Source: Trypanosoma brucei
Lineage: Eukaryota
Assembly: GCA_000002445.1 (NCBI GenBank)
Contig: AL929603.2
Coordinates: forward strand, 704,001-768,000
Length of the DNA: 64,000 nucleotides
Direction: 5' to 3'
Part shown: positions 1 through 64,000 of the stretch, in pieces
Position numbering within the stretch: position 1 is the first letter of the stretch
How the letters are laid out: every line of letters starts with the position of its first letter
Translations under genes and position numbers: made by a program
Notes under the pieces: generated by a model
What the model was told of the DNA's origin: nothing
The model's database searches: none
Seen by the model: the letters and a program-made list of their open reading frames with translations, nothing else

Positions 1-7
1 GGGATCG

Positions 8-3000
8 GTGCGCATCATGAAGCTTCTGTTTGATCCCGCCAAAATAAATCCAAGCTCAAAACGCGTTCTGTCAACGGCTGTGGGTGAGTTATTGGCGATC
101 CTTGGTCCAACTAGTGCAAATTCAGTGGAAAAGGCAATTCACTGCATCTTCGAGTGGCTCCTGGCAGCAGACCCCCAAGATGGGACGTCGAACATGCCGG
201 ATATTGTCGCAGGTGCCCTACTGCACTGGGCCAAAACGGCGCGCTCAGACACCTTTCGTAGCGCCATTTTGCGGCATCTTATCCCTTTCTTAGACACAGA
301 TAGCAGTGAGACAGTGGCGTACACTGCCCTGTTGTGCCTTAAAGGTGTTGTTTCAACGGTTGTGGAGCTTGATGAATATGCGGCAAACCTTTGGGAGAAA
401 CTCCTGAAGCAGGTCACCCGGAACAAGGATATCAAGAAAGCAACGAGTGAAGTTATGAAGTGCGTCGTGGAGCGCAACGAGTGGTGCCGGCGTGCACTGC
501 TCCGACACATATTCGCAACGTGCTGCAGCAATAATCCCCCCACGGGGGTTGACGCGTACTTGTCGATGATGCCTCTCTTCACCATGCACGTACAAGCACT
601 ACTTGAATTACCTGCGGCCGTGTTGCAGAAGCCTTGCATGACTGGTGTGACGCTTGCAGCCGTCGCCCGCCTCAGTGTGGATGATTCTCATGACGCACTC
701 GCAGACATCTTTCATTGGTGCGTGGAGTATTTCTGTAAGCTTTCAAGGTTACTCTTAGTCCACCAGCGGCAGTCCCTGCCACCTACTATCACTACGAGCG
801 TACGTTCCTCTCTACGTGTGTTCCTGGGCGCTCTCGTGAGCAGTGCACCAACAGCAGGCGAAGTGAGAGCCATCGCTTCGGCCCACGCGCGTGCCACAGT
901 CGCCGCCTGTGAATTGCTCCCGCTAATAGAACCTGGGGATACGGAGGTTAAACTTGTCGTGGCGCTGCTAGAAACACTTGACGACCCGATTGTACCTGTT
1001 GCTGTTCCGCGCGTAAGGGGCGCCGTGTACAGATTGCTGAGCCGCCTGCCGTGGGGTACATGTCATGACGACGCTGGCAAGCGCCGGGCAGTTACACTTG
1101 CTTTGGACGATATGGGGGAGGCTGTGCGTCTCGGTGTGCCGTGCGCATGGGACGAAGAAGAGGCCGAGAAGTGTGGAACCAGTGATGGTGCTAATGGTAG
1201 TGCTGTAAGTATCGTAAAACTACATAATGTGGAGTTGCTCCCATGCCTGGCTGCTGTCTGGTGCCTTGACGATCGACAATGCATGAGGCCTACACCGAAA
1301 CAAGCCTTAACCTCTACTGTTACGCGCTGTGCTGTACAGCTGATAGCGGCAGCATCGGCTGCCACATGCAATGCCGGAACCCAGAGTGGCTGCTTGCTAC
1401 GGTCTGTGCTGGTGAGTATGCGTCACTGGCGTCAAATAAAGGCTGAGGACCCCACCGTGCAAGCATGGAACGTTTTGTGTTGTCTTAACGCAGTCACAGC
1501 GCCCACTAGCTCGAATCTCCCTGGTGGAAACGAAGCGGCTACTATTGTGGCTGAGGACAATGGTGGAGAATGGCTTGAATTCATTTCGACCCACTGGCTG
1601 GGGCACGGGGTTTGGGCTCTGCGGCTTCTGTCAGCTCAGATAATGGCAAGGCTTGCGTTAGCCTCGGGTGGCGTGGACACTTTTACTTCTTCTGTTGTGA
1701 ATCAAGTTAATTTGAGTTCCTGCCGCATTAGCGGCGCATTGATTGCGCTTGGCCTGATGCACGGCTGTCCCAACGGAGCTGGTGCGGATGGCACTAATAA
1801 AATAACTACTTCAGGGATGGCAATATCGTTTATAGCGCGGATGCTTAGTCAGTATGGTTTGCGCGGTGATGGGGAAGGGGCCGTGGTTGCCGCGTCTGTG
1901 CTCATATCTTTGATCCATCTTTCAGCACACCAAAGGCCATTGGTGGAGACCGTCATTCGAACATCTCTTGCTCCCCAACTTTTGTTGTACCAGGAGCCGC
2001 AACGGCAGACGGCACTGGCACCGATGCGTCCCATCGTCACGGTGTTGCTGCTTGAACTCGTGACACGTCTCTCACTTCACAAAAGCGTTCACGATGGATC
2101 CGTTATGAGCGTCTTTGCCTCCAGCGTCGTTTCATGTGCAGCCGTCGCTGCAGTTACAAGCACCACGGCAACCGCTGATGTCATTAATCAAAAAAATAAT
2201 AGTATTATTACGTACGGCAGCGCGTTTCCGATCGTGATGTCTGAGAAAGCGGCAGCAGCTGTGGTGGAAACCGTGCGGGAGGTGGTGGAAGACATCAAAC
2301 AGTTGCCGGCTCATCCGGTTGCTTCAACTCCTTCTGCTCATCACGGAGTTGGACACAGACTTGCCGTGGATATAGCTGTGCTCCAAAAGATTGTGCTGCA
2401 GGCCCTCGGCAACACGGGATACCTGAGTGATGCAGTCTCGTGTGCGGCAGCAGGCGTAACTGTATCGGCCGGCAGAGTGTTAAAACCGAGCAGCCTGATG
2501 TCGCAGTGGCTATTGAGGATGGCTGAACGCATCGACGGAGCCACGACGATGGAGAGTCGTCGTGCGTGGACAAAAGCGATGGGAGTTATCGTAAACCAAG
2601 CGTGGAGGGAGCCCCGTGAGAGGGCTGCGTGCCTGCATTCGCTGAATCTGATCATACGAGGAAAGCCCTCTCAGTTATATGGGACCGCCGGAGAGGAGGA
2701 TGAGAGGCCGAATCGTGGCGACATGGACATGGACGACTACGACATTGAAACAAAGGGCGTTTCACTTGCGAAGGCTGCGCCGGCACTCGAGCTGCGAACG
2801 GTGTCGAGCGAGCCACAGTCGAAGGCAGCTGTGCTGAACGTCTTACTGCAAGTTCTGAACGAGGAGCATCAACGCGTTGAGTTGAACGATGACACTCTCC
2901 CGCAGTTTCTTCAGCTGCTTTTTTCTGCTGTAGCACTTGCAGAGGTGTCGCCGTGTCTCGTCCGACCGGCTGCGGATGCTCTATATCTGCTGCTCAGGAA

Positions 3001-4786
3001 GTACGGTTACAGCATGAAAGATATATCGACGCCGCTGCTACAGCCATGGAAGGTTCTGCTGATCAACGGGATGGTTCATGTTATAGAACGGTGCGTGTAC
3101 TACAGTGGAGTAGGCAGCGCCCTCGCAGAAGAATTTTTTGCCAGTAACATTTCGGACGACACAAGTGCCCGCCGCGTTGTCTCGGCTCTCACCCAGCTCT
3201 TTTCACAGTTGGGGCAGCTTGATGTAAGTCACGCCGAGGTAAGCCATGGCTGCAGTGGGCGAGTGGCTGCCGCCATCGCAAGGTGTTCAGCAGTTGCATC
3301 TTCTTGTAATGATTCTTCCAAAACACAACCTGCCCGTTGGCCGCAAACATTACAACGAGCCCACGATACGCTCGCGTCGCCCAACGCTCAGGCAGTGATA
3401 GCACTCCTATGCAATCAGATTGTCTCTGCTATAACACTTGCACACGGATACGAACCACCACATGGAATGGTTCCCACGCCGCTGGATTCCTGTACGTATG
3501 TCACACCAGCAGTCGCACTGGAATTGCTCCTTCAACTCCGCAACACATCGCAGGACATTGACTCCACCGTAAGCCACGCTGCGGGGTACTTGATTGTTAT
3601 ACTTTTGGCAATAAAGATAGAGGAAACAGTGGTACCCCGGCCCGTGCTCAGCGGCGTCTCTCTTCAACAGCTACGCACCTTGGTGCCGCTGCTGTCCCCA
3701 CCCCACTGTGAAACGTTAGTGGACACCGTCCTTGCACTGCTCCCAACAGTGCTGTTGAAGGAAGTTGGCATGAAAGAAGAGGAAAAGATGGAGGAATTGA
3801 TAGAAATCTCTGCAGCGGCGGCATCGCTCATACAGAGCAGCCGCGGAAATAGTGCCTTCATGCCTACAGAGGGGCGAGACGAAGTGCGTGAAAAGCGCCG
3901 AAGTCAAGTAGAGCGGCTGATCTCTATGCTGACGGCCGAGACTCATCGTGTGTTGAATTTATCGCTTGCGCCCCTTACCCTTGTGGTACATAGTGACTGT
4001 AGTGTGGACTGCGTCGTTGAAGTGTTGCGCCAACTCGACGTCAACGTGCTGCTGCGTAGTGAAGGAAGGGCGGCTGCACTATCTATGCATTTATGCCAGA
4101 GGTTCCCCGTAGAGGAGTTGCGTGATATGGCCCAATCCAGTGTATGCGCTTTCCTACTACTATTGTGCTGTGAGGAAAGCCAGCAGAGGCTGAAAATGTT
4201 GGAGACCCCGAACATCTCCCCAACTGTACTCGCACGCATTGCGGAGGCATTCGCGCAGTCAAGGGACCCGAAGCTACTGATCGAATACTTGCGCCCCCAA
4301 CTGAGCTGTTCCACTCGGGTTTGTGGTGTATTTCTGTCCGTGTGTACGGCCGCGAAGCGTGCGGAGCTGCAGCAGCAGTGGAGACCTTGCGTGGAGGATA
4401 TGCTTCTGGCAAGTATTGACGCAGCGGAGCCGCAGGAGAAGGAAATGGAGGGGTTGTACAAACAAACGCAGCCTTACGGTGACGACACAAATAAACGTGT
4501 GGCTTTCTTTGTGCGAAGTTTAATTTCCCTGTCGCACATGCACGGCGGTCCGAGGGAAGCCTACTCACGATATCCGAAAGCTTGCTCGGCCTTAACGGAC
4601 CATATCATGAAGAACTACGCGAATGAGCTGAGGACTGTCATCCAGTCGTTGCATGAGGGGGACGCGGGTACGCTGCGGGAGCTCATGCAGTTACGGGGCG
4701 GCGCCACTCAATGTGGGCCGGGGGCGCAAACCACAACCGCGGCGGCTCCGCAACGCCTAACGATTAACCTCTCGTCATTCACGTAG
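8..4786 (+). CDS. Large alpha-helical (HEAT/ARM-like) repeat protein, 5'-truncated at the window edge. 1592 aa visible, function unknown
   Basis: Uninterrupted 4.8-kb ORF beginning at the window start. Leu/Ala/Val-rich helical composition with no low-complexity junk. Same strand as the downstream genes in the array. No recognisable catalytic motif. Confidence 0.7.
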   Translation: MRIMKLLFDPAKINPSSKRVLSTAVGELLAILGPTSANSVEKAIHCIFEWLLAADPQDGTSNMPDIVAGALLHWAKTARSDTFRSAILRHLIPFLDTDSSETVAYTALLCLKGVVSTVVELDEYAANLWEKLLKQVTRNKDIKKATSEVMKCVVERNEWCRRALLRHIFATCCSNNPPTGVDAYLSMMPLFTMHVQALLELPAAVLQKPCMTGVTLAAVARLSVDDSHDALADIFHWCVEYFCKLSRLLLVHQRQSLPPTITTSVRSSLRVFLGALVSSAPTAGEVRAIASAHARATVAACELLPLIEPGDTEVKLVVALLETLDDPIVPVAVPRVRGAVYRLLSRLPWGTCHDDAGKRRAVTLALDDMGEAVRLGVPCAWDEEEAEKCGTSDGANGSAVSIVKLHNVELLPCLAAVWCLDDRQCMRPTPKQALTSTVTRCAVQLIAAASAATCNAGTQSGCLLRSVLVSMRHWRQIKAEDPTVQAWNVLCCLNAVTAPTSSNLPGGNEAATIVAEDNGGEWLEFISTHWLGHGVWALRLLSAQIMARLALASGGVDTFTSSVVNQVNLSSCRISGALIALGLMHGCPNGAGADGTNKITTSGMAISFIARMLSQYGLRGDGEGAVVAASVLISLIHLSAHQRPLVETVIRTSLAPQLLLYQEPQRQTALAPMRPIVTVLLLELVTRLSLHKSVHDGSVMSVFASSVVSCAAVAAVTSTTATADVINQKNNSIITYGSAFPIVMSEKAAAAVVETVREVVEDIKQLPAHPVASTPSAHHGVGHRLAVDIAVLQKIVLQALGNTGYLSDAVSCAAAGVTVSAGRVLKPSSLMSQWLLRMAERIDGATTMESRRAWTKAMGVIVNQAWREPRERAACLHSLNLIIRGKPSQLYGTAGEEDERPNRGDMDMDDYDIETKGVSLAKAAPALELRTVSSEPQSKAAVLNVLLQVLNEEHQRVELNDDTLPQFLQLLFSAVALAEVSPCLVRPAADALYLLLRKYGYSMKDISTPLLQPWKVLLINGMVHVIERCVYYSGVGSALAEEFFASNISDDTSARRVVSALTQLFSQLGQLDVSHAEVSHGCSGRVAAAIARCSAVASSCNDSSKTQPARWPQTLQRAHDTLASPNAQAVIALLCNQIVSAITLAHGYEPPHGMVPTPLDSCTYVTPAVALELLLQLRNTSQDIDSTVSHAAGYLIVILLAIKIEETVVPRPVLSGVSLQQLRTLVPLLSPPHCETLVDTVLALLPTVLLKEVGMKEEEKMEELIEISAAAASLIQSSRGNSAFMPTEGRDEVREKRRSQVERLISMLTAETHRVLNLSLAPLTLVVHSDCSVDCVVEVLRQLDVNVLLRSEGRAAALSMHLCQRFPVEELRDMAQSSVCAFLLLLCCEESQQRLKMLETPNISPTVLARIAEAFAQSRDPKLLIEYLRPQLSCSTRVCGVFLSVCTAAKRAELQQQWRPCVEDMLLASIDAAEPQEKEMEGLYKQTQPYGDDTNKRVAFFVRSLISLSHMHGGPREAYSRYPKACSALTDHIMKNYANELRTVIQSLHEGDAGTLRELMQLRGGATQCGPGAQTTTAAAPQRLTINLSSFT

Positions 4787-5572
4787 CCCCGATAATATCC
4801 CACATTGGGCTCCTTAGCCCAATCCTGCAAATACGGTAACGGCCCCGTGCGCACCCGTTCACTCAATTTTTACGTATTGCTTTATTCCGACTTATGCTAC
4901 CTTTGTGCGTGTGTATTTATTTTATCCTCCTTTGGTCAGCATGCTTGACTGCAGAAATGGGCTTTCTGGGTGCATGCTTTGCGAGTAAACGAAAATCATT
5001 GTTAACAAACTACCTGTTTATAGCTGTGAATATTGGTGGAGAGGTAAGAAAACAGGTGAGAGTGTGTAGATTTATGTGTATCGCGTAGGAAATTCTCTCT
5101 AAAAAGATAATTAGTCTTCACCACCGCGCTTCTTCTCACTCGCATCACAAAGAAAGGCGGCTACTGATTGTTTGCTAAGATAAGGGAGGAAGCAAGGGTA
5201 TGATAGGGTCAACTGCACCTCTCATGCACATCATGTCTTAACGTGCACACATGTGAATGTGTGCGTCTATATACGTGTATGTTGGTTGCGTGCATAGGTG
5301 TGCGTACTTCTTTTTTGATATTATAAACAAGCAGGCCAAAGAAAAGTGCTGTGAACTTCGATAAGCCAGCCCTCACATACATACACACGTGTATGGCCGT
5401 GAGTTTGTGTTTGCACATCTTCCTTGCTGGCACCATCTTTCATTCCCTTCTGTTTATGTATCTTTCTAAGGTCTCTGAGCACGGTTAGAGAGGGGAGTAG
5501 CATCACACAGTCTCCAAAAAAAAAAGGAAATAAGCGAAAAAAAGTACAGGCGACGATATCAGCCGTGATTAG

Positions 5573-8308
5573 ATGAGTGCATTTGCGCTGGCGACACGCG
5601 GAGAACCAGTGTCGTGGGAAAAGTTGGTAGTGCGCGCGCTGAGTTTCATTGACGCCACGCCAAGTGTGGCTGCTACCAATGCACTCCACGCACTCACTTC
5701 CTATAGCGCATCGCCTCCAAGCATTTACTGCGATGCGGCGGCCGGAGTCCGCAACGCGAAGCTACACAGTGGGTTGCTCCTTTCACTCCATCATGCAACA
5801 GCACAGTGGCCAAAGCTTTTGCGGCATATGCTCGCGCCGCCGCCAGTTATCGTGGGAGAGCAATCGCTTTCAATTAGCGGACCAGCAATGGAACTCTTCG
5901 TGGTGCTCTACAACGCCAGTGTTAGCAATTGCGAAGCGGGGTTCGCGGCGATGTCCCGCGCACATGCAGATGCAGCACGCACCGGTATGATGACAGCAGC
6001 AGAAACGCCGTCTTCATCTCCCCTTGCCAACAGCAAATCTGCCTTTAAAAGCTTCACTATGGGTGCAGAACTTGCCTTCCTCGCGGAACAGGCGCTAGCG
6101 GAGGGCGGCGACGAGTTGCTGCCTGCTGTCGATCGTCATTCATTACAGAAACAACTTGACTTCCGTTCCATACATGAGCTGGCAGAGTTGTGCGTAGCAA
6201 CGGCGAAATACGTCTATTCTACAACCTCAGGGGCCGTATCCAAGAAGCATGACACCCTTGCTAAGCTTGCGTATGCCGCAGCAACGACAGCAGTGCCTCT
6301 AGGACTGAAAGCAATGTCCTTGCTGCTAACAGTTATGTCAAGGCTTCTGACGGCGGCGTATCACCGCCACATGGCGGAACATTACTACCGCTTAGACAAG
6401 GTGCCTGATATGTCACTTGTGCTCGGACACATCATGTACGCCATGAAGCTCTTGAAAAAAATACAGGTGGATTGCCCTGCTGTTCTTCGAGGGCATGCCA
6501 CTTCGCAGAAAGCTCCGCCATCATCTTCCTCCGATGCGATGAGAAGTGTCCGCCAGCTACTTGGACAAATCAGTGCTAGCATTGTTGGAAACGGAGGGAC
6601 AGGTGCAAAAGAACAGGGATGTCAGTCGATTAACGAGCTGGCGGACCTGTTGGAGGAAGGAGATATGATGAAAGTGTTTCCCCTTGCAGGAAGCCTCGTC
6701 CGCGACGTGGCCAAACTGCACGAGAAATACCAACATGAGAACTCGGTTGTGTATTACTCGCGGCCAGCGTCCGATGAAGAAATTAAGGATGACGTCCCAG
6801 AGGCAAAACTGCTTGATGTGGCGAGTGATAGTATTAGATACAGCAGCAATCGTGAAGAGCTGTTAGAGGTCTTGGCTAAGAGGCTCGACACCGATCTCTC
6901 TAAGTTTGCAGAACTTCCAGCTCCAGATGAGTTGGCCTCATCGCTGGAGGGTCGAGAGATGATGGTCAGAGTCCGCGACAAACTGAAGGCACTTCAGCAG
7001 CTCACCGCGGATGCAAAAGAGACTCTGAGCATCCCACACTTTGTGGAACCCACGCTGACGCAACTAGAGTCGCTTCTCCAACCATACGTCAAGCCCGCAA
7101 TCCAAGATAGAGGTGCGAGTCGAAATGACGAGGGCAGCGGGGCCACTACAGATAGTCCCTGTCCACTAGACAGTTGCCTGGACGCAGCCGTCAATAATGT
7201 GGAAGAAGCGCTTTCACGACATCTTCAGGTCAGTAATGGGTTGTATCGTGCGAAGTGTGAGTACATTGGTGAGTACGTAGGACCCTTTGAGGTAACAGAG
7301 ACACTCAAGAACAGACAACACGCGTGGCTCACGCGAGTACACCAACTGCGTTCTAGCGTGAGGAGCATTCTCATTCACCGTGACAAAAAGGTAGAGCTCC
7401 GCGAAACGCTCCTTCTCCCCGAAAGCACAGTGTTGCAACCGTGCCTCGCGAATGCTGTCACCGTTGTGGAGAGAGCCGGGGATTTACTGTCCTCGCTGGA
7501 GCCTAAACGGGCTTCCCGTGGCACTACTCCTCCCGCATCAGACAATTCTTCTGATGAACAGCTGTCCGCTGCGGCTAGACTTCAGGTTCTACTGGAAACG
7601 TTATGTGAGGCAGATGGTTCACTGACCGCAGCCTTCGAGCGCGCGCAGCCGCTTCGTGATGAGACACGGTGGGCGCGTGTGGCAGGTGTGCTGCGCGAAG
7701 CTGCTGAACTCATCGGCGAAGGGAACAATATTGTTAGCGAGGCAGTCTCGGCAACGGATGAAATGGAAAAGCAACAAAGTCGTATCGTCGTGCATCCAAT
7801 TGAGCGTCTGCAGGACGTCGTCTTTGAAACGCCGAGCCTTCCTGGCCAAAGGAAGCGGCGTGGGAAGCAGGCGGAACCTCCTCGACAGCGAATGGCCACA
7901 CCAACAAAGCAAGAACTGGAGGGTGCCTCATGTTCCACTTCCGAACAGGCTCCTTGCAGGAAGGGTAAAAACCGTCACACGGGGTTGGGGGAAAAAGCGG
8001 AGGTTGTCGAGGGCGTTAGATGGAGTTGGCCATCAACTGTTGAGAAGGGCATTCGCACTGAAAATACGAGTGGCGCCGAGTCACCAGCCGATAACGTTGC
8101 TGTTGTGGGAAGTGTGCGCAGTACCAAAAGGTCAAGGGAGGGAACGCCGCTGTCGCCCTTAAACTCCTCCGTCGCAAGTGATGCAGCTGGCCAGTTGAAC
8201 ATTCCAGAAGCGGAGGCATCTCCATTGTTCAAGCGTCGCATAAAGGAGCTCAACAGCGGCCGGATCGGTAGAAAAGGTGGTGAAGCAGGCGGAAGGAAGG
8301 GAAATTAA
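5573..8308 (+). CDS. Hypothetical protein, 911 aa, with a Ser/Thr/Pro-rich basic C-terminal tail
   Basis: Long ORF in the plus-strand array with coding-like composition. A polypyrimidine tract lies upstream at about 5400-5470. The C-terminus carries KRSREGTPLSPL-type motifs. No family recognised. Confidence 0.65.
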   Translation: MSAFALATRGEPVSWEKLVVRALSFIDATPSVAATNALHALTSYSASPPSIYCDAAAGVRNAKLHSGLLLSLHHATAQWPKLLRHMLAPPPVIVGEQSLSISGPAMELFVVLYNASVSNCEAGFAAMSRAHADAARTGMMTAAETPSSSPLANSKSAFKSFTMGAELAFLAEQALAEGGDELLPAVDRHSLQKQLDFRSIHELAELCVATAKYVYSTTSGAVSKKHDTLAKLAYAAATTAVPLGLKAMSLLLTVMSRLLTAAYHRHMAEHYYRLDKVPDMSLVLGHIMYAMKLLKKIQVDCPAVLRGHATSQKAPPSSSSDAMRSVRQLLGQISASIVGNGGTGAKEQGCQSINELADLLEEGDMMKVFPLAGSLVRDVAKLHEKYQHENSVVYYSRPASDEEIKDDVPEAKLLDVASDSIRYSSNREELLEVLAKRLDTDLSKFAELPAPDELASSLEGREMMVRVRDKLKALQQLTADAKETLSIPHFVEPTLTQLESLLQPYVKPAIQDRGASRNDEGSGATTDSPCPLDSCLDAAVNNVEEALSRHLQVSNGLYRAKCEYIGEYVGPFEVTETLKNRQHAWLTRVHQLRSSVRSILIHRDKKVELRETLLLPESTVLQPCLANAVTVVERAGDLLSSLEPKRASRGTTPPASDNSSDEQLSAAARLQVLLETLCEADGSLTAAFERAQPLRDETRWARVAGVLREAAELIGEGNNIVSEAVSATDEMEKQQSRIVVHPIERLQDVVFETPSLPGQRKRRGKQAEPPRQRMATPTKQELEGASCSTSEQAPCRKGKNRHTGLGEKAEVVEGVRWSWPSTVEKGIRTENTSGAESPADNVAVVGSVRSTKRSREGTPLSPLNSSVASDAAGQLNIPEAEASPLFKRRIKELNSGRIGRKGGEAGGRKGN

Positions 8309-8979
8309 CTGCGGGGAGGTAAAGCAACATGGCGCTGAAAGGTGTGATGGGCAGGATAAAATATTGGGGGGCTTTGAAGGGGACGTAATTTGAGGTTATG
8401 TCATACGTCTGGCGTGGGTTGTTTCTGAGTTGATCGAACAGATCGTTGTTGCTACGCCAACTGCAGCCAATTGGTAGTGTTAGGGCAGACTCAAACGTAT
8501 ATACATATATACACTGATATAACTTTCCCGTGCTCGTTTCTCATGTTGCACGTGAGGAAGGGAGCGGAACCCTTCCTTGTGGTGACAGTTGGACTAGCCA
8601 TGGTCAGTTACCTCTGTTTGATGTTGCCGACATCTTTCACTTCAGGTATACAAACTTGTAGTGAACAGATGGGAAACAGTGGAGGTAACATCAGACAAAA
8701 AATGTGCTTGTACCAGTCATTTCTCTCACTTGAGCAACATTGTTATTTGACACGTTCTCAGTTTCGTATGCAACAGCAGAAAGTTCAAACATCCCGCTAT
8801 TACGTCTTTTTTTTTCCATCTGCTTCCGCTCTGCCTTGCATGTGCACACGTGCCTGGTCCCTCATACATCCACAAACATGCACACGAAGCGGCAAAGGGA
8901 AGGAAGAGGGGAGTATTTCTACTCGTTATTCTCCAGTAGCAGCCGTGACCAGCACCAGTCCTCCTTTTGCCGGCCTTTA

Positions 8980-9735
8980 ATGGTGCTACAGCATCTTGAA
9001 CTTCTTCGAAAGAAGCGTATTTTGCTCGCGTCTGCCTCACCGCGGCGCCTAGAAATACTTAAAATCATCGGACTTGATGTCCACGTATGTCCATCGGGTG
9101 TTGCAGAGGATTTACCAAAGAGTGAGTTCAAGTGCGGTGGGGATTACGCTCTCTGCACTGCAAAGCTGAAAGCTAAACACATAATTAGACAGAAAATGGA
9201 AGCGGCCAACAGTGGCAGTGGGAAAACGCAAAGTGGTTCACGCAGTCGCTTGCCGTTTGATGTGCTCATTGCGGCTGATACCGTTTCGACGATGCCCGCT
9301 CACGAGGGCGACGGTACAATCGACATCATTGAGAAACCTTCGACCCGCGAGGAGGCGGCCGCCACGATGCGACGGTTGTCTGGAAACTCACATGAGATGT
9401 GGACCGGCGTCGCCATTGCTGTGGTGTGCGGAAAGAACTCCACAGATGACGATGGAGGCGTCGGGGACAACTGTGAGGAGTTGATACGTTGGTTTGAGTT
9501 GAAGGTGTGCACCACCGTGCACTTCGCGGTGTTGTCGGAAGCTGAAATATTGGCTTACACCAGCTGCCCAGATAACTGGGCTGGTAAGGCGGCGGGTTAT
9601 GGTATTCAGGGTATCGCTGCCTGCATGATCCGCTCTATAGAGGGAGATTACTACAATGTTATGGGGCTTCCGCTTCAGGCTGTGTGTGCTTTGTTTGACA
9701 AACTCATCGATGAGGGGATAATTTCACACAATTAG
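8980..9735 (+). CDS. maf: Maf-like nucleotide pyrophosphatase (Maf/Ham1 superfamily, septum-formation-protein homologue)
   Basis: The N-terminal motif ILLASASPRRLEILK matches the Maf signature LASxSPRR. Downstream, DTVV-like, RRLSGNSHEMWTGVAI and AGKAAGYGIQGIAA...IEGDYYNVMGLPL match conserved Maf blocks. Start is placed at the Met of MVLQHLELLRKKR. The ORF-track extension back to 8740 runs through a polypyrimidine UTR. Confidence 0.85.
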   Translation: MVLQHLELLRKKRILLASASPRRLEILKIIGLDVHVCPSGVAEDLPKSEFKCGGDYALCTAKLKAKHIIRQKMEAANSGSGKTQSGSRSRLPFDVLIAADTVSTMPAHEGDGTIDIIEKPSTREEAAATMRRLSGNSHEMWTGVAIAVVCGKNSTDDDGGVGDNCEELIRWFELKVCTTVHFAVLSEAEILAYTSCPDNWAGKAAGYGIQGIAACMIRSIEGDYYNVMGLPLQAVCALFDKLIDEGIISHN

Positions 9736-10200
9736 TGGAGCTAGCACGATGGCACATATTTGCGGTATCCTTGTCAATGTGAAAGCAAAACACAGAAAGA
9801 GAAGAGGAGATATGAAGAAGAACAGGAGGAGGGCGGCCTCTTCCAAAGGTTGGCACGCAAAGATATGCGTTTGGTTGCCTGGGCTGCTTCATGAATGTTC
9901 ACAAGGTGGGCTACAGGCATCGGGTGCAATATCCCATAAGTTCCCTCAACCCACTCCATCACAGTACCCAAACTTGCCCGTAACACCTCATGTTTTCCCC
10001 CCATTAGACGGGATATGCACATTTACATCCGTATATATATATATATACATATATATCCTTCTTATTGGTCTACGCAACGAATGTTTGTCGAAGCGAAGGG
10101 AAGGGAAACTGAAAAGGGGTACCAAGAGAGGTGGGAAACTAGTTAACTAGTGCTCTTTGGAGTGGGAGGAGGAGACAATCCAGGAAGGGATAGAGGGCTC

Positions 10201-10236
10201 GTTTTTTTCTTTTTCTTGTCAGTGGTAGTAAGGGGA
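10201..10236 (+). promoter_or_regulatory. Polypyrimidine tract plus AG dinucleotide: candidate spliced-leader trans-splice acceptor for the EFR3-like gene
   Basis: gtttttttctttttcttgtcAGtgg lies directly upstream of the ATG at 10237. This matches the kinetoplastid polyY-AG acceptor architecture. Confidence 0.4.
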
Positions 10237-13203
10237 ATGGGATGTGCATGCATCCGCACGAAACCACCGCGGTTCAAGGGTTTTGTTGTTGACGCGTACC
10301 CAAGCGATAGAAAAAACGACAGCCCGGTGCAGGATACCCTCGGGAAACTGGAAAACTACGTGGCAAGCAACCCGGAGCGTATCCCACGCATATGCCGAAA
10401 GATATCCAAGCTCCTAGCACAGGATGAACGGCGAAAACACACGCAACGAATTCTCGTTGGGCTGAAAATGCTAAAAGAACTCATTGTGAACTCCAGTGAG
10501 GTGAGTGGATTTGTTCCCCACTCCATTGATATATGCGCCCGGCTGTTGAATCAACGGTACACGGCGGAAATACGCATTGCAGTGGCCGATGTGATTACAG
10601 CCCTGTGTTTCAAAGTTGTTGGTCACCACGATAGGGAACACTCATGCCATCTCCTTAACCACAGCAAAGACCGGCTCTTACCGCCGTTACTGCAGATGTG
10701 CATGGAGAGACTGACAGAGGTGCGCAAAAGTAGTGACGATTCAAAGGCAGAAGACGGTGGTGGTGGTTTTACCATGGAACTGATGCGCTGCCATCATGCG
10801 GGCGTCGTGGCACTGGGAAACCTTGCTTTTTGCCTGCAGGGTGCTCTTGCAAACAGTGTAAGAGGGGTGGAAACGGCCTTTTTGCTTAACCTTTTGCATG
10901 CGGTGTCTAATGGCGGCCCTGCGATGCAGGAGCAACAGTTCAACATGCTTCACGCACCCGATATGCATGAATTCAGCGCATCTACGAGTTACAATAGTAA
11001 CGGTGGCGCCGACGGGGGTCCATTCCGCAGTGTGTTGCTACCTGATGACAGAAATGAGTGCACAGCTGTGCGCATTGCCGCCGCTGCATGGGGAATTGGC
11101 GCTATTGCATCTTGTGTGCCGAGCGTCAATATACGTGCCTTCCTGCAGAGTGTTCAAAACTTTATCACCGTTCATCGTGTGTGGTCACCACCGCTCTTTC
11201 CCTGTGTTGTGTTCCGTTCGCTGACCCACGCGATGGAGCGCCGGCCACAGCGGCTTGGCTTCTGCGTATGCAAGTTTCTCCATGACTTCGGCAAAGAGAA
11301 GGCAGTGTCCACGAGCTCTGTAAGCAAGCGGGAAAGGGGAAAAGGGAAGAGAGGAATGATGGCTCAAAATACCGCAGGTGTGCTTTCAGGTGTCTTGCAG
11401 GCCTTGGTTGTGTGTGTGAGTGAAGTGCGAATGATTGGTCGAACACCACAAATTCTGATCGACGAGTGGCCAACTGACGCGGTGTTGATAGACTCGAGCC
11501 TTGTCGATGGGCCAGCAATGGAAATATTTGAATTACATCTCAAGTTGGTGTTGCGATTACTGCAGTGCGCATACAGGTGGCAAAACGCCCCTCAACTGCA
11601 CCAACTTCTGCTTAAACTTCTTTACTGCTTGCAGAGGGTGTTGTCGACCTCCACACAAGGCCCTGTGGTCACTGTGGCACTCCAAGCATTGGCGGAAGCG
11701 GCGTCATACATTCGGACAGTTCCGTTTGCCGACCGCAGCGAACTCTCCGCTGCCTCATTTATCGAGCCATACCTTCAAAGCAGTGGCAGCATGCGGCCAC
11801 ACATCGCACGGGTGCTTGCAGGGTTCCTTTCGGGTGCCCCTCCATCCGTTCATACGCCTCCGGACGAACTTGCGGGAGTTGTGAAGGGTCGGAAAGTGCG
11901 AGAGACGGCGGATTCATCCACTGAGCAACTGGAGGCGCACCAGTCGCCACTTTTGACAGACGGACGTGACGTCGCTACGGCTAAGGAATGGTTGCTCTCA
12001 GTTATTGGTAAAAGCAGGGATGACAATAGTGACGTCTCCGCAACGTGTGTTGTGGAAGTGGGGAGGGTTATGGGAGCCCTTCTGCAGGGGTGCGGAGCAG
12101 CAGAACTCAGTTTCGCGCTTGCGGTCGCTGATATGTTGCAGTCGTTTGCCTCAGACACTAAAAAAAATACGGATCTCCACGTGGCGTGGTCGCATCAGTC
12201 ACTCGTAATTCTTGTTAACTGCTCCATTTTTTGCGGTGCCCCGCAGTTATATCGGTATGCTACAGAACTTCTTGAGCAACGCCACAATGCCGGGGAGCTT
12301 TCCACACATTTTTGCCACAATACTGAAGGCGATACGATACGACTCATGCGTCCAAAGCATGGCAGCCAACAGGAAGGAGGACAAGCCAACTTACAGCCAC
12401 TACGCACACAACCGATGGATGAGCCACCGGTGACAATCCGCGTCGACATGGATGTTGTCATCAATATGGTTGCTGAATATGCAACTGAAGAACTAATGAG
12501 TGCGTTACGCTTCCCTCCGCAAGACAACAGGGCATCAAAAAAAAATACAACCGCAGTCGCGGATAGACTGAAGGCGGCGGTAGCAGACGCCTCCTCAGCC
12601 GTACGGCATTCTAAGCAGAGCGTTGAGCCACGACAACATCAACAAAAGGGCGGTCAATCTACGGTAACAGCGGGAGCACAGCGGGATGCATGGGTGTTTT
12701 ATCCCGGCATACTTGACGTACCAGCACCTGAAGCCGATGGCAAGAGTCAAGCAAGTGAGTGTGGTCCCAGACTCTCTGTGATAGTTGATAGTGAAAAGAT
12801 ACCTGCTCAGGATTCAGCTGAAACAACGCATGGTGTAGGCGGGCAACCGTTGTTTGTTCTGCCGGTACGGGAGCGTATTGCAGAACTGCTTGCAAGGCAT
12901 AATGTTGGGCCAACCACAACATTAATACCTCCGGGCTCCAATTTCACACCACTTCCCCTTCCGTTGGGTGTACGATCACTTCATGTGGACCCGACGGCTG
13001 ACGGCATGCCCGCTGAGGAGCCGGCCCCACAGTCCCGTGCCACTAACGAAAGGAGAGTAAAGCAACATGAATTCAGCAACGGCGGCTGGAAACGCCACAT
13101 GCCAACGAGTAGCAATGGTAGCAAAGTTGTCCACGGTGACAGTGCGGGGAGCGATGACGCTGACGGAGCGTCTTTCAGTTCAATTAGTGCGTCAAGTGTC
13201 TGA
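10237..13203 (+). CDS. EFR3: EFR3-like protein, a putative plasma-membrane scaffold for PI4-kinase III-alpha, with an N-terminal MGCAC acylation motif
   Basis: N-terminus MGCACIRTKPPRFKGFVVDAYPSDRKND...KLENYVASNPERIPRICRKISKLL aligns block by block with metazoan and yeast EFR3 (MGCCCSALRPRYKRLVDNIFPEDP...KLTFYAVSAPEKLDRIGSYL). The Cys cluster after Met-Gly is typical of a palmitoylation site. The ATG at 10237 is preceded by a polyY tract and AG at about 10201-10222. The rest of the protein is helical-repeat-like. Confidence 0.7.
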   Translation: MGCACIRTKPPRFKGFVVDAYPSDRKNDSPVQDTLGKLENYVASNPERIPRICRKISKLLAQDERRKHTQRILVGLKMLKELIVNSSEVSGFVPHSIDICARLLNQRYTAEIRIAVADVITALCFKVVGHHDREHSCHLLNHSKDRLLPPLLQMCMERLTEVRKSSDDSKAEDGGGGFTMELMRCHHAGVVALGNLAFCLQGALANSVRGVETAFLLNLLHAVSNGGPAMQEQQFNMLHAPDMHEFSASTSYNSNGGADGGPFRSVLLPDDRNECTAVRIAAAAWGIGAIASCVPSVNIRAFLQSVQNFITVHRVWSPPLFPCVVFRSLTHAMERRPQRLGFCVCKFLHDFGKEKAVSTSSVSKRERGKGKRGMMAQNTAGVLSGVLQALVVCVSEVRMIGRTPQILIDEWPTDAVLIDSSLVDGPAMEIFELHLKLVLRLLQCAYRWQNAPQLHQLLLKLLYCLQRVLSTSTQGPVVTVALQALAEAASYIRTVPFADRSELSAASFIEPYLQSSGSMRPHIARVLAGFLSGAPPSVHTPPDELAGVVKGRKVRETADSSTEQLEAHQSPLLTDGRDVATAKEWLLSVIGKSRDDNSDVSATCVVEVGRVMGALLQGCGAAELSFALAVADMLQSFASDTKKNTDLHVAWSHQSLVILVNCSIFCGAPQLYRYATELLEQRHNAGELSTHFCHNTEGDTIRLMRPKHGSQQEGGQANLQPLRTQPMDEPPVTIRVDMDVVINMVAEYATEELMSALRFPPQDNRASKKNTTAVADRLKAAVADASSAVRHSKQSVEPRQHQQKGGQSTVTAGAQRDAWVFYPGILDVPAPEADGKSQASECGPRLSVIVDSEKIPAQDSAETTHGVGGQPLFVLPVRERIAELLARHNVGPTTTLIPPGSNFTPLPLPLGVRSLHVDPTADGMPAEEPAPQSRATNERRVKQHEFSNGGWKRHMPTSSNGSKVVHGDSAGSDDADGASFSSISASSV

Positions 13204-13983
13204 TCCGTCAGAGCGCCTCGAAAAAAAAACTCAGGTGGGCGTCGTCTTTGTCAGTTGTTATTTCTGTTACTTTAATTTCTATCGTCAAACAGTGACAATC
13301 CCAATTCCTTTAGTCTGTGTGCCTTTATTTTCTTCCAGCTCGAACTACATGCACTTCCAAACAAGTAAATCTTGTTGCTGTGCAGTAAAGCGCCCGTGCT
13401 ATCCGATGCACGTGCTCGCAAGAGCTTTGCTTTTCGTGTTAGGGAATCGGCTCCCTGGTAAACACGTTAAATATATATATATATATATTTATATTAATAC
13501 ACATATTACCTCCCCTCCTACCTCTGCCAACGGCAAAAAGAAGTGTATAACGCGGTGTTTTTTCACGCTATTTATTATTTTTTTTCCCCCTTTCGGCACA
13601 AAGTATTTATTACACCTCTACTTTCTGTGCCTGTGCGATTTTCTCCTTTCTTTGTGTGCGTGTGCGTGGTGTTTCACCTTTTGGGTGCACTGCCCCTATG
13701 CCAGACACATGAACGAACACACAAACACACCACTGTCGATACGTGTTGCACAATGGCGTCCTTTGGGCACCAATTTCTTCTTACTTATTTATCACTTCTT
13801 CTCTTCATCATATCCCCCTTCTTTCGTTACCCGCATGTATTATTCATTAGGTTGATAAGGGGGGTTAGGGTTAGGTCGAAGGGGAAAAAAGAAAAAAAAA
13901 CGGTAGCTTTCAAAGGGGGAAACACTCAACGCCAGCAAACAAAGTTACACCAACAGCGAGCGAAACGGGTAAAGTGAAACATC

Positions 13984-16602
13984 ATGTCGTTGGGTACGCC
14001 ATGTGGGCCATTGGACGGCGAGAGGGCTTCCATCGATCTTCAGCACTGCAACGCGGACGGTGAGGCGGCGGCGCTGATTCAACCAACAGTGACGGAAGGC
14101 CTACCCGTCGCCTGCGCTTTCACAATAACAAACTATCGTTTTACTATACGCGAGTTACCCAGTAGCAACGAGAAGGATAAGGACGAACACGGCAAATGTG
14201 AAGGCCTTCACTTCTCCATGCCGTTGCTTTCAATTGAATCGTGGAGTGCACCGCGTGTGGCAATGACGGCGGCACTCCGCGCCGTGTTCCAGCAGGGCCG
14301 CGGGCAAACAATACCCGAGGCGGATACGGGCGTAGCGGAAGCGTCGGCAGCTTCCAAAGGGGGAGCGGAACTACCGGCGTACAAGCTGAAGATTTGCACA
14401 AAACATCTTTGGGATGTGGAGCTTCTGCTACAGGGAAAACGCATGGAGGGTACTGGAAGGAGTTTAGAGGCACTTCGCGTTGTCCAGCATCTGAAGGATA
14501 TGCCAGCCTTTGAACTCTATGCAAAGAGATACAAGGGCCGCCCTGAAGTTGAAGACCCAAGCGGCGATGCTGGACACAACCATGAAGGAGGCAGCGGCGG
14601 CAACGCGGATGAGGATCTTATCAATTCTGTTGAGTTTGGCTGGAACTTGTACAATGAGGACCGGGAACTGGAGCGGCAGTTGTGTCTTTCTCCGGGTAGT
14701 GAAATACCAAGCGTTAGCGATACACAACGGGCGGGGCCGATGCGAGACCTGCGCCCATGGTTTCGGCTTACGCGAGTTCAACAGCCGCTTAATAGGTACG
14801 GTAGGACACCAACGTATCCTTTCCGTATCGTAGTGCCCAATGCTGCCAGTGATGAACTGCTATTAGATGTTATGTCGGCCCGTTCACGCGCACGCATTCC
14901 GGCGGTGTCGTTTGTTTACCTCCGCAATGGCGCCGCATTAGCTCGTTGCTCACAGCCACTCACGCGCTCGTCGTTGATGCGCGCCGACGGCGAGTTGTGC
15001 AGCATGTTGACTAACGACTACACCGAACATAATGCTGCGCCCAATCAAGATATGAGCAAAACCCGTGCTGCTGCAGCAGCCGTGGTGGAAACTGTGGCAC
15101 AAACCTCCACAAAACCTCCGCCACCCCTATTCGACACGGACGTAGAAGAGGGGAAGACATCGGGAAAAGAAACTTGCGGTTCCTCCCCTGTTAATCAGCA
15201 GCAGGAGGATTTGCCACGGCGGCAGCGGACACTCGTAGTTATGGATTGTCGCCCGTATTCTGCAGCGCTGGGTAATGCTAACTTAGGTGGCGGATATGAA
15301 AACGGTTCCACGCACTACTTTTGTGACGTGAGGTTTGGTAACATTGAAAATATTCATGCCGTCAGTAAGTCCTTTGCAAAGTTGAAGGAGCTCATTCAGC
15401 GGTTCAGCGGAACGGAACCGAAAAGTGGCTTCCTTCAAAAGTTGCATGAAACCAAATGGCTCCAGCATATACAGAATGTGATGCAGTGCTCGAATAACAT
15501 TGCGGATTCGCTTGAGCGTGGTGAGTCTTGCCTCGTACATTGCACGGATGGCTGGGATCGCACCCCGCAGACTGTCGCGACCGCAATGCTCCTGTTGGAT
15601 CCTTTTTACAGAACCATTGTGGGGTTCTGTGTGTTAGTGGAAAAGGAATTTTGTTCGATGGGCCATAAGTTTGCTGAGCGTTGCAGTCACCAAGTGAAGG
15701 GAGACACGGTTTATGTCTTGGACCCTGGTGTTTCAGCGTCAGACACGGAAGCGCAACCTCCAAGCCAACAACAACATCAGCAGCAGCAGCAACTTCAGCC
15801 CTCACCCATCTTTGTGCAGTGGATGGATGTAGTGTTTCAAATTGTGAGGCAATTCCCGCGTCGCTTCGAATTCACCCCGCGGCTGCTGGAATATCTGAGC
15901 ACTGAGGTTTATGCCTGTCTTCATGGAACGTTTCTCTGCAACGGGGAAAAGGAACGAATGTTTGAGGGAGTTCGCTTGAACACAGCCTCCATATGGACTG
16001 ATATTGTGCGGACTGCATTGAGGGAACGGGAGGGAAAAGCACCGCTTTACTTTGTTAACCCCGCATATGACTCAGCGGCGGCGTGGGAATTCATATCAAA
16101 GAGGAAAGGATGTGGTATCAATCGCATCTCCCCCAATTGCAGTAGCAAGCGCATTGTATTTTGGGAATCCTTTTATTTGCGCCATGATGGTGACACCGGC
16201 AGCACCGAGTTGCTCGATGCATTGGCATACGAACACATGCACCAAAAAAGGGGTACCACAACACCTGTCGGAGTTAAGTTTCATGAGGAATGGGAAAAAT
16301 ATTTTAATGACCTCATCCGTGAGGCCTGTGAAGCCCGAAAACGGGAGGTGGTTGAAATGAGGAACCTTCAACAAAATCTCGAAGTGCAGCGCCCTCCCCA
16401 AGGCGTGGATTCAACTTCACGGTCAAGTGGTCCGAAAATGTGTCATTGGTGTCATAAAACTTTCGGTTTGCTTAGTAAATTCACTACTGTGCGGTGTAGT
16501 CACTGTGGACACATCCATTGTAGTGACTGTATGGAAACTGAAGTTAAGGGCAAAAAACTCTGCCGTAGTTGCTATAGTGCACACAAGTTAAATAGTGCAT
16601 AG
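13984..16602 (+). CDS. Myotubularin-family phosphoinositide 3-phosphatase with a C-terminal FYVE-type zinc finger (MTMR3/MTMR4-like architecture)
   Basis: Active-site loop VHCTDGWDRTPQ fits the CX5R signature and SDGWDRT of myotubularins. The C-terminus CHWCHKTFGLL...RCSHCGHIHCSDCM...CRSCY matches the FYVE pattern of cysteine and histidine spacing. An internal polyQ run (QQQHQQQQQLQ) lies at about 15770-15805. Confidence 0.85.
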   Translation: MSLGTPCGPLDGERASIDLQHCNADGEAAALIQPTVTEGLPVACAFTITNYRFTIRELPSSNEKDKDEHGKCEGLHFSMPLLSIESWSAPRVAMTAALRAVFQQGRGQTIPEADTGVAEASAASKGGAELPAYKLKICTKHLWDVELLLQGKRMEGTGRSLEALRVVQHLKDMPAFELYAKRYKGRPEVEDPSGDAGHNHEGGSGGNADEDLINSVEFGWNLYNEDRELERQLCLSPGSEIPSVSDTQRAGPMRDLRPWFRLTRVQQPLNRYGRTPTYPFRIVVPNAASDELLLDVMSARSRARIPAVSFVYLRNGAALARCSQPLTRSSLMRADGELCSMLTNDYTEHNAAPNQDMSKTRAAAAAVVETVAQTSTKPPPPLFDTDVEEGKTSGKETCGSSPVNQQQEDLPRRQRTLVVMDCRPYSAALGNANLGGGYENGSTHYFCDVRFGNIENIHAVSKSFAKLKELIQRFSGTEPKSGFLQKLHETKWLQHIQNVMQCSNNIADSLERGESCLVHCTDGWDRTPQTVATAMLLLDPFYRTIVGFCVLVEKEFCSMGHKFAERCSHQVKGDTVYVLDPGVSASDTEAQPPSQQQHQQQQQLQPSPIFVQWMDVVFQIVRQFPRRFEFTPRLLEYLSTEVYACLHGTFLCNGEKERMFEGVRLNTASIWTDIVRTALREREGKAPLYFVNPAYDSAAAWEFISKRKGCGINRISPNCSSKRIVFWESFYLRHDGDTGSTELLDALAYEHMHQKRGTTTPVGVKFHEEWEKYFNDLIREACEARKREVVEMRNLQQNLEVQRPPQGVDSTSRSSGPKMCHWCHKTFGLLSKFTTVRCSHCGHIHCSDCMETEVKGKKLCRSCYSAHKLNSA

Positions 16603-18221
16603 AAAGCTCTTTTTTTTTTCCCCTCTCTCTATCTCTATCTCTTTCTCCCTCTTTTTCAAAATAAAATAAAATAAAATAAAAATATAAGTGTGTGAGGAGG
16701 GCGACGAGGAGAAGAGAGTGAGGGGAACAAAAGAAAGGAAGAAGGGGGAAAAAAACGAACAGGGAATTGTGAAATGAGTTGATAAATAAATCGAGAGAAA
16801 AAAAAACAGCATCAACAGGATGGGAAAGAAAAAGAAAGAATTATTTAATTGATCATTTAATTAATCATTTAATTAATTTCAAGAAGGAAAAAAACTGAAT
16901 CATGTTTGTTGAAGAGGGCAACAGAAAAGGAAGGGGAAAATAATGGTAATAACAATGCAAAAGAAGAAGGATTAAGAAGGAGCAGCAACGGTAAAGGGAC
17001 TGTGATAATGGTGCAAGGAAGGAAAAAAGAAAGGCGAAAAGGGGATGAGGAATATGCTTTTGTGTACTTTTACTTTGTTTTGTTTTGTTTCTTAAAGCGG
17101 AATTTAGGAACATTTGTGTCTCTAAAGAAACTTCACACGCACACGTACACACGTATATATACATTTATATGTAAATAAATACACATGTATGTATGTGTGA
17201 AGGAAATGCATTTAAATCTTCACTTCCCCCTTTTTCCTCCTCTTTTTTTTTGTTTCTTCCCTTCATTCTCAACTTATCTTTTTATATTCCCTTCCCGCCC
17301 GCGTTTTCACTCCATTGCTTTGAAAAGGATGTGCGCACATCCGCTCCCATATATATATATATATATTTGTACATATTCGTATTCATGTATTTTGTAATTT
17401 ACTGGACAGGCTGGAAAGTAAATTCTTTTCTGTTTCCATTTTGTTTTGTTGTTTAATTTTTTTTTCTTTTTTGTATTCCGTTTTTTTTTTCGTTGTTGTC
17501 GTTGGCGTTGTGGCTCTGGTTGCTCTGTTTTCCTGTAGGTGCTGTTACTGAAATTATTAGCGATGCCAAATATTTGAGACTCCCTTTTCCTGCACATGCA
17601 ATATGCAACATGCACAGGCTTACGTGAGTAAAGTGTAAATCATTATTTTCTTCTTTATATGTGGAGAAAAAAAAATTTAATGGATTTTCAAAAAAAAAGG
17701 AAAAATACGTTTAAATCCGGATATTTCTCCCCTTCTTTTTTTTTGCATTTCTTTTCCGTTTTGTCATACATACGAGAAAGTAAAAGGAAGACCAAGAGAA
17801 GACCAAAAAGGAAAAAATATATAGGATCTAAGTAAATAAAAGAAAAAGTTTTTGCTCATTACCACCAAAATATAACAAGAGTAAATAAAAGAGAGAAATT
17901 ATTCGGTACAAGCATTTCATTTTATAGATTTTCGCATAAACATCATATCGCAATCCAAGAAAAAAAGAGAGAGATAAAGAGGAATATATATATATATATA
18001 TATATACAAACATAAAGACGGAAAAGTAAAAAAAAAAGAAAAAAAAAGAGCAACAACAACAATATAGCACTCAAGGAGAACAAGCACATTAATTAATCAA
18101 CTGAGGAAGGCACGAGTGCGACCCAGAGGTTACACATACAAAAAAGAGGGAAAAGAACATAAACAAACAAAAATATAAGGAGAAGAGACAGAGAAACAAA
18201 AGGAAATAAATAAATAAATAA

Positions 18222-18980
18222 ATGGAAGAAGTACTCGATAACAAAGAGACCAACTTTGAAGCTGCAAATAATACCGGCAGCGAATGTGATGTAAGTTCCT
18301 GCGGCTCAAATAATGGCGTTGATGAGCATCGGAACCGAGTGGTGGCGCTGCGACCCGCTGATGCTCTCGACGCCCCGCTGCACTTAACGGAAATTCCCAA
18401 ACAATTCCTTTTGGAGCCCGGAGCGGCGGGAGTTGGAGTTGGAATTGGAACCCGTCAGTTGGTTCTAAAAGACAAAACGGAAGCGGCGCAACGCTCATGG
18501 CCTCGTTTTCGCGTCCCTGTTGATCGACCGCTTCCCCGAGCCGTATGGTCCCCGAGTTGTCGCCGCCGTCGCCCATCACAAGTGGAAAGTTATCTGGCAC
18601 CTCTTTTTACAGCGAGTGGTAATGAAGAAGAAAAAGCCACTTTATCATTTCTTCATCCCCCGGAAGGTAACCCACGGCAGGTGGTGGAGGAACGTAAAAG
18701 GCAGGAAATGTCACAAAGGTGGGTGGATGCTGAAGGAAATCCCCGCCTGTCAGTGGCGGAGGTTCCCATACGCGTACCAAACCTTAAAAAAAAGGTACCA
18801 AAAGATTTTGTCCCTCAATGCGCCCTTGTCTTTACGCAGTCGCGTATGGCTGAAGTGGAGGAGACGCGAAAGCGACAGGCGGAAATCGCGGAATTGTCGA
18901 GTAAACGGCTTTCAAGACAAATGAGGGACGATCGCTTCTCAGAGGAGCGACATGAGGAGGAAAACACACCAATGGCGTAA
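18222..18980 (+). CDS. Hypothetical protein, 252 aa, charged and Arg/Glu-rich at the C-terminus
   Basis: The ORF occupies the gap between two plus-strand array genes and has non-repetitive composition. An (AAAT)5 repeat abuts the ATG. An alternative-frame ORF (18520-18924) overlaps it. No family recognised. Confidence 0.45.
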   Translation: MEEVLDNKETNFEAANNTGSECDVSSCGSNNGVDEHRNRVVALRPADALDAPLHLTEIPKQFLLEPGAAGVGVGIGTRQLVLKDKTEAAQRSWPRFRVPVDRPLPRAVWSPSCRRRRPSQVESYLAPLFTASGNEEEKATLSFLHPPEGNPRQVVEERKRQEMSQRWVDAEGNPRLSVAEVPIRVPNLKKKVPKDFVPQCALVFTQSRMAEVEETRKRQAEIAELSSKRLSRQMRDDRFSEERHEEENTPMA

Positions 18981-19641
18981 GTTGTTGCTGGCGGTTGTTT
19001 TGTTTTTGTTTTTGTTTTTGTTTTGGTGTGTGTGTTGGTGTTGGTGTTGGTGGTGTTTCTGTTGGTGGATGAAAGAGGAGAGGAAGAGGAACGTGTATTA
19101 TCTTGTTTTTGAGCCGGTGTTCTCTTGTCTAATGGTAAGTAAAAAAACAAAAACAAAAAAGGACCTGTGGAAAAGGCGTAATGCCTTCCTATTATACATA
19201 CTGACAAGCTTAACGAAAAAAAAAGAAAAGAAAAGAAGGATCTCAGAATGAGGGTTAGTTAAGGTGTATATGTATATATTTTTATATTTTTTTTTCTTTT
19301 GTATTTTTCCATGATAGTTTCATATATCAGGAGTGGCATGTATGTATGTACGTACGAATGAATGAATGAATGTATGTGAGTAAAAGGGGGGGAGGGGAAA
19401 AAGAAAAAAAGAAAAGATGATGCAACGGTGCGTGGATGTGTCGATGCAGTGTTTGAGTTTTGTTTATATAGGTGCCTGTACGTGTGTTCAAAACGCAAGA
19501 TTAGCAGATAATTGATATGCGCGCACAAACACATTTGCATTTACTCATATTCACGTGGCTCGGTGTGCATTGCACTTATTACACATTTATTTATGTTCGT
19601 AAAAGGCATGGACTCATGCGAACTTTGTAACGCTGTCAACG

Positions 19642-19646
<5 letters not shown>

Positions 19647-19674
<28 letters not shown>
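19647..19674. repeat. (TA)14 microsatellite in an intergenic region
   Basis: Read directly from the sequence. Confidence 0.95.
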
Positions 19675-20455
19675 TCCACTTCTTTTTATTATTTTTCTCT
19701 TTTCTTGTCTTTTGTCTTTTACATTTCAAAAGGGAAGGAAAGTGTGAAGACAGTATGGAGTCAAGTCACTTTAAAAGGTGAGAAAGGATGAAACACGTGC
19801 AATTAAATTGCATATAATATACGAAATGCATATAATTTACATATTATATGAGCAACTGGAAGCAAAAAAAAAACGAAAAAAAAAAAGGCATCATCGCGAA
19901 TATTAAGTGCTTTGGAGATCGGACCGTTAAGACACGCGCAGGCGGGGTTCCCCAAAAGTTATCGGTGCCGTTTTTTTTTTTTTTTAATAAGAATAAAAAT
20001 AAATAAAATTTACCGGGTTCCGTCAATATTTCACAGTGGTGGTCTCCCGATTCGCGACCCGTGCGGGTGGCGCCGTTTTTCATAACAAAAACAAGTTTAA
20101 TGTGCAAAAGGCATTTAAAAAAGAAGGGGAAAAGGAAAAAAGCGGCTGAAAAAAAGCGAAGTGAAGTAAAGTTTTTATTACTATTGTCGCTGCTATCACT
20201 ATTATTATTATTATTACCATTGTAAAATGCCCCTGTTGCTACCTCGTCCATAAATATATGCTTAATGTTCACTTTGCATATCCATGAAGAGTTTGTTTGT
20301 TTTGTTTTGTCGAAACTGTTGGGCTATTCCGTACTGTGACAACAATGGAAACGGAAAAAGAACAACAACAATACTTCCAGGCTATTTACGTTTTCTAATG
20401 TTTCGTTTTGCCTTGCAAATATGTGAAAACGTGGGTTGGTTGAGGCCCCGGAAAG

Positions 20456-21505
20456 ATGTCGACATCAAAATCTGAAAAAGGTGAAGAAAGTTTTGCAGAG
20501 GGAGAAAGTAATAACGAAAGTGATGATGACAGTGGTAATGATGGCGGGCATGAAGCAAATAATAATAATAATAATTGCAACAATGGAAGTGCTGAGGCCT
20601 GCACAAAAGAAGAGACACCGGTGGCACGGAACGGGAATAATAGCGAATCCCCGCCACAACAAGAAGAGAAACCCGCCACCCAGTCCAGTATTCTTGCGCT
20701 TTCTTGGTGTTGGGGAATGGTGGATCTTTTAAGGCTGAAAAATTTCACAGAGTTAACAGAGGTGAATGTTAACAACTGTGTTGACCTCGCAACTCTAATG
20801 GGACTGAAATATTGCAAGAAATTGAAAAGACTTAATCTCCACAAGTGTACAAAACTACAAGACCTGTCGGAAGCGGGGAGTTGCTGGAGGTTGGAGACTT
20901 TGATTGTGTGCGAATGCGAGCGACTCGAAAATTTGAGAGGGTTGGGGGGTCATCAGAGATTATCGTGCGTCAGAATTTCCCGCTGTGGGATGCTCGCCGA
21001 GGTAAACCTCGACGGTACCGTAAAGCTCAAAAAATTGTCCATTGACGAATGCTGGGCACTGAAAGAGGTTTATGTAACAAGATGTAAAACATTAGAATCG
21101 GTTGCACTTGTCGACTGCAGCCGACTAAAGAGTTTGTGTGGGCTCGTCCACCTGGTGTCTCTAAAATCACTTAATCTGGAGGGGTGCATAAGCATCGCGG
21201 AAATCGGGACCTTGAACACAAATAATAAGTTGGAAAGACTCAACCTTGGAAATTGCTTTATGTTGACAGATATGGAATTTCTGAATCACTGCATGAAGCT
21301 GAAGAGAGTGGTGGCTCTGGGAGTCCCCATAGATGAAGTGGTGAAAAGTAATTTAAGGAATAGGGGCGTCAGAGTTATTGATGAAAACGATGTGGATGAA
21401 TCATACAAGTGTTACCAACGACAATATCTGGAACGGGCATCCGTTGCGGAAAAGTCGTTACAGTGGGAGGAAAATGTTAAGGAAATTCTCTCGTACCCTC
21501 GTTAA
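20456..21505 (+). CDS. Leucine-rich repeat protein (trypanosome LRRP/ESAG8-like LRR class) with an acidic Asn-rich N-terminus
   Basis: About 23-25-residue leucine-rich repeats recur: LxxLxLxxCxxLxDLSxxxxCxxLExLxVxxCxxLExLRGL, with CxxLxxL cores. A polyY tract lies upstream at about 20385-20430. This is the last gene of the plus-strand array. Confidence 0.8.
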   Translation: MSTSKSEKGEESFAEGESNNESDDDSGNDGGHEANNNNNNCNNGSAEACTKEETPVARNGNNSESPPQQEEKPATQSSILALSWCWGMVDLLRLKNFTELTEVNVNNCVDLATLMGLKYCKKLKRLNLHKCTKLQDLSEAGSCWRLETLIVCECERLENLRGLGGHQRLSCVRISRCGMLAEVNLDGTVKLKKLSIDECWALKEVYVTRCKTLESVALVDCSRLKSLCGLVHLVSLKSLNLEGCISIAEIGTLNTNNKLERLNLGNCFMLTDMEFLNHCMKLKRVVALGVPIDEVVKSNLRNRGVRVIDENDVDESYKCYQRQYLERASVAEKSLQWEENVKEILSYPR

Positions 21506-24500
21506 TGTGCCATACAAAATTATAGGCTTCGCAAACTAGTGAACATTATACATTGAACATATGTGCATACATGACTGGTTTTGATTGCATTATGTCGCCA
21601 GCCTTCTAAAGCTGACAACGCTCAGCTTAGTTGACTTACGCTTTTTACATCCCAGCCCCTGCACGTGGTAGGGCTGGGGCACAAATGACACATAAAGAGA
21701 AAGAAGGAAACTAACGCAGAGAAATTGGAAATGAAGAGGGAGGAAGCCCTTCAGGTATTTGTCGTGTGGCATTTATGTTGCAGGTTTGCAAACTTTTTCT
21801 CTCAGTTACTTTACCACAAGGGAATGTAGAGACTGGATGAGGGAATTGTCCGTATGTCCGTCACGACAATGGCGGGGAGGAGGCGTGGGTGGGAAACGTA
21901 ACTCAGGGATGGCTGCGCGTCGCCACGAAAGTGAGACACGGCCTGCCAGAACCCTGAGCCAGGCGAGTAACCAAGCACGAGATCAGGTTAACGAAAACGG
22001 GAAGCAGGAGAACATTGCGAGCTCCTCTTTTTTTTTTCTTTTCCTCATGGTGTGGTGAGGCTGTGTCCCGTTTTAAACACCTAAAACACTTCCTGGCATC
22101 GCCGTCGAAGGGCAGACAGGAATAGACGCGAAATGTAACTGCACTTTTTCGCACTTGCCGGGGCGCGCCGCAGGGGGTGCACAAACAGCTGGGAGGGACA
22201 AGGCTGCCGGCACGCCCCTCATGTTTCATTGGGTTCCGACGCGACGCGGCAACGGGGACTCGCTTACAAACGGATTTGAAGAGAGGGGGACCACCCATAA
22301 GCGAATTTGTATTCGTTTTCCGGCGTGACGCTCCTCTTTTTCTTCCCCCACCTCGCCTGACGATACTGAACAAGCCGCTCACGGGCCTGGGCTCCTCAAC
22401 TTCCGCCGCGGTACGGGCACAGGCAATGGAGCCGTCTCCTCCTTGCCGTGCGGGTGAAAAGAGTTAGCCCCATCGTTCCATTCCGCACTTCGGCACCACC
22501 CTGCATTCAACCCCCAAGGAGAAATTGGCGCGCGGCTACCCACCCTCTGTCGTGGGATATCGCGGGTCCCTGCTCTGTCGGGCCCGTCAAAACGCCAAGA
22601 TCCCTTATTTGCGCGATTTCATCACCCATGCCGACGATCCTTGGGCTCAATCAAAAACCCAGCGCGGCAACAGCAACAAACGACCCACTGCGGCGCACAA
22701 ATTCAAATGAATCACGACTGCCATCCGACGGCATCTCATAAACCGGTATGCGCCGGGGCCCACAGCCGATCGCACACTTCTCTAAGTTATCACATCGTTC
22801 CAAACTCCTACCGGCAGCAAAAAGGCACGCCGAGGAAGCTTTTCTTTCCGCCCCCCCCCCCCCCCCCAACCGAAGGACTTACGAGTTTTCTTTAAGCAGG
22901 CAGCAGCGGCAATAAAGAGGGGGGCGATATATTCTGGGTCAAACAGACGCCGAGCAACATTCGCGGCGTCAGACCCAAAGCCAACGGAAGTAAAGAAGTT
23001 GCAACCGTAAAAACAGGAACACAAGCCAAAAATAAAAATGGTAAAGAAAAAAGGAAAAAAATGGGGACTGCGCGACTTAGCACGTGCACATTAACGACCG
23101 CTAAAGCAAAGAATACTCCGCACGTAATGCATTTACGTCGCTTAAACTTCATACGGTAGCAAGCACACGCCACAGCGAGCATAAATACATATCAGATTCA
23201 TCCATTTGCTTCCCATCGTATTGCAACAACGTTAGCAAACCTTTGCTTCATGCTGCAGCCCCTAATGATAAAGGTGACCATCCGATCCCACAACGCCAAC
23301 CACGAAGATCCAAAGCACTCAAGATCGTTGGAGTTATTCACAAAAACATGCTTGGAAGCGTTTCATCGCTCCTTCACACAGTCCCTAAAGGTTTAAAAAG
23401 CGTTACCGCGATAGCAAGGAGACCCAAGTGAGTCACCCGTGCCAAAATTTTGAAGATGCCAACAAACAAATATATATCATCCTAGTTACGGTTCAAATAT
23501 ATTGACCGGTGGGTGGACATGAACACACACATACACACATGCAGTTTGCACATGTCAGGAAATTGTGCAGCAACGTTCTGCCTGAGGAATCAAAAGGTGA
23601 AAACGGCTCCCAAAACTTGCAATAGTGGGCGCCTCAGCTGAGGAAATCTTCACAAAAATAAGGAAAGCAATGGTTAACCCTTCACTTCACTACCCGCAAT
23701 ACTCCACCGGAGGTGCCAATGACAGATGGCCACGCAACGGACTTCACCGCGGGGACTTGGCTCGACCAAACAGTTACCAATACTTGGGCGTGGACCGTTG
23801 AGTGCAATGACACGATAACCACACACCCCCGGCACAACAAAGGTGGAACCATGGATTCGCCTTCGGAACCTCAAGAAGATAGACAACCCGCAGCGTCACA
23901 TTTCATAGAATTCACGTTCAGCTGCGGCTCCTGCGCCAAAAAGAAACTGCACGTCCTTTCCTCCTTCCTTAACAGCCTCCCCCACCCGTCAGTCAGAAGT
24001 TATTGCTCGCATCTTACTACAGGTGCATACGGAAAACAAGCGCCACATTCCCCTACCCACAGCAAAGAGTTGGCGCTCGACCTACCATTCATACCCACAT
24101 TCTTGTTTTCCCCCTTATCTCCCCACATGGTTTCAACTCCCGTCAGCGGTTCACAAGTACCAGTATGCTTCCATAAGGCGAATATCTGACAAGAACAATT
24201 CTTTCCACGATGACCAATGTTTCCTGTGCGAATCACCGCAGTAAGGAAATGAAAGGGGATGAAAACCTTCACTTCCATTACCTTAAACAATGCAAATTTA
24301 CATTACACGACCTTTCTCCCACACATACACCATGTTTCGCAGCGCACAACAGCTATTCGCGAACCCTGAAGTCTGACTTTCCCTCAGAAACAGTCTGGTT
24401 GATAATGTCAAAGAAAACTCTCAAACATTAACCAAAGTCTTCGTAGCTTTTAAAAACATCAAGACCTGCATATCGGTTAATAGCCTACTCCTCTTGCAGA

Positions 24501-24537
24501 CTTGCTCGACCATTTGATTACATACCCCAAGTCCTCA
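21506..24537. promoter_or_regulatory. Convergent strand-switch region (likely Pol II termination zone) between the plus-strand and minus-strand gene arrays
   Basis: The last plus-strand CDS ends at 21505 and the first credible minus-strand CDS ends at 24538. The interval has no convincing ORF and contains a GC-rich island (about 22.0-22.9 kb) with a C17 tract. In trypanosomatids such convergent junctions are termination sites. Confidence 0.6.
22851..22867. repeat. C17 homopolymer (G17 on the minus strand) inside the convergent strand-switch region
   Basis: Read directly from the sequence. Flanked by GC-rich non-coding sequence. Confidence 0.95.
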
Positions 24538-24855
24538 TTATCGATTGACTCCCCGTTCCAACATATCAAGCAAAAGTTCCAAGTACCTCCTGTTTTGCCG
24601 TTGGAGCTGCTTCATTTGATTAGCAAATTCTACACGTATATCCTGCAGTTGTTTCTGCTGCTCATCTCTCAACTGCTCTGGTTGTGCAGTGGAAATAATA
24701 CCCAACTTTCCCAGCTGTTGGCGCATATCCTCCGCCGTGCGTTCATCGTCATTCAAAGATGGCACAAAGTCGCTCAGAATATCCCTAGATCCCTTCAGCG
24801 TCTCCATCGACGATTTGGATTGATCTGGGGTGGCATTTTCTGTCACTTGAAGCAT
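24538..24855 (-). CDS. Small hydrophilic coiled-coil protein, 105 aa, function unknown
   Basis: ORF with non-repetitive, heptad-like charged sequence (QLRDEQQKQLQDIRVEFANQMKQLQRQNRRYLELLLDMLE). A polyY tract and AG lie about 110 nt upstream on the minus strand. It is on the same strand as the downstream minus-strand array. No family recognised. Confidence 0.4.
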   Translation of the reverse strand: MLQVTENATPDQSKSSMETLKGSRDILSDFVPSLNDDERTAEDMRQQLGKLGIISTAQPEQLRDEQQKQLQDIRVEFANQMKQLQRQNRRYLELLLDMLERGVNR

Positions 24856-27722
24856 CGTTTAGTGGCGCTTTCGCCGCTTGAAAGCCAGTGTGGGAAAGTG
24901 CACCCTGGCCCGTGACATTCCCTTGGCTCATCATCAAAACGGAAAAAATAAAGTCGTGCAGCTGTCTTGCGTCTTCCGTGGCCACAATATTTGTCAGAGC
25001 CTCGACGCCAAGTCAATGTATAGGGAGTTAAGCTCTGTTTTGCCGGCCGACCGCCGATCAACATCCCCCACCAAATCCCGAAGTGGTTTTCTGTGTACCT
25101 CGCCTCCGCGTCCGCAACAAACGTTCCACATAGTCACTCACTTTAACCCTCTTTTTTTGGAGCACGTGCGTGCGGTGCGGCGAATGCAAATAGAAACCGG
25201 TAAATATGTTTACAGTCCAAAGAGAAACAACTCAGTGAAGAAATAGCAAGTTTTTCCGCAATGGTATCGCGATTGCGGCTCCCAATTTTCAACGTTCCTC
25301 AAACTACTGTTAGCCCAGCGACTCCCAACAAAAACAATTATATGGGACCAGATTAAACCGACTCTGACATTTTCACGACAGAACCACCCAGCTGAATCAC
25401 AACTCAGTGGAACCACCCGAACAACAAAAAGCACATGTACTCAAATGGGGGGGGGGTCCGAAGCCTTTCCCCAAACAAGCGCGGTATACCATTTCCTCGA
25501 CAAAATAACACTGACAAAGAAACCGCACACAAACACACACACCTCCCATAAATTTACCCCAGCACATTCACTCACAAAGGCATAACCCGCATGAAAATGC
25601 ATGCGCGTGCATGTGTTTGGCGGCATGTGCCATACGATGCCGCTTAGGAGTCGGGCGCAAAACAGGTTGTGTCTGCCGACATGGAAGAGGAAATTAGTGA
25701 TTTTAGATGCACAACCGAAACTGCGACCACAAAAGAAATGGTTCAAGGCAATGGACCGGGCGGGGGACGGGAACCCCAAGCAGACATAACAACACGGTGA
25801 GAAATAATGAACGAAACATTTACCAGCAGGGAATGGGCCGCGCAAGGCGAACCCACAAGCAGAGAAACACAAACACATTAGCATATATTTATGTCGGTAT
25901 GCTTCACCATACGGTTGTACAGTAACAGACGCCCCGTCGATAGACTCAACCGCTTTTTCTGCTCCTCTTTTTATTTACGGGAAAATGAGGAACTGAAATA
26001 ATAATGACAGACTACAGCGTGTGTTTCACGCCTTGCACACACACCTAATTCGTAGCGACAAACTTACATAGGTTATTACGAGAGTAATCCTCTCCATGTG
26101 GTGAAAAGGTGAAAGGGAAAAGTAGCGCCTAGATGAGTTTTGCGCAACGCCCTAACTTGAACTCAGCTGCTACTGTATTTTTTTATTCTTTTTATTTTTC
26201 AACTTTTAGGACATGCGAACGCAACTGCATTACGCGTTGGGAAATACACACAGCAACAAAGCACTTCGGGATCGTGCCAAAACAACCATGCATGTATGTA
26301 TGTATATTAATAAAACGCTTTTACTTGAAATGTAACCTCCCTAGAGCTCATTGGAAAATATAACGGCCCTTCCCGTTTACCCACCCTCCTCGCACAAAAA
26401 CATACATACGTTTATGCATATGTGGATACATTTATAAGATATGCAATGGAAAGGGTGGAAAGGGAACAACAAGACGGAATTAATGGTAGGAGTCGTCATC
26501 TTACGCCTTTTGTCAGCCCTATCCCATGGCACACGCGCACGCACAGGCACTTGCACTTGCACTTGCACTAAACACACTCCGAAAGCACAAGTCAGCGATT
26601 TGCGTGTAAAAACAAAAACACGAGCAGACTCTACGGATGTAAAACAAAAAAAGCAAGTGGTTTCCATTAAACATAAGGCACGGCAAACAGCACAGATATT
26701 TTTCCACATGTATAACGTCATATTGTCTTACATTTTCCATGATGAGTATCTCACCACTGGAGTCACACAAATGTTCCTCTCATGTATTCGAATACCGACC
26801 TTCAGTACCGTGCCCACAAGTATGCACTCGTGAATTTCAACATCAAACATAATAAAGGCAGTCCATCACTTAAATATAAATGTGTGATAAGTTCGTTTCG
26901 GAGTTCCCGCGCCTTTTTTCTCTCTTCTTTTTCTTGTCCTATTATTGCCTTGTTATTATCATTACTATTGTTGTTGTTATTGCTTTTGTAAGCCCTTTCG
27001 ACTAGTGTGCCAAACTTTCGCAATTCGGAAAGATCCGCCCCCGCTCAGCCCACACATACGCACTTCTCTGTTTTAACAGCACGGAGAGAGACGGATGTGT
27101 TTTCATGCGATAAATGATACACGACTTCGTTTGTTTTGCTTCAGCCATATATGCTGCAAACCCAATCTCACATCTCCTTTATACGGCAAACTTATACGAA
27201 AATGACACATAAAACCAAATAGTAGAGATACCTTTTTTTAAAAAAAAAATTAGAAAAATAGAATTCAGCAAGTTGCCCTGAAAGGAAAGAAGATGTGCAC
27301 CGCCCATAAACCACATACACACATACATGTGTGTGTGTATGTGTGTACATATGTGCAATGAGAAAACGAAAGAATTAATTAACTACATCACTTGAAGAAA
27401 AGGAAAAATACAAGAGAAATTCATGGGAAGAATTTTAAAAATAACCAATAGGAATCATCATGCTCGCCACCAGCATCAGCCACAAATAAATAAATGTGTG
27501 TAAAAGAGAGAGAGAAAAAAAAAAGAGAAGAGCCTTCAAATGGCGGTAAGAGTGAAGTGAATAACAATAATAATAATAATAATAATGATAATAATAATAA
27601 TATTTTCTGTGGTGATAACAATAAAACACAATAAGTAGAAAGTGTAGGGTTGGGGAGAAACAGCTGAGCCGGGGCACAGGAAAAGGAAATAAAAATAAAG
27701 GGAATGAGATGTTGTACACAAA

Positions 27723-28211
27723 CTATTTGGATTTCTTCAGACGACTGAATTCCACAGTGAATTGCGATACGGATACCGCATTTCCCGATTTTTCATCATA
27801 TTCCATCCAATCTGTGCTCAAATCCGCTGCCTCAAACGTCGCTCCCTCCGCTTCCACCACCCACTTGTCATCAATCTCCAATTCCGTAGGCGTCGCTCCC
27901 CGCACTTCAATTATCAGTATTGAATTCCCATCGCCTTTTCCATTATCCTCTTCAGGGCGGTACGTGCCGTAACTCTCGGGGTCAATATGTGCAGTGATGA
28001 GAGTTTTGCATGAAGCGCATTTGAAGGCGGCGTTACGCGTCCCGCCACCGCCGCTGTCACATTCCTCGCTCTCATCAACATAAACAAAATTAGGACTGAA
28101 TTCCCTGCAGGCATCACATGTTACTTTCAAACCCCAGTTGCGAGGACGCATTGGGCGAATACAAACAACACCTTCCGTTTCAGCGGACACCGAAAGGCGG
28201 TAAAGTGGCAT
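27723..28211 (-). CDS. CZIB: CXXC-motif zinc-binding protein (DUF866/UPF0587, human C1orf123/CZIB family)
   Basis: WGLKVTCDACRE...FKCASCKTL pairs of CxxC and the EVRG...E...F...WxEYDEK blocks align with the human CZIB pattern (WYLKMKCGNCGE...KCKLCARE...ECRGLEP...DWTDYDEK). 162 aa is the typical family length. Confidence 0.8.
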   Translation of the reverse strand: MPLYRLSVSAETEGVVCIRPMRPRNWGLKVTCDACREFSPNFVYVDESEECDSGGGGTRNAAFKCASCKTLITAHIDPESYGTYRPEEDNGKGDGNSILIIEVRGATPTELEIDDKWVVEAEGATFEAADLSTDWMEYDEKSGNAVSVSQFTVEFSRLKKSK

Positions 28212-28770
28212 TCGTAAAACTTCAAAGGGATTTTTTTTTAAAAAAAAGGGCTGTTAAGAGTTGAAAGGCAGTGACAGTGCGCAGCGGCTTGCGTGTGTAA
28301 GTAATAAATGTATTTGTTTGGCCTTCCGTATGTGTATCTGCAGGCTTACCTGCGTCTTTTCTTACTTGTTCGTATCTGCTATGAGTACAGAAATGGGGAG
28401 AGAGGAATACTGATGATGTCCCTCAATCCTTACACGATGTTTCACGTCCAACAATAATAGAGGAAAAAGTCTTGTGGCGGGTGATGAGATTTTGTTGCTT
28501 TTTGGGGGAGGAGGGAAATAAAAAGGGGAAAAAGGAGAACAGAGCTCCAAAAAACAAAAAACAAAGGAAATTACGCCACGTGGTGGAGAAACATTGACAA
28601 GGAATACAGCAGAAACGGCCTGCGATGCGACACGGTGGACAAGAAAACCCCCCACATTCTTGGAGGAAATTAATATTCGCGTGGTGACGGTAGTGGTTGG
28701 GGAGGTGACCACTTTAAAAAAAAAAAAGAGAGAGAAAGGAAGGAAGGAAGTGCAGAAACAGTGCAGCAAG

Positions 28771-29820
28771 CTAAACACCTGCAATACGCTGCGTGCAATA
28801 GTCGTCAATGATAGCAACACAAGCTAATGCAAACTTACGCGCAACGTATGGATAATATGACTCTGGGGCATTAAACATAACACAATTTGCGGTAATGTGC
28901 CAAACTGCCTGCTCCAGTTCCTGTAGTGTCCTAATCACATTGCCCTTCTCTCCACTATTCGTTGCAATCGAAAAATGTGGTGGCTGAGAAACCGCAGATG
29001 CTCTCGATGTCACACCGCCATTTCCTCGCTCACGCTTCCGCGATCCAACGCCTACATTATTTTGCCCCGTAGGCAAGTAAGCACCTGACTGATGTTTGTG
29101 CAATTCATAATCACGACGGGCCGCTAACACACGCCTCTTGACGCACATCAGCGAGAGTGGCTGATGAATTACCGTAACATACGGCCCGGAACGGACGCCA
29201 TTAAACTCCATCACGGTTGAAGGAACAACCGGGGCTAAAAACACGGCGGCGCCATCCACAAGGGTGAATTGTTGTACGAGATCAATGAGAATATCTGGGC
29301 TTATAAGTTCCCGCCGCAAATTGTGCCAGCGCGCCTTCTGCTCAGAAGTGAGTTTACGAAATGCCGCCTCCCGGCCGCAGAATCCACTTTCATCCCATAC
29401 CGATGTTGCGACAGTTGGTGAACCACTCAAAACACCAACAGGAATCCCCGGTTCCCCGCCTGCTGCACCCGCTGACACTTTCGTCACATCCAACACTCCC
29501 ACAGCCGCTGATGTTCCGGAAACGGAACTCCGATGAATGCCTGCTAATGTTGTTGCTGTTGTGGTGGTGGTGGTGCTTTCAATGCGCTGCCGCAGCTTTT
29601 CTGAGAGTTTATTACTAAAGTCCTTGCAGGCGGCTTCCATTGCGGGACGGCTCCCATGCACCTGAAGGTAATGATAATACAACTCCTTCACACGTGTCGC
29701 CGGGAGCATTAGTTTGGTGAGAGAATAAAAAAGAGATGAAATCAACAACCAGTCGTGCTCTTCCTCCTCGGGATCCACAAGTCGAACCATCAAACTCTGT
29801 AACACATCGACATGTCGCAT
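28771..29820 (-). CDS. Bromodomain-like protein with an atypical, interrupted bromodomain. Candidate trypanosome bromodomain factor
   Basis: The C-terminal segment LQELEQAVWHITANCVMFNAPESYYPYVARKFALACV matches the bromodomain B/C-helix signature with the conserved Asn (NCxxFNxPxSxxYxxAxxL). An upstream FLAPVVP...Y...I segment resembles the ZA region, separated from it by a long insertion. A polyY tract and AG lie upstream on the minus strand at about 29885-29925. A recollection that a T. brucei BDF gene lies near a CEP164 paralogue on one chromosome fits this arrangement, but that is unverified. Confidence 0.5.
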   Translation of the reverse strand: MRHVDVLQSLMVRLVDPEEEEHDWLLISSLFYSLTKLMLPATRVKELYYHYLQVHGSRPAMEAACKDFSNKLSEKLRQRIESTTTTTTATTLAGIHRSSVSGTSAAVGVLDVTKVSAGAAGGEPGIPVGVLSGSPTVATSVWDESGFCGREAAFRKLTSEQKARWHNLRRELISPDILIDLVQQFTLVDGAAVFLAPVVPSTVMEFNGVRSGPYVTVIHQPLSLMCVKRRVLAARRDYELHKHQSGAYLPTGQNNVGVGSRKRERGNGGVTSRASAVSQPPHFSIATNSGEKGNVIRTLQELEQAVWHITANCVMFNAPESYYPYVARKFALACVAIIDDYCTQRIAGV

Positions 29821-30456
29821 ATACCCCTTCTTTTTCTTTTCTTTTGAGTTGCACAGCCGTGTGGCCGTGAAGAACCGAAAGAAGAGTCAACAGCACTACT
29901 AAGAGGAGGGGGAAAAAAAGCGCACACACAAGTATATCTTACCTGAAGTTATTCAAATATATATAGATATATATATATATATATATTTGATTGCGTGTTT
30001 AATGTATATTTATGTATATATGTATATACTCACACTCGCCTTATTCTTGCGTCCCGCCATCCAAGAAATAAAAAGGAAGCCAGAGATGTTGTGAGCGAAA
30101 GCTGTTGCACACGGGGATGTTAATCAAACAATAAGCAGCAGAAGATGCGGATGAAAAAAACAACAAAAGAAACCATTAAACATGTGGAATGGCGTTCGCA
30201 TCTACACGTATATATGTGTGTATGTGCCCTTGACCGGAAAAAAAAAAAAGTAAGCAAACGCTTCTCTGAAAAGTCTTTTCTTTTTTTTTAAAAAAACAGA
30301 ATCGTTGAATGTACAGTGACAAAACACAGAAGCACACAAACACAAACTCAATCAGACAGAGAGATATACACACACACACATATATATATATATATATTTA
30401 TTTATATATATATATATATCACACCTGCGGTTGATCCTCCTTCAAACAAACATCCC

Positions 30457-31770
30457 TCACTCTTTTCGCTCTTTCTTCCTCTGTGAAGCGGAAACATCCA
30501 CGCGGAGAACCTCACGTTTGCGCTTTTTCTTCACGGAAAGCGGGTTTGGACCACGTGCCTTTCGCCTGCTGGAATGTTTCACAAATGCTGAAACTGAACT
30601 ATCACCACTACGACTAGTAACTGCTGCGTCTCTTTGCGACTTTCCCTTTGCAACATGCGGAATCCCATCCGTAACTGATTTGATGTTATCAAACCCACGT
30701 GCACGTTTCAGAGGAGGCTCGGCACCAGGCACAAGATTAGCGGAAAGATGTCGCATAAAAGCGATGTCTGCTTCTGAAAGGCCCTTATGGCCCCCAACTC
30801 GCACACCACCGCAGTGGAAATCATTATGGACATCACCGCTGCCACTACTTCCATAACTTTTATTATGGTTATAATTACTGCTATTGGCATCGCGGTTATT
30901 CATCTTACCGCTTCCTTCATAATTAAAGGAATCCCCGTTCCTTTCTATCCACAGCGCCGTTGGCATTGTCGTCAGACGTATGAGAGCCGAATCCGCTGGA
31001 AGTAGTCGACGCACATCATGAGATTGTGTGGCCACAAAAAAGAAATTAGCGTTCTTACCGCCATGCACGGAGTAGCCGTGTGGTTTCCCTGAAGCCACTT
31101 CAGTTATGAATTGTGTCACCGCCTTTCCTTCATTCCGGCCTCCCGATTCTGATGAAACTTCAGCTGTAGAAGTTGTTTCTCTATTCTGATATCCCACACA
31201 CATTAATCCCTTTAATAAAGCTTCAGCTACGGCACCGAGGCCGCACTTCTTCATTCCTCCTCCGGCATGTGACGCGCTTGAAATACTTTTGCCGTGTCCC
31301 TTTGAACCCCGATTCGTTACCTTCTCAACATCATTTTTTTCCTCACGCTGCACCATACGCCGCAGAGCTGTTGCAGTTTCGGGTAAATAATACAATGAGA
31401 GATTAATACCTTTTTGTTGCTTAGACTTTTCAGCGGGTTCGGAATCACTTTGAGTCGTCTGGGAAGCGGCTGCTGCAAATGTCTCATGCATAAGTGCCTT
31501 TAGAGTCCGCACAGGCGGCTCATGCATTTCGCTAATCCCATTTTTATTATTATTTTTATTATTGTTAATATTGTTATTAATACCGCTGCTAGTCCCTCCT
31601 CCTCCTCCTCCTCCCATGCTAAAGTTATTATTACAGATAGCATGGCCAACTGCACGCAAAAAAGAGGCATCACAAAGTATATTATAACTATCTAAGCAAA
31701 GCCCATGTTCAGCACTAAGTATCCGCAAACGCCGCTTATTGGCGTGGGCACGCAATACCCTGCGCTTCAT
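30457..31770 (-). CDS. UTP23: UTP23-like rRNA-processing protein (Fcf1/Utp23 PIN-domain family) with long low-complexity insertions
   Basis: N-terminus MKRRVLRAHANKRRLRILSAEHGLCLDSYNILCDASFLRA parallels UTP23 (MKITRQKHAKKHLGFFRNNFGVREPYQILLDGTFCQAA). NFFFVATQSHDVRRLL parallels HHYFVATQDQNLSV. C-terminal GPNPLSVKKKRKR parallels GPNPLSCLKKKKK. Start is moved to the Met of MKRRV; the ORF-track extension to 31953 translates a pyrimidine-rich 5' region. The protein contains poly-Gly (from a (CCT)6 run) and Asn-rich insertions. Confidence 0.75.
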   Translation of the reverse strand: MKRRVLRAHANKRRLRILSAEHGLCLDSYNILCDASFLRAVGHAICNNNFSMGGGGGGGTSSGINNNINNNKNNNKNGISEMHEPPVRTLKALMHETFAAAASQTTQSDSEPAEKSKQQKGINLSLYYLPETATALRRMVQREEKNDVEKVTNRGSKGHGKSISSASHAGGGMKKCGLGAVAEALLKGLMCVGYQNRETTSTAEVSSESGGRNEGKAVTQFITEVASGKPHGYSVHGGKNANFFFVATQSHDVRRLLPADSALIRLTTMPTALWIERNGDSFNYEGSGKMNNRDANSSNYNHNKSYGSSGSGDVHNDFHCGGVRVGGHKGLSEADIAFMRHLSANLVPGAEPPLKRARGFDNIKSVTDGIPHVAKGKSQRDAAVTSRSGDSSVSAFVKHSSRRKARGPNPLSVKKKRKREVLRVDVSASQRKKERKE

Positions 31771-33634
31771 GTTGTGATATCCCTTAACCGCAAATACTAA
31801 TAATAACAATAATAATAATAATAGTGACGGCGGTAGCAATTTAAAAATATATGTAAATAAGTAAATAAATAAGGGGAAAAAAAGAAAGAAAGAAAGAGCA
31901 CAGATGCGGAAAAGAAAAGTAGAAGCAAACACGCTAAAAGACAAAATCAACATCCGGATTCAGGATATCACACACCTCACCGAAACACGTGGAGAATTAC
32001 AAAATACCAAAAGTAGGCGGCTGAGGCAAAAGCAAAAAAAATTAAAAAAAACAGCAACAACAACAACAACGGGAGGGGGAGTCCAAACACACATACGCAA
32101 ATATTTTATCATGGAAAACGCACTTCATGATGTCATTACCATAACGCCAAAGCGGGATTCATGCGCTCAACTATAGAAAATGGTGAAGCAATCTTATGCA
32201 TAAAACTATACACTAAAGGAAAAAGAGAAAAAGAAAAAGAAAAAAGAAAAAACAGAATCCTCGAGCCTCTTCATGTCACGACTAATTAATGAACCTAAAA
32301 CATCAAACCTTTCAAGTGGAGACACTAAAATAATTTTCTTTTTTTTAAAAAAAAAAAAGAATAATGAAGAATAATGAAGAGAATTCGATGAGAGCAATGG
32401 CGTCTTCCCACAACATAAATGAAAAAAAAAGGAAAAAAAGAAGTTACTCCTCCACACCTTTTAGGTCGAAACATCATTTCACAAGAGGGACGTAAGTGAG
32501 CTCTTGTGAAATGAAGCAAACCTTAAAGAGTTTAAACACTTGCGGGACTCGAGTCTACGCGCCAAACCCTTTTTTTTTATAATTCTCCTCCCGCCATATA
32601 TTACAGTTAGTGGTGATATTGATAGTTCACACCCTCATAACCACTACACGTAATAGAAGGAAATAAATTAATAATATTAATAACATTAATAATATTAATA
32701 ATAAAACAGACTGATACAATGTTGTAATTTTTGTTAGACAAATACAAACTTTTCCACCATAAAAGTTTTACACACACACACAAACACATAAATATATATA
32801 ATATATATATATAAAGGGGGAGAGAAAGAAGGAGATAGAGACGTTGGTAACGAAATACAAGCGGGAATGAAACGATTATGGTAATGATGGTAATGCTAAT
32901 AATGATGATGGAACGAAAAGAAGAAAGGAGGAAAAGGAAAGGAGAGGAAAGGAAATAATACGCAACAAAATTACAAAGAATACACAAAAAGAAAAAAAAG
33001 AAGGAAGGAAAGAAAGAGACTACGGGGTGGAAGATCAACCAACCAAAAAAAAAAACAAGGAAGGTGATCACAAGATACTTGACGCTACATCTTTACATGT
33101 AATTTTTATTTATTCATTTCTTCACAATAATCCTCCTTTTCCTTTCTTTTCCTTTTGTTGATTCCGTTCCCCCGCTTCCATCAAATAACTCCGCACAGTT
33201 CGGTCATTTCACTAATTGCTACTCCCCAGAAACGGGAACTCACTTACGCACCTGCTCTGATGATTCATATACTTTTGTTTTTGTCTCTTTTAAATCACTT
33301 TTTGTTTTTTTCTTCTCCTTTTTTTTATTTAAGAAAAAAAAATCAAAATTCCTTCTTCGTTTCCTCATCCCTTTTTTTTTGTTAATCTTCCCCCTCGCAT
33401 CACACCAAACTTACTCACCAAATATATATATTTCATGCATAAAAATGCACATGCAATAAACGGAAACAAAAAACAGGAGGAGAAAACAACATAGAAAAGG
33501 ATGCAAAATGCGTACAGACACAAAAAAAAAAAGAAAATACATGCAGCCACTGGGTATTGCAAATAAAAAAAAAAGGGAAAAAGGGAAGGGAACTTTCACA
33601 CGCAAAACAATTGCACGTGCAGCTTCCCCCATTC

Positions 33635-33664
33635 ACATACGCCCACATACGCCCACATACGCCC
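33635..33664. repeat. 10-bp tandem repeat (acatacgccc) x 3 in the 3' flank of the 791-aa gene
   Basis: Read directly from the sequence. Confidence 0.9.
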
Positions 33665-33756
33665 ACACACATACACATATATTTTTATATACGTGTGTTT
33701 ATGAACATTTGTGTGACGAAGGAGTTCTCATATCTCCTCTATACATTTCCCCCACT

Positions 33757-36132
33757 CTACCACAGCCGCACTCTTGTTTTCTTATGTAATTGTTCAGTAT
33801 CTTCATCATCACTCGCATCGGAGCCTTCATATTCCTCTCCATCAGTGCGAGATCCTCCATCAGACTCACCTGCATCAGTCGCACGATTTATAACCGCCCT
33901 GAAAAATGAAGCAAATGTGTTCATACAACCATTACGTTTGGGCTCCCGCTCACGCCGACGCCGCTTCTTACGATCACCACCACTGAAAGCGCTAGGATGA
34001 AATAATGAAGTTCGACTGTCAGCGTCATCATCATCATCATCATCAACATCATCAACATCATCGTCATTCTCATCGCGGCAAACGGCAGCATTTCCCTCCC
34101 CATTATTTGTTTCATTACTTGGACGCACCTTCCTTTTATTGGCTTCAACAACAACAGCTGCATCCGCCACAGTTCCATCTCGCACCGCAACTGCAGCACA
34201 TTCATCCTTCAATTGTACAACGAGAGCACCGTTGCCAAGTTCCTTCGGCGCATTAGCAGTTTGAATATCAGAAGATGATGGCAGTTTCTTATCACTGCAC
34301 ACGACTGCACTTCCCTCATTTCCGCTGGTCGGGACGCTGATGCAAATGTTTTCAACATGCTGCGGAGGCATCGAAACATTTTGGTTAGCCATAACACCCG
34401 TTACACCATTAGCAGCAACAAAAGTAGTAGTGGTAGGAGCTGTTGTTGCTGTTGTAGTGTCGTCACCAACACGAGTGCTATCATAACGTGTTAAAGGGAG
34501 AACTGTAGTCCCAATCATACGCATCACTGGAGATGGTGCAGCATTTACTTGAGGATATGTTGCACGACAGTCGGGAGCACCACCAGTTTGGCAACTTGAC
34601 CTTATGGATGACAGGCGGCATTCCGCAATTGAAGCTGCGGCCGTCGTTGCCGATGGGGTGGACACCGCCCAGCAACTCGACGCCCTGTCGTTTGCAGAAG
34701 CCGGCCCCTCCTGCTGTTGTTGATGTTGATGTGGTGATAATACCGTGCCGATATCGATGCCAGCAGACCAGGAACGGAGAGTTTCGTGAAGCTGGTCTGC
34801 AGAAGCCTGAACCTGAACAATGGCCTCCAGCCAACCCTTCACGGTGGATAATTCCGTGTCTATCTGTCGTCGCCTTGCTTCATATTCCTCCATCGTGGGA
34901 TCGTAACTGTCCATAGCAGCCAAACGCTCATCGAGGCGTCCCGCTTCCTCTACACGGTTGGAACCGAGGCGGGCGATACGAGTTCTCATATCGTTCAGTC
35001 GTTCCCGTGCGTCGTTACACAACCCTTGCAAAGCAACCAATGCTCGGTTTGCCGTTACATTTTCCTTTAGTCCACGCAATAAATCGCCACAACTGGCGCC
35101 CACAACCTCCTCCCACTGTTGCCGCAACCGAAGTCCACACACATGAACAGTAACCTGAAGGTCATCAACAGGATGCCCGCCAAGCGACAACTGCTCCCGT
35201 TGGGGTGGTACTACAAAAGGGAACCCGAGGGACTGGCCATTGTTATGAGAAGGAGATTTGGTCTGAATATCCCCCAGAGCAGCGCACACTTGATCTTGTT
35301 CCTCCCGAAGTTTCTTGAAGCTCTGAGCAAATGTTCCCACATGCGACAGAATTCCCTTGCATTCACTCAAATCAACGTCCACCCGCGAACGGCCTCGCTG
35401 CCCCTTGACTGAACCGACAGGACCATTTGGCACCATGTGCTGCAGCGGTTGCTGCGGAGATGTAAATAAAAAGCTGTCCGTTAAGGAAGCAGCTGATGTT
35501 GCCTGAAATGAAGCGGCAGCACATTCAATAGCCTTTTGAAGCTCATCCCAACGCCGAAGTATGGCCTCACCTTCTTCGAGCCGCTGTTTAACTTGCATCC
35601 GAGCCACTGCGTAACGCCCCAACGCAAATTCAATTATGGAAACGGCTTCCTTCTCCTCAGGCCGGATCGAGCGGTCAGACATAAATTTTTGCATTTCAGC
35701 CACACAACCTGGCAATGCGGGGTTGAAGTCGGCAGTAGGCGCCAACGTTGCCGAATTGTTGGATAAACGAGAAACGGAAACATCCTCCTTCGAGGCCTCT
35801 ACGTGACTGTTTACCACATTATTGGAAATGGCAACACTGTTGAGAGCGGAGGACGCGACATAACTACTGAAAATATCAAAAGGGTTGTTCGTGGCATTGC
35901 AACCGCTAGCAGCTGTCACCACCTGCACATCATTATTAACAGTTCCGGTTCCGCTGCATTGCGTGGATAAGCAGCCGGGTTGCGGTATGGTGGCGTTGGT
36001 GTTGGTGTTGGTGTTGGAATGGTTCAATGGTGTAAAGTGAGTTGACATGGTAGAAGAAACCGCATCACTTTTAACACCCGCTAAACCATTGGAATTCCGC
36101 GCTGTGACCTGCGATGGCAGGAAGGAGGCCAT
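33757..36132 (-). CDS. Hypothetical protein, 791 aa. Low-complexity Ser/Thr/Asn-rich N-terminal half, coiled-coil middle, and an acidic poly-Asp segment followed by a basic tail
   Basis: Long ORF with a polyY tract and AG immediately upstream on the minus strand. In-frame (CAT)n and (GGTGTT)n microsatellites encode poly-Asp and NTNT runs. No family recognised. Confidence 0.65.
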   Translation of the reverse strand: MASFLPSQVTARNSNGLAGVKSDAVSSTMSTHFTPLNHSNTNTNTNATIPQPGCLSTQCSGTGTVNNDVQVVTAASGCNATNNPFDIFSSYVASSALNSVAISNNVVNSHVEASKEDVSVSRLSNNSATLAPTADFNPALPGCVAEMQKFMSDRSIRPEEKEAVSIIEFALGRYAVARMQVKQRLEEGEAILRRWDELQKAIECAAASFQATSAASLTDSFLFTSPQQPLQHMVPNGPVGSVKGQRGRSRVDVDLSECKGILSHVGTFAQSFKKLREEQDQVCAALGDIQTKSPSHNNGQSLGFPFVVPPQREQLSLGGHPVDDLQVTVHVCGLRLRQQWEEVVGASCGDLLRGLKENVTANRALVALQGLCNDARERLNDMRTRIARLGSNRVEEAGRLDERLAAMDSYDPTMEEYEARRRQIDTELSTVKGWLEAIVQVQASADQLHETLRSWSAGIDIGTVLSPHQHQQQQEGPASANDRASSCWAVSTPSATTAAASIAECRLSSIRSSCQTGGAPDCRATYPQVNAAPSPVMRMIGTTVLPLTRYDSTRVGDDTTTATTAPTTTTFVAANGVTGVMANQNVSMPPQHVENICISVPTSGNEGSAVVCSDKKLPSSSDIQTANAPKELGNGALVVQLKDECAAVAVRDGTVADAAVVVEANKRKVRPSNETNNGEGNAAVCRDENDDDVDDVDDDDDDDADSRTSLFHPSAFSGGDRKKRRRREREPKRNGCMNTFASFFRAVINRATDAGESDGGSRTDGEEYEGSDASDDEDTEQLHKKTRVRLW

Positions 36133-38057
36133 TTTGGAAATGGAAACGTGTGTAATAAGGAGAGGGAAAAGATAACTAAAAGAATTAATAATAATAATAA
36201 TAATATATATATATATATATATATTTATTTATAGAAGAAGATGGGGGGAAGAAAGAAAAAAAGAGATGAATTGATTGCAGAGACTGAGTGGAAGGAACAC
36301 AAACGCAAATGCACATACTTGTTAGCGATGGGGGAGAAGAAAAAAAAAAGGTGCTAAAGCACCAGAGGAAAAGAAGAAGGAAAATTAAAAAAAAAAAAAT
36401 GAAACAACAAAACAGGGGAGATGTAAAATTTGACCAAGCAATAAAACAATCAAACAAAAAGAAGGAAAAAAAAGATACCTCAGGCAGAAAATGACTCAAA
36501 GGAGTGAACCAAACACATTTGTTATCATCATCCTCCTCTTCGTACATTTTTTTTTGCTTTGCTTTGCTTTTTTTTTTTTGCTTTGCTTTGCGCATGTTTG
36601 TGTGTCTTCTTATCCCTCAGTGCAGGAAGCGGCCAAACTCATCAGTTATCATTCACAAAAAAAAAAAAATGCGGTAATTTGTCCCGTCATTTTCGTTTAG
36701 TACTGTAAAGTAAAGGGACGCCTCACGATAATAAGAAAATGATGAAACTGTAGTTTTTGTTTCGTTATCTTTTTTTTTCTTTTCTTTTTTACCTTTGCCT
36801 CTTTTAAGTGAGGTAAAGGTAAAAAAGAAAAAAAAGAAAAAAGAAAAAAAATTAGTTCACGGGAAAACAACTTCACAACTGATATGCAAGCATGCAAAAG
36901 TAAGCAATAAATTGTAAGAGGCAGAAAAAAAAAAACAAAAAAAAACAAAAAAAAAAGAAAAAAAAGAAGTTTGAAAGGTATTCAAAACAAAACAAAACAA
37001 AAAAATTAAAAAGAATCAAAGCAACTTCACAAAGAAAAAAAAGAAAAAGAAAAAGAGGGTACACAGAAATGAATCAATGTCACAACGAGAGAAATAAATA
37101 AAAGAGGAGATATTTGCCACGCAGAATGGAGGGAGGTACACACTGAAGGGGAAAATGTAAATAAATATTATGAAAGTATTGAAACCGCTTGACGGAATAA
37201 ACAATGATAACAATAATAAAGGGAAATAAAAGGGAAATAAAAGGTGCCTCAAATTACCGTAATGATACCGAAGCAGAGGTGTACACGCCGCCATCAAACA
37301 AATGATGGCAACGTCAATTTAAAAAATATAAATATATACACAAAAAAAGATGTGAAAAAAAAAAATCACGGCGAAAGAGATCTCAGAAAAAATTAACAAA
37401 GGATGAAAAGGACATATGTGTGTGTGAGTGTGTGAGTGTGTGAGAGAGAGTCGCCTCATACAAAATGCTCCTTTTTTTTTTTGTTTTGTTTGAGCCATCA
37501 GCACCTTTCTTTTTTTTTTTTAATCCATCATTATTGTTAATAATCCTCATCTCAACATTTTCTCTTGTATTTTCTTTTTTTTTCTTTTCCACTTCATTTC
37601 ATCATCACGGCTCATCCCCATTTCAAACACCGTCATTTCAACCTTTCGTTTCCCTTTCAAACACATAAACACACGTAAGAAAAAAAGAAAGAAAAGAAAA
37701 ACAAAGCTCCAGAAGGGGGGAGGAAAAAAAAAAAGATGTATAAATTTAAATATAACCAAATATTCGTATAATTTTGTGTGTTTTTGTTTCTTTTTTTTTC
37801 TTTTAATTTTTCTCTTTTAGTGTTTGTTACTCCCGTAACCTCCATTCATTCATTCATTCATTCATGCAACATTCTCTCTTGTATTTTCTTTTATTTTCTC
37901 TCTTACATCATTTCTCTTGTCCGTATGTGACTTTGCGCGTGTGAGGTTTCTTTTTTTTTTTTTTTCCTCTCTCTCTCCACCTTCATTTGAACCTCCTCAA
38001 ACGCAAAAAAAAAAAAAGAAAAAAATGTGTGCTTGTATATATACGTTTAAACATACG

Positions 38058-38090
<33 letters not shown>

Positions 38091-38119
38091 ATATAATATT
38101 AATATAATATAATATATAT
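38058..38119. repeat. (TA)n microsatellite degenerating into (TATAA/TAATA)n
   Basis: Read directly from the sequence. Confidence 0.9.
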
Positions 38120-40879
38120 GTGTACGTATATATATATAAATATATGTCTGTGTGTGTTTGTATGTGTTTATGTAAAAGGCGTAATTCACTGGGCAGCAGT
38201 TCCTTCCAACAGAGTTGAAATAATTGTAATGACTGCATGACACTCAGCCATTTATTTATTTATTTATCTAAAATATTGACGGTTTCGATGCATCCGCAAC
38301 GACAGGCGGTTATGTGTGCTCTCTCATTTTCCTTTCAGTTCCTTCACACATTTGCGTCTTCATAAGTACATTTATACTCAATAGTCTCATTATTTCCAAC
38401 AATGATATAATAATAACAAATTTATGTTGTTAAGAATGATATCCAAAACATTTCTTTTTATCATTGTTATTATTTGCATATTTCTTTTTTTTTTTCATTC
38501 TAACCTGTTCATATCTTACAACTGCTCCGTGTAATCCTCTCCATTAAATATCGTCATTTTGTTTTTCTTTTTTTTTTTCTCTACCTTTTTTTTTCTTTTT
38601 TTTTCTTGAACTCTTTCCTCTTCAGCTTGAGTGGAAAAAAAAAAACACAAAAACACACACACACACACAAAACAAAAAAAAATTTGGAGGAAGCGGGAAC
38701 AGAGAAAGAAAGAAAGAAAAAAAACAATAATAATAACAATAACAATAACAACAGCAGGAGCGCGCGCCTTTGCTTCATTCCTTTCTCTCTTTTTTTTTTT
38801 CCGTTTCACTCATTCATTTTCTTTACTTTTCTTTTTCTTTTTCTTTTCAATAATCATAATCATAGCAGAAACGAAAAGGAAGTGAAATAACGTGAAGCAA
38901 AAAAAGAAAGTGAATACCATTGAGATACTGAAGTGTATAAGTAAAGTATATATAAATATAAATAATATATAAACCAAAATGCATGTATATTTATTTATAA
39001 TTTCATGTGGCCGCGGAAGCTCACCGGCGCGCATACTCTAAAAAGAAAAAAAAGAAGAAAAACATAAGAAGTATAATATTAATAATAATAATAATAGTAC
39101 GATATAATAAAATACCCTTTCAGTATCTGTCATCATTATTTGAAAAAAAAAACAAGAAAAGAAAAGAAAGGGGGGAAATTACGAAGTTTGTCGTTTTTTT
39201 TTCCCTTTTCGAAGGGGGGGGGGGTGTTGCTGGTTTACATTTCATTTTTTATTTTTTATTATTGTTATTTTTCCTCTACACCAAAAAAAAAAAAAGAAGG
39301 ACGATGGACAGCACAACGATGATATTTAAAAAAAAAAAGAACAATGATGGTACAATAATAACCGAACAAAACGAAATAAAACAAAAAAAAAGAAAAGAAA
39401 CAAATGAAGCGGAGGAAATTTCTCACCTCCCATAAAAACTTCTTTCAGTTGATATAAATAAATATTTAAATATTGCATAACGTTCATACGAGTATATAAA
39501 AATAATAATAATAATAACAGACAACAAAGAGCGTGCACCCAAAAGAAGGAGGGATTTAAAAAAAAAGAGAAAAAAAGAGAGAAAAAAAAACGTTCGTATA
39601 TAATTATTGGCGTTATAATATAAAACTATATAATTTCTTATTTGAAACAAAAAAAGAAAAACAATCAAGGATTTCATAGTTTACAAATATTTGTACGTGA
39701 ACAATAATACATTCGCGGACATGAACACAGATATTCATTGAAGAATAGAAGCAGGAAAAAAAAAAAAGAAGAGCGTACATGTAACAAATAAAAATAAAAA
39801 CAATTATTCATGAGCAAATGATACAAACAAACATGTACAGATACACACACGTATATATGCAAATGTACATGTCATTTTTTCTCTCTTCTGTGGGAGCTGC
39901 TTGAACGGAAATCTTGACAAAACAACAACAATAATAATAATAATAATAAAAGCAACAATAAGAAGGGGAAAAGGGAGGGGGAAAGAAAAAGAAAAGAAAA
40001 GAAATTTGATAGCGATTTGTAAATAATCGAATCAAATAAAATTGAACAAATATTTCATGCAAACATGCATATATAAATATATAAATATATGTGTGTGTAT
40101 TTGTCCCTTTTTTCTTTTTCTTTTCTCTGTTCTCCCTCTCATTTGCCCTCATAATTCATAGCAGCATCCGTGTCACCGAGTTTATCTGTGAAGAATAGTT
40201 ACCATATAATTAATATCACAATGATGATGGTAATAATAATAATAATAATGAGCGAATAATGAAAAACACAAAAAAACACAAAAAAACAAAAACAGACACA
40301 CAGTAGTAGTAGTAATAATAATAATAATAATAAAAGTGGCATATAAAGACGAGGAGGAGGGGGGCGGGGAGGAGACAATTTAACAAAAAGAAAAAAGAAA
40401 AAATCATTTAATTTTCATTTTTATTACACAATGCACTTGTCATCTCCCCTCATCTTTCTGTTACCGCCCCTATGATTATTATTATCATTATTATTATTAT
40501 TATTATTGCTAGTGCTGTTATCATCATAATCATGACCTTTCGCGGATATCACCGCGTGTCATTTCTGCCATTCATCCGATAAATCCCGTCGATGCCTTTT
40601 TTTTTTTGTTTTTTCCCTCTTTTTTTTTTTATTTCATTCTTTTTCCTCCCTCACTTATAAATAAATAAACAAGTAAATAATAAATGATTTCTCATAGTTT
40701 TCTTTTTACGGTTTCAGCTTCAGGAGTCATGGCAACAGCATTACGGCGGATGAAAGCAGGGGAGAGGAAAATCAAAATATTTCTCTTTTTTTTTTTTAAG
40801 AAAAAAAAAGAACAAGAAAATACAATCTTGTGAGTTTGAAAAGCCGTAAATATATATATATATATATTTATTTATTTAT

Positions 40880-40912
40880 AATATATTTATAATATATTTA
40901 TAATATATTTAT
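40880..40912. repeat. 11-bp tandem repeat (aatatatttat) x 3, following a (TA)n and (TTTA)n run
   Basis: Read directly from the sequence. Confidence 0.9.
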
Positions 40913-42337
40913 AATGGATAGAGGGAATTGACAATGCAACACAATAACAGCACAAAAAAAAGAAAACGAAAAAAAAAAAAGAAAAGACAAGACAAGACAA
41001 GTTGCCCCTCCCCCCTCCTCCAACAACAAAAAAAAAAGAAAAAACTCTTTGATTACCCGTCATCCTCTGTAAAGAGTCATTTAATTCTACTTTCACTTTT
41101 TTTTTCTTTTTTTCTTTTTTTTTTTTTTTAGCCTCTCATTTCCTCTCGTTTCATTTCATAATTTTGAAACAAAATATTCATCCTCTCTTTTCTTTTCTTT
41201 TCTTTTCTTTCTTTTTTTTCTTTTTTTTTTTTTGATACTCGACAAAGTGTAGAAATTCATCACATGCATCCAAAACACCACACGAAACGTATATCTCAAA
41301 AGAAAAAAAAAAAAGAAAAGACAAACACAAACACAAATTTATTCATCAACGCCATCATATTCATTCGCTATCCCAATCTCATCAATTCCCTTAACTTTTC
41401 CCACCAGTTCCCTTTTTTTTTCTTTTTTTTTCTTTTTTTTTCTTTTTTTTTCTTTTCTTTTCTCTTTTCATACGTGAGTACATTTCTTCTATTCGTACAT
41501 CCATCCTTATCTCCCCACAACGGCATACACCCCCGTTAAGATCTAATGCAAAAACAAAACAAAACGAAACAAAACACACACGAGAGGGAAAAAAAAAGAT
41601 AAAAAAAGATAAAAAAAAAAGAAAAAAAAAGATTCCCATTTCTGCTTTTTATCAAACCCCCACACACACACAAACACAAACACAAACAAACACACATGAA
41701 ATATACGAATTATATACATATATATATATATATATATATGTATTCGTACACTTGACATGCATATATTTACGATAATCACACACGTGCCAAATGCAAATGT
41801 GACAAATTTACATATAAATATTTATAAATAAATAAACAAAAATTAATAATGCACATAATACAAAGGTGGATACGACATGTGCGTGTGTGCTTGCACTTTT
41901 TTATTTATTTTTTTATTTTTTTCTCTCCCTCCTCCCTCCCCCCCCCCCGTGCGGGTAAAAAAAAAAATTATATTGTTCAATCGTATTCAAACCTTAACAC
42001 TTTGCTTTTCTTTTATCTCCTTCTCTCTTTCTTTCTTTCTTTTTTTTTTCGTTTTCCTTTACTCCTCGGTAAACTTTTTATTTTACATTCTTGTCATCGT
42101 TATATTACATTATATTACATTATATTTATTTATTGTTAGTTTTAAGTTATTTATTATAAGAGATGAACTTATTTCTTTCTTTTCTTTTCTTTTAAAATCT
42201 TTTTTCGAATTTCAGTTCTTTACGTTAGGAAATGGGAAACACCCACCTGCCCCAAAGTACGAAAACAAAAATAAAGAAAAAGAAAAAGAAAGAAAAGTAA
42301 AGAAGACAATGAAAAATAACGACAATAATATTATATT

Positions 42338-42391
42338 TATTTTTATTTTTATTTTTATTTTTATTTTTATTTTTATTTTTATTTTTATTTT
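42338..42391. repeat. (ATTTTT)9 hexanucleotide microsatellite
   Basis: Perfect period-6 repeat read directly from the sequence. Confidence 0.95.
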
Positions 42392-44488
42392 TACTATTGT
42401 TGTTAAAAAAGAAAAAAAAACGCTGCGCGTGGTGGAATTTCTACTGTGAAGTGAAAGAAACAAAAACACACACACAACAGCAGAGCTAAATTTCTTTTAT
42501 GAAATATATATATATTTATTTATTTATTTATTTATTTAAAAAAAAAAGCAATTCGCATCAGTGTCTTTGCGTACGTATACGCCACCGTAATGAAACTTCA
42601 TGGAACAAACAAACAAACACAAAAAACACAAAAAAGAAAAATGTGGAACTGCTTTTTTTTTTATCTATTCGTTTCTCTTTTCTTTTTAAAAAAAAAAATC
42701 CTTTTTCTTTTTTTAGGTTCTTTCAGTCTTCAATATTATTATTATTATTATTGTCTGTTGTGTTTTTTTTTTTTATGGACGTGTGAGTGGAAGAAGCAAC
42801 GGCAGCGAGTTCCATGACATAATGTCATTCAAACGATAATACAAAAACAAAACAAAAAACGAAAGGAAATGAAATGAAATGAATAGAAAACATTGGAATA
42901 GAAATGGACAGCAGCAATTTGTATATAAAATAAAAAAGATATGATATGCTTTGTCTCCTGTAAACCAACACAATAACAAATACAACAGACACAGTAACCA
43001 TACAATGATGGTACAAAAAAAAAAAAGAAAAAAGAAAAAAGAAAAAAGAAAGAGAATATAGTCAGAAACACGCATACAAGCATACATATATTTCACGTGT
43101 AAATATATAGAGGTATATATAAATATAAAAGTAAATATATATATATATATATATAATATATATATATATAAATAAATATATGCAAATATATATAAATATA
43201 TATATAGAGAGAGATTAGTGGTGCATTGATATAACGTTTCCCATCATGGTAACATCATATAAAGGCTCCACATAATCAAGTAGCAAAGTCTGTATGAAAG
43301 TGTCAGGGGGATTTGATAAAGCAAGGGAAAAGTACGGTGAAAGCCAAAACTGGGGGGGAAAAAGAAAGAGGGAGTAAGAGATCTTTTTTTTTGTGTTTTT
43401 TTTTTTTTTGAGAGCAGTAAAACACAAACAAAAACACACAAAAAAACAAAAACAAGAACAAAAACAAAAGGGTGGAAAAACAAATATTTTTCGTTTTCTT
43501 TACTTTCCTTTTTTTTTTCTTTTTCAAATGAAAAGACATCATCAGTTCCCCTTGAGTACTTTTAATGTCCTTCATTTATTCTCCATTTATTCATCATGCA
43601 GGTGCCTATTACCCGCTGTTGTTTTTTTTTTTCACTTCTTCCCCTTTTTGTTGTTGTTATTTGTTTGTTTGTTTGTTTTTCTCTCATTTATCTCATGCAT
43701 ATTAACTAATTCAAACACCACTAAACCATTCTCACTAATTCATCCATCCACAAAAAAAAAAAAAAAATTACTCATTTACTAAATCACTATAATCATTTCC
43801 ATTCACTCAATTCATTCACGCACTAAACCATTTTACACAACAGTTCAACAACATAATTCATTCACGTACTCTTTTTGGCTAAGCCCCTTTTTCTCTAGCC
43901 TTATACCCACATTTCCTTTTCTTTTTTTTTCTTTGCAAAACAAAAACAAAACAAACACGCACAAACACGCACAAACAAACATATAAATAAATACAAAACA
44001 AAATAAAACAAAATAAAATAGATAAAAAGTAACCTTCTTCTCTTCTCTTTTCTTATTTTCTTTTTTTTTCTTTTTTTTTTTTTGTTTCAATCGCCAATGT
44101 GTGGGGAACAATTTCTTCTACTTTACCTCAGAGAGGTAGACACAAATAAATAAATAAAACAAAAGGGCGGAGGCACTTCTCGTGTGTTCATTTAATGCCG
44201 TCTTTTTTTTTTTTGGTTTTTCATACGTGTTTGTTCGTTTGCGTATTTGTGCGTTTTATTTTGTTTTCACCTACTTATTTATTTATTTGTTTATTTATTT
44301 ATGCGTTTTCCTTTCTTTGATTTTACACACACTCTGGTGTTGACAACCAAGTCAAAAGTATGAGAAATTCTCTTTGCTTTGTTTCCCTCTTCCTTCTTCC
44401 TTCAAGAAAATAATAATAATTAATAATAATAATAATAAACCATACGCAAGAAACGTACCAAAATTTATTATTTTCTCTTTCTTTTCTC

Positions 44489-44519
<31 letters not shown>

Positions 44520-45077
44520 GAAGGAAGGAAGGAAGGAAGAGCCGATGAGGAAACAAAAAACAAAAAACAAAAACAAAAACAAAACTAAAACTAAAACTCG
44601 AAAAAGTGGGAAAAGTGGCAAAACAAAAACAGGAAGGGAAAGGGAAACTTGCATGCCATTCATTGACGACGACTCTATCATCATAGGACTGATATGTTGT
44701 CACTACTATCGGATTTTCTCTTCATTTCTCTTGTATTTTCTTCAATTTTGTTTGAAATTCTCCTTTTTCTCACCACCAGTTTTGATCCAAATAATCCAAC
44801 CTACTCATAACGATGACAACAACAATATAAATAATAACAATAATACGTTCTTCCTCTTCTCCGGTTGTTTAGTTGACAGTTTCACCTTTGCTTGTTTCTT
44901 CATTTTTTTTTTTCTTCTTCTTCATTTTTCTTTCTTTTTTTTTTCTTTTTCTCAACATCCAATTGATTTCTCTCATCATTCTCACGTCTACGAAAAAAAA
45001 AAAAATCACTACCAACACAATCAAAACAATCAAAACAAAAAAAAAGGGGGAAAAAACAACCATAACAACAGATAAAA

Positions 45078-45112
45078 GGGAATTAAAAAGGGAATTAAAA
45101 AGGAATTAAAAA
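45078..45112. repeat. 12-bp tandem repeat (gggaattaaaaa) x about 3
   Basis: Read directly: gggaattaaaaa gggaattaaaaa ggaattaaaaa. Confidence 0.9.
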
Positions 45113-46865
45113 GGGAAAAGTAAGTGGAGGGAAAAGAAATGAGAGGAAACGCCACTACAATACAAATCTCTTCTTTTATATACAAATATATTATTATTAT
45201 TATTATTGTTATTATTATCATCATTGTTGCTATTTTTTTTTTTCCTCTCTCACATTCTCTTTTGCCTTTTTCCTACACGTAATGTCATGCTACGCCATTA
45301 AAACACTGCTAAAATGGAGATATGAATTGTCATTTCCCATTATTCCAATTTTTCTTTTCTTTCTTTTTTCTTTAAAAATAATAATAATAATAAAAACAAT
45401 TTTTCTTCTTCTTTACCACTCTTCTCATACAGTACAAAGCAATAGTATGCAACGATGATAATAACAATAACAAGATGCTAATAACAATACTAACAGTAAG
45501 ATAATAATAACAAAAATAATAATAATAATAAGATGCTAATAATAATAACCGTGACGGAACGTGATGCGGTACGACATGACATGACGAAGAGGCAAGTGAG
45601 AAGAAAAAAAAAAGAAGGAAAAAAAAGGGAAAAAAAGAAAAGAAAAGAAAAATGTCATTTCACTTTCTTTTTATCTTTTTTTTTCCTTTTTTTTTTTCTC
45701 TTCCTGTTTCCTTCTTGTTTTTCTTTCTTTCTTCTGATCTTCTCCCCTCTCCCATCCGCCCCTCACACAAAAACACAAACATATGCGTATAACCTTCTCT
45801 CCATTCTTCCTCTTTTTTTTTCTTTTTTTTTCCCCCTTTTGTTTCACTACTCATCCTCTTTCCCATTTATATATATATTTTTAGATATATATTATCCCTT
45901 TTTTCTTCGCCTTTTTATTTTTTTTTTCCTTTCCATCATCATTTGGTTGAAGCGGTACCTCTCATTTACACACATTTTCTTTCACTTTTCTATATTTGTG
46001 TAGTTATTATTATCATAGTAAACAACAATAATAATAATAACAATAATAATAACAATAAATTGGGAAACAAAACAAAAAACACACACACATTTCCCATCAT
46101 CCATCTCTCTCAACTCAAATTTCATCTTTCATTGTTGTCTTCGTTGTTTCCCCTCCCCCCCTCCCTTTTTTTTTGTTTTGTTTTGTTTTCTTTTCTTTTC
46201 ATCGCTCTTTTAAATATAAAACACATATATAACAAAAAAAAAAAGGTAAGATAAAAAAAAAAAAATCAAATTGCTTCCCTTTACAGTGGTGTGTAAAATC
46301 CGCTAAACTTTTTTTTTCTCAATAACACGACGCACATACAAAAGAAGAAAGAAATGAAAAAAAGAAAAAAAAGAAAAAACAGGGCAAACAAACGAACCAT
46401 TTTTCTTTCTGACCTTGTTTGCGCCTTCGTTTGTTTGTTTTTGCTCATCTCATTTCCTTTCATCTCATTTCTTTTTTTTTTTCATTTCTTTCTTCTTTTA
46501 CTATTATTATTTTTTTTTTCTTTCTCCACCTTTCCTTGGTTTCTTTTCCTATATATTTCTTTTTCTTTTTCCATTTTCCTTCTTTCATGAGCACACACAC
46601 ATTCACACATACATATGCACACTATTATATTACTGCTTCCGCTCCATTAGCAAACTCAAAAAACAAAAAAAACAAAAAAAGACAGTATAAAAACACTTCG
46701 CATACACCCATTCAAACAAATTACTCCCTTTTTTTCTTTTTTTTTCCTTTTTTTCTTTTTTTGTTTTCTTTTCCTTTTTTTTTTTGTTGTTGTTGTTATG
46801 GTGGAGGTTGTGGTTGTTGTGGTTTTCATTTTATTTTTATTTGTTTTCTTTATATATATATATAT

Positions 46866-46896
<31 letters not shown>

Positions 46897-49800
46897 AAAA
46901 ATCACCCATTCATATGAACAAACATATATTTTATATAAAATATATATATATATATATATTCATTCATTCATTCATTTGTGTATATATTTATAAATTATTC
47001 CCTTCTGCCTCTCAACTTAATCTTCTTTACAACTTTCACATTCACATGGAAGTAAATGTTAAGTGGAAAAAAAAAAGTCATATAAGGCTTTTTTTTGTTT
47101 TTTTTCCTCTTTTCCTTTTTTCAGCCTCTTTTCTCTCCCAAAAAAAAAAAAAAAACAAAGGGAATAAATAAATAAATATAAAGAATGGGATTTTTTTTTC
47201 GTTTTTCGTTTTTTTTTAAAAAAAAAAAACAAGTAACAAGGAGTGAAGAGGAAAAACAAAACAAAAAACCCACACAAAAACACAAACACACAAACACACC
47301 GACAAAAAGGAAAAAAAAAGAAAAAAAATTGAAAAAAAGAAAAAGAAAAAGGGAAATAATAATAATAATCATCATCATCATAATCATAATGATAATAATA
47401 AAATTGCAGAATATGGGATGTACGAAAAATATATTTGAAATGTAAATGTTAAATGAGTTTGATAATGTAGCTGCAAATCACTTAGTCCTCTATGTTGTAG
47501 TTCCGTCGCATCTCCTGTAGAGCCGCCGCCACTGCAGCCCGCCTTGCGCACATAAAACCAGGCATCTGACGACGCTGAGCATATAATTGCATGGCGGCTG
47601 TAAATGGAGCTGGAGGTTCCATCATTCGACCTGCTGGTGTTAAACGAGCGGAGGCACGCAATGATCCATTTGGCATCATCTTCAATTTATTTACAAAATA
47701 AAGAAAGAAAAATATAAAAATATATAACTATAATAAAAAAAAAAATGATAATAATAATAATGATAAACGCTGAGGAAGGTAAATAAGTGAATAAATGTAT
47801 ATAAACTAATGTGGCAAAAGAGAAAAAGAGAGAAAAAAGTCCGAAAACGAAACTAAACGAACCAAAATAATAATGATAATGCTAATAATAATTTTTTTAA
47901 AAAAAAATTGAAGATTGAATGCACAAATGGACGAGAAACTAACAAACGGGGTAACTGTGTTTGCCTGCGAACCAGTACTGTATGCAAAAGTATATCGCGC
48001 AAACGAGAAATCGCAAAGAAAAGGGTGGAAAATTCGGGAAGAACTTTTGAATTTAAACCTAATGGTACCAAAAAAAGAAAAAAGAAAGAGGAAAAAAAAG
48101 AAGGAAAAAGGAGATGGGTAGAAACATGAAAAGAAAGTGTTCAAACACATATTCATTCAAAGCACAGAGGATTCAATAGTGTTACATTCAAGTTTCATGA
48201 TTTCAACAGCAACAAAAAAAATGAAAAAAAAAGGTCACAAAAAGAATAGATTAAGCGCCACATAATGGAAAGGAGCATAATGATAACAATAATCATAAAC
48301 ATGCCGTACTTAAAACGGAGAAATGGTGGGAAAATGCAAATATAATATGATATAAATATATTTCATAAGTTCATATATGGTTCCATGCCTCTCCAACAGT
48401 CAACGTTCCATTCAATATTCCCACTTGCATGCACTTCCGTAATTTTTTTTTTGACTTTTCTAGGCAACCCAACAGCGACGGCGGTGAGGTCATATTCTAT
48501 TTATTTATTTATTTTTTTGTCCGCTCTCTCTTTTTTTTTTTCTAGAAACAAAAAAGAAAGAAAAGTCCTGCAACGTGTACGCTAAGATATGAACCTTATT
48601 ACTTTCCTCATGCCTTCTGTCTAAGGCAATAAAACATGCAAATGCATATGTACTCACTACATAACTAATAATATTATTTAAATTGATTCCAACATTTCAT
48701 GTGGCTTAAGGTACGACACAAACAACTAAAGAAAAAAGAAAAAAATAAAGGGAAAAGTCGCAATTACAAATACACCAAGTGAAAAAAAAAAGAGGGGAAA
48801 ACATAAATATATAAACATATTCGAACAACCACCGGAGTGTTACCTCTTCAATACAAGCGTATATAAAAAAAAATATGCACACATAAACACACGCACACCA
48901 CACACATATATATAAATATATATAAATATATATATATTTTTTTTTGTTTGTTTGTTTCTTTCTTTCTTTTTGTTATTCCCGTTTCTTCACATCTCACCGC
49001 ACGCACGCGTGTGGCCCCATTAAAGTAAAATAAGATAAATAAATAAATAATGAACATGAACATGAACATTTTAGGAAAAATAAAAGGAAGGAGAACAAAG
49101 CTTAGCAAAAAAAGAAAGAAAAAAACACATAACGGAAAATAATAAATGCTTGTGTATACTTCTCATTTCGTTACTGTCAACGTGTGGGTTAATCAAGGAA
49201 GAGGGGAAAGGAAAAGGGAAAATTATAAATATATAAAATGAAAGAAAGAAAAAAGAAAAGAAAAGAAAAAAGCCCACTCAAACCAGATGGAGAAAAATTA
49301 ATGGAGAGGCATTAGCTGCTGTCATCATTAATATATTATTATTATTATTATCATCATTATTATTATTATTGTTATTACTATTGCTTTCGGGATTGTCTTG
49401 TTATTGTTGTTATTGTTGTTAAGGGTATATGCAATGCGTAAGCATTAGCCATTCATAAGGAAGGGGCCGAATGGGAGGGGAATATATTAATAAACAAATA
49501 AAGAGGAATTTTGTTAACCCAAAATTCCTTCAACACCACTCTCAATGCACAGCGCTGAAGGAAATAAGTAAAATAATCAAAAAACAAAAAGATAAATAGA
49601 CGGAAAGGAGGGAAAGGAGGGAAAGGTAAGAAGGTCAAGACGGGTGCGTCGTATACAAATTTTAAAATTGTAAAAAAAAATTAAAAAAAGGGAAAAGGGA
49701 AAAGGGAAAAGGAAACTCATTGAATAAGTGAAAGAAGTTATAAAATTATTGCAAGGTAAGGATAGAAAAGAGAAAGGGGGGTTTAACAAATGTATATATA

Positions 49801-50538
49801 AAATAACGGGGGAAAGGGAAGAAGAAGAAATTGTTAAAGTATGAAAAGAGAAGAATAAGAATATCAATGAGTGCGAGTTACTTCTTCCACTGCTTCGCAA
49901 TCATCATGCATACGAATACACGAGCAAACGCAACGTTAATAAACATTGTAGCGACTGTAATGAATTTTTGCAATGGTAGTGGTAATAATAGCGTGATACC
50001 AAAAGGTACATTCACTATTTATTTGTTACCCCCTTTTTTATCACTTTCTTTCTCTCATGTTCAGTTACAGCCACAACGGCGATATTCGCTTCAGTGCAGC
50101 AAGCACATTTTACCAAGGGAGCACACGACCGCGTATAAAAGTGGAAAAAAAAACAAAAAAAATGGAGGAGAAAAAACAGAAAGGAAAGAAGGAAAGGGAG
50201 AAGGAGCAGTTGCGTATTGGTTTCCACACAAATCCCCTCCGCAGTGTATTCGAGTGAACTTATAAAAAAATGAAAGAGGAACGAGTGGAGCCCCGCCCTT
50301 TACGCGTCATTTCTCCATCCACTTGTGTTTGTTGGTTGTTTGTTGGACCTCTCACCACACATTTTTTTTCTTCTCGTTATTTTTTTTTTTCCCCACATAC
50401 TACATCTTCTTTTTTCTCTTTTTTAATCCCATTTACATGCACAATCAACCACACATACACATACACACACACATGCATATACATATATAAATATATATGA
50501 ATATATGGATATATGGATAAATAGATATATAGATATAT

Positions 50539-50576
50539 AGATATATCCATATATCTATATATCTATTTATATATAC
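50539..50576. repeat. Perfect 18-bp inverted repeat (atagatatatagatatat / cc / atatatctatatatctat) embedded in an (ATAGATAT)n-like tract
   Basis: The left arm at 50539-50556 is the exact reverse complement of the right arm at 50559-50576, with a 2-nt spacer. Confidence 0.9.
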
Positions 50577-52776
50577 ATGTATGTTAACATACGTGATGCT
50601 GGCGAAACAGCAGTGGGGAAAAAAGAAGAAAAGAGAAACTGGAACCGTGGCGATATCTTCACCCGTATTCCGCGCCACCTTCAATAACAGGGGAGCTTCT
50701 ACAAACACTCTCTGCATGGTGTAATGCAAAATCATTTTATTACTACATTTTCATTATTCCCTTCTTTTCCTTTGTTGTTGTTATTAATATTTCTCCCCCT
50801 TCCTTTCCCCTCTACACCTTTTTTTTTTTATAATCATTCCATTCCATTACATTCCCTTCCTCCCGCTTCTCCTCCTTGCAATTGCAATATGAATGCGTAT
50901 AAACGTAGAAATACGGGGACAAATGAATTATAATATAGTATAAGTAAATACATGGCAACGCAGCCTCAAACAATTACGGTTCCACCTTGCCGCAACTATT
51001 TGAAATCCCCTCCCCTTCCTCAGCTTTTGGATTTCCCTCCTCTCCATTCTTTTTTTTTTCATTTTTCAGTGTGGCAGCAAAAGAGGACGGAACGAATTGA
51101 GGGAAGCAAATTGTTCATAGCACACACGAAAAGAAAAAGAAAATGAGTGCAATGAAAGTCAACTTCCGAAACGCACAGACGCACACACGCATATATATAT
51201 ATATATACTGATATATGGATATATACCAAGGGAGTGATATGCAAACAAAAGGAACGGTGGCAAAAAAAAAAAAACGGAAGAAAGAACGATCAAATGTTGA
51301 TGACGCGAAAGACTCACCGCTTCATATCAATCAATTCGCTGAAGCACACACGCCGTGCAGTCCATCATGTTTCTGTCCACACGCAATCATCAGGGATATT
51401 ATCAAGTTAGCCTCCCTCCATGCACACCGTCCTCCAGTCCACAGCAACCACACAAGCACAGAATATATATTTATTTGCGTACACATACACACATACGTTT
51501 GCGCGCACACTTGTATACGAGTAAATGTGAAAGTTCTCAACTCCTTGCAAACATATACGTGTAAATGTATAAACATGCATGCATGAACATATATGAATGG
51601 AAATTTAAAGAAATACCGCAAGTTGTCGCCGTGGATCGTGCATAACCCCTCTTGCGCCAAAAGTCACCGAAACCCCGCATTATCTTCGCGCTGTGCCCAC
51701 GGCAGGCGGTTAGCAAATCAAAAAAAAAAGGGAAAAGCCAATTATTATCATTTATTTATTCCGTCGGAGGAAACAACGAAAAGGAAGGAAAATCAAAAGA
51801 AACTGCGGATAATACCGATTGCTTTGCCCGTTACTGGTGGTTTAATTGTGGTCATAAGGCACCAAATACGGAAGGAGCCGCAGCGCCCTTGATTTCGAAA
51901 AAAAAAAATTAACGACATGGGAAGGGAGAAGAGGAAAAAAGAGAAAAAAAAGAATCGCACACGCACTCCGTTTCCTTCCTTGCCGCCCCTCTTGCAATGA
52001 ATTTGTTCTTATTTCACCTTTTTTGTTTGTTTGTTTGTTTCCCTTACCCCTCTTGCGGGTTTCTGCAGTTTCTCTCACTTCTCTCCGATGCCTTTCATTA
52101 ACCCCATCATCGTTTGAATGTGGCTCTAAAGCTCAGGCATTAATACGCATGGAAACAACATCTCCTCCTCTCCCGATCCTTCCATCAAGCAGGCGAAACA
52201 GAAAAGGTGTGCAAGTTATATGCAACTGTTCTGCTTTCAGCGCGAGGAAAAGGAAAGGAAAAGGTAGAAACAACGGCGATAAAACATAAACAAGAACAAG
52301 AGCGACTCTCTCCTGTTGGTGCACGAATAGTCGGAGGCGGAACGAAACCTCTCTGAGAGGGAAAAAAAAAACAAAGAGGAAGGTGGGAAAAGCGAACGTG
52401 GAATAATCGATAGATTCACGCGCAAACACGAAGTTCTTGGATCCGCCGTTTCCGCAACACCAGCAAGTCATAATGGGTGTGGTAACGTTGGCCACTGAAG
52501 GAAATAAAGGAAGGAAAGCAAGCCCAACCGGCAGATGCTGGTTGGTTAAAGTTGCAAATAACGGATACCCAAATAGCAATGAGAGCAATAGTATGGCAAG
52601 AAACAAACGCACGGCTCTGGAAAATGCAAACTCGTTAGAAGAACGCTCTTAACTAGCAAAAAGAAAAGAAAACTGTCTATTTAGCTGGTATCGTATTCAC
52701 TGTATCGTGCAATGCATTGAAGAAACATGAAACAGCCAACACAAAGCGCGTGTAAATGGTGAAAGCGACAGGATAA

Positions 52777-53868
52777 CTAACAATGCGCGTCAAGCCCACG
52801 TCTTCCGCTTGTCTGCGACACACGCTCCAAGTGTTCGCTGTACTTTTTCAAAATAAGCGACAAGGCGTCACTGTGTGCACGGCGGCGCAGAACTTCATAT
52901 GACGTACCATCAAACTTGCGGCACCGCAGCGCCTTTGATTCCATATTACTCAGTGGGATGGGCTCCATGAAGGACCTGTTGGACGAAACGGGTGTTGTGC
53001 ACTCGGAGAAATGCAAACAACGCGCAGACGGTTCCGTACTTGGGGTTATGTCAACAGTTACCTCACACTGAGTAACAGATTCATTATCTCCATACTTCAC
53101 ATTCTCAGGCCCAAGTGCCGTCTCGGGTCGGCAACCCGCTTCCATTACTGCGCAGCTGCCAGCATTGGTCCCGTTGGCGACGTCGTCCACTAAATGCTGT
53201 TGGTTGTCTCCTTCGTAAATAATTGTTTCCACATCCATTTTAGGCGCAGCTTCCCTTAACCAAATCTCTTTCCTTGACAGTTTTGCAATGGGCAAGATAA
53301 TCGGGCAAGCTGCGTGATTGCGTGGCTCTGACGGAAGGGAAATTGAAATAAGGTCATGGCAATCTCCACCGCAGCCCCAATTAAAGGGGCCGTTGGACAG
53401 CTGACAAACCAAGTCATCTAAAATGCACATACAGGATTTACCACGGCTTTCACGGGTCAGTAACGTCACAAGTAGAATACTGGCACCCGCCGTGGATGAA
53501 CTACAGAGTGGCAGCGCTGCACAATCAACCCATCCAAACAAATTTTCCCGGTTCGTGGTTGACAGCGCAACTGAGGTGTAACTGACTTGGGACTTTATTC
53601 CCTCGGTATTCGAATGTCGAGCCTGAAACCCATTAAGCTGCCCCACTGAGTCAGAAGTTGAAGCCAATAAATCACCGATATTTGACTTTTGAAAAATCAA
53701 AGGCAATTCAACGTTCTCGAAACTGGACAGTTCGTAAACTGGCGTTAACCCTGGGGCGTTACACGGAAAGCTTCCCCAACGGGGAATACAATTCTCTAGT
53801 GCACACATCTCGCCAGCTCCGCTGTGACAAAAGTTTTGTAGTTTTTTACTCTGAAAACCAACACCCAT
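52777..53868 (-). CDS. Hypothetical protein, 363 aa, moderately Cys-rich
   Basis: Non-repetitive ORF on the same strand as neighbouring minus-strand genes. A polyY tract lies about 100 nt upstream on the minus strand. No family recognised. Confidence 0.5.
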   Translation of the reverse strand: MGVGFQSKKLQNFCHSGAGEMCALENCIPRWGSFPCNAPGLTPVYELSSFENVELPLIFQKSNIGDLLASTSDSVGQLNGFQARHSNTEGIKSQVSYTSVALSTTNRENLFGWVDCAALPLCSSSTAGASILLVTLLTRESRGKSCMCILDDLVCQLSNGPFNWGCGGDCHDLISISLPSEPRNHAACPIILPIAKLSRKEIWLREAAPKMDVETIIYEGDNQQHLVDDVANGTNAGSCAVMEAGCRPETALGPENVKYGDNESVTQCEVTVDITPSTEPSARCLHFSECTTPVSSNRSFMEPIPLSNMESKALRCRKFDGTSYEVLRRRAHSDALSLILKKYSEHLERVSQTSGRRGLDAHC

Positions 53869-54686
53869 TTCCCTTTTGTTTCTTGCTTCGTTGTCTTTTA
53901 CTTCCTCTTGCTCCCCTTTTTCGTTCAGATGTTCGCTAAGATTTTAATAGAAACAAAAAGGGCAAGAAAAAGAGTCTTGGGAGTGCATCGGCGGTACAAA
54001 CCAAGTAAGTGTCTTTCATCCCGTTAGTGACTTAAACCACGCAGAGCTGCCGTGGGGCATGTTTCGGAGCAGTAGCATTCGAATAAATAAGCAAAAAAAT
54101 AAACATAAAAAGTGGATTTCTCCAGTAGGAGAAGAAAAATAAGGGCACACTGAGACCACATCGACTATATGAGGTTACTGGAGAATGAAAAAAAAAAAAA
54201 AGATGGCAATTCTCGGGGCAGAGAATGCAGAGAGCCCATGCAATTTAGGAAACATCTCCGCGTGACCCATTTCGAATGTCTACGGGGTACTACCTGGAAT
54301 AAGTGCCTTCCTCTCACCGTAAGACTGTGGAAACAAAAGTGCCACAGCTGCCCTCCTTCAATCTCTTATGGAAAAAAAACTCTATGATATCACTACATGT
54401 CCCGCTTTTACTCTTTCTCCGTCAGCGTCGCCCTTACTGTTCTAGTTCCTCTGAGGGGAAACAACCGCTGATACCCCTTTTTCGAGGAAATAGTAGTAAC
54501 ACAACGTTGGAACGATACGTGTTGATTAGAGTGGGTTAGGGTTTCAAAGAAAAACAAAGTTTAAAAAAAAATAATCACAAGTGTGTGTGTGTGTATGTGT
54601 GTGCGTGTGTGCGTGCATGTGCAGACGTATGCGCCCACGAAAGTATACTCCACCCGAGATCCTCCGCCCGCTCTCACCGAACAACC

Positions 54687-57284
54687 TTAATGAGCCGATT
54701 TACCCACGTAGGAAGTAGGAAAACGACGTCTTCTCCCCGGGTGGTGCATAACAGCCGCAACCCTCTCCAAACGTCGCACAATTCTATTGAGTGTCTGAGT
54801 GTAAGCTATTATTAAAGTGTCCCTCGGCCTTACATTGTGGCTCACAAGGGAACAATCATCCCCCACCCCCAAGCATTTTAGACAATGGCCAGTTGTGACG
54901 CAAGTGTCTGGGCTACCAGCACCCCCGCTAGACACCATTCTCCTTTCTGCATCTCTAATCCGGTGCTCCATCTTGTGGATGCTTCTCTCCTTCATTAAAA
55001 GCCATTCCTCACTACCCCTTAAAACTGCTTCGTCATATTCGAACTTCTTTATATGACCGTCTAATACGTGACGAACTTTGTTAAGTAGTTGCCCTTGATG
55101 CGAAGACGCCTTCACACCTTCTTTCTTGGCTATCACCACGTCCTGCTTCCAGCGGTGCCTGGTGGTATGAAGGTGTGTACGACGTTTCTCTAGTTTGGTC
55201 CGCTGGCTCTCAATAATTCTTCTCATGTCAGCAACGCGCTTTATCTCACTTTCCAACAGAGACCTTTGGTCTTGGATGGAAATGGGGAAGCCGCGCACCT
55301 GCTGATCCAATCCTACTGCATTCATGCCCAATACAGATGGTGTTCTGCATTCATCCGGAGTGTCAGGCTCCTCCACATGCGTGCTTTCCTTATTGGCACC
55401 GAAAGGAAATGAAGGCGTATTAACGAATATCCGTTCGAAAGCTTCCGACACTGCGGTGGCGAGATCCTCCTTTCGCAAAATCTCGACGGGAGGAGCATGG
55501 GAATCTTTTTGAGCATTTCCTTCGTCTTTCACAGGTTCTGGTCTTACATGCTGCAGCACGTTCATGTCGTCCCTGGTGTCAACGATGGTGGCACAGGACA
55601 CAGGTTGTCGCCCTTGACTGATTTTGTCAAATATGGTCCTCAATTCCTCCTCCGCAAACTCCCTCAAGTGAACCTTCAATTCGTTGAGTTCCTCATCCCT
55701 TGTGCCCCTCAATGTTGCAACCGCATCGCCAAGTATCTCCTTAACCGATTGTATGGTATCTGCGTTATGGTTGCACGAAACAGTACTCGTTCCCTCTGCA
55801 TATGTGTGTTTATTTTGAATATCTTCTAGATCATCCCATTCACACTGGGTGCCTCGCGTTTCCGTACGATTTTTGCCGATGACGGCGGTGGGCCTTGTGT
55901 TCTCTGAAATGAATGAGATGCGGTTTTCCTTCTGCCTCATTATTTCCTCTACAGCAGCCTTAGCGTCTCTTTCAGCCACCACGATATTCGCAGCAAATTT
56001 GAGTTTGATGTTTTCACTCTCAGAGGCGTAACAGGCACCTAAATCTTTTATGGCCTTGTCGTATGACTGCTGCGCACGATCTATTAGCATGGAAAGCGAT
56101 GGTTCAACTAGAGTCAAATGTGTCTCGCGAGTGCCCTGCAGTGCTCTAGTTAAAGCGTTACGGGCATCCTCATACGTACTGATAAAATCTGAAACGCATT
56201 TGTCTGCCTCTTCTGTGCACTGTTTCATTGCATCCAACAGACGTGTGTCCATTTTCTTTATCTCCTCAATCTCTTTTGTTTTTTGCTCATTTAAGGCCTC
56301 TATTTCAGCTTTCCAACGCAACTTTGCTTCAGAATATTCCCGATTGTGCTTTTCCTCTAGAAGTTGGTGCTTCTTCTTCTCGGTCTCAGATCGGGCAATA
56401 AATTCATTAATTACTTGCTCTGTTTCAGATGCATACTGCTTCTCCAGCATTTCTTTTTCTTTGTTGAATTTGTTCTCTAAGTCCTCTTTCAGGAATTTTA
56501 TTCGATTTTGGTATTCTTGTCCAATGTCTCCTTCTGTTTGGTTCGCTGGAGCGCCTGTCTTTGCCTCTGACACACCTGTTGGTCCGCAAGAAAGAGGATC
56601 GGAATCTTCGCTCTGCGGCGCTTTCTTCACGGCAAAAGGCTTGCTGATGAGAGCCTTTTCCCCTGAAATAGTGGGAGGAATTACGTTTTCCTGTGTCTGG
56701 GATAAAGGAGGTATTTTGGGACCAGATGAACCCGCGGCCGATAATACGCCTTTCAACCTCTGTGCTGTGCGACTTCTTTCAGTAGAACCCGAGCTTGGAT
56801 TACTTCCACCCTTAAAATCAATCCGAAGTTCTTCTGGAAGCTCCCGCTTTTGCTTCAATGTTTTAAGCGCCTGCAACTTTGTTTTGCTTCCTAACGATGA
56901 AGTTCTCTCTTCTTGATTTGAGCTCCTCTCGCTAAGATTTTTTGCTGGCGAAACAAGTGCAGGCCCTGGTTTTTTGGCGCCATTTGCGATGCTTTTAGGA
57001 CTAGGATTTATCTTCTCGCTCCGTAGTAACTCCCTAAAGTGTTCATCCAATGGATGATCCCAAATACTCTCACCAGTTTTGAAGTTAAAGTAATAGAGTT
57101 CACCCTTTTCGCTTCGGCATGCCTTCCAATGCTCTGGCAGAGGAGCCTTCAGTCCTTCCCTCGCAATCCAAAGGAATGGCTTATCGGTAGGAAGGTCCAT
57201 ACCAAGCCATTTCCCGTACTCCAGAAGCTCGGTTTCTGAAGGTTCGTAATTGTCGCTCGTCACAACATCTAGAACTACGGACAT
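54687..57284 (-). CDS. CEP164: CEP164-like protein: N-terminal WW domain plus extended coiled coil. Candidate basal-body transition-fibre component
   Basis: N-terminus YEPSETELLEYGKWLGMDLPTDKPFLWIAREGLKAPLPEHWKACRSEKGELYYFNFKTGESIWDHPLDEHFRELL aligns almost residue for residue with the human CEP164 N-terminus ([75 protein letters not shown]), including the WW signature W...YYFN..T..S.WDHP. The remaining roughly 750 aa are heptad-rich coiled coil. A polyY tract and AG lie about 50 nt upstream of the ATG on the minus strand. Confidence 0.85.
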   Translation of the reverse strand: MSVVLDVVTSDNYEPSETELLEYGKWLGMDLPTDKPFLWIAREGLKAPLPEHWKACRSEKGELYYFNFKTGESIWDHPLDEHFRELLRSEKINPSPKSIANGAKKPGPALVSPAKNLSERSSNQEERTSSLGSKTKLQALKTLKQKRELPEELRIDFKGGSNPSSGSTERSRTAQRLKGVLSAAGSSGPKIPPLSQTQENVIPPTISGEKALISKPFAVKKAPQSEDSDPLSCGPTGVSEAKTGAPANQTEGDIGQEYQNRIKFLKEDLENKFNKEKEMLEKQYASETEQVINEFIARSETEKKKHQLLEEKHNREYSEAKLRWKAEIEALNEQKTKEIEEIKKMDTRLLDAMKQCTEEADKCVSDFISTYEDARNALTRALQGTRETHLTLVEPSLSMLIDRAQQSYDKAIKDLGACYASESENIKLKFAANIVVAERDAKAAVEEIMRQKENRISFISENTRPTAVIGKNRTETRGTQCEWDDLEDIQNKHTYAEGTSTVSCNHNADTIQSVKEILGDAVATLRGTRDEELNELKVHLREFAEEELRTIFDKISQGRQPVSCATIVDTRDDMNVLQHVRPEPVKDEGNAQKDSHAPPVEILRKEDLATAVSEAFERIFVNTPSFPFGANKESTHVEEPDTPDECRTPSVLGMNAVGLDQQVRGFPISIQDQRSLLESEIKRVADMRRIIESQRTKLEKRRTHLHTTRHRWKQDVVIAKKEGVKASSHQGQLLNKVRHVLDGHIKKFEYDEAVLRGSEEWLLMKERSIHKMEHRIRDAERRMVSSGGAGSPDTCVTTGHCLKCLGVGDDCSLVSHNVRPRDTLIIAYTQTLNRIVRRLERVAAVMHHPGRRRRFPTSYVGKSAH

Positions 57285-57345
57285 AGCTTCAAAAAAAAAA
57301 TTTCGACTATGAGTCGACCTTTCTAATGGAAAGAAAGAGAGTAAT
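57285..57345 (-). promoter_or_regulatory. Polypyrimidine tract plus AG: candidate trans-splice acceptor for the CEP164-like gene
   Basis: The minus strand reads ctatattactctctttctttccattAGaaagg about 50 nt upstream of the ATG at 57284. Confidence 0.4.
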
Positions 57346-60300
57346 ATAGCGTGAGCGTAGAAATAGAAGTGTCTGCCTGTATTTTTCTTTGATTCACCGG
57401 TATGATATCAACACCACTCGTAGACGTGCAAAAAAAAAAAGTTAAATGTTTCTCTTGGTACATAACCAACAATAAAAACGAAAGATATTAAAAAAACACT
57501 TCAAGTTGTCTCCACTTTACCAGAGCTTGCCCCTTATACACAATATATAAAAAGAATACAGTTTACGCAAGCACGAATAATATCCACTGGATGATCTCTT
57601 TCTATTTGCTTTGTGCTTTCACAGTAAATTAGAGTTCATTTGGTCGCACGAACTCCAGTGGCTTCTATATCCCGTGGATAACATACGCGCAAAAACATTA
57701 TATCCGCAAATGTTTTGTCAGCAAAACAGGCCGAACCTGTAAAACTTTTCCACGATTGCTGTCCATACCACCCCCACGGCATATCAAACTATTCCAAATC
57801 CTTCATACGACCGTAGGGAAGTGCTTGCCAGACATATGGGCCGCAATATCTAGATCACCGTGACGAAGTTGCGAACGAAAATATTTTTCCGTCGTGGAAG
57901 CTGAGGTTTCAGCTTAGTTATTTGTATCAGCCGTGCCCTCACCAAATATACTAACTATCAGGTGTTGCCTACCATTCAACGTGAATTTTTAAAAAAAATA
58001 AACACTAAATATATATGCCTATATCACCTAAACAGTTTGTATTTGGTTTCCTTCAATTTATAGATTTTGTAAAATAAGTAACGAAGCTATGGAAATAAAG
58101 AACATAAATATAAAAATAAAGTTCGAGTCAAAAACATTAAAAACAAAAAGCATATTCATGCAACAGCCATAACTCAGTATGCCAACGGCTAGGTTCAGAA
58201 GCAACAAGCAAAGAAACAAAGTTTATTCTTCACACACTAAATAAGTCGAATTCCTCTCGTGTTGGACTGATAGGGAAATTGTAACCTGATTCTCGCAACT
58301 ACAGTTGTTTCACCGCATATATTCTTGTACGTACCGCTATCTTTCACTTACGGTGCTCTTACATATGGAACATATCCACCAGTGTGTATGCATGTGTTGC
58401 AGTTGTTGGAGACAATGGCACCCAATATTTGTTTCCTAAAGAGGGAAAACAAACATGCTTCACTCATTCCTACTAACCTCAAATATATGCATCTATATAA
58501 ATTTTCTCTACACGGCCCCAAACATAATATTGCAGACTCGAATGGATCATATACGAAGTTATAACCCATCAGCATCAGACTGTCGTCACTCGAGGGGGAA
58601 GTGTCCGGATATAATCAACTGTTAACCGCTGTTTCATGTGTTCTCTCTATTCCAGTTAAACGAAGAAGGACGCAAGTGCAGTGCAAACGGGTCACTCTTT
58701 AAAAAACGAAAATAAAGATTTCTTTTTTCGCTCCCCAACAAACAACTCAGTGGAACGCGTTAGTTAAACGATGGCCAGTTAGCACATGGCCGCCTATATA
58801 TTTATGATACCTTATGCGTGTGTTGCCTGACACTAAAATATCTCGGCACATCTAATTCAAATGCGGGTAGGTAGATGTCGTCACACGCACCGCAAAAAGG
58901 GAGAAATACCGACACTCGGTGATATCTGGCAAAATTCAAAAATCATTCAAACCTTCTATGAAAATCACAAATATATATATACCTAACTCCTTCGAGTGCA
59001 ATGCGGGTGTACGGAGTCGCAGTTCCCTATTCAGAGTGCTGTTGTTCTCAATTGAACAAAAATATGATAACTTAGAAACTCTCCGTTTCCTTTAAACAAA
59101 AACGTACCATAATATTTAGCTTTATGAGCATAGCAGAGAAAAAACTGCAGAAATGTTGCGACGTTATATCTGTTTCGCTGACTGAATAATTTCACCACTG
59201 CTCTGTAAATGTCTTCTTTTCTTTTTTCTTATCTCCTCTTTTTTCGAGCATATGTGGCTGCACACGTTTTATTTGCAGCTTCCACTGGATGGACTTCAGA
59301 AACAGCACTACTACTAGAAAATGTTAACCATTAATGCATAATCCATCACAAGAAAAAAATAAATATGGTCTCTAATAACCATAAACAATTAAGCAGTCAC
59401 CGCGACATTCCCGTTAGCAACAAAACACAAAAAAATTATCAACAGTAAAAGCTAAAAAGGGGGTGCTCGGGGAGGTCGGCTGCGCTACAAAGGGTCCGAT
59501 AACAGAGTTAACTTGATATAGGATAAATCATCGGCGTGTTTGACTAGGTTTTCCTTTTTTTTTTTGAATGCGTACCATTCGAGGTATCCAATATTATTAT
59601 TCGTGTTCCGGTAAATCGAGCATTCTGGCGCTCAACTGGCTAGTCTGTTCGAGCATACAATTTGAGTTCCTATCTTTCATTGGCAAATCACTACTGCCGC
59701 AACAAGGAACAAACCACATGTTAATGCGCTCGCGTCCAAATGGGGAAAAAACAAAGCAAAATGAATTGTATTCCTGTTGTCAACTGTATTTTGCTTTTAC
59801 TGAATATATATGCGTCCCCCTTCCTTTCTCTTTTCTTTTCTGCCCCTTTCTCCAGAATGGCAAACGCAACAGGGCACTACAACTTTCTTTTTAAAACGTA
59901 TGACCGGTAGTTCTCCCTCCCCCCCCCCGCTACCCTACGGTATAAGCCGCTGCTTTGCACTTCGACGCTTCAAAAAAAAAAAATGTCACGAAACTTTGTG
60001 CGTGCCACTCTTTCCTCGCCCCTGCAAATGGAACCAAGTGCTGCAGCCCTCAAATTTTTAAGGAGGAAAATGTAGAAATTTTTTCAAAAAAAGGAAAAGC
60101 AGGCCACACTGAGTTGTCCCACCTACCCTCCTTGTGTTCCCTCCCGCCCTCAGCACCACACACGGGTGAAACGAGAAGCCACCGAATTAATAATAATAAT
60201 AATAACCTTCCATAGTCTCACAGCTACACGAGCTCTTCCAATACTAAGGCACAGAAACCTCCAACGGACGAGACAGAGCCGAGCCGCGGAACGAGTGGAA

Positions 60301-63300
60301 AAAATCACATAACAGCCCTTTAGGCAAACCCATCCGCCAGCTCCTCCAGACAACCAGCATCCATGCACCTGGATGAAGTCTCTGACAATATCCGACAGCC
60401 AACGGATGATCCCGCTTCCCTTCATTTGAGCACGGCCGCGTTGTGAAGGAAAGTCGCGGCTCTCCGCTGTTTGGACCCATACTCTCCATCCCTCTGCAAG
60501 GGGGAGAAAGCGCCAGCGGCTCGATGGAATCCCGGAAAACATAACCGCTTTTGCTGCATCCTTCCCCACTCCCTTCTCCACACGCAGTGCCTCCGGGGCC
60601 CGGTAATGTGAAAACCAGGTCGAAGTATTCTAAACCCTATTCAAAAGCTTGTTTTAACACTTTTCCACTGCATTACCATGCTTTTCCAGCACCCGCTCAG
60701 TGAGACCCCTGCGATCCACGTATTTTCTCGCACAGCGAATCAGCCATGTTGCAGCACTGGATACACGCGCCACCTCGGTGCGCTGGGGAAGCCAGTGGCG
60801 TGATTGCGAATGACAACGCAACCACTCGCCTCTAACAGAAACAAGTTTGAGTGGGACTGACGATTAACTTCCGTCGGATGCGACATAAAGTGCACTGAGT
60901 CAGTGCGTTTACGATGCGATGCGCCATTACGCGTCACGCGAGGGGAGAGGCAACTGTACTCGGACGAGGGCTCCCCAGTGACGCCCGCTTTTTAGAAATG
61001 AGGAGGTTAAAGGGTGCATCGGGCGCGGAAATGCGGCGTTTCTTGTTGTTGTTGATTTTTTTCCTCTACCGATCCACCTGATCCGCCGAGGGAAAGTCGC
61101 ACCGGGCTTTGAGTTAGGAAGGAGGGGTAAAAACACGCAAGATCACGGGCGGAATTGCGGGTGAATGCGGTTCCGGCAGTATCGCCTCCACCACCCCCAA
61201 TAGAAGGGGGTTGTTGCAACACCTCTTCTTAAAGCGAATTGATAGGAAAGGGCGATGGCAGCGTCTACTGCTGGCGGCGCGCAACGGTGCGGAAAAAAAA
61301 GGACAGAAAATGCGCAAGGGTCGCTGCCAGCACCACCCCCGATTGGGGAACAATGGTGAGGGCGAAGAAAGGTACGGTGCTTGAGGAACTGGGTGCATTT
61401 CCGTGACGGCAACTCGCCGAAGAGAAAACAGGTGAGGATATCGATTAGGAAGGTGGGTGGGCGGCTTGACTTCGCTTTCTGCAGTCCAAAGAGCGTGAGA
61501 TCTCGATACAGTGGGTAGTCGTATTGACTTCGTAATACCAACCGGCGTTTTTTTGTTGAAAAAATGAGTATGTCTGCTTAAAATCAAAAAAATAGGAAAG
61601 TCAGGCTCCTTTTCCAAACTGAAAAGTCAACGGGGAAAGGGTTTGGTAGTACATCGGCATTTTTTTTTTCTAACTTTGTTGGACAGACGCTGGTTGTGGA
61701 TGGAGCTTCAAACGCAGATAAAACGTGAAGAAAATATCCGTCGATTGCCTCAGGCACAGGTGCACTCTGCACGCTGGCGAGTAGCGCCAATTCTGTTGAA
61801 CGTGTAAGCTACGACAAGTTCGACATCTGGTTATTCTCTTCGGGGGAGGGAACACTGGAGGAATACCGTTGCGTACACAGCCATGGAAAGGGGCAAATTA
61901 GTTAGTAAAGGTGATTGTTTTTAAGTCATTTTGAAGCTTATGAAATTCAGGGCACATGCGCCAATTTTTTCATGGCGAAGGAAAGTCGGCAAGGTAGTGT
62001 AAATTCGTCATCAGAAGGATTCACATGTTTCTGATGGAGCAGAAGCAGCGGCTCAACTACGGCGTAGCTGATATTATCCGAAGCCATCCCATAGTGTCAG
62101 TATTCTAAAAGGCTGTTACATGGGGAGGTCTTATTAAAGCCACTCTTTGCATGTCATCCGTATGAACTGAACTCAAAAAAGTCCACATACATTGGGTATT
62201 GTGCAAATATATATATATATATATATATGTTTGTATATACCGTACACCGAAAAGCAAAGAATGTCCCTACGAACCTAGCAACGGTACTAAAATGTGCTAT
62301 CAATATAAATATGATGAGCGGCTGATTGTCCGTTGTAAATAGAAAAGGGGGGGTCACAGAAGTAAAAGGGTCTCGCCACGCTAGCGACGTTGACGGTGCA
62401 TGAGGGGGCTGTTCTCGACTTAATGCTTTGGATGATTTACATACATGTCCTGACAGTGGCAAACTGGGAACTGGCTGAAAGAGGAACATATTGCATGCAA
62501 TGTTTACGTAATTGAAACATGAAAAATGGTATGTAAACGGGAGCCATCTACACCGAGTCCTGAGATAGAAAGCCCCTTTAGTCAATCGGGCACTTTCACC
62601 AGTGGTAAATGCATTTAGGTGCAAAGGTGAAATTAAATACGACATCGACTTGGCGAAAAGAAAAAGGCGAGACGATGGAGAATTAACGTGCAGATATTTG
62701 GCAACAAATCGATGGCTGATCCAACAAGCAATAGAGCCGCTATTCATCTGGTTCGGGATATTTTTAGTTTCAAAGCATTGAAACACGCGTACGTTTCAGT
62801 GTTCTGATAATACTGCAGTCTTCTAGAGTAAGTGCTACCGCTGGTTCCCTTAATGGGGGCACACCGGAGGCTACGTTTGTTTCACAAGAAGTCCTTCGAA
62901 ATTGAAAAAAGACAGAAAAAGAAGAAGCGTCTGTGGGGAACAACAAATACGGCGGGTGGAGTGAGGACTCTGCTGTACCGTGGAGGAGGAATTCTGTTGG
63001 TTACCGACTGCTTTCATTACCTTCCACATCTAATGCAGGTCGGGACGTGTTTCCCCTCGTCGCAGTGTCACCGCTTCTGACTTTTATAGTTATTCATTGC
63101 CAAATGTGACCACTCAGCTTCTTCCGTTTGTTGCGCCCGCCCCCCCTTCAAAGAGGACAGTACCTTCAAATATTTTGTTAACCTGCGCTTCCGGTGTTGC
63201 ATTCTTCCGAATGGGAAATGTTCACCTTTGTAAGCGTGGCATCGAATTTTACCACTACTAAGTGGTAACCAATGAAATCATCGCCAGGTGTTGCACTCCC

Positions 63301-64000
63301 AGAAGAAAAAAAGGTGTTTCCCCCCTTTTCGTATGTGCACATGAGTCTACGAAAGGTATGGTGCGTAAACAATTGAAAAAGAACATGCTGGATGTGGTGT
63401 GGTGCTCGTCAATTCGGGCGCTGGTTGTTTTTTTCGTATTCAGTTGGAAGAACGTGTGAATACATAATTTTACGGTCTCGAGAAACCTGTGAGGTAGCAA
63501 TGCTTTTTTTTAAAAAAATGAGGGAGGCGATGTTCCCTCAGACAGTAATATAGCCAACGAAAAACGAAAGCAATAATAACGATGGATGCATTCGTTTCGA
63601 ATGAGAGAAATGATGGATGATCGACCGCAAGTTCTTTAGCTCAAAAAGGGTGCTAACTTTTGGAATAAGCTGGTGTACTGCACAGCTTGCATTTGGCGAT
63701 GTTACCAGCAGCGTAAACAAGACTCAGAGTGTGATAACATAATACTTCACTGATAGAAAAGCGGCTCCAGTACAGAAGCTTTCATTTCGTTGTTTTTTCT
63801 GGGGGTGTGGGTCGCCTTTTTTTGCGATTGTTTGTCAGGAGGTTGGTTTATGTATGTAAGAAGATGTTGCGCGTCCCTAGAGAGAAAATGTTGTGTGGGA
63901 CATGGGCCTTCACCCTCTGGAAGGGATGGGGGAAGATGTCGCGTTGGAACTGCATTATGTAGGCGCATATTCTAAGAACATTGGAGCAGCAAGCGCGCCA

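Follow-up and report, generated by a model that had tools for sequence, protein, structure and literature searches.

The 64-kb stretch of DNA analysed here (the window) comprises positions 704,001 to 768,000 of chromosome 1 of Trypanosoma brucei TREU927, and window numbering corresponds to the Tb927_01_v4 coordinate minus 704,000. The positions of the ATG, the stop codon, and the poly(A) sites of Tb927.1.3320, as well as that of the splice site of Tb927.1.3390, are all consistent with this single offset. The interval under study, 21506 to 24537, is the exact gap between a plus-strand coding sequence (20456 to 21505) and a minus-strand ORF (24855 to 24538). A first-pass annotation, made from the sequence alone, had placed the meeting point of a plus-strand and a minus-strand gene array here, and the genes were indeed found to lie tail to tail, with the plus-strand coding sequence ending at 21505 and facing minus-strand features that end at 24538, 25270, and 27723. 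The reading of this gap as a convergent strand-switch region also agreed with the transcript map of Kolev 2010, in which the two units end at Tb927.1.3320 and Tb927.1.3390.

Tb927.1.3320 (20456 to 21505, plus strand) encodes a 349-aa leucine-rich-repeat protein, with Pfam LRR matches and a codon score of 0.20 to 0.21 per codon. It is the last gene of a polycistronic unit that runs from Tb927.1.2950 (Kolev 2010, Table S14), and its splice site has been mapped to 723733, giving a 5′UTR of 723 nt (Kolev 2010). The poly(A) sites of this gene, 725707 and 725721 on the chromosome (Kolev 2010, Table S5) and 21707 and 21721 in the window, lie 202 and 216 nt past the stop codon and delimit a 3′UTR at 21506 to 21721 (plus strand). 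Within this 3′UTR, folding predicted a hairpin at 21650 to 21679 (−19.9 kcal/mol, z −2.1). About 300 nt downstream of the poly(A) sites there is a plus-strand polypyrimidine tract at 22020 to 22048, and copies related to GCTCCTCTTTTT are found at 22330 and 25961 (direct-repeat family D1). Because polyadenylation in trypanosomes is coupled to a downstream polypyrimidine tract, the tract at 22020 to 22048 is likely to be the signal that places the Tb927.1.3320 poly(A) sites.

On the opposite strand, the polycistronic unit runs from Tb927.1.3560 to Tb927.1.3390 (Kolev 2010, Table S14). Tb927.1.3390 (27723 to 28211, minus strand), encoding a CXXC zinc-binding protein (DUF866; Pfam PF05907, E = 1.9e-38) with orthologs in seven other trypanosome species, is the last conserved gene of this unit, and the processed transcript mapped farthest downstream in the unit, beyond this gene, is Tb1.NT.35 (25270 to 27231, minus strand), which spans 731231 to 729270 on the chromosome and has an abundance of 0.34 RNA per cell (Kolev 2010, Table S7). 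The right border of the gap is formed by a 105-aa orphan ORF (24538 to 24855, minus strand), an extended version of Tb927.1.3360, which is annotated as 62 aa and "hypothetical unlikely." The codon score of the 105-aa ORF (0.26 per codon) was the highest among 242 open frames, and the ORF differs from T. b. gambiense by 1 substitution in 318 bp; no homologs were found beyond the T. brucei group. Together with five other ORFs (Tb927.1.3330-3380), it is listed with "no detectable transcript" in a survey of procyclic forms only (Kolev 2010, Table S2), and four of the six annotated ORFs between Tb927.1.3320 and Tb927.1.3390 fall inside 21506 to 24537. Among the entries listed for this locus in Kolev 2010, again from procyclic forms only, there are no splice or poly(A) sites between 725,721 and 729,654, and none have been mapped there near a minus-strand polypyrimidine tract recognized from the sequence at 23028 to 23065 (purine-rich on the plus strand). 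On these literature data, no trans-spliced or polyadenylated mRNA comes from the gap in procyclic forms. An inverted duplication was considered and rejected, as the two flanking 349-aa ORFs are unrelated (the LRR protein versus the bromodomain factor BDF6) and a long inverted repeat is absent.

The most prominent feature of the gap is its base composition. A GC-rich stretch of about 900 bp had been described at 22.0 to 22.9 kb, and this was confirmed: a non-coding island at 21871 to 22870 has the highest GC content of any kilobase in the window (0.58), and the GC maxima of the 64 kb at three scales all fall here (500 bp, 22149 to 22648, 0.61; 1 kb, 0.58; 1.2 kb, 21809 to 23008, 0.567). The island exceeds every coding region in GC (the runner-up kilobase elsewhere reaches 0.567), and ordinary intergenic DNA in the window has a GC content of 0.32 to 0.47. 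In 200-bp windows, GC was 0.52 to 0.63 at about 21.8 to 23.0 kb versus 0.40 to 0.47 in the flanks, so that the flanks, called AT-rich in the first-pass annotation, are so relative to the island but are not extreme in absolute terms.

The cumulative G−C curve of the 64-kb window reaches its global maximum at 22289, within the island, and its global minimum at 60,776, in a divergent region. GC skew is +0.12 for 21506 to 22289 and flips there to −0.21. From 22290 to 24537 the plus strand is C- and A-rich (G/T-rich on the minus strand; GC skew −0.21, AT skew +0.16), which is the strand composition of the minus-strand unit. Between strains, the island diverges by 1.5 to 1.6%, like other intergenic DNA, while coding regions diverge by 0.1 to 0.9%. 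Judged from these alignments, sequence constraint on the island is undetectable, and it appears to evolve neutrally, at the intergenic rate.

The island is not a protein gene, a tRNA, an snRNA, another known RNA gene, or a repeat. ARAGORN found no tRNA genes in the whole window, in line with the earlier search by eye, and no Rfam family matched the window at gathering thresholds; at E values up to 10 there were only chance-level Rfam matches, the best of them scoring 21.7 bits against a 60-bit cut-off. A tRNA or snRNA gene that might explain the GC island, envisaged in the first-pass annotation as a competing explanation, was not found by ARAGORN or Rfam, nor were other known RNA genes. A hidden protein gene was likewise rejected, on negative outcomes of codon scans of six frames, a protein search, and a test of open-frame length. 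Log-odds scores of island ORFs were −0.10 to +0.12 per codon (most within ±0.07) compared to 0.19 to 0.27 in genes, and the 159-aa minus-strand ORF at 21903 to 22382, previously dismissed as not protein-like, scored −0.045 per codon compared to 0.19 to 0.22 for real genes, which bears out the dismissal. A stop-free frame of 186 codons is ordinary for this composition, being reached by 19% of shuffles. When the six frames were concatenated and compared with 5.8 billion proteins, no homolog appeared among the best 8000 candidates, a search in which weak matches may be missed, and tblastn and tblastx of the island against syntenic loci and the rest of the window gave no match. The island is present as a single copy in the 64-kb window. 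With no codon bias, no homolog, and a divergence of 1.5 to 1.6%, it resembles neither a coding gene nor a recent pseudogene.

The region is already among the convergent sites reported for chromosome 1, in Tschudi 2012 (as CTU2) and in Reynolds 2016. The identification with CTU2 follows from the coordinates of Kolev 2010, which put the window at 704 to 768 kb; the same coordinates exclude the strong siRNA locus CTU1 ("cSSR 1.4") at 636 kb. For CTU2, 652 small-RNA reads from the top strand and 697 from the bottom strand were reported for 721 to 736 kb, a 15-kb bin that includes expressed genes (Tschudi 2012). CTU2 is a weak siRNA producer compared to CTU1 at 636 to 642 kb (198 versus 4152 normalised reads; Tschudi 2012). 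Its dcl2−/− ratio is listed as 0.159, whereas dividing the reads by library size gives 1.59; reads from dcl2−/− show a strand bias (876 versus 190; Tschudi 2012). In an H3.V knockout, small RNAs from 723,975 to 731,389 (Lister 427 coordinates) increased from 6.7 to 19.7 RPM (p = 0.0033), and 21- to 27-nt reads also rose (p = 0.0007) (Reynolds 2016). The earlier proposal that convergent transcription at this site would be a source of siRNAs therefore stood in part: modest amounts of small RNA come from both strands and go up on loss of H3.V, but the resolution is coarse, and siRNAs cannot be placed on the island itself because the bins are 7 to 15 kb wide and include expressed genes.

We consider it fairly probable that the interval is the core of a known Pol II convergent strand-switch (termination) region, at about 725.5 to 728.5 kb, and that the GC island is a non-genic spacer within it. 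The locus shares with other T. brucei convergent strand-switch regions, a class marked by H3.V, H4.V, and base J, the converging units, the gap without processed transcripts, and the small RNAs from both strands that increase on H3.V loss, and there is no difference in kind; the published lists are silent on the sequence composition of the site. From what is known of kinetoplastid biology, polymerases arriving from either side would pass the last poly(A) sites, enter chromatin carrying H3.V, H4.V, and base J, slow down, and stop, and a short overlap of the two read-through transcripts could form dsRNA that is converted to siRNAs via DCL2. Since the locus has already been published as a convergent strand-switch region, it adds nothing new under that heading, and the finding is largely ordinary. 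The spacer reading does, however, leave the GC maximum at the convergence point without an account, given the GC content of other intergenic DNA (0.32 to 0.47).

One account of this GC maximum would be that the island is the remnant of a decayed gene or mobile element at a synteny breakpoint, its coding-like GC being a fossil with no present function. Its GC content (0.57 to 0.61) is as high as in coding regions or higher, its neutral evolution is consistent with such an origin, and synteny breaks at this site, where BDF6 and the CXXC gene are retained in all species examined, unlike the genes on the opposite side. No orthologs of Tb927.1.3310 or Tb927.1.3320 were found within 10 kb of the CXXC gene in other species, and Tb927.1.3310 is confined to the T. 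brucei group. In T. vivax an ingi-like retrotransposon is found at the equivalent position, and in T. cruzi an RHS array, so the type of site is one shared with DIRE/ingi/RHS relics at synteny breaks, but here no similarity was detectable. When the ingi-like ORFs of T. vivax, T. cruzi RHS, and all ORFs of at least 80 aa from four syntenic loci served as tblastn queries, only chance matches were obtained (for ingi and RHS, no match had an E value under 0.005, itself at chance level), and tblastx gave none; no ingi, DIRE, or RHS relic was recognized in these searches, the island is single copy in the window, and a retroelement relic was rejected on this evidence. Conservation of the island in other kinetoplastids, suggested earlier as a check, was not seen either: in blastn comparisons of 18 to 31 kb with the loci of T. 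vivax, T. theileri, T. congolense, and T. cruzi, matches were confined to simple repeats and to the coding regions of the BDF6, CXXC, and UTP23-like genes. As codon bias is absent in all frames, open frames do not exceed the lengths seen in shuffled sequence, and neither the T. vivax reverse transcriptase/endonuclease, T. cruzi RHS, and other syntenic ORFs, nor the best 8000 candidates from the 5.8 billion proteins, nor the rest of the window provided a match, a relic of a gene, as put forward in the first-pass annotation, or of a mobile element is an unlikely identity for the island.

The island is also bounded by unusual G/C tracts. At its right edge, the 17-nt poly-C reported earlier was located at 22851 to 22867 on the plus strand (G17 on the minus strand); no other G or C homopolymer in the window is as long, and the number of such runs expected from base or dinucleotide composition is about 3e-7. 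Across four T. brucei-group assemblies, this run measures 17 (the present assembly), 14, 11, and 12, and since it is present yet shorter in the three others, it is real and length-variable. The C17/G17 run counts among the five strict G-quadruplex motifs that the window contains. At the left edge, a patch of G runs on the plus strand (GGCGGGGAGGAGGCGTGGGTGGG...; 21874 to 21908) forms a relaxed G-quadruplex motif, one of only two plus-strand motifs of G3+ runs with loops of up to 12 nt in the 64-kb window, and it is invariant in the four assemblies. Farther right, a plus-strand G10 run at 25447 to 25456 lies in the inverse orientation to the C17 run (TTCCG-C17 versus G10-TCCGAA) and has lengths of 10, 7, 7, and 12 across the four assemblies. 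Just right of the C17 run, an imperfect palindrome at 22935 to 22977 could form a two-part hairpin (GGGUC...GACGCCG...CGGCGUC...GACCC; plus strand −20.2 kcal/mol, z −2.8; minus strand −22.7 kcal/mol, z −2.5), chosen post hoc from 100 window-strand tests and invariant in the four assemblies.

These tracts raise the idea that the island and its flanking G tracts are a sequence-encoded element for termination or base J entry, which would either attract JBP2 and H3.V chromatin or stall Pol II directly. The position of the island at the GC-skew flip fits the termination element suggested earlier, as far as the DNA sequence goes, and the GC maximum and the skew flip lie between the G patch (21874 to 21908) and the G17 run (22851 to 22867), each of which has its G residues on the strand that is non-template for the unit arriving at it. 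Base J "entry" sites in the convergent regions of Leishmania adjoin G-rich, strand-biased, quadruplex-capable sequence (Genest et al. 2015, PMC4344527), a setting that the present site resembles in its G/C strand bias and its quadruplex-capable G runs within a convergent region; Leishmania is, however, a different genus, the likeness is one of DNA sequence, and quadruplex potential alone was insufficient for J entry according to the same study. In T. brucei nucleosomes, G·C runs of more than 7 bp are strikingly absent (PMC5359979), and the C17/G17 run and the G patch, both G-quadruplex capable, would probably exclude nucleosomes and are candidates for a role in termination. The C run stays long in all four assemblies, but its length varies from 11 to 17, and the island as a whole changes at the neutral substitution rate. 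A C10 run is likewise found in the convergent region of T. theileri, about 0.9 kb past the skew flip, but the convergence point there is AT-rich. As the proposal rests on one locus and two tracts, and the window has further G/C runs in either orientation, including outside strand-switch regions, we regard such an element as distinctly unlikely.

A cryptic, weak bidirectional Pol II start inside the convergent zone, marked by the G17 and G10 runs and with divergent transcripts rather than read-through feeding the siRNAs, is very improbable. G runs are reportedly found at T. brucei transcription start regions, and the two runs are mutually inverted, 2.6 kb apart, with G on the outward-pointing strand; the minus strand of 22.3 to 24.5 kb is, in addition, G/T-rich. 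However, no unit begins here in the PTU table of Kolev 2010, which is based on a 5′-triphosphate library, the ORFs between or beyond the runs have no detected processed transcripts (Kolev 2010), and the skew profile matches simple convergence. A structured non-coding RNA of an undescribed family, the remaining identity proposed earlier, is scarcely credible in spite of the high GC content and two local hairpins at z of about −2 to −3, both marginal and invariant, given that there was no Rfam family match, mean folding z was about −0.2 (−0.16 and −0.19, over 50 sliding windows on both strands, with extremes as expected by chance from 100 tests), the sequence is unconstrained between strains, and no transcript was detected (Kolev 2010).

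Clusters of tRNA and snRNA genes at trypanosomatid strand-switch regions occupy the same kind of unit boundary, but the present window holds no tRNA or Rfam RNA. To our knowledge, chromatin marks (H3.V, H4.V, base J) are so far the sole explanation for where Pol II stops in trypanosomes, and we know of no sequence signal. There is a slim chance that a DNA determinant underlies Pol II termination at T. brucei convergent regions, consisting of a GC core at the meeting point of the skews, bracketed by nucleosome-refractory, quadruplex-prone sense-strand G tracts that nucleate base J/H3.V or stall the polymerase; if so, this locus would be a clean example, and the C17 length polymorphism (11 to 17) would constitute a natural allelic series. 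What is worth carrying forward is the coincidence, within 1 kb, of the skew flip, the GC maximum of the 64-kb window, and two G tracts. A single case is an anecdote, but if the coincidence recurs genome-wide, it would provide a testable sequence hypothesis for termination and base J placement.

The segment 21506-24537 is exactly the gap between two converging ORFs, since the plus-strand ORF at 20456-21505, encoding the LRR protein Tb927.1.3320, ends at 21505 and the facing minus-strand 105-aa ORF (24855-24538) ends at 24538. Because the splice and poly(A) sites of Kolev 2010 share one offset, the window corresponds to TREU927 chromosome 1 704,001-768,000 (window position equals Tb927_01_v4 minus 704,000, which fits all Kolev 2010 sites checked). 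For Tb927.1.3320, a splice site at 723,733 and a 5'UTR of 723 nt give an ATG at 724,456, and polyadenylation maps to 725,707 and 725,721, 202 and 216 nt past the stop; for Tb927.1.3390, the CXXC-motif protein, the splice site lies at 732,219 and the ATG 8 nt further on (PMC2936537). The CXXC gene (28211-27723, minus strand, 99% identity to the T. b. gambiense protein) is adjoined by BDF6-like and UTP23-like genes, BDF6 being Tb927.1.3400 (PMC8559703). Across 13 kb the window shares 97% identity with T. b. gambiense chromosome 1, and it matches a T. equiperdum OVI contig at 99.5% identity.

The region is an already known Pol II convergent termination zone. Kolev 2010 Table S14 gives Tb927.1.3320 as the last gene of the plus unit and Tb927.1.3390 as that of the minus unit (PMC2936537), in agreement with the convergence described in the first-pass annotation. 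All six ORFs annotated between them are listed in Table S2 as lacking a detectable transcript (PMC2936537), i.e., Tb927.1.3330 (21837-22058), Tb927.1.3340 (22707-22895, with the C17 run read as poly-proline), Tb927.1.3350 (23719-24189), Tb927.1.3360 (24538-24726), Tb927.1.3370, and Tb927.1.3380. Processed RNA from the minus strand ends with Tb1.NT.35, a novel transcript running from 27231 to 25270 at 0.34 RNA per cell (PMC2936537). Since the Table S2 ORFs lack a detectable transcript and Tb1.NT.35 ends at 25,270, the Kolev 2010 table entries for this locus record no processed RNA for procyclic forms between 21,721 and 25,270.

Convergent transcription had also been expected to yield siRNAs, and this expectation is supported at a modest level and coarse resolution. 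In Tschudi 2012 the site appears under the name CTU2 (721-736 kb); small-RNA reads there number 652 from the top strand and 697 from the bottom, a modest output compared to CTU1 at 636 kb (PMC3447711). Reynolds 2016 includes a convergent region of chromosome 1 at 723,975-731,389 (Lister 427 coordinates), where small RNAs rose from 6.7 to 19.7 RPM in the H3.V knockout (P = 0.0033; P = 0.0007 for 21-27 nt reads alone) (PMC4721609). These counts are binned over 7-15 kb including expressed genes and are not placed on the island itself. Coordinate mapping ruled out that the window holds the strong 636-kb siRNA locus ("cSSR 1.4"). In the CTU table of Tschudi 2012, the dcl2-/- normalised values for CTU2-5 are tenfold below reads divided by library size (CTU2: 1066/3.40 M = 313, given as 31.3), while CTU1 is consistent; given this mismatch, the DCL2 dependence of CTU2, stated as 0.159 of wild type, may really be 1.59. 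The CTU2 dcl2-/- reads are also heavily strand-biased (876 top versus 190 bottom).

Between about 21.8 and 23.0 kb, GC content is 0.52-0.63 in 200-bp windows, compared to 0.40-0.47 on either side. At every scale tested, GC content over the full 64 kb is highest here, with peaks at 22149-22648 (500 bp, 0.61), 21871-22870 (1 kb, 0.58), and 21809-23008 (1.2 kb, 0.567), all above every coding region in the window; the island noted by eye at about 22.0-22.9 kb was thereby recovered. So was its poly-C tract: C17 at 22851-22867 is the longest G/C homopolymer of the window, far beyond chance, and measures 17, 14, 11, and 12 nt across four assemblies. A G10 run at 25447-25456 (10, 7, 7, and 12 nt) is followed by TCCGAA and resembles the reverse complement of TTCCG plus C17 (22846-22867), 2.6 kb away. 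The island diverges from T. b. gambiense and from a second assembly at 1.5-1.6% of sites, compared to 1.75% for other intergenic DNA and 0.1-0.9% for coding regions.

The best reading of the island is a non-genic spacer where the two units meet. That it is instead the relic of a decayed gene or element, as had been suggested, is unlikely: composition and position are the positive evidence found for it, while codon bias and homologs are absent. Codon log-odds, trained on window genes, stayed close to zero over the island in each of the six frames (0.19-0.22 per codon for real genes kept out of training), in line with the earlier view that it holds no protein-like ORF, and 19% of dinucleotide shuffles equalled its 186-codon open frame. 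A six-frame concatenated query against 5.8 billion proteins gave no homolog at E ≤ 0.01 among the matches listed, and the island is single-copy within the window. Synteny of BDF6 and CXXC extends to T. congolense, T. vivax, T. theileri, and T. cruzi; within 10 kb downstream of CXXC, none of these species showed the 105-aa ORF, the LRR protein, Tb927.1.3310, or the myotubularin gene. With these neighbors not found in four species, the junction is a synteny breakpoint, and there is therefore no outgroup sequence with which to align the island. Downstream of CXXC, the syntenic position is taken in T. vivax by an ingi-like non-LTR retrotransposon (RVT_1 plus endonuclease; L005 14775-16871) and in T. 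cruzi by a tandem RHS array (L009 11727-20489), so the junction looks like a site of repeated insertion or a synteny breakpoint; the island resembles neither these nor other syntenic ORFs. Unlike the T. brucei island, the point of convergence in T. theileri is AT-rich, but it likewise carries a C run (C10, ~0.9 kb past its skew flip).

Composition and position, again the positive evidence found, would also suit a termination or base-J entry element encoded in the sequence itself, a live but improbable alternative. The GC maximum is flanked by the region's only quadruplex-capable tracts, a plus-strand G patch (21874-21908) and the minus-strand G17, each on the sense strand of the unit arriving there. 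Leishmania base J entry sites adjoin G-rich, strand-biased, quadruplex-capable sequence, although this property alone is not sufficient (PMC4344527), and T. brucei nucleosomes show a striking lack of G.C runs >7 bp (PMC5359979). A structured ncRNA was not borne out, with no Rfam match at gathering thresholds (chance-level matches only at E up to 10 over 21.3-24.9 kb), mean folding z of -0.16 and -0.19 in 120-nt sliding windows on the two strands, extremes (-3.3 and -2.8) in the Tb927.1.3320 3'UTR, and a palindrome at 22935-22977 (about -2.7) within the chance range for 100 tests; ARAGORN found no tRNA in the window, as by eye.

The 105-aa ORF (24538-24855, minus strand) is a longer form of Tb927.1.3360, whose 62-aa annotation reads "hypothetical unlikely", and may be a real orphan gene. 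Its codon-usage score (0.26 per codon, 27.5 bits) is the best per codon among 242 open frames of at least 80 codons, it differs from T. b. gambiense by 1 substitution in 318 bp, and the T. equiperdum OVI annotation gives it at 105 aa. Kolev 2010 detected no transcript (PMC2936537), no homologs were found outside the T. brucei group, and assembly L002 has an in-frame 87-bp gap within it. Elsewhere, 36000-50000 (Tb927_01 740-754 kb) is 14 kb of 25-32% GC, crowded with low-complexity A/T-rich repeats and with no convincing ORFs, over which Kolev 2010 reports the novel transcript Tb1.NT.36 (4.65 kb) and the Tb927.1.3470 3'UTR (4.3-5.5 kb) (PMC2936537). A divergent strand-switch region (57322-64000), starting past the Tb927.1.3560 splice site (761,322), contains a C10 run (59919-59928).

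Polyadenylation is coupled to downstream polypyrimidine tracts, and the plus-strand tract at 22020-22048, ~300 nt past the Tb927.1.3320 poly(A) sites, likely positions them. The motif GCTCCTCTTTTT occurs three times on the plus strand (22021-22036, 22330-22345, and 25961-25976), the third within the minus-strand transcript Tb1.NT.35. Along the full 64 kb, cumulative G-C reaches its highest value at 22,289, within the GC core, and its lowest at 60,776, past Tb927.1.3560 in the divergent region. Peaking at convergence and bottoming at divergence, skew follows transcription direction, and the compositional domains of the two units therefore meet in the island. GC skew is +0.12 left of the flip (21506-22289) and -0.21 to its right (22290-24537), where the minus strand is G/T-rich. 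The pattern suggests that, on an evolutionary timescale, the plus unit stops no more than ~0.6 kb from its final poly(A) site, and that minus-strand transcription runs several kb beyond Tb927.1.3390.

Follow-up and report, generated by a model that had tools for sequence, protein, structure and literature searches.

The locus described here raises the question of what a 16.6-kb block of seemingly gene-free, low-complexity DNA represents when it lies inside a gene array that is transcribed in one direction. The block was encountered in a 64,000-nucleotide stretch of DNA that was analysed as a whole (the window) and that belongs to chromosome 1 of Trypanosoma brucei TREU927. Within this window it is part of the first gene array running out from the mapped chromosome 1 centromere. 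[quoted passage not shown] Below we describe the composition, conservation and synteny of the block, and weigh what these imply for its origin.

Results

Setting and composition of the block

The predicted coordinates and flanks are exact (Table 1) and, with both flanking genes on the minus strand, the block is indeed not a strand-switch region. The identification of the downstream neighbour CAJ16556 as Tb927.1.3450 is inferred from accession spacing and a published flank listing; orthologs of this gene are present in T. congolense, T. cruzi and Porcisia. Pfam searches of the flanking and syntenic proteins returned a WW domain only. The observation that the block far exceeds the other spacers of the window was borne out as well, the other intra-array spacers measuring 0.4-1.8 kb.

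Table 1. Features of the block and its flanks (positions in the window)
Feature	Position	Strand	Remarks
Whole AT-rich, low-complexity block	36133..52776	.	16,644 bp, Tb927.1.3450 to Tb927.1.3550
Sub-block, most AT-rich and repeat-dense, without conserved ORF	36133..47481	.	11.35 kb, 28.4% GC, 9.6 A/T runs per kb
Sub-block from the small ORF up to Tb927.1.3550, of milder composition	47680..52776	.	5.1 kb, 36% GC, 4.3 A/T runs per kb
Tb927.1.3450, 791 aa, downstream flank	33757..36132	-	Exact match to CAJ16556
Tb927.1.3550, 363 aa, upstream flank	52777..53868	-	CAJ16566
Tb927.1.3560, CEP164-like WW-domain protein	54687..57284	-	First conserved gene out of the centromeric strand-switch region
Conserved 65-aa small ORF, CAJ16558	47482..47679	-	Deposited as 'hypothetical protein, unlikely'; 53% GC
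359-bp run enclosing the small ORF	47386..47744	.	No difference among TREU927, IVM-t1 and DAL972
427-bp run invariant within Trypanozoon	52042..52468	-	Directly downstream of Tb927.1.3550
(T9C)4 repeat	41413..41452	+	TRF; originally given as T8C
(ATTTTT)9 microsatellite	42339..42392	+	TRF; exactly as originally named
(GAAAAAA)3, exact copies	43027-43047
(ATGAAC)3	49050-49067

The GC content of the block is 31%, as compared to about 50% for the coding DNA and 32-36% for the other intra-array spacers of the window. Tandem Repeats Finder (TRF) recovered 143 merged repeat loci that together cover 33% of the block; this share falls to 1% upon shuffling and is 21% in the ordinary intra-array spacers of the window. 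The low complexity noted before is real and far above chance. Runs of at least 8 A or T number 131, i.e. 7.9 per kb, where all other non-coding DNA of the window has 2.3 per kb, coding DNA 0.16 per kb and one set of four intra-array spacers 5.4 per kb. The poly(dA:dT) tracts do flip strand as described, with 50 switches or one per ~333 bp on average. The repeats that had been named individually were recovered, with minor deviations: (ATTTTT)9 and (ATGAAC)3 exist, the T8C unit is in fact T9C and the supposed (GAAAAAA)4 has three exact copies. Taken together, the composition of the block departs from that of the ordinary intra-array spacers of the window only in degree.

The absence of a periodicity near 147 bp was corroborated by an autocorrelation without peaks at 147, 177 or 294 bp, the signal within the block being confined to lags of at most 44. 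A search of the block for long direct or inverted repeats and for dispersed repeats yielded low complexity only, and a period-3 (codon) signal is absent from it. GC skew is positive at 36-40 and 48-51 kb and strongly negative at 40-47 kb; the overall plus-strand bias (A>T, C>G) equals that of the window's other minus-strand spacers. The idea that the 40-47 kb segment is inverted and of plus-strand sense was dropped, as its C>G bias fits the minus-strand polarity of the array.

Variation among strains

The block is collinear in IVM-t1, DAL972 and OVI, and the suggested gross collapse or expansion between strains was not seen, its length being 16,644 bp in TREU927 versus 16,655 bp in IVM-t1. At a finer scale the variation is considerable. 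In comparison to the sister strains, indels, all of them small, take up ~6% of the alignment columns (~1,000), and substitutions amount to 1.2-4.2%, where coding DNA has 0.6-1.0% and other spacers have 1.2-2%; the most AT-rich sub-block likewise shows 1.2-4.2% substitutions and many indels. The block thus evolves at or above the intergenic rate and, outside the small ORF described below, without sequence constraint. The fact that TREU927 and IVM-t1 differ by a net 11 bp despite some 1,000 indel columns could hint at a constraint on size. The invariant 427-bp run is not conserved in T. congolense and is probably part of the 3' UTR of Tb927.1.3550.

A conserved small ORF

The claim that the block has no credible ORF holds for the long low-complexity ORFs, which are spurious, every one of them being interrupted in the sister strains by stops or frameshifts, but it fails for one ORF of 65 codons (CAJ16558). 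The encoded protein is identical in four Trypanozoon genomes, and the ORF shows zero nucleotide substitutions relative to IVM-t1 and DAL972, the two strains that were aligned. For the 359-bp run around it some 11 substitutions would be expected at the 3.2% rate of the flanks and 0 are seen (P ~1e-5). T. congolense possesses a collinear ORF of 63 aa in which 32 of the 63 residues are identical, and the accompanying difference between pS (0.86) and pN (0.31) shows coding-type conservation.

The best match of the small ORF is the C-terminus of T. cruzi Tc_386 (residues 355-381 of 386), with a pairwise z of 5.8 for the T. brucei and 6.4 for the T. congolense version, and a score that is reached in 0 out of 300 shuffles. 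A profile of the motif family made from seven other members had no match to the small ORF at E <=10, and the C-terminal-motif profile detected no further copies in the block. A phmmer search against 1.8 billion representatives returned the ORF itself and alanine-rich multi-stretch matches that we regard as compositional. In T. brucei, T. congolense and T. cruzi alike, the small ORF or its counterpart is located between the CEP164-like gene and the Tb927.1.3450 ortholog, with equal gene order and orientation across the interval. The small ORF is likely to be orthologous to, or a remnant of, the C-terminal portion of T. cruzi TcG_07552, and CAJ16558 merits re-instatement as a candidate protein-coding gene.

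In nearly all of the block conserved coding potential is absent; the small ORF, the exception, may lie in an annotated transcript. Pfam searches with the block's ten ORF pieces of highest complexity (nine from 47680..52776 and one at 47387-47686) gave no hit above threshold, one sub-threshold match (E 0.08) and no reverse-transcriptase or endonuclease domain. A tRNA scan and Rfam at gathering thresholds found nothing in the whole window, and Rfam at E <=1 reported for the block only sub-threshold hairpins on both strands, which arise because A and T runs adjoin.

The syntenic interval in other trypanosomatids

The syntenic interval spans 9.1 kb in T. congolense, where it includes the same small ORF and has 45% GC and 1.8 A/T runs per kb. 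In T. cruzi it spans ~14 kb and contains three more genes (metacyclin II, TcG_07552 and TcG_07550); the distance between the WW gene and the 3450-like gene is 16.2 kb, with four called genes (359, 274, 386 and 473 aa), and three of these four have the C-terminal motif of Tb927.1.3550 in common. In Porcisia, for which part of the interval was recovered, a spacer of 4.3 kb lies directly upstream of the 3450-like gene. When the block was compared by blastn and tblastx with the syntenic spacers of T. congolense, T. vivax and T. cruzi, all matches except the small ORF were of low complexity, and the block yielded no remnant of either metacyclin II or TcG_07550. The T. cruzi ortholog of Tb927.1.3560 abuts GC-rich DNA with endonuclease and reverse-transcriptase fragments.

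Tb927.1.3550 is labelled T. brucei-specific, yet syntenic homologs of its C-terminal motif occur in other species. This motif of the Metacyclin-II-like family (R..A(H)..AL..h...Y/F) ends the protein, and by its presence Tb927.1.3550 can be assigned, together with T. cruzi metacyclin II, to a small family of syntenic genes. On that assignment the gene is not T. brucei-specific and the label in the annotation falls.

Discussion

Origin of the block

We consider it somewhat probable that the block is an exceptionally long spacer, decayed, expanded, transcribed and in essence non-coding, within one RNA polymerase II polycistronic unit, holding the remains of a gene cluster. The polycistron would leave the chromosome 1 centromeric strand-switch region, proceed via Tb927.1.3560, Tb927.1.3550, the block and Tb927.1.3450 to Tb927.1.3390, and end at the convergent strand-switch region that follows. 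The block would then be the residue of an ancestrally gene-sparse and fast-evolving interval beside the centromere, in which T. cruzi would have retained metacyclin II, TcG_07552 and TcG_07550 and the African trypanosome lineage would have lost or reduced them, with the 65-codon ORF, from the C-terminal end of a TcG_07552-like gene, as the sole recognisable leftover. In T. brucei the vacated DNA may have drifted and, through replication slippage, expanded into the poly(dA:dT) and microsatellite sequence that typifies the intergenic DNA of this species. The polymerase would read through the block, and the precursor would be turned into low-abundance non-coding transcripts, among them KS17gene_4370a, and probably also into the small ORF mRNA. 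The anatomy of the block, the comparisons among strains and species, the missing sequence constraint, the small ORF and the lack of an annotated head-to-tail boundary are shown directly, whereas we infer that the polymerase reads through, that the block originated by gene loss and that it grew by slippage; the comparison that points to gene loss is the one with T. cruzi only, and gene gain in T. cruzi would be the alternative.

Competing explanations

Several observations might make one suspect an assembly artefact, i.e. AT-rich low-complexity DNA assembles poorly, the T. equiperdum OVI contig ends within the block and DAL972 carries a 101-N gap there. Because the block is collinear and equal-sized in other Trypanozoon assemblies, an artefact is hardly credible; TREU927 and IVM-t1 agree in order as well as size, and the IVM-t1 loci that were retrieved are without N. 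The same verdict applies to a second centromere-like satellite. The block was rightly judged not to be a satellite of the centromeric type: an array of one AT-rich unit of ~30 or ~147 bp extending over kilobases is absent from it according to TRF and autocorrelation, the longest array among the 309 TRF rows listed is ~105 bp, and its setting is not that of a centromeric repeat domain, located between directional gene clusters with ingi/DIRE flanks. The published chromosome 1 array, on which topoisomerase-II cleavage and the KKT2/3 peaks sit, was mapped between Tb927.1.3670 and Tb927.1.3750, beyond the window. Head-to-tail boundaries are recognised by Bdf3, H4K10ac and H2A.Z at the start region and by base J and H3.V where transcription ends. 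An internal head-to-tail boundary, at which polymerase coming from Tb927.1.3560 and Tb927.1.3550 ends in the block and a new start drives Tb927.1.3450-3390, would be in line with the unusual size of the block, its heterogeneous GC skew and the opposite responses of the flanking genes in DRBD18 RNAi. However, Tb927.1.2730, Tb927.1.2750, Tb927.1.3310 and Tb927.1.3860 share one pair of Bdf3-defined head-to-tail sites, and for all four genes the distances to the flanking sites sum to 807,612 (Schulz et al. 2016, Table S6). As genes on either side of the block have these sites in common, no head-to-tail site is annotated within it, or anywhere between Tb927.1.3310 and Tb927.1.3860, in a table that represents bloodstream-form Lister 427 and in a type of DNA that maps poorly. 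In addition, the tRNA scan and Rfam revealed neither a tRNA gene nor a small RNA gene of the type that frequently accompanies such boundaries, and the overall strand composition is that of the minus-strand spacers. We consider such a boundary quite improbable.

The suggestion of an lncRNA locus gains substance from the annotated KS17gene_4370a, which is listed with Tb927.1.3550 and Tb927.1.3450 as protein-coding neighbours, was seen by RNA-seq (logCPM 2.4) and increases by 1.7 log2 upon DRBD3 RNAi. Upon DRBD18 RNAi, Tb927.1.3550 goes up (+1.03), Tb927.1.3450 goes down (-1.00), and KS17gene_4371a, the next in numbering, is the top transcript (+2.9). The DRBD18 shifts fit read-through with regulated processing, and fit a regulatory role for the spacer equally well. 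Even so, it seems unlikely that the block is a regulatory lncRNA locus whose transcripts, or whose DRBD3/DRBD18-dependent processing, control the neighbouring genes: KS17gene_4370a is scarce, KS17gene_4371a may lie elsewhere, neither sequence nor structure is conserved outside the small ORF, and the KS17gene 'lncRNA' may be the small-ORF mRNA or a by-product of processing. A nanopore lncRNA list, loosely placed relative to the window, has no novel chromosome 1 lncRNA beyond 648.5 kb. Given the poly(dA:dT) density, a nucleosome-depleted hinge would be plausible, and the block could be a functional pericentromeric element, either a group of replication initiation sites or an insulator that excludes nucleosomes and separates the centromeric domain from the housekeeping genes. 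T. brucei origins identified by stranded SNS-seq are defined by enriched short nascent strands, RNA:DNA hybrids and a low nucleosome occupancy, and lie in intergenic DNA with poly(dA) on the upstream side of their centre and poly(dT) on the downstream side; this polarity occurs in the block at 25 junctions (an A run of at least 8 to a T run of at least 8). Moreover, centromere-proximal DNA replicates earliest, the net length is stable among strains, T. congolense has a long spacer at the same place and T. cruzi an AT-rich flank beside its centromere. Nevertheless, the polarity is permissive (it also occurs in 9% of random intergenic controls), the junction count follows from run density, ordinary spacers carry the same features, the composition is not conserved, as the T. 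congolense spacer illustrates, and neither is any sequence, which leaves a functional element as a doubtful explanation. A combination of these ideas, rather improbable as it stands, would be a pericentromeric module in which a conserved and expressed 65-aa microprotein gene, set aside by annotators as 'unlikely' and perhaps now labelled lncRNA, is coupled to an 11-kb poly(dA:dT) nucleosome-free initiation zone or insulator; the tract would feed the replication peak of chromosome 1 that fires early and is associated with the centromere, or gate RNA polymerase II to Tb927.1.3450-3390 via DRBD18/DRBD3-dependent processing.

The block is a modest curiosity and not a new kind of element, and views on trypanosome genome organisation stand. 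If it is a decayed spacer within one polycistronic unit, it exemplifies how non-coding DNA of great length is tolerated inside a trypanosome polycistron, and how pericentromeric genes decay. It would also be a natural test bed for the question whether RNA polymerase II passes 16 kb of T-tract-rich DNA without loss of downstream expression.

Comparison with known systems

Ordinary T. brucei intra-polycistron spacers resemble the block in being AT-rich, in their poly(dA:dT), (TA)n, (CA)n and oligopyrimidine repeats, in evolving fast with many indels and, when on the minus strand, in having an equal strand bias; the block is about ten times longer and somewhat more extreme in GC and repeat coverage. 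The T. brucei centromeric arrays, with units of ~30 bp on chromosomes 1, 2, 6 and 7 and ~147 bp on others (Obado et al. 2007), are AT-rich and repetitive too, and the block shares chromosome 1 with one of them, at no more than some tens of kb from the mapped centromere. Unlike these arrays it has no single-unit array and no higher-order periodicity, is not at a strand switch, and the ten ORF pieces searched were devoid of retroelement fragments in Pfam. The intergenic lncRNA loci of Guegan et al. 2022 (e.g. grumpy), a set that includes KS17gene_4370a, occupy spacers of ordinary size, whereas here the transcript or transcripts make up a small part of 16.6 kb and a conserved peptide of 65 aa may be the product of one candidate. 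The pericentromeric cluster with metacyclin II (Met-II) on T. cruzi chromosome 3 is syntenic to the block interval and, like the block, is AT-rich relative to its own genome, with long spacers; the C-terminal motif of Tb927.1.3550 recurs in its proteins, and one C-terminus matches the small ORF. Four called genes persist there in T. cruzi, as compared to a single full-length gene plus the 65-aa ORF in T. brucei.

The interval and its flanking genes

Exact look-ups of eight ORF products place the window within the 1,064,672-bp record of Trypanosoma brucei brucei TREU927 chromosome 1. Both neighbours of the AT-rich block at 36133-52776 were identified in the same manner, as was the WW-domain protein gene next beyond Tb927.1.3550, the product of which is named Tb927.1.3560, a CEP164 paralog, in the literature. 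In a 2025 supplement table (PMC12592628), the protein-coding genes to either side of one lncRNA are Tb927.1.3550 and Tb927.1.3450, from which the left flank is taken to be Tb927.1.3450; the current annotation thus holds no protein-coding gene between the two.

Coordinates of features in the window and in the syntenic loci of related species
Feature	Position	Strand	Remark
Convergent strand-switch region	21506-27722		6.2 kb, 46% GC
Left flank of block, CAJ16556	33757-36132	-	exact look-up
Long hairpins	36770-36841, 41686-41766, 45555-45746, 50501-50578		within block
Small ORF CAJ16558	47482-47679	-	65 codons, deposited as 'hypothetical protein, unlikely'
Invariant run	52042-52468		427 bp, just downstream of Tb927.1.3550; no difference among TREU927, IVM-t1 and DAL972
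112-codon ORF	52133-52471		intact in all strains
Right flank of block, CAJ16566 (Tb927.1.3550)	52777-53868	-	exact look-up; C-terminal motif
WW-domain protein gene	54687-57284	-	exact look-up
Region upstream of WW gene	57285-64000
Small ORF counterpart, T. congolense (L007)	14160-14351		63 codons
Motif gene, T. congolense (L007)	8279-8977
Motif genes, T. vivax (L008)	13288-14304, 17532-18188
Motif genes, T. cruzi (L010)	13892-14971, 17875-18699
Motif gene, T. cruzi (L011)	1177-2337

Composition and repeats

The block measures 16,644 bp and has a GC content of 31% (28% in its left 11.35 kb, 36% in its right 5.1 kb), against ~50% for coding DNA; the remaining intra-array spacers in the window span 0.4-1.8 kb at 32-36% GC. 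Tandem Repeats Finder returned 309 rows for 35000-54000; merged, those in the block amount to 143 loci that take up 33% of its length, as compared to 1% of shuffled sequence and 21% of the window's ordinary spacers. Runs of eight or more A or T number 131 (i.e. 7.9 per kb, versus 5.4 in a set of four intra-array spacers elsewhere in the window, 2.3 in all of its other non-coding DNA and 0.16 in coding DNA), and their strand flips 50 times at a mean spacing of 333 bp. All repeats named in the original prediction were recovered, with unit or copy number slightly off, and the absence of a ~147-bp periodicity it had noted was borne out: base autocorrelation and Fourier spectra carry short-range signal only (lags up to 44), without a peak at 147, 177 or 294 bp. 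A repeat search of the block found no long direct or inverted repeats, and codon periodicity was not found in it (values of 2-5, versus 15-31 in the two long flanking genes).

The convergent strand-switch region is opposite to the block in composition, with 1.4 Tandem Repeats Finder loci per kb and almost no microsatellites. Within the block, long hairpins arise from adjoining T/A runs or from palindromes rich in TA, and the sub-threshold miRNA-like Rfam matches that these score on both strands were rejected as RNA genes, being compositional.

Conservation between strains

The block is real and no assembly artefact. It is collinear in three further Trypanozoon assemblies, namely T. b. equiperdum IVM-t1, where 16,655 bp separate the Tb927.1.3550 stop from the Tb927.1.3450 start and the fetched loci are free of N, T. 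b. gambiense DAL972 (15,770 bp, in which a gap of 101 N stands in for ~1.1 kb) and T. equiperdum OVI, the contig of which terminates within the block. A three-way alignment yielded substitution levels of 1.2-4.2% per kb bin, as compared to 0.6-1.0% in coding DNA and ~1.2-2% in neighbouring spacers, and ~1,000 indel columns, for a net length change of 11 bp. The block's rate of evolution thus equals or exceeds that of other non-coding DNA, microsatellite length variation is abundant in it, and the gross collapse or expansion between strains that had been suggested does not occur within Trypanozoon (16,644 versus 16,655 bp).

Counted against TREU927, substitutions and indel columns per kb are similar in IVM-t1 and DAL972 and peak at 38-47 kb. 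The comparison of 38000-47000 with four Trypanozoon loci (L001, L003, L004 and L005) suggests that TREU927 bears a divergent haplotype of the block.

Coding content and a conserved small ORF

The deposited TREU927 annotation already lists ORFs in the block as "hypothetical protein, unlikely", six of which were matched by look-up (CAJ16557, 16558, 16559, 16563, 16564 and 16565). The longest stop-free stretch, a low-complexity one of 243 codons, exceeds those in all 100 local shuffles; stops or frameshifts break it in IVM-t1 and/or DAL972, and the same holds for the ORFs of 190, 157, 156, 136, 123 and 116 codons. Pfam gave no above-threshold match for the ten highest-complexity ORF pieces of the block. 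The earlier statement that the interval holds no credible ORF therefore stands for the long low-complexity ORFs, which are broken in sister strains, but fails for the conserved 65-codon ORF CAJ16558.

The protein sequence of CAJ16558 is the same in four of four Trypanozoon genomes, and its nucleotides show zero substitutions relative to IVM-t1 and DAL972, the two strains included in the alignment. It is enclosed by a difference-free run of 359 bp, for which ~11 differences would be expected (P ~1e-5) from the 3.2% divergence of the adjoining 2 kb. Its GC content is 53%, and oligopyrimidine tracts and AG dinucleotides lie ahead of it. When the block was compared with the syntenic T. congolense spacer, this ORF was the sole substantial tblastx match: the counterpart is collinear, with start and stop in register, and 32 of 63 residues are identical without internal gaps. 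Synonymous differences stand at a proportion of 0.86 and non-synonymous ones at 0.31. As far as sequence comparison goes, the differences are distributed as in a translated sequence that purifying selection maintains, and the ORF may be a genuine microprotein gene, possibly lying beneath an lncRNA annotation.

The 112-codon ORF lies inside the 427-bp invariant run. Because this run adjoins Tb927.1.3550 and neither run nor ORF has a T. congolense counterpart, the ORF is more likely 3' UTR, and the run is probably a constrained segment of the 3' UTR of Tb927.1.3550.

The syntenic interval in other species

The T. congolense spacer, spanned by two overlapping contigs, extends for ~9.1 kb from the stop of the Tb927.1.3550-like gene to the start of the Tb927.1.3450-like gene, has 45% GC and few repeats, and shows no credible gene apart from the small ORF. 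In T. vivax, the WW gene comes first past a divergent strand switch and is followed by genes for proteins of 338 and 219 aa and then by at least 4.4 kb without a Tb927.1.3450 ortholog. Two overlapping T. cruzi loci show the WW gene adjoining a GC-rich region (50-59%) that contains fragments of endonuclease and reverse transcriptase and is of the known centromeric strand-switch domain type; past the WW gene lie 16.2 kb of 32-42% GC with four called genes (359, 274, 386 and 473 aa), after which stands the Tb927.1.3450 ortholog. The 274-aa gene carries the GenBank name metacyclin II, and TcC31.8 is one member of the cluster. Locus L010 thereby shows an abrupt step in composition at the chromosome 3 centromere, with 50-59% GC in 1-9000 and, for at least 13 kb, 32-42% in 9000-22808. 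In Porcisia (Leishmaniinae), a spacer of 4.3 kb lies directly upstream of the Tb927.1.3450-like gene.

A short C-terminal motif (~R..AH..AL..V...Y) is common to Tb927.1.3550, a 232-aa T. congolense protein, the 338- and 219-aa T. vivax proteins and the 359-, 274- and 386-aa T. cruzi proteins, so that the "T. brucei spp.-specific" tag of Tb927.1.3550 is mistaken. Judged from their sequences, the motif genes form a small, fast-evolving tandem family adjoining the centromere that includes T. cruzi metacyclin II. For both small ORFs, the best alignment is with the C-terminal 27 residues of the 386-aa protein of T. cruzi (z of 5.8 for T. brucei and 6.4 for T. congolense; none of 300 shuffles reach the score). 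As a motif profile built without the small ORFs failed to recover them, their membership of the family is likely rather than proven.

Centromere, transcription and alternative functions

On chromosome 1, an AT-rich array of ~30-bp units lies between Tb927.1.3670 and 3750, topoisomerase-II cleavage is limited to an 85-120-kb region at that array, and the centromere region is syntenic with that of T. cruzi chromosome 3 (Obado et al. 2007); KKT2/3 enrichment on T. brucei chromosome 1 maps to this AT-rich array (Akiyoshi and Gull). The lncRNA KS17gene_4365a is flanked by Tb927.1.3670 and Tb927.1.3560 (supplement of PMC12592628), so the WW gene is the first protein-coding gene out of the centromeric region, 57285-64000 is likewise devoid of annotated protein genes, and the block starts two genes in. 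Since GC skew switches sign near 61 kb, 57285-64000 is probably the approach to a divergent start region and the centromere. Tb927.1.3310 and 3860 are ~100 kb apart according to the distances in Table S6 of Schulz et al., and we infer that the array lies 11-65 kb past the right edge of the block.

The leading idea of the original prediction, an internal head-to-tail boundary, finds no annotated site here. [quoted passage not shown] These distances, from one strain and one life stage, count indirectly against a boundary. The suggestion of an lncRNA locus fares better, at least one annotated lncRNA arising from the interval (KS17gene_4370a, logCPM 2.4, +1.7 log2 on DRBD3 RNAi; PMC12592628 supplement). 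Upon DRBD18 RNAi (same supplement), the top up-regulated transcript is KS17gene_4371a (+2.9 log2), with Tb927.1.3550 at +1.03 and Tb927.1.3450 at -1.00, which would fit a single precursor with processing choices traded against the downstream gene, if KS17gene_4371a lies in the block. A nucleosome-excluding insulator is a minority possibility, and so, on our analysis, would be a replication origin: stranded nascent-strand mapping defines T. brucei origins as intergenic sites that have poly(dA) on their upstream side and poly(dT) on their downstream side, the block holds 25 such junctions, and centromere-proximal DNA replicates earliest, yet the junction feature is permissive as a criterion and the block's composition is not shared by the T. 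congolense spacer.

On the best explanation, the block would be an intergenic spacer of the first polycistron by the chromosome 1 centromere that has decayed, has expanded through slippage and is transcribed by read-through, which would yield low-level non-coding transcripts. In the simplest history, an ancestral centromere-adjacent, gene-sparse interval would have held a small tandem family and one other gene, most of these would have been lost or truncated in African trypanosomes, and the leftover DNA would later have lengthened in T. brucei and become far more AT-rich and repetitive. The original observation is sound, save for one missed conserved small ORF, and the most useful by-products are this candidate 65-aa gene and the syntenic family that ties Tb927.1.3550 to T. 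cruzi metacyclin II. The block itself is no new type of element, but an extreme case within a familiar class.

Follow-up and report, generated by a model that had tools for sequence, protein, structure and literature searches.

The analysed stretch of DNA, hereafter the window, has a length of 64,000 nucleotides and corresponds to positions 704,001-768,000 (v4 coordinates) of chromosome 1 of Trypanosoma brucei TREU927. The region under study, 57,285-64,000, therefore equals chr1 761,285-768,000. It was verified that the offset is exactly 704,000: an AG was present directly in front of all 14 tested splice-acceptor coordinates of Kolev 2010, and clean ATG-to-stop ORFs were found at 7 of 7 coordinates of GeneDB 'unlikely' ORFs. 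In addition, Tb927.1.3610 was 100% identical to the ORF in the window. The minus-strand gene to the left of the region is CEP164C (Tb927.1.3560), and the published primers and tagging homology for this gene (PMC7833213) matched the window. Beyond 64 kb, the sequence was read from T. equiperdum, which shares 99.6% identity, and from T. b. gambiense, which shares 98.1%; in the strand-switch region of the latter, a piece of 4 kb (record 541,680-545,674) was left out. The region contains the following features, given in window positions:

57285-57322, minus strand: 5' UTR of CEP164C (Tb927.1.3560; Kolev 2010 Table S4, sites 761322 and 761318)
57441-58086, minus strand: Tb1.NT.37, a novel transcript of 645 nt (Kolev 2010 Tables S4, S5 and S7)
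59568-59894, plus strand: Tb927.1.3570, 'hypothetical protein, unlikely' (chr1 763568-763894, Kolev 2010 Table S2)
59600-60777, minus strand: putative start zone of the minus-strand unit; sense strand G-rich and G+T-rich, plus-strand skew -0.2 to -0.3
59915-59935, minus strand: G10 run and canonical G-quadruplex motif; the plus strand reads CCCTC10GCTACCC
60000-61600, no strand: GC-rich island with a sign change of the G/C skew, from composition
60150-60542, minus strand: Tb927.1.3580, 'hypothetical protein, unlikely', within the ORF 60150-60581
60778-63117, plus strand: putative start zone of the plus-strand unit; plus strand G-rich, skew +0.1 to +0.25
61114-61398, minus strand: Tb927.1.3590, 'hypothetical protein, unlikely', inside the ORF 61114-61617
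61947-62087, minus strand: Tb927.1.3600, 'hypothetical protein, unlikely'
62154-62747, minus strand: Tb927.1.3610, 'hypothetical protein', in the ORF 62154-62786
62853-63080, plus strand: Tb927.1.3620, 'hypothetical protein, unlikely'
63118-64000, plus strand: 5' part of the RNA assigned to Tb927.1.3640 (Kolev 2010 Tables S4 and S5)
63747-63968, minus strand: Tb927.1.3630, 'hypothetical protein, unlikely'

A previous reading of the sequence alone (the sequence-only reading) had described the region as at least 6.7 kb of gene-free DNA, in which the three largest ORFs (62154-62786, 61114-61617 and 60150-60581) translate to non-protein-like sequence. These ORFs are present and correspond to the GeneDB models Tb927.1.3610, Tb927.1.3590 and Tb927.1.3580, respectively, and their description was borne out: none of the three has homologues outside T. 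brucei or a detectable transcript (Kolev 2010 Table S2). The same table reports no detectable transcript for all seven annotated ORFs, Tb927.1.3570 to Tb927.1.3630. A search with ORF 62154-62786 among 5.8 billion proteins retrieved solely the ORF itself, and the same was true for ORF 61114-61617 among 1.84 billion representative proteins. The UniRef name of Tb927.1.3610 is 'T. brucei spp.-specific protein', and the ORF contains a (TA)n run, which is read as IYIYIY. Tb927.1.3570, which had no Pfam match, and Tb927.1.3590 are chance ORFs, and Tb927.1.3580 is a chance ORF in GC-rich DNA. A marginal tblastn match of ORF 60150-60581 to T. theileri (E=0.001 among 423 queries) was in the wrong orientation and was rejected as a chance match.

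The searches for other genes and for repeats were equally unproductive. With Pfam, no match at E<=0.1 was obtained for the six full-frame translations and the three large ORFs. With tblastn, the six-frame pieces yielded nothing significant against the upstream DNA at the syntenic positions in T. congolense, T. vivax, T. theileri and T. cruzi. Rfam returned 0 matches in the whole window at the gathering score, and in the E-value mode only two chance-level miRNA matches at 57-64 kb (E 0.48 and 0.68). The coverage of trypanosome snoRNAs by Rfam is incomplete, so that a new snoRNA might have escaped detection. ARAGORN found no tRNAs in the region, which thus had no curated-family or tRNA-model match to a structured non-coding RNA (tRNA, snRNA, snoRNA, rRNA). 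Tandem Repeats Finder detected no tandem repeats to the right of 50,575, and a repeat finder reported only short low-complexity repeats. By blastn with a word size of 9, the region was compared with the remainder of the window and with the syntenic loci in T. vivax, T. congolense, T. theileri and T. b. gambiense; the region, including the island, matched T. b. gambiense only, and its sequence is single-copy. Up to about 67.0 kb, neither dispersed repeats nor retroelement-like translations were found.

In summary, no protein-coding gene with homologues, domain or transcript support was found in the region, in agreement with the claim that no convincing ORF exists up to the window end. The stretch without protein-coding genes runs on past the window, to at least 67 kb. 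On the plus strand, the next protein gene with transcript support is the LRRP gene Tb927.1.3670, with an acceptor at chr1 776,565, equivalent to window position 72,565. The term 'gene-free' thus held for conserved protein genes, but not in the strict sense, because two processed, apparently non-coding RNAs start in the region.

These RNAs and the CEP164C mRNA define the direction of transcription on both sides. The major spliced-leader acceptor of CEP164C places the mRNA 5' end at 57,322 (25 reads, 38-nt UTR), and a minor one lies at 57,318; an AG was found where predicted, preceded by a pyrimidine-rich tract. Tb1.NT.37 lies directly upstream of CEP164C, and it is trans-spliced and polyadenylated, with acceptors at 762050 and 762086 and poly(A) sites at 761444-761911 (Kolev 2010); AG and polypyrimidine tract were confirmed in the sequence. 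It is probably non-coding, because its longest ORF comprises 48 amino acids, and it is absent from Kolev 2010 Tables S8-S11, which list novel transcripts with homology or peptides. On the plus strand, the RNA assigned to Tb927.1.3640 is likewise trans-spliced and polyadenylated, with acceptors at 63,118, 63,154, 63,161, 63,839 and 63,861 and a poly(A) site at chr1 769,375, beyond the window (Kolev 2010). An AG was found at each of these five acceptors, and a C7-containing pyrimidine tract precedes the one at 63,154. Acceptors were thus confined to 57,318-58,086 on the minus strand and 63,118-63,861 on the plus strand, and the first acceptors on the opposite strands (58,086 and 63,118) are 5.0 kb apart.

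The DNA between these acceptors has a characteristic composition. A GC-rich stretch had been noticed at about 60.2-61.6 kb, and indeed the GC content was 0.51-0.55 across 60.0-61.5 kb and 0.533 over 60,001-61,500, compared with 0.38 and 0.44 in the flanks; as about 10% of the 1.5-kb windows (coding ones) equal this value, the term island applies only in comparison with non-coding DNA. Its likeness to an island in the convergent region of the window held for the composition but not for the sequence, and as blastn gave no match between the two, the resemblance does not reflect homology. The reported C11 tract at about 59917-59928 had to be corrected to C10 at 59,919-59,928 (CCCTC10). The corresponding G10 run and G-quadruplex motif are on the sense strand of the CEP164C unit, and the motif is one of only five in the 64 kb, all of which are in non-coding DNA.

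The minimum of the cumulative G/C skew, at 60,777, falls inside the island; it precedes the CEP164C ATG by 3,493 bp and is midway between the first acceptors on the minus and plus strands. The flip at this position was highly significant (p of 1e-8 to 1e-14). To the left of 60,750 the plus strand contains 609 G versus 827 C, with 215 G versus 345 C in 59,600-60,750 (p=4e-8). To the right, 421 G versus 309 C were counted in 60,751-62,250 (p=4e-5) and 1678 G versus 1259 C out to 67,088, with a positive skew throughout. Stretches of G and T on the coding strand have been described as a promoter signature (Wedel 2017). Runs of at least six T or G were more frequent on the minus strand than on the plus strand in 57,285-60,750 (13 versus 5), while on the plus-strand side the counts were 11 versus 11, that is, there was no T-run bias despite the G bias. 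G+T richness was rejected as a stand-alone promoter signal: the minus strand in 60.0-60.4 kb reached only the 97th percentile of the window, and ordinary UTR tracts scored higher.

The island and the skew switch were also considered in related species. In each of the five species examined, a switch in the sign of the skew precedes the CEP164C orthologue by 1.4-5.5 kb. A comparable GC island is present in T. congolense, 1.2-3 kb upstream of its orthologue, and the skew is inverted there in the same way, albeit weakly (p=0.05 and 0.009). In T. vivax, the CEP164C orthologue and the orthologues of Tb927.1.3800, the V-ATPase F subunit and PGI are arranged head to head at a distance of 2.3 kb; the skew inversion in this short intergenic region alone was not significant, and tblastn of the divergent neighbours revealed no remnants in T. 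brucei-group sequence. Blastn detected no conservation of the primary sequence of the region with T. congolense or T. vivax, and therefore no conserved promoter motif can be claimed.

Taken together, the region is very probably a dispersed, bidirectional RNA polymerase II start region and forms the left 6.7 kb of a divergent strand-switch region, which starts at CEP164C. In Table S14 of Kolev 2010, the minus-strand unit from Tb927.1.3560 to Tb927.1.3390 and the plus-strand unit of Tb927.1.3670 are both listed as 'Divergent' putative Pol II units, a call that rests on RNA enriched for 5'-triphosphate ends. According to the text of that study, such RNA is enriched at every divergent unit, and the sites coincide with those of histone marks. 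The broad start zone that had been predicted for the minus-strand polycistron is in accord with this unit and with minus-strand acceptors up to 58,086. The alternative that had been offered along with it, a divergent strand-switch region if plus-strand genes began beyond 64 kb, likewise applies, in view of the plus-strand unit of Tb927.1.3670, the acceptors from 63,118 onwards and the skew flip. In the literature, the 5' ends of divergent units are separated by 5-10 kb, with two oppositely oriented core promoters. The divergent Pol II start status, the 'unlikely' ORFs and the processed RNAs were already published in 2010.

The following mechanism is proposed. Initiation by the polymerase would be spread over a broad zone, with the GC-rich island at about 60.0-61.6 kb as its centre. 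Leftward transcription of the minus strand would yield Tb1.NT.37, CEP164C and the remaining unit down to Tb927.1.3390. Rightward transcription of the plus strand, in the direction of the centromeric repeat array, would yield the Tb927.1.3640 RNA, Tb1.NT.38 (7 kb) and the LRRP gene Tb927.1.3670. The sense (non-template) strand is the G-rich one on both sides, a strand bias that has been described for start regions of T. brucei. Table S14 names flanking genes and no start coordinates, and thus initiation was placed on the island by its composition and by the midpoint between the acceptors; to judge from these sequence properties, the island may be the centre of the bidirectional promoter region. 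The G-run and the G-rich sense strands may contribute to directionality and to the deposition of H2A.Z.

The region is the left edge of a strand-switch domain of 53 kb, in which the chromosome 1 centromere is located. It could primarily be part of the centromeric domain, as decayed retroelements or pericentric chromatin, with incidental transcription. The AT-rich centromeric array (units of about 30 bp) lies between Tb927.1.3670 and Tb927.1.3750 (Obado 2007), and topoisomerase-II cleavage spreads over tens of kb between the probes Tb2 and Tb3, which flank the domain. Moreover, in T. cruzi the DNA upstream of the CEP164C orthologue is GC-rich over at least 10 kb and carries remnants of RVT_1 and endonuclease, and in T. 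b. gambiense an RVT_1 remnant and a dispersed repeat lie in the right half of the strand-switch region. Nevertheless, this explanation is quite unlikely. From 57,285 to about 67.0 kb the DNA is single-copy and devoid of the repeats and retroelement-like translations named above, AT-rich centromeric tandem repeats were found neither in 57-64 kb nor in the next 3 kb in T. b. gambiense, and no INGI or DIRE retroelements, intact or degenerate, were detected in 57,285-64,000. Furthermore, the processed RNAs from both strands and Table S14 characterize an active start region. A centromeric role and a start-region role can coexist.

The published array is more than 11 kb to the right of the window. 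Since it is located between Tb927.1.3670 and Tb927.1.3750 and CEP164C is Tb927.1.3560, the gene numbering excludes both the AT-rich block at 36-51 kb and the region itself as the array. The adjacency to the chromosome 1 centromere was already published in 2007. The gene-poor DNA that is crossed rightward is largely non-coding, comprising the Tb927.1.3640 RNA, the 7-kb Tb1.NT.38 and a single LRRP gene. It is tempting to speculate, although we regard it as unlikely, that the rightward promoter half mainly sends Pol II through this DNA into the array, where such promoter-driven transcription would help to position or maintain the unconventional KKT kinetochore or feed the production of centromeric siRNA. 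If this were true, the start region at the centromere border in T. brucei and T. cruzi would be functional and not a relic.

The chance that the region instead hides one or more T. brucei-specific protein genes, e.g., Tb927.1.3610 or a small ORF in Tb1.NT.37, is very small. Tb927.1.3610 is labelled 'hypothetical protein' and not 'unlikely', and its ORF is kept in T. b. gambiense and T. equiperdum, but persistence among T. brucei subspecies says little at a divergence of about 1%, and indels do occur in the region (18 gap openings in 6.5 kb versus none in CEP164C). Tb1.NT.37 is a processed RNA with an ORF of 48 amino acids, yet it is missing from the Kolev 2010 tables of novel transcripts with homology or peptides. 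In addition, there was no Pfam match in any frame, the searches of 5.8 billion and of 1.84 billion proteins yielded no homologue outside T. brucei, the syntenic DNA of four other trypanosomes gave no match, and no transcript was found for Tb927.1.3570 to Tb927.1.3630 (Kolev 2010). The candidate ORFs are encoded on the minus strand, within a zone whose processed RNAs and skew point to transcription of the plus strand. That the CEP164C unit starts beyond 64 kb and the region is a long leader transcribed on one strand is hardly credible: the stretch without protein-coding genes does reach at least 67 kb and Table S14 gives no start coordinates, but five plus-strand acceptors at 63,118-63,861 are followed by the plus-strand poly(A) site at 769,375 and then by Tb1.NT.38 and the LRRP gene on the same strand, the skew is positive across all of 60,751-67,088, and Table S14 pairs the minus-strand unit with a plus-strand 'Divergent' unit (Tb927.1.3670).

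As a divergent Pol II start region, the locus is ordinary for T. brucei, and biology gains nothing new from it. Its value is that of a control, because a motif-poor start region was correctly deduced from raw sequence, and independent data allow this deduction to be checked to the base. Two observations might help promoter work in trypanosomes, namely the skew flip inside a GC island midway between the first acceptors, and the presence of a similar island and skew inversion in T. congolense without sequence similarity.

The locus resembles the known divergent start regions of T. brucei (Siegel 2009; Kolev 2010; Wedel 2017) in its outward polycistronic units with about 5 kb between the first processed RNAs, and also in that it has no protein genes, no sharp motif, G-rich sense strands and a long G run. 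Nothing essential differs. However, the T-run bias is found only on the minus-strand side, and the plus-strand unit is unusually short and gene-poor, consisting of two RNAs of low coding content and a single LRRP gene ahead of the centromeric array. The centromeric domain of T. cruzi chromosome 3 (Obado 2005, 2007) is syntenic, with the CEP164C orthologue as the first gene on one side, and it shares the divergent strand-switch and a GC-rich element. In contrast to the T. brucei stretch, which is without a trace of retroelements, the domain in T. cruzi is made up of decayed non-LTR and VIPER retroelements to within about 1 kb of the gene.

A further parallel is chromosome 1 of Leishmania major (Martinez-Calvillo 2003, cited in Kolev 2010), where Pol II also initiates bidirectionally and the skew flips at the switch. 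Compared with L. major, the zone described here spans several kb, with putative rather than base-mapped start sites. The L. major strand-switch region is reportedly much shorter, and initiation is said to have been mapped to a small window with C tracts. Lastly, the locus is similar to mammalian CpG-island bidirectional promoters: both have a GC-rich island and lack a TATA-like motif, and both combine broad initiation with divergent transcription in the sense and antisense directions. An analogy with dispersed CpG-island promoters was already drawn by Kolev 2010. In contrast to the mammalian promoters, the T. brucei region drives polycistronic units, and the RNAs are trans-spliced.

The minus-strand ORF at 54,687-57,284 encodes an 865-aa product with a WW domain at its N-terminus. 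Matches to the published primers and 5' tagging homology of CEP164C (Tb927.1.3560) were found in the window at the start and stop codons of this ORF and at 57,330-57,362. Tb927.1.3560 has spliced-leader acceptors at chr1 761,318 and 761,322, which leave it a 5' UTR of 34 or 38 nt, respectively (Kolev et al., 2010, PLoS Pathog 6:e1001090, supplementary tables); this places its ATG at chr1 761,284, corresponding to 57,284 in the window. When 704,000 was taken as the offset, each of the 14 acceptor coordinates checked (six transcripts, both strands) had an AG directly before it and a pyrimidine-rich tract upstream, and the seven GeneDB ORF coordinates of Tb927.1.3570-3630 all fell on clean ATG-to-stop ORFs. 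The acceptor, ORF and protein matches thus identify the window as Tb927_01_v4:704,001-768,000, and the region upstream of CEP164C as chr1 761,285-768,000. The identical 865-aa protein is encoded by a T. equiperdum OVI contig, which is 99.6% identical to the window, and by chromosome 1 of T. b. gambiense DAL972, with 98.1% DNA identity across the region. In the DAL972 assembly (FN554964.1; L002, a piece of this locus) about 100 N lie exactly across the CEP164C start, and therefore the protein is annotated as an 807-aa fragment. Another stretch of N is located just 3' of the Tb927.1.3800 orthologue (about 8,780-9,200 of L006, another piece of the locus).

The sequence-only reading had proposed that this region is a gene-free Pol II start zone, or a divergent strand-switch region if plus-strand genes begin further right. 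The following processed RNAs are contained in the tables of Kolev et al. (2010); ORFs of the first were checked on the sequence.

Processed RNAs right of the CEP164C ATG
57,441-58,086, minus strand: Tb1.NT.37, a 645-nt trans-spliced, polyadenylated RNA, longest ORF 48 aa
Acceptors 63,118, 63,154, 63,161, 63,839 and 63,861, polyadenylated at chr1 769,375, plus strand: RNA assigned to the tiny ORF Tb927.1.3640
Further right, plus strand: Tb1.NT.38, 7 kb
Further right, acceptor chr1 776,565, plus strand: LRRP gene Tb927.1.3670

Tb1.NT.37 is not among the novel transcripts for which homologues or peptides are tabulated (Kolev et al., 2010, PLoS Pathog 6:e1001090). Minus-strand acceptors extend to 58,086 and plus-strand acceptors begin at 63,118, showing that the direction of processed RNAs switches between these positions; the two innermost acceptors are 5.0 kb apart, with a midpoint at 60,602. 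At every divergent unit 5'-triphosphate RNA was enriched in sense and antisense orientation, and the start sites coincided with sites bearing modified and variant histones (Kolev et al., 2010, PLoS Pathog 6:e1001090).

Across the whole window the G/C skew tracked the direction of transcription, being positive over plus-strand genes and negative over minus-strand genes. From 57,285 to 60,750 there were 609 G versus 827 C (p=1e-8), while from 60,751 to 67,088 the counts were 1,678 versus 1,259 (p=1e-14), the part beyond 64,000 being taken from the T. equiperdum contig extension. The minimum of cumulative G-minus-C, in the sense orientation of CEP164C, was reached at 60,777 (3,493 bp upstream of its ATG), within the GC-rich island and near the acceptor midpoint. 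Because the skew follows transcription, the sense strand is G-rich on either side of this position. The opposite-strand acceptors, the skew flip and Table S14 of Kolev et al. (2010), which lists the minus-strand unit Tb927.1.3560->3390 and the plus-strand Tb927.1.3670 as a 'Divergent' pair, support the proposed divergent start zone, and we infer that initiation is centred on the GC island.

The GC-rich stretch noted at about 60.2-61.6 kb is real: GC was 0.51-0.55 across 60.0-61.5 kb and 0.533 overall, versus 0.38 and 0.44 in the flanks. Coding DNA is just as rich, and 10% of 1.5-kb windows reach the GC content of the island. The supposed C11 tract (about 59917-59928) is actually C10, at 59,919-59,928; read on the minus strand, the sense strand of this side, it is a G10 run that is also a canonical G4 motif (59,915-59,935). 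The five canonical G4 motifs of the window all lie on the minus strand, and none is in coding DNA. The claimed likeness to the island of the convergent strand-switch region (21.5-28.8 kb) holds for composition but not for DNA similarity. That convergent region carries a C17 run (22,851-22,867) and a G10 run (25,447-25,456), and the change to negative skew comes at about 22 kb, which is 6.7 kb ahead of the first large minus-strand ORF (28,771). In start regions, the 10-mers with a coding-strand bias consist mainly of long runs of G or T, and sequences of this kind drive both directional transcription and the deposition of H2A.Z (Wedel et al., 2017). Over 57,285-60,750, 13 T/G runs versus 5 A/C runs were counted; on the plus-strand side the G bias was present and the run bias absent. 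G+T richness alone (97th percentile) is not distinctive, as UTR tracts score higher.

No gene was recovered from the region. Rfam at gathering score yielded no family in the whole window, the island included, and in permissive mode only two chance-level miRNA matches in the region. No tRNA was found in the window, no Pfam family in all six frames of the region (E<=0.1), and nothing significant by tblastn of six-frame pieces against the orthologous upstream regions of T. congolense, T. vivax, T. theileri and T. cruzi. Among the fetched sequences, DNA similarity was confined to the same locus in T. b. gambiense. Tandem repeats were absent right of 50,575 in the window, and repeats in the region were of short A/T-run and TA-run types only. 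The absence of convincing ORFs and of a conserved protein-coding gene was thus borne out; "gene-free" is correct for gene-like sequence, but not for the two processed RNAs. With these small corrections the earlier observation is confirmed.

It is unlikely that the region hides lineage-specific protein-coding genes. The three largest ORFs (62154-62786, 61114-61617, 60150-60581), earlier noted as not protein-like, are the GeneDB models Tb927.1.3610, 3590 and 3580. Together with Tb927.1.3570, 3600, 3620 and 3630 they are in Table S2, "annotated ORFs not producing a detectable transcript", and all but one of the seven carry the label "hypothetical protein, unlikely" (Kolev et al., 2010, PLoS Pathog 6:e1001090). 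The 210-aa ORF matched only Tb927.1.3610 of TREU927 (100% identity) among 5.8 billion proteins, and the 167-aa ORF only itself among 1.84 billion representative proteins. Against hidden genes speak, therefore, the lack of homologues, the lack of transcripts and the location of ORFs on the wrong strand relative to local transcription. Compared with T. b. gambiense, about 1.1% of positions in the region are mismatched and 18 gaps open within 6.5 kb; in CEP164C the mismatches amount to about 0.7% and there is no gap.

The AT-rich centromeric array of chromosome 1 lies between Tb927.1.3670 and Tb927.1.3750, in a strand-switch domain with INGI and DIRE elements, an LRRP gene and rRNA genes; synteny links this domain to the centromeric strand-switch domain of T. 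cruzi chromosome 3, which is GC-rich and derived from retroelements (Obado et al., 2007). In T. cruzi, the 10 kb upstream of the CEP164C orthologue had 54-59% GC and contained RVT_1 and endonuclease remnants. In T. b. gambiense, the right half of the domain contained a degenerate RVT_1 remnant (L006 2,469-2,906, minus strand, E=2.8e-6, below the Pfam cut-off), which also matches T. cruzi retroelement remnants, and a dispersed repeat. The latter occurs three times in the domain (L002 1-233; L006 688-916 and 7,265-7,356; 91% identity, and 82% in inverted orientation). Its start corresponds to about 67.0 kb in window coordinates, and at this point the T. equiperdum contig breaks off within the repeat. 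None of these elements extends into the region, which is single-copy and is thus the promoter-bearing left border of the centromeric domain, not centromeric DNA. A primarily centromeric role is not supported by sequence, as such repeats and retroelements are missing. It is also improbable that the rightward unit, short and poor in genes, has a function for the neighbouring centromere.

Another AT-rich block (36,100-51,000; chr1 740.1-755 kb), 15 kb with 25-32% GC and dense short low-complexity repeats, lies within the minus-strand polycistron. It was rejected as the annotated centromeric array, given the published position of the latter. Tb1.NT.36 (40,330-44,983), a novel transcript of 4.65 kb, maps to this block, as do several ORFs labelled 'unlikely' (Kolev et al., 2010, PLoS Pathog 6:e1001090). 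In its middle lies Tb927.1.3470 (47,482-47,685, minus strand), a 67-aa ORF whose acceptor at 48,058 is by far the strongest nearby (442 reads versus 25 for CEP164C); the small product is highly expressed, with reported 3' UTRs of up to 5.5 kb.

The skew minimum lay 1.4-5.5 kb upstream of the CEP164C orthologue in five of five species, being statistically weak in T. congolense and in the short T. vivax intergenic region. In T. vivax the orthologue stands head to head, 2.3 kb apart, with orthologues of Tb927.1.3800 (a 200-aa protein), 3820 (V-ATPase subunit F) and 3830 (PGI). The spacing from CEP164C to Tb927.1.3800 is 21.9 kb in the T. b. gambiense assembly and 53.0 kb in TREU927 (ATGs 761,284 and 814,305). 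In T. congolense a GC island (0.52-0.56) is found 1.2-3 kb upstream of the orthologue, together with a skew inversion as in T. brucei; the islands share no sequence similarity. In T. theileri (L007, its locus, 1-10,000) at least 10 kb upstream lack a convincing gene and the skew switches 5.5 kb upstream; T. theileri thus joins T. brucei and T. cruzi in having an expanded strand-switch domain. A second GC-rich island of T. b. gambiense (L006 6,500-8,000, 55-60% GC, plus strand T-rich) lies directly upstream of the Tb927.1.3800 orthologue. The unit start on that side has been typed 'next to rRNA' (Kolev et al., 2010, PLoS Pathog 6:e1001090); Rfam found no rRNA in the fetched T. b. gambiense pieces.

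A start beyond the window with one-way read-through across the region is contradicted by the plus-strand acceptors, the G/C skew and Table S14. Taken together, the region is an already known divergent start region, ordinary for T. brucei. Published divergent strand-switch regions have 5-10 kb between unit 5' ends and two oppositely oriented core promoters, and the first-acceptor gap of 5.0 kb is at the low end of this range.
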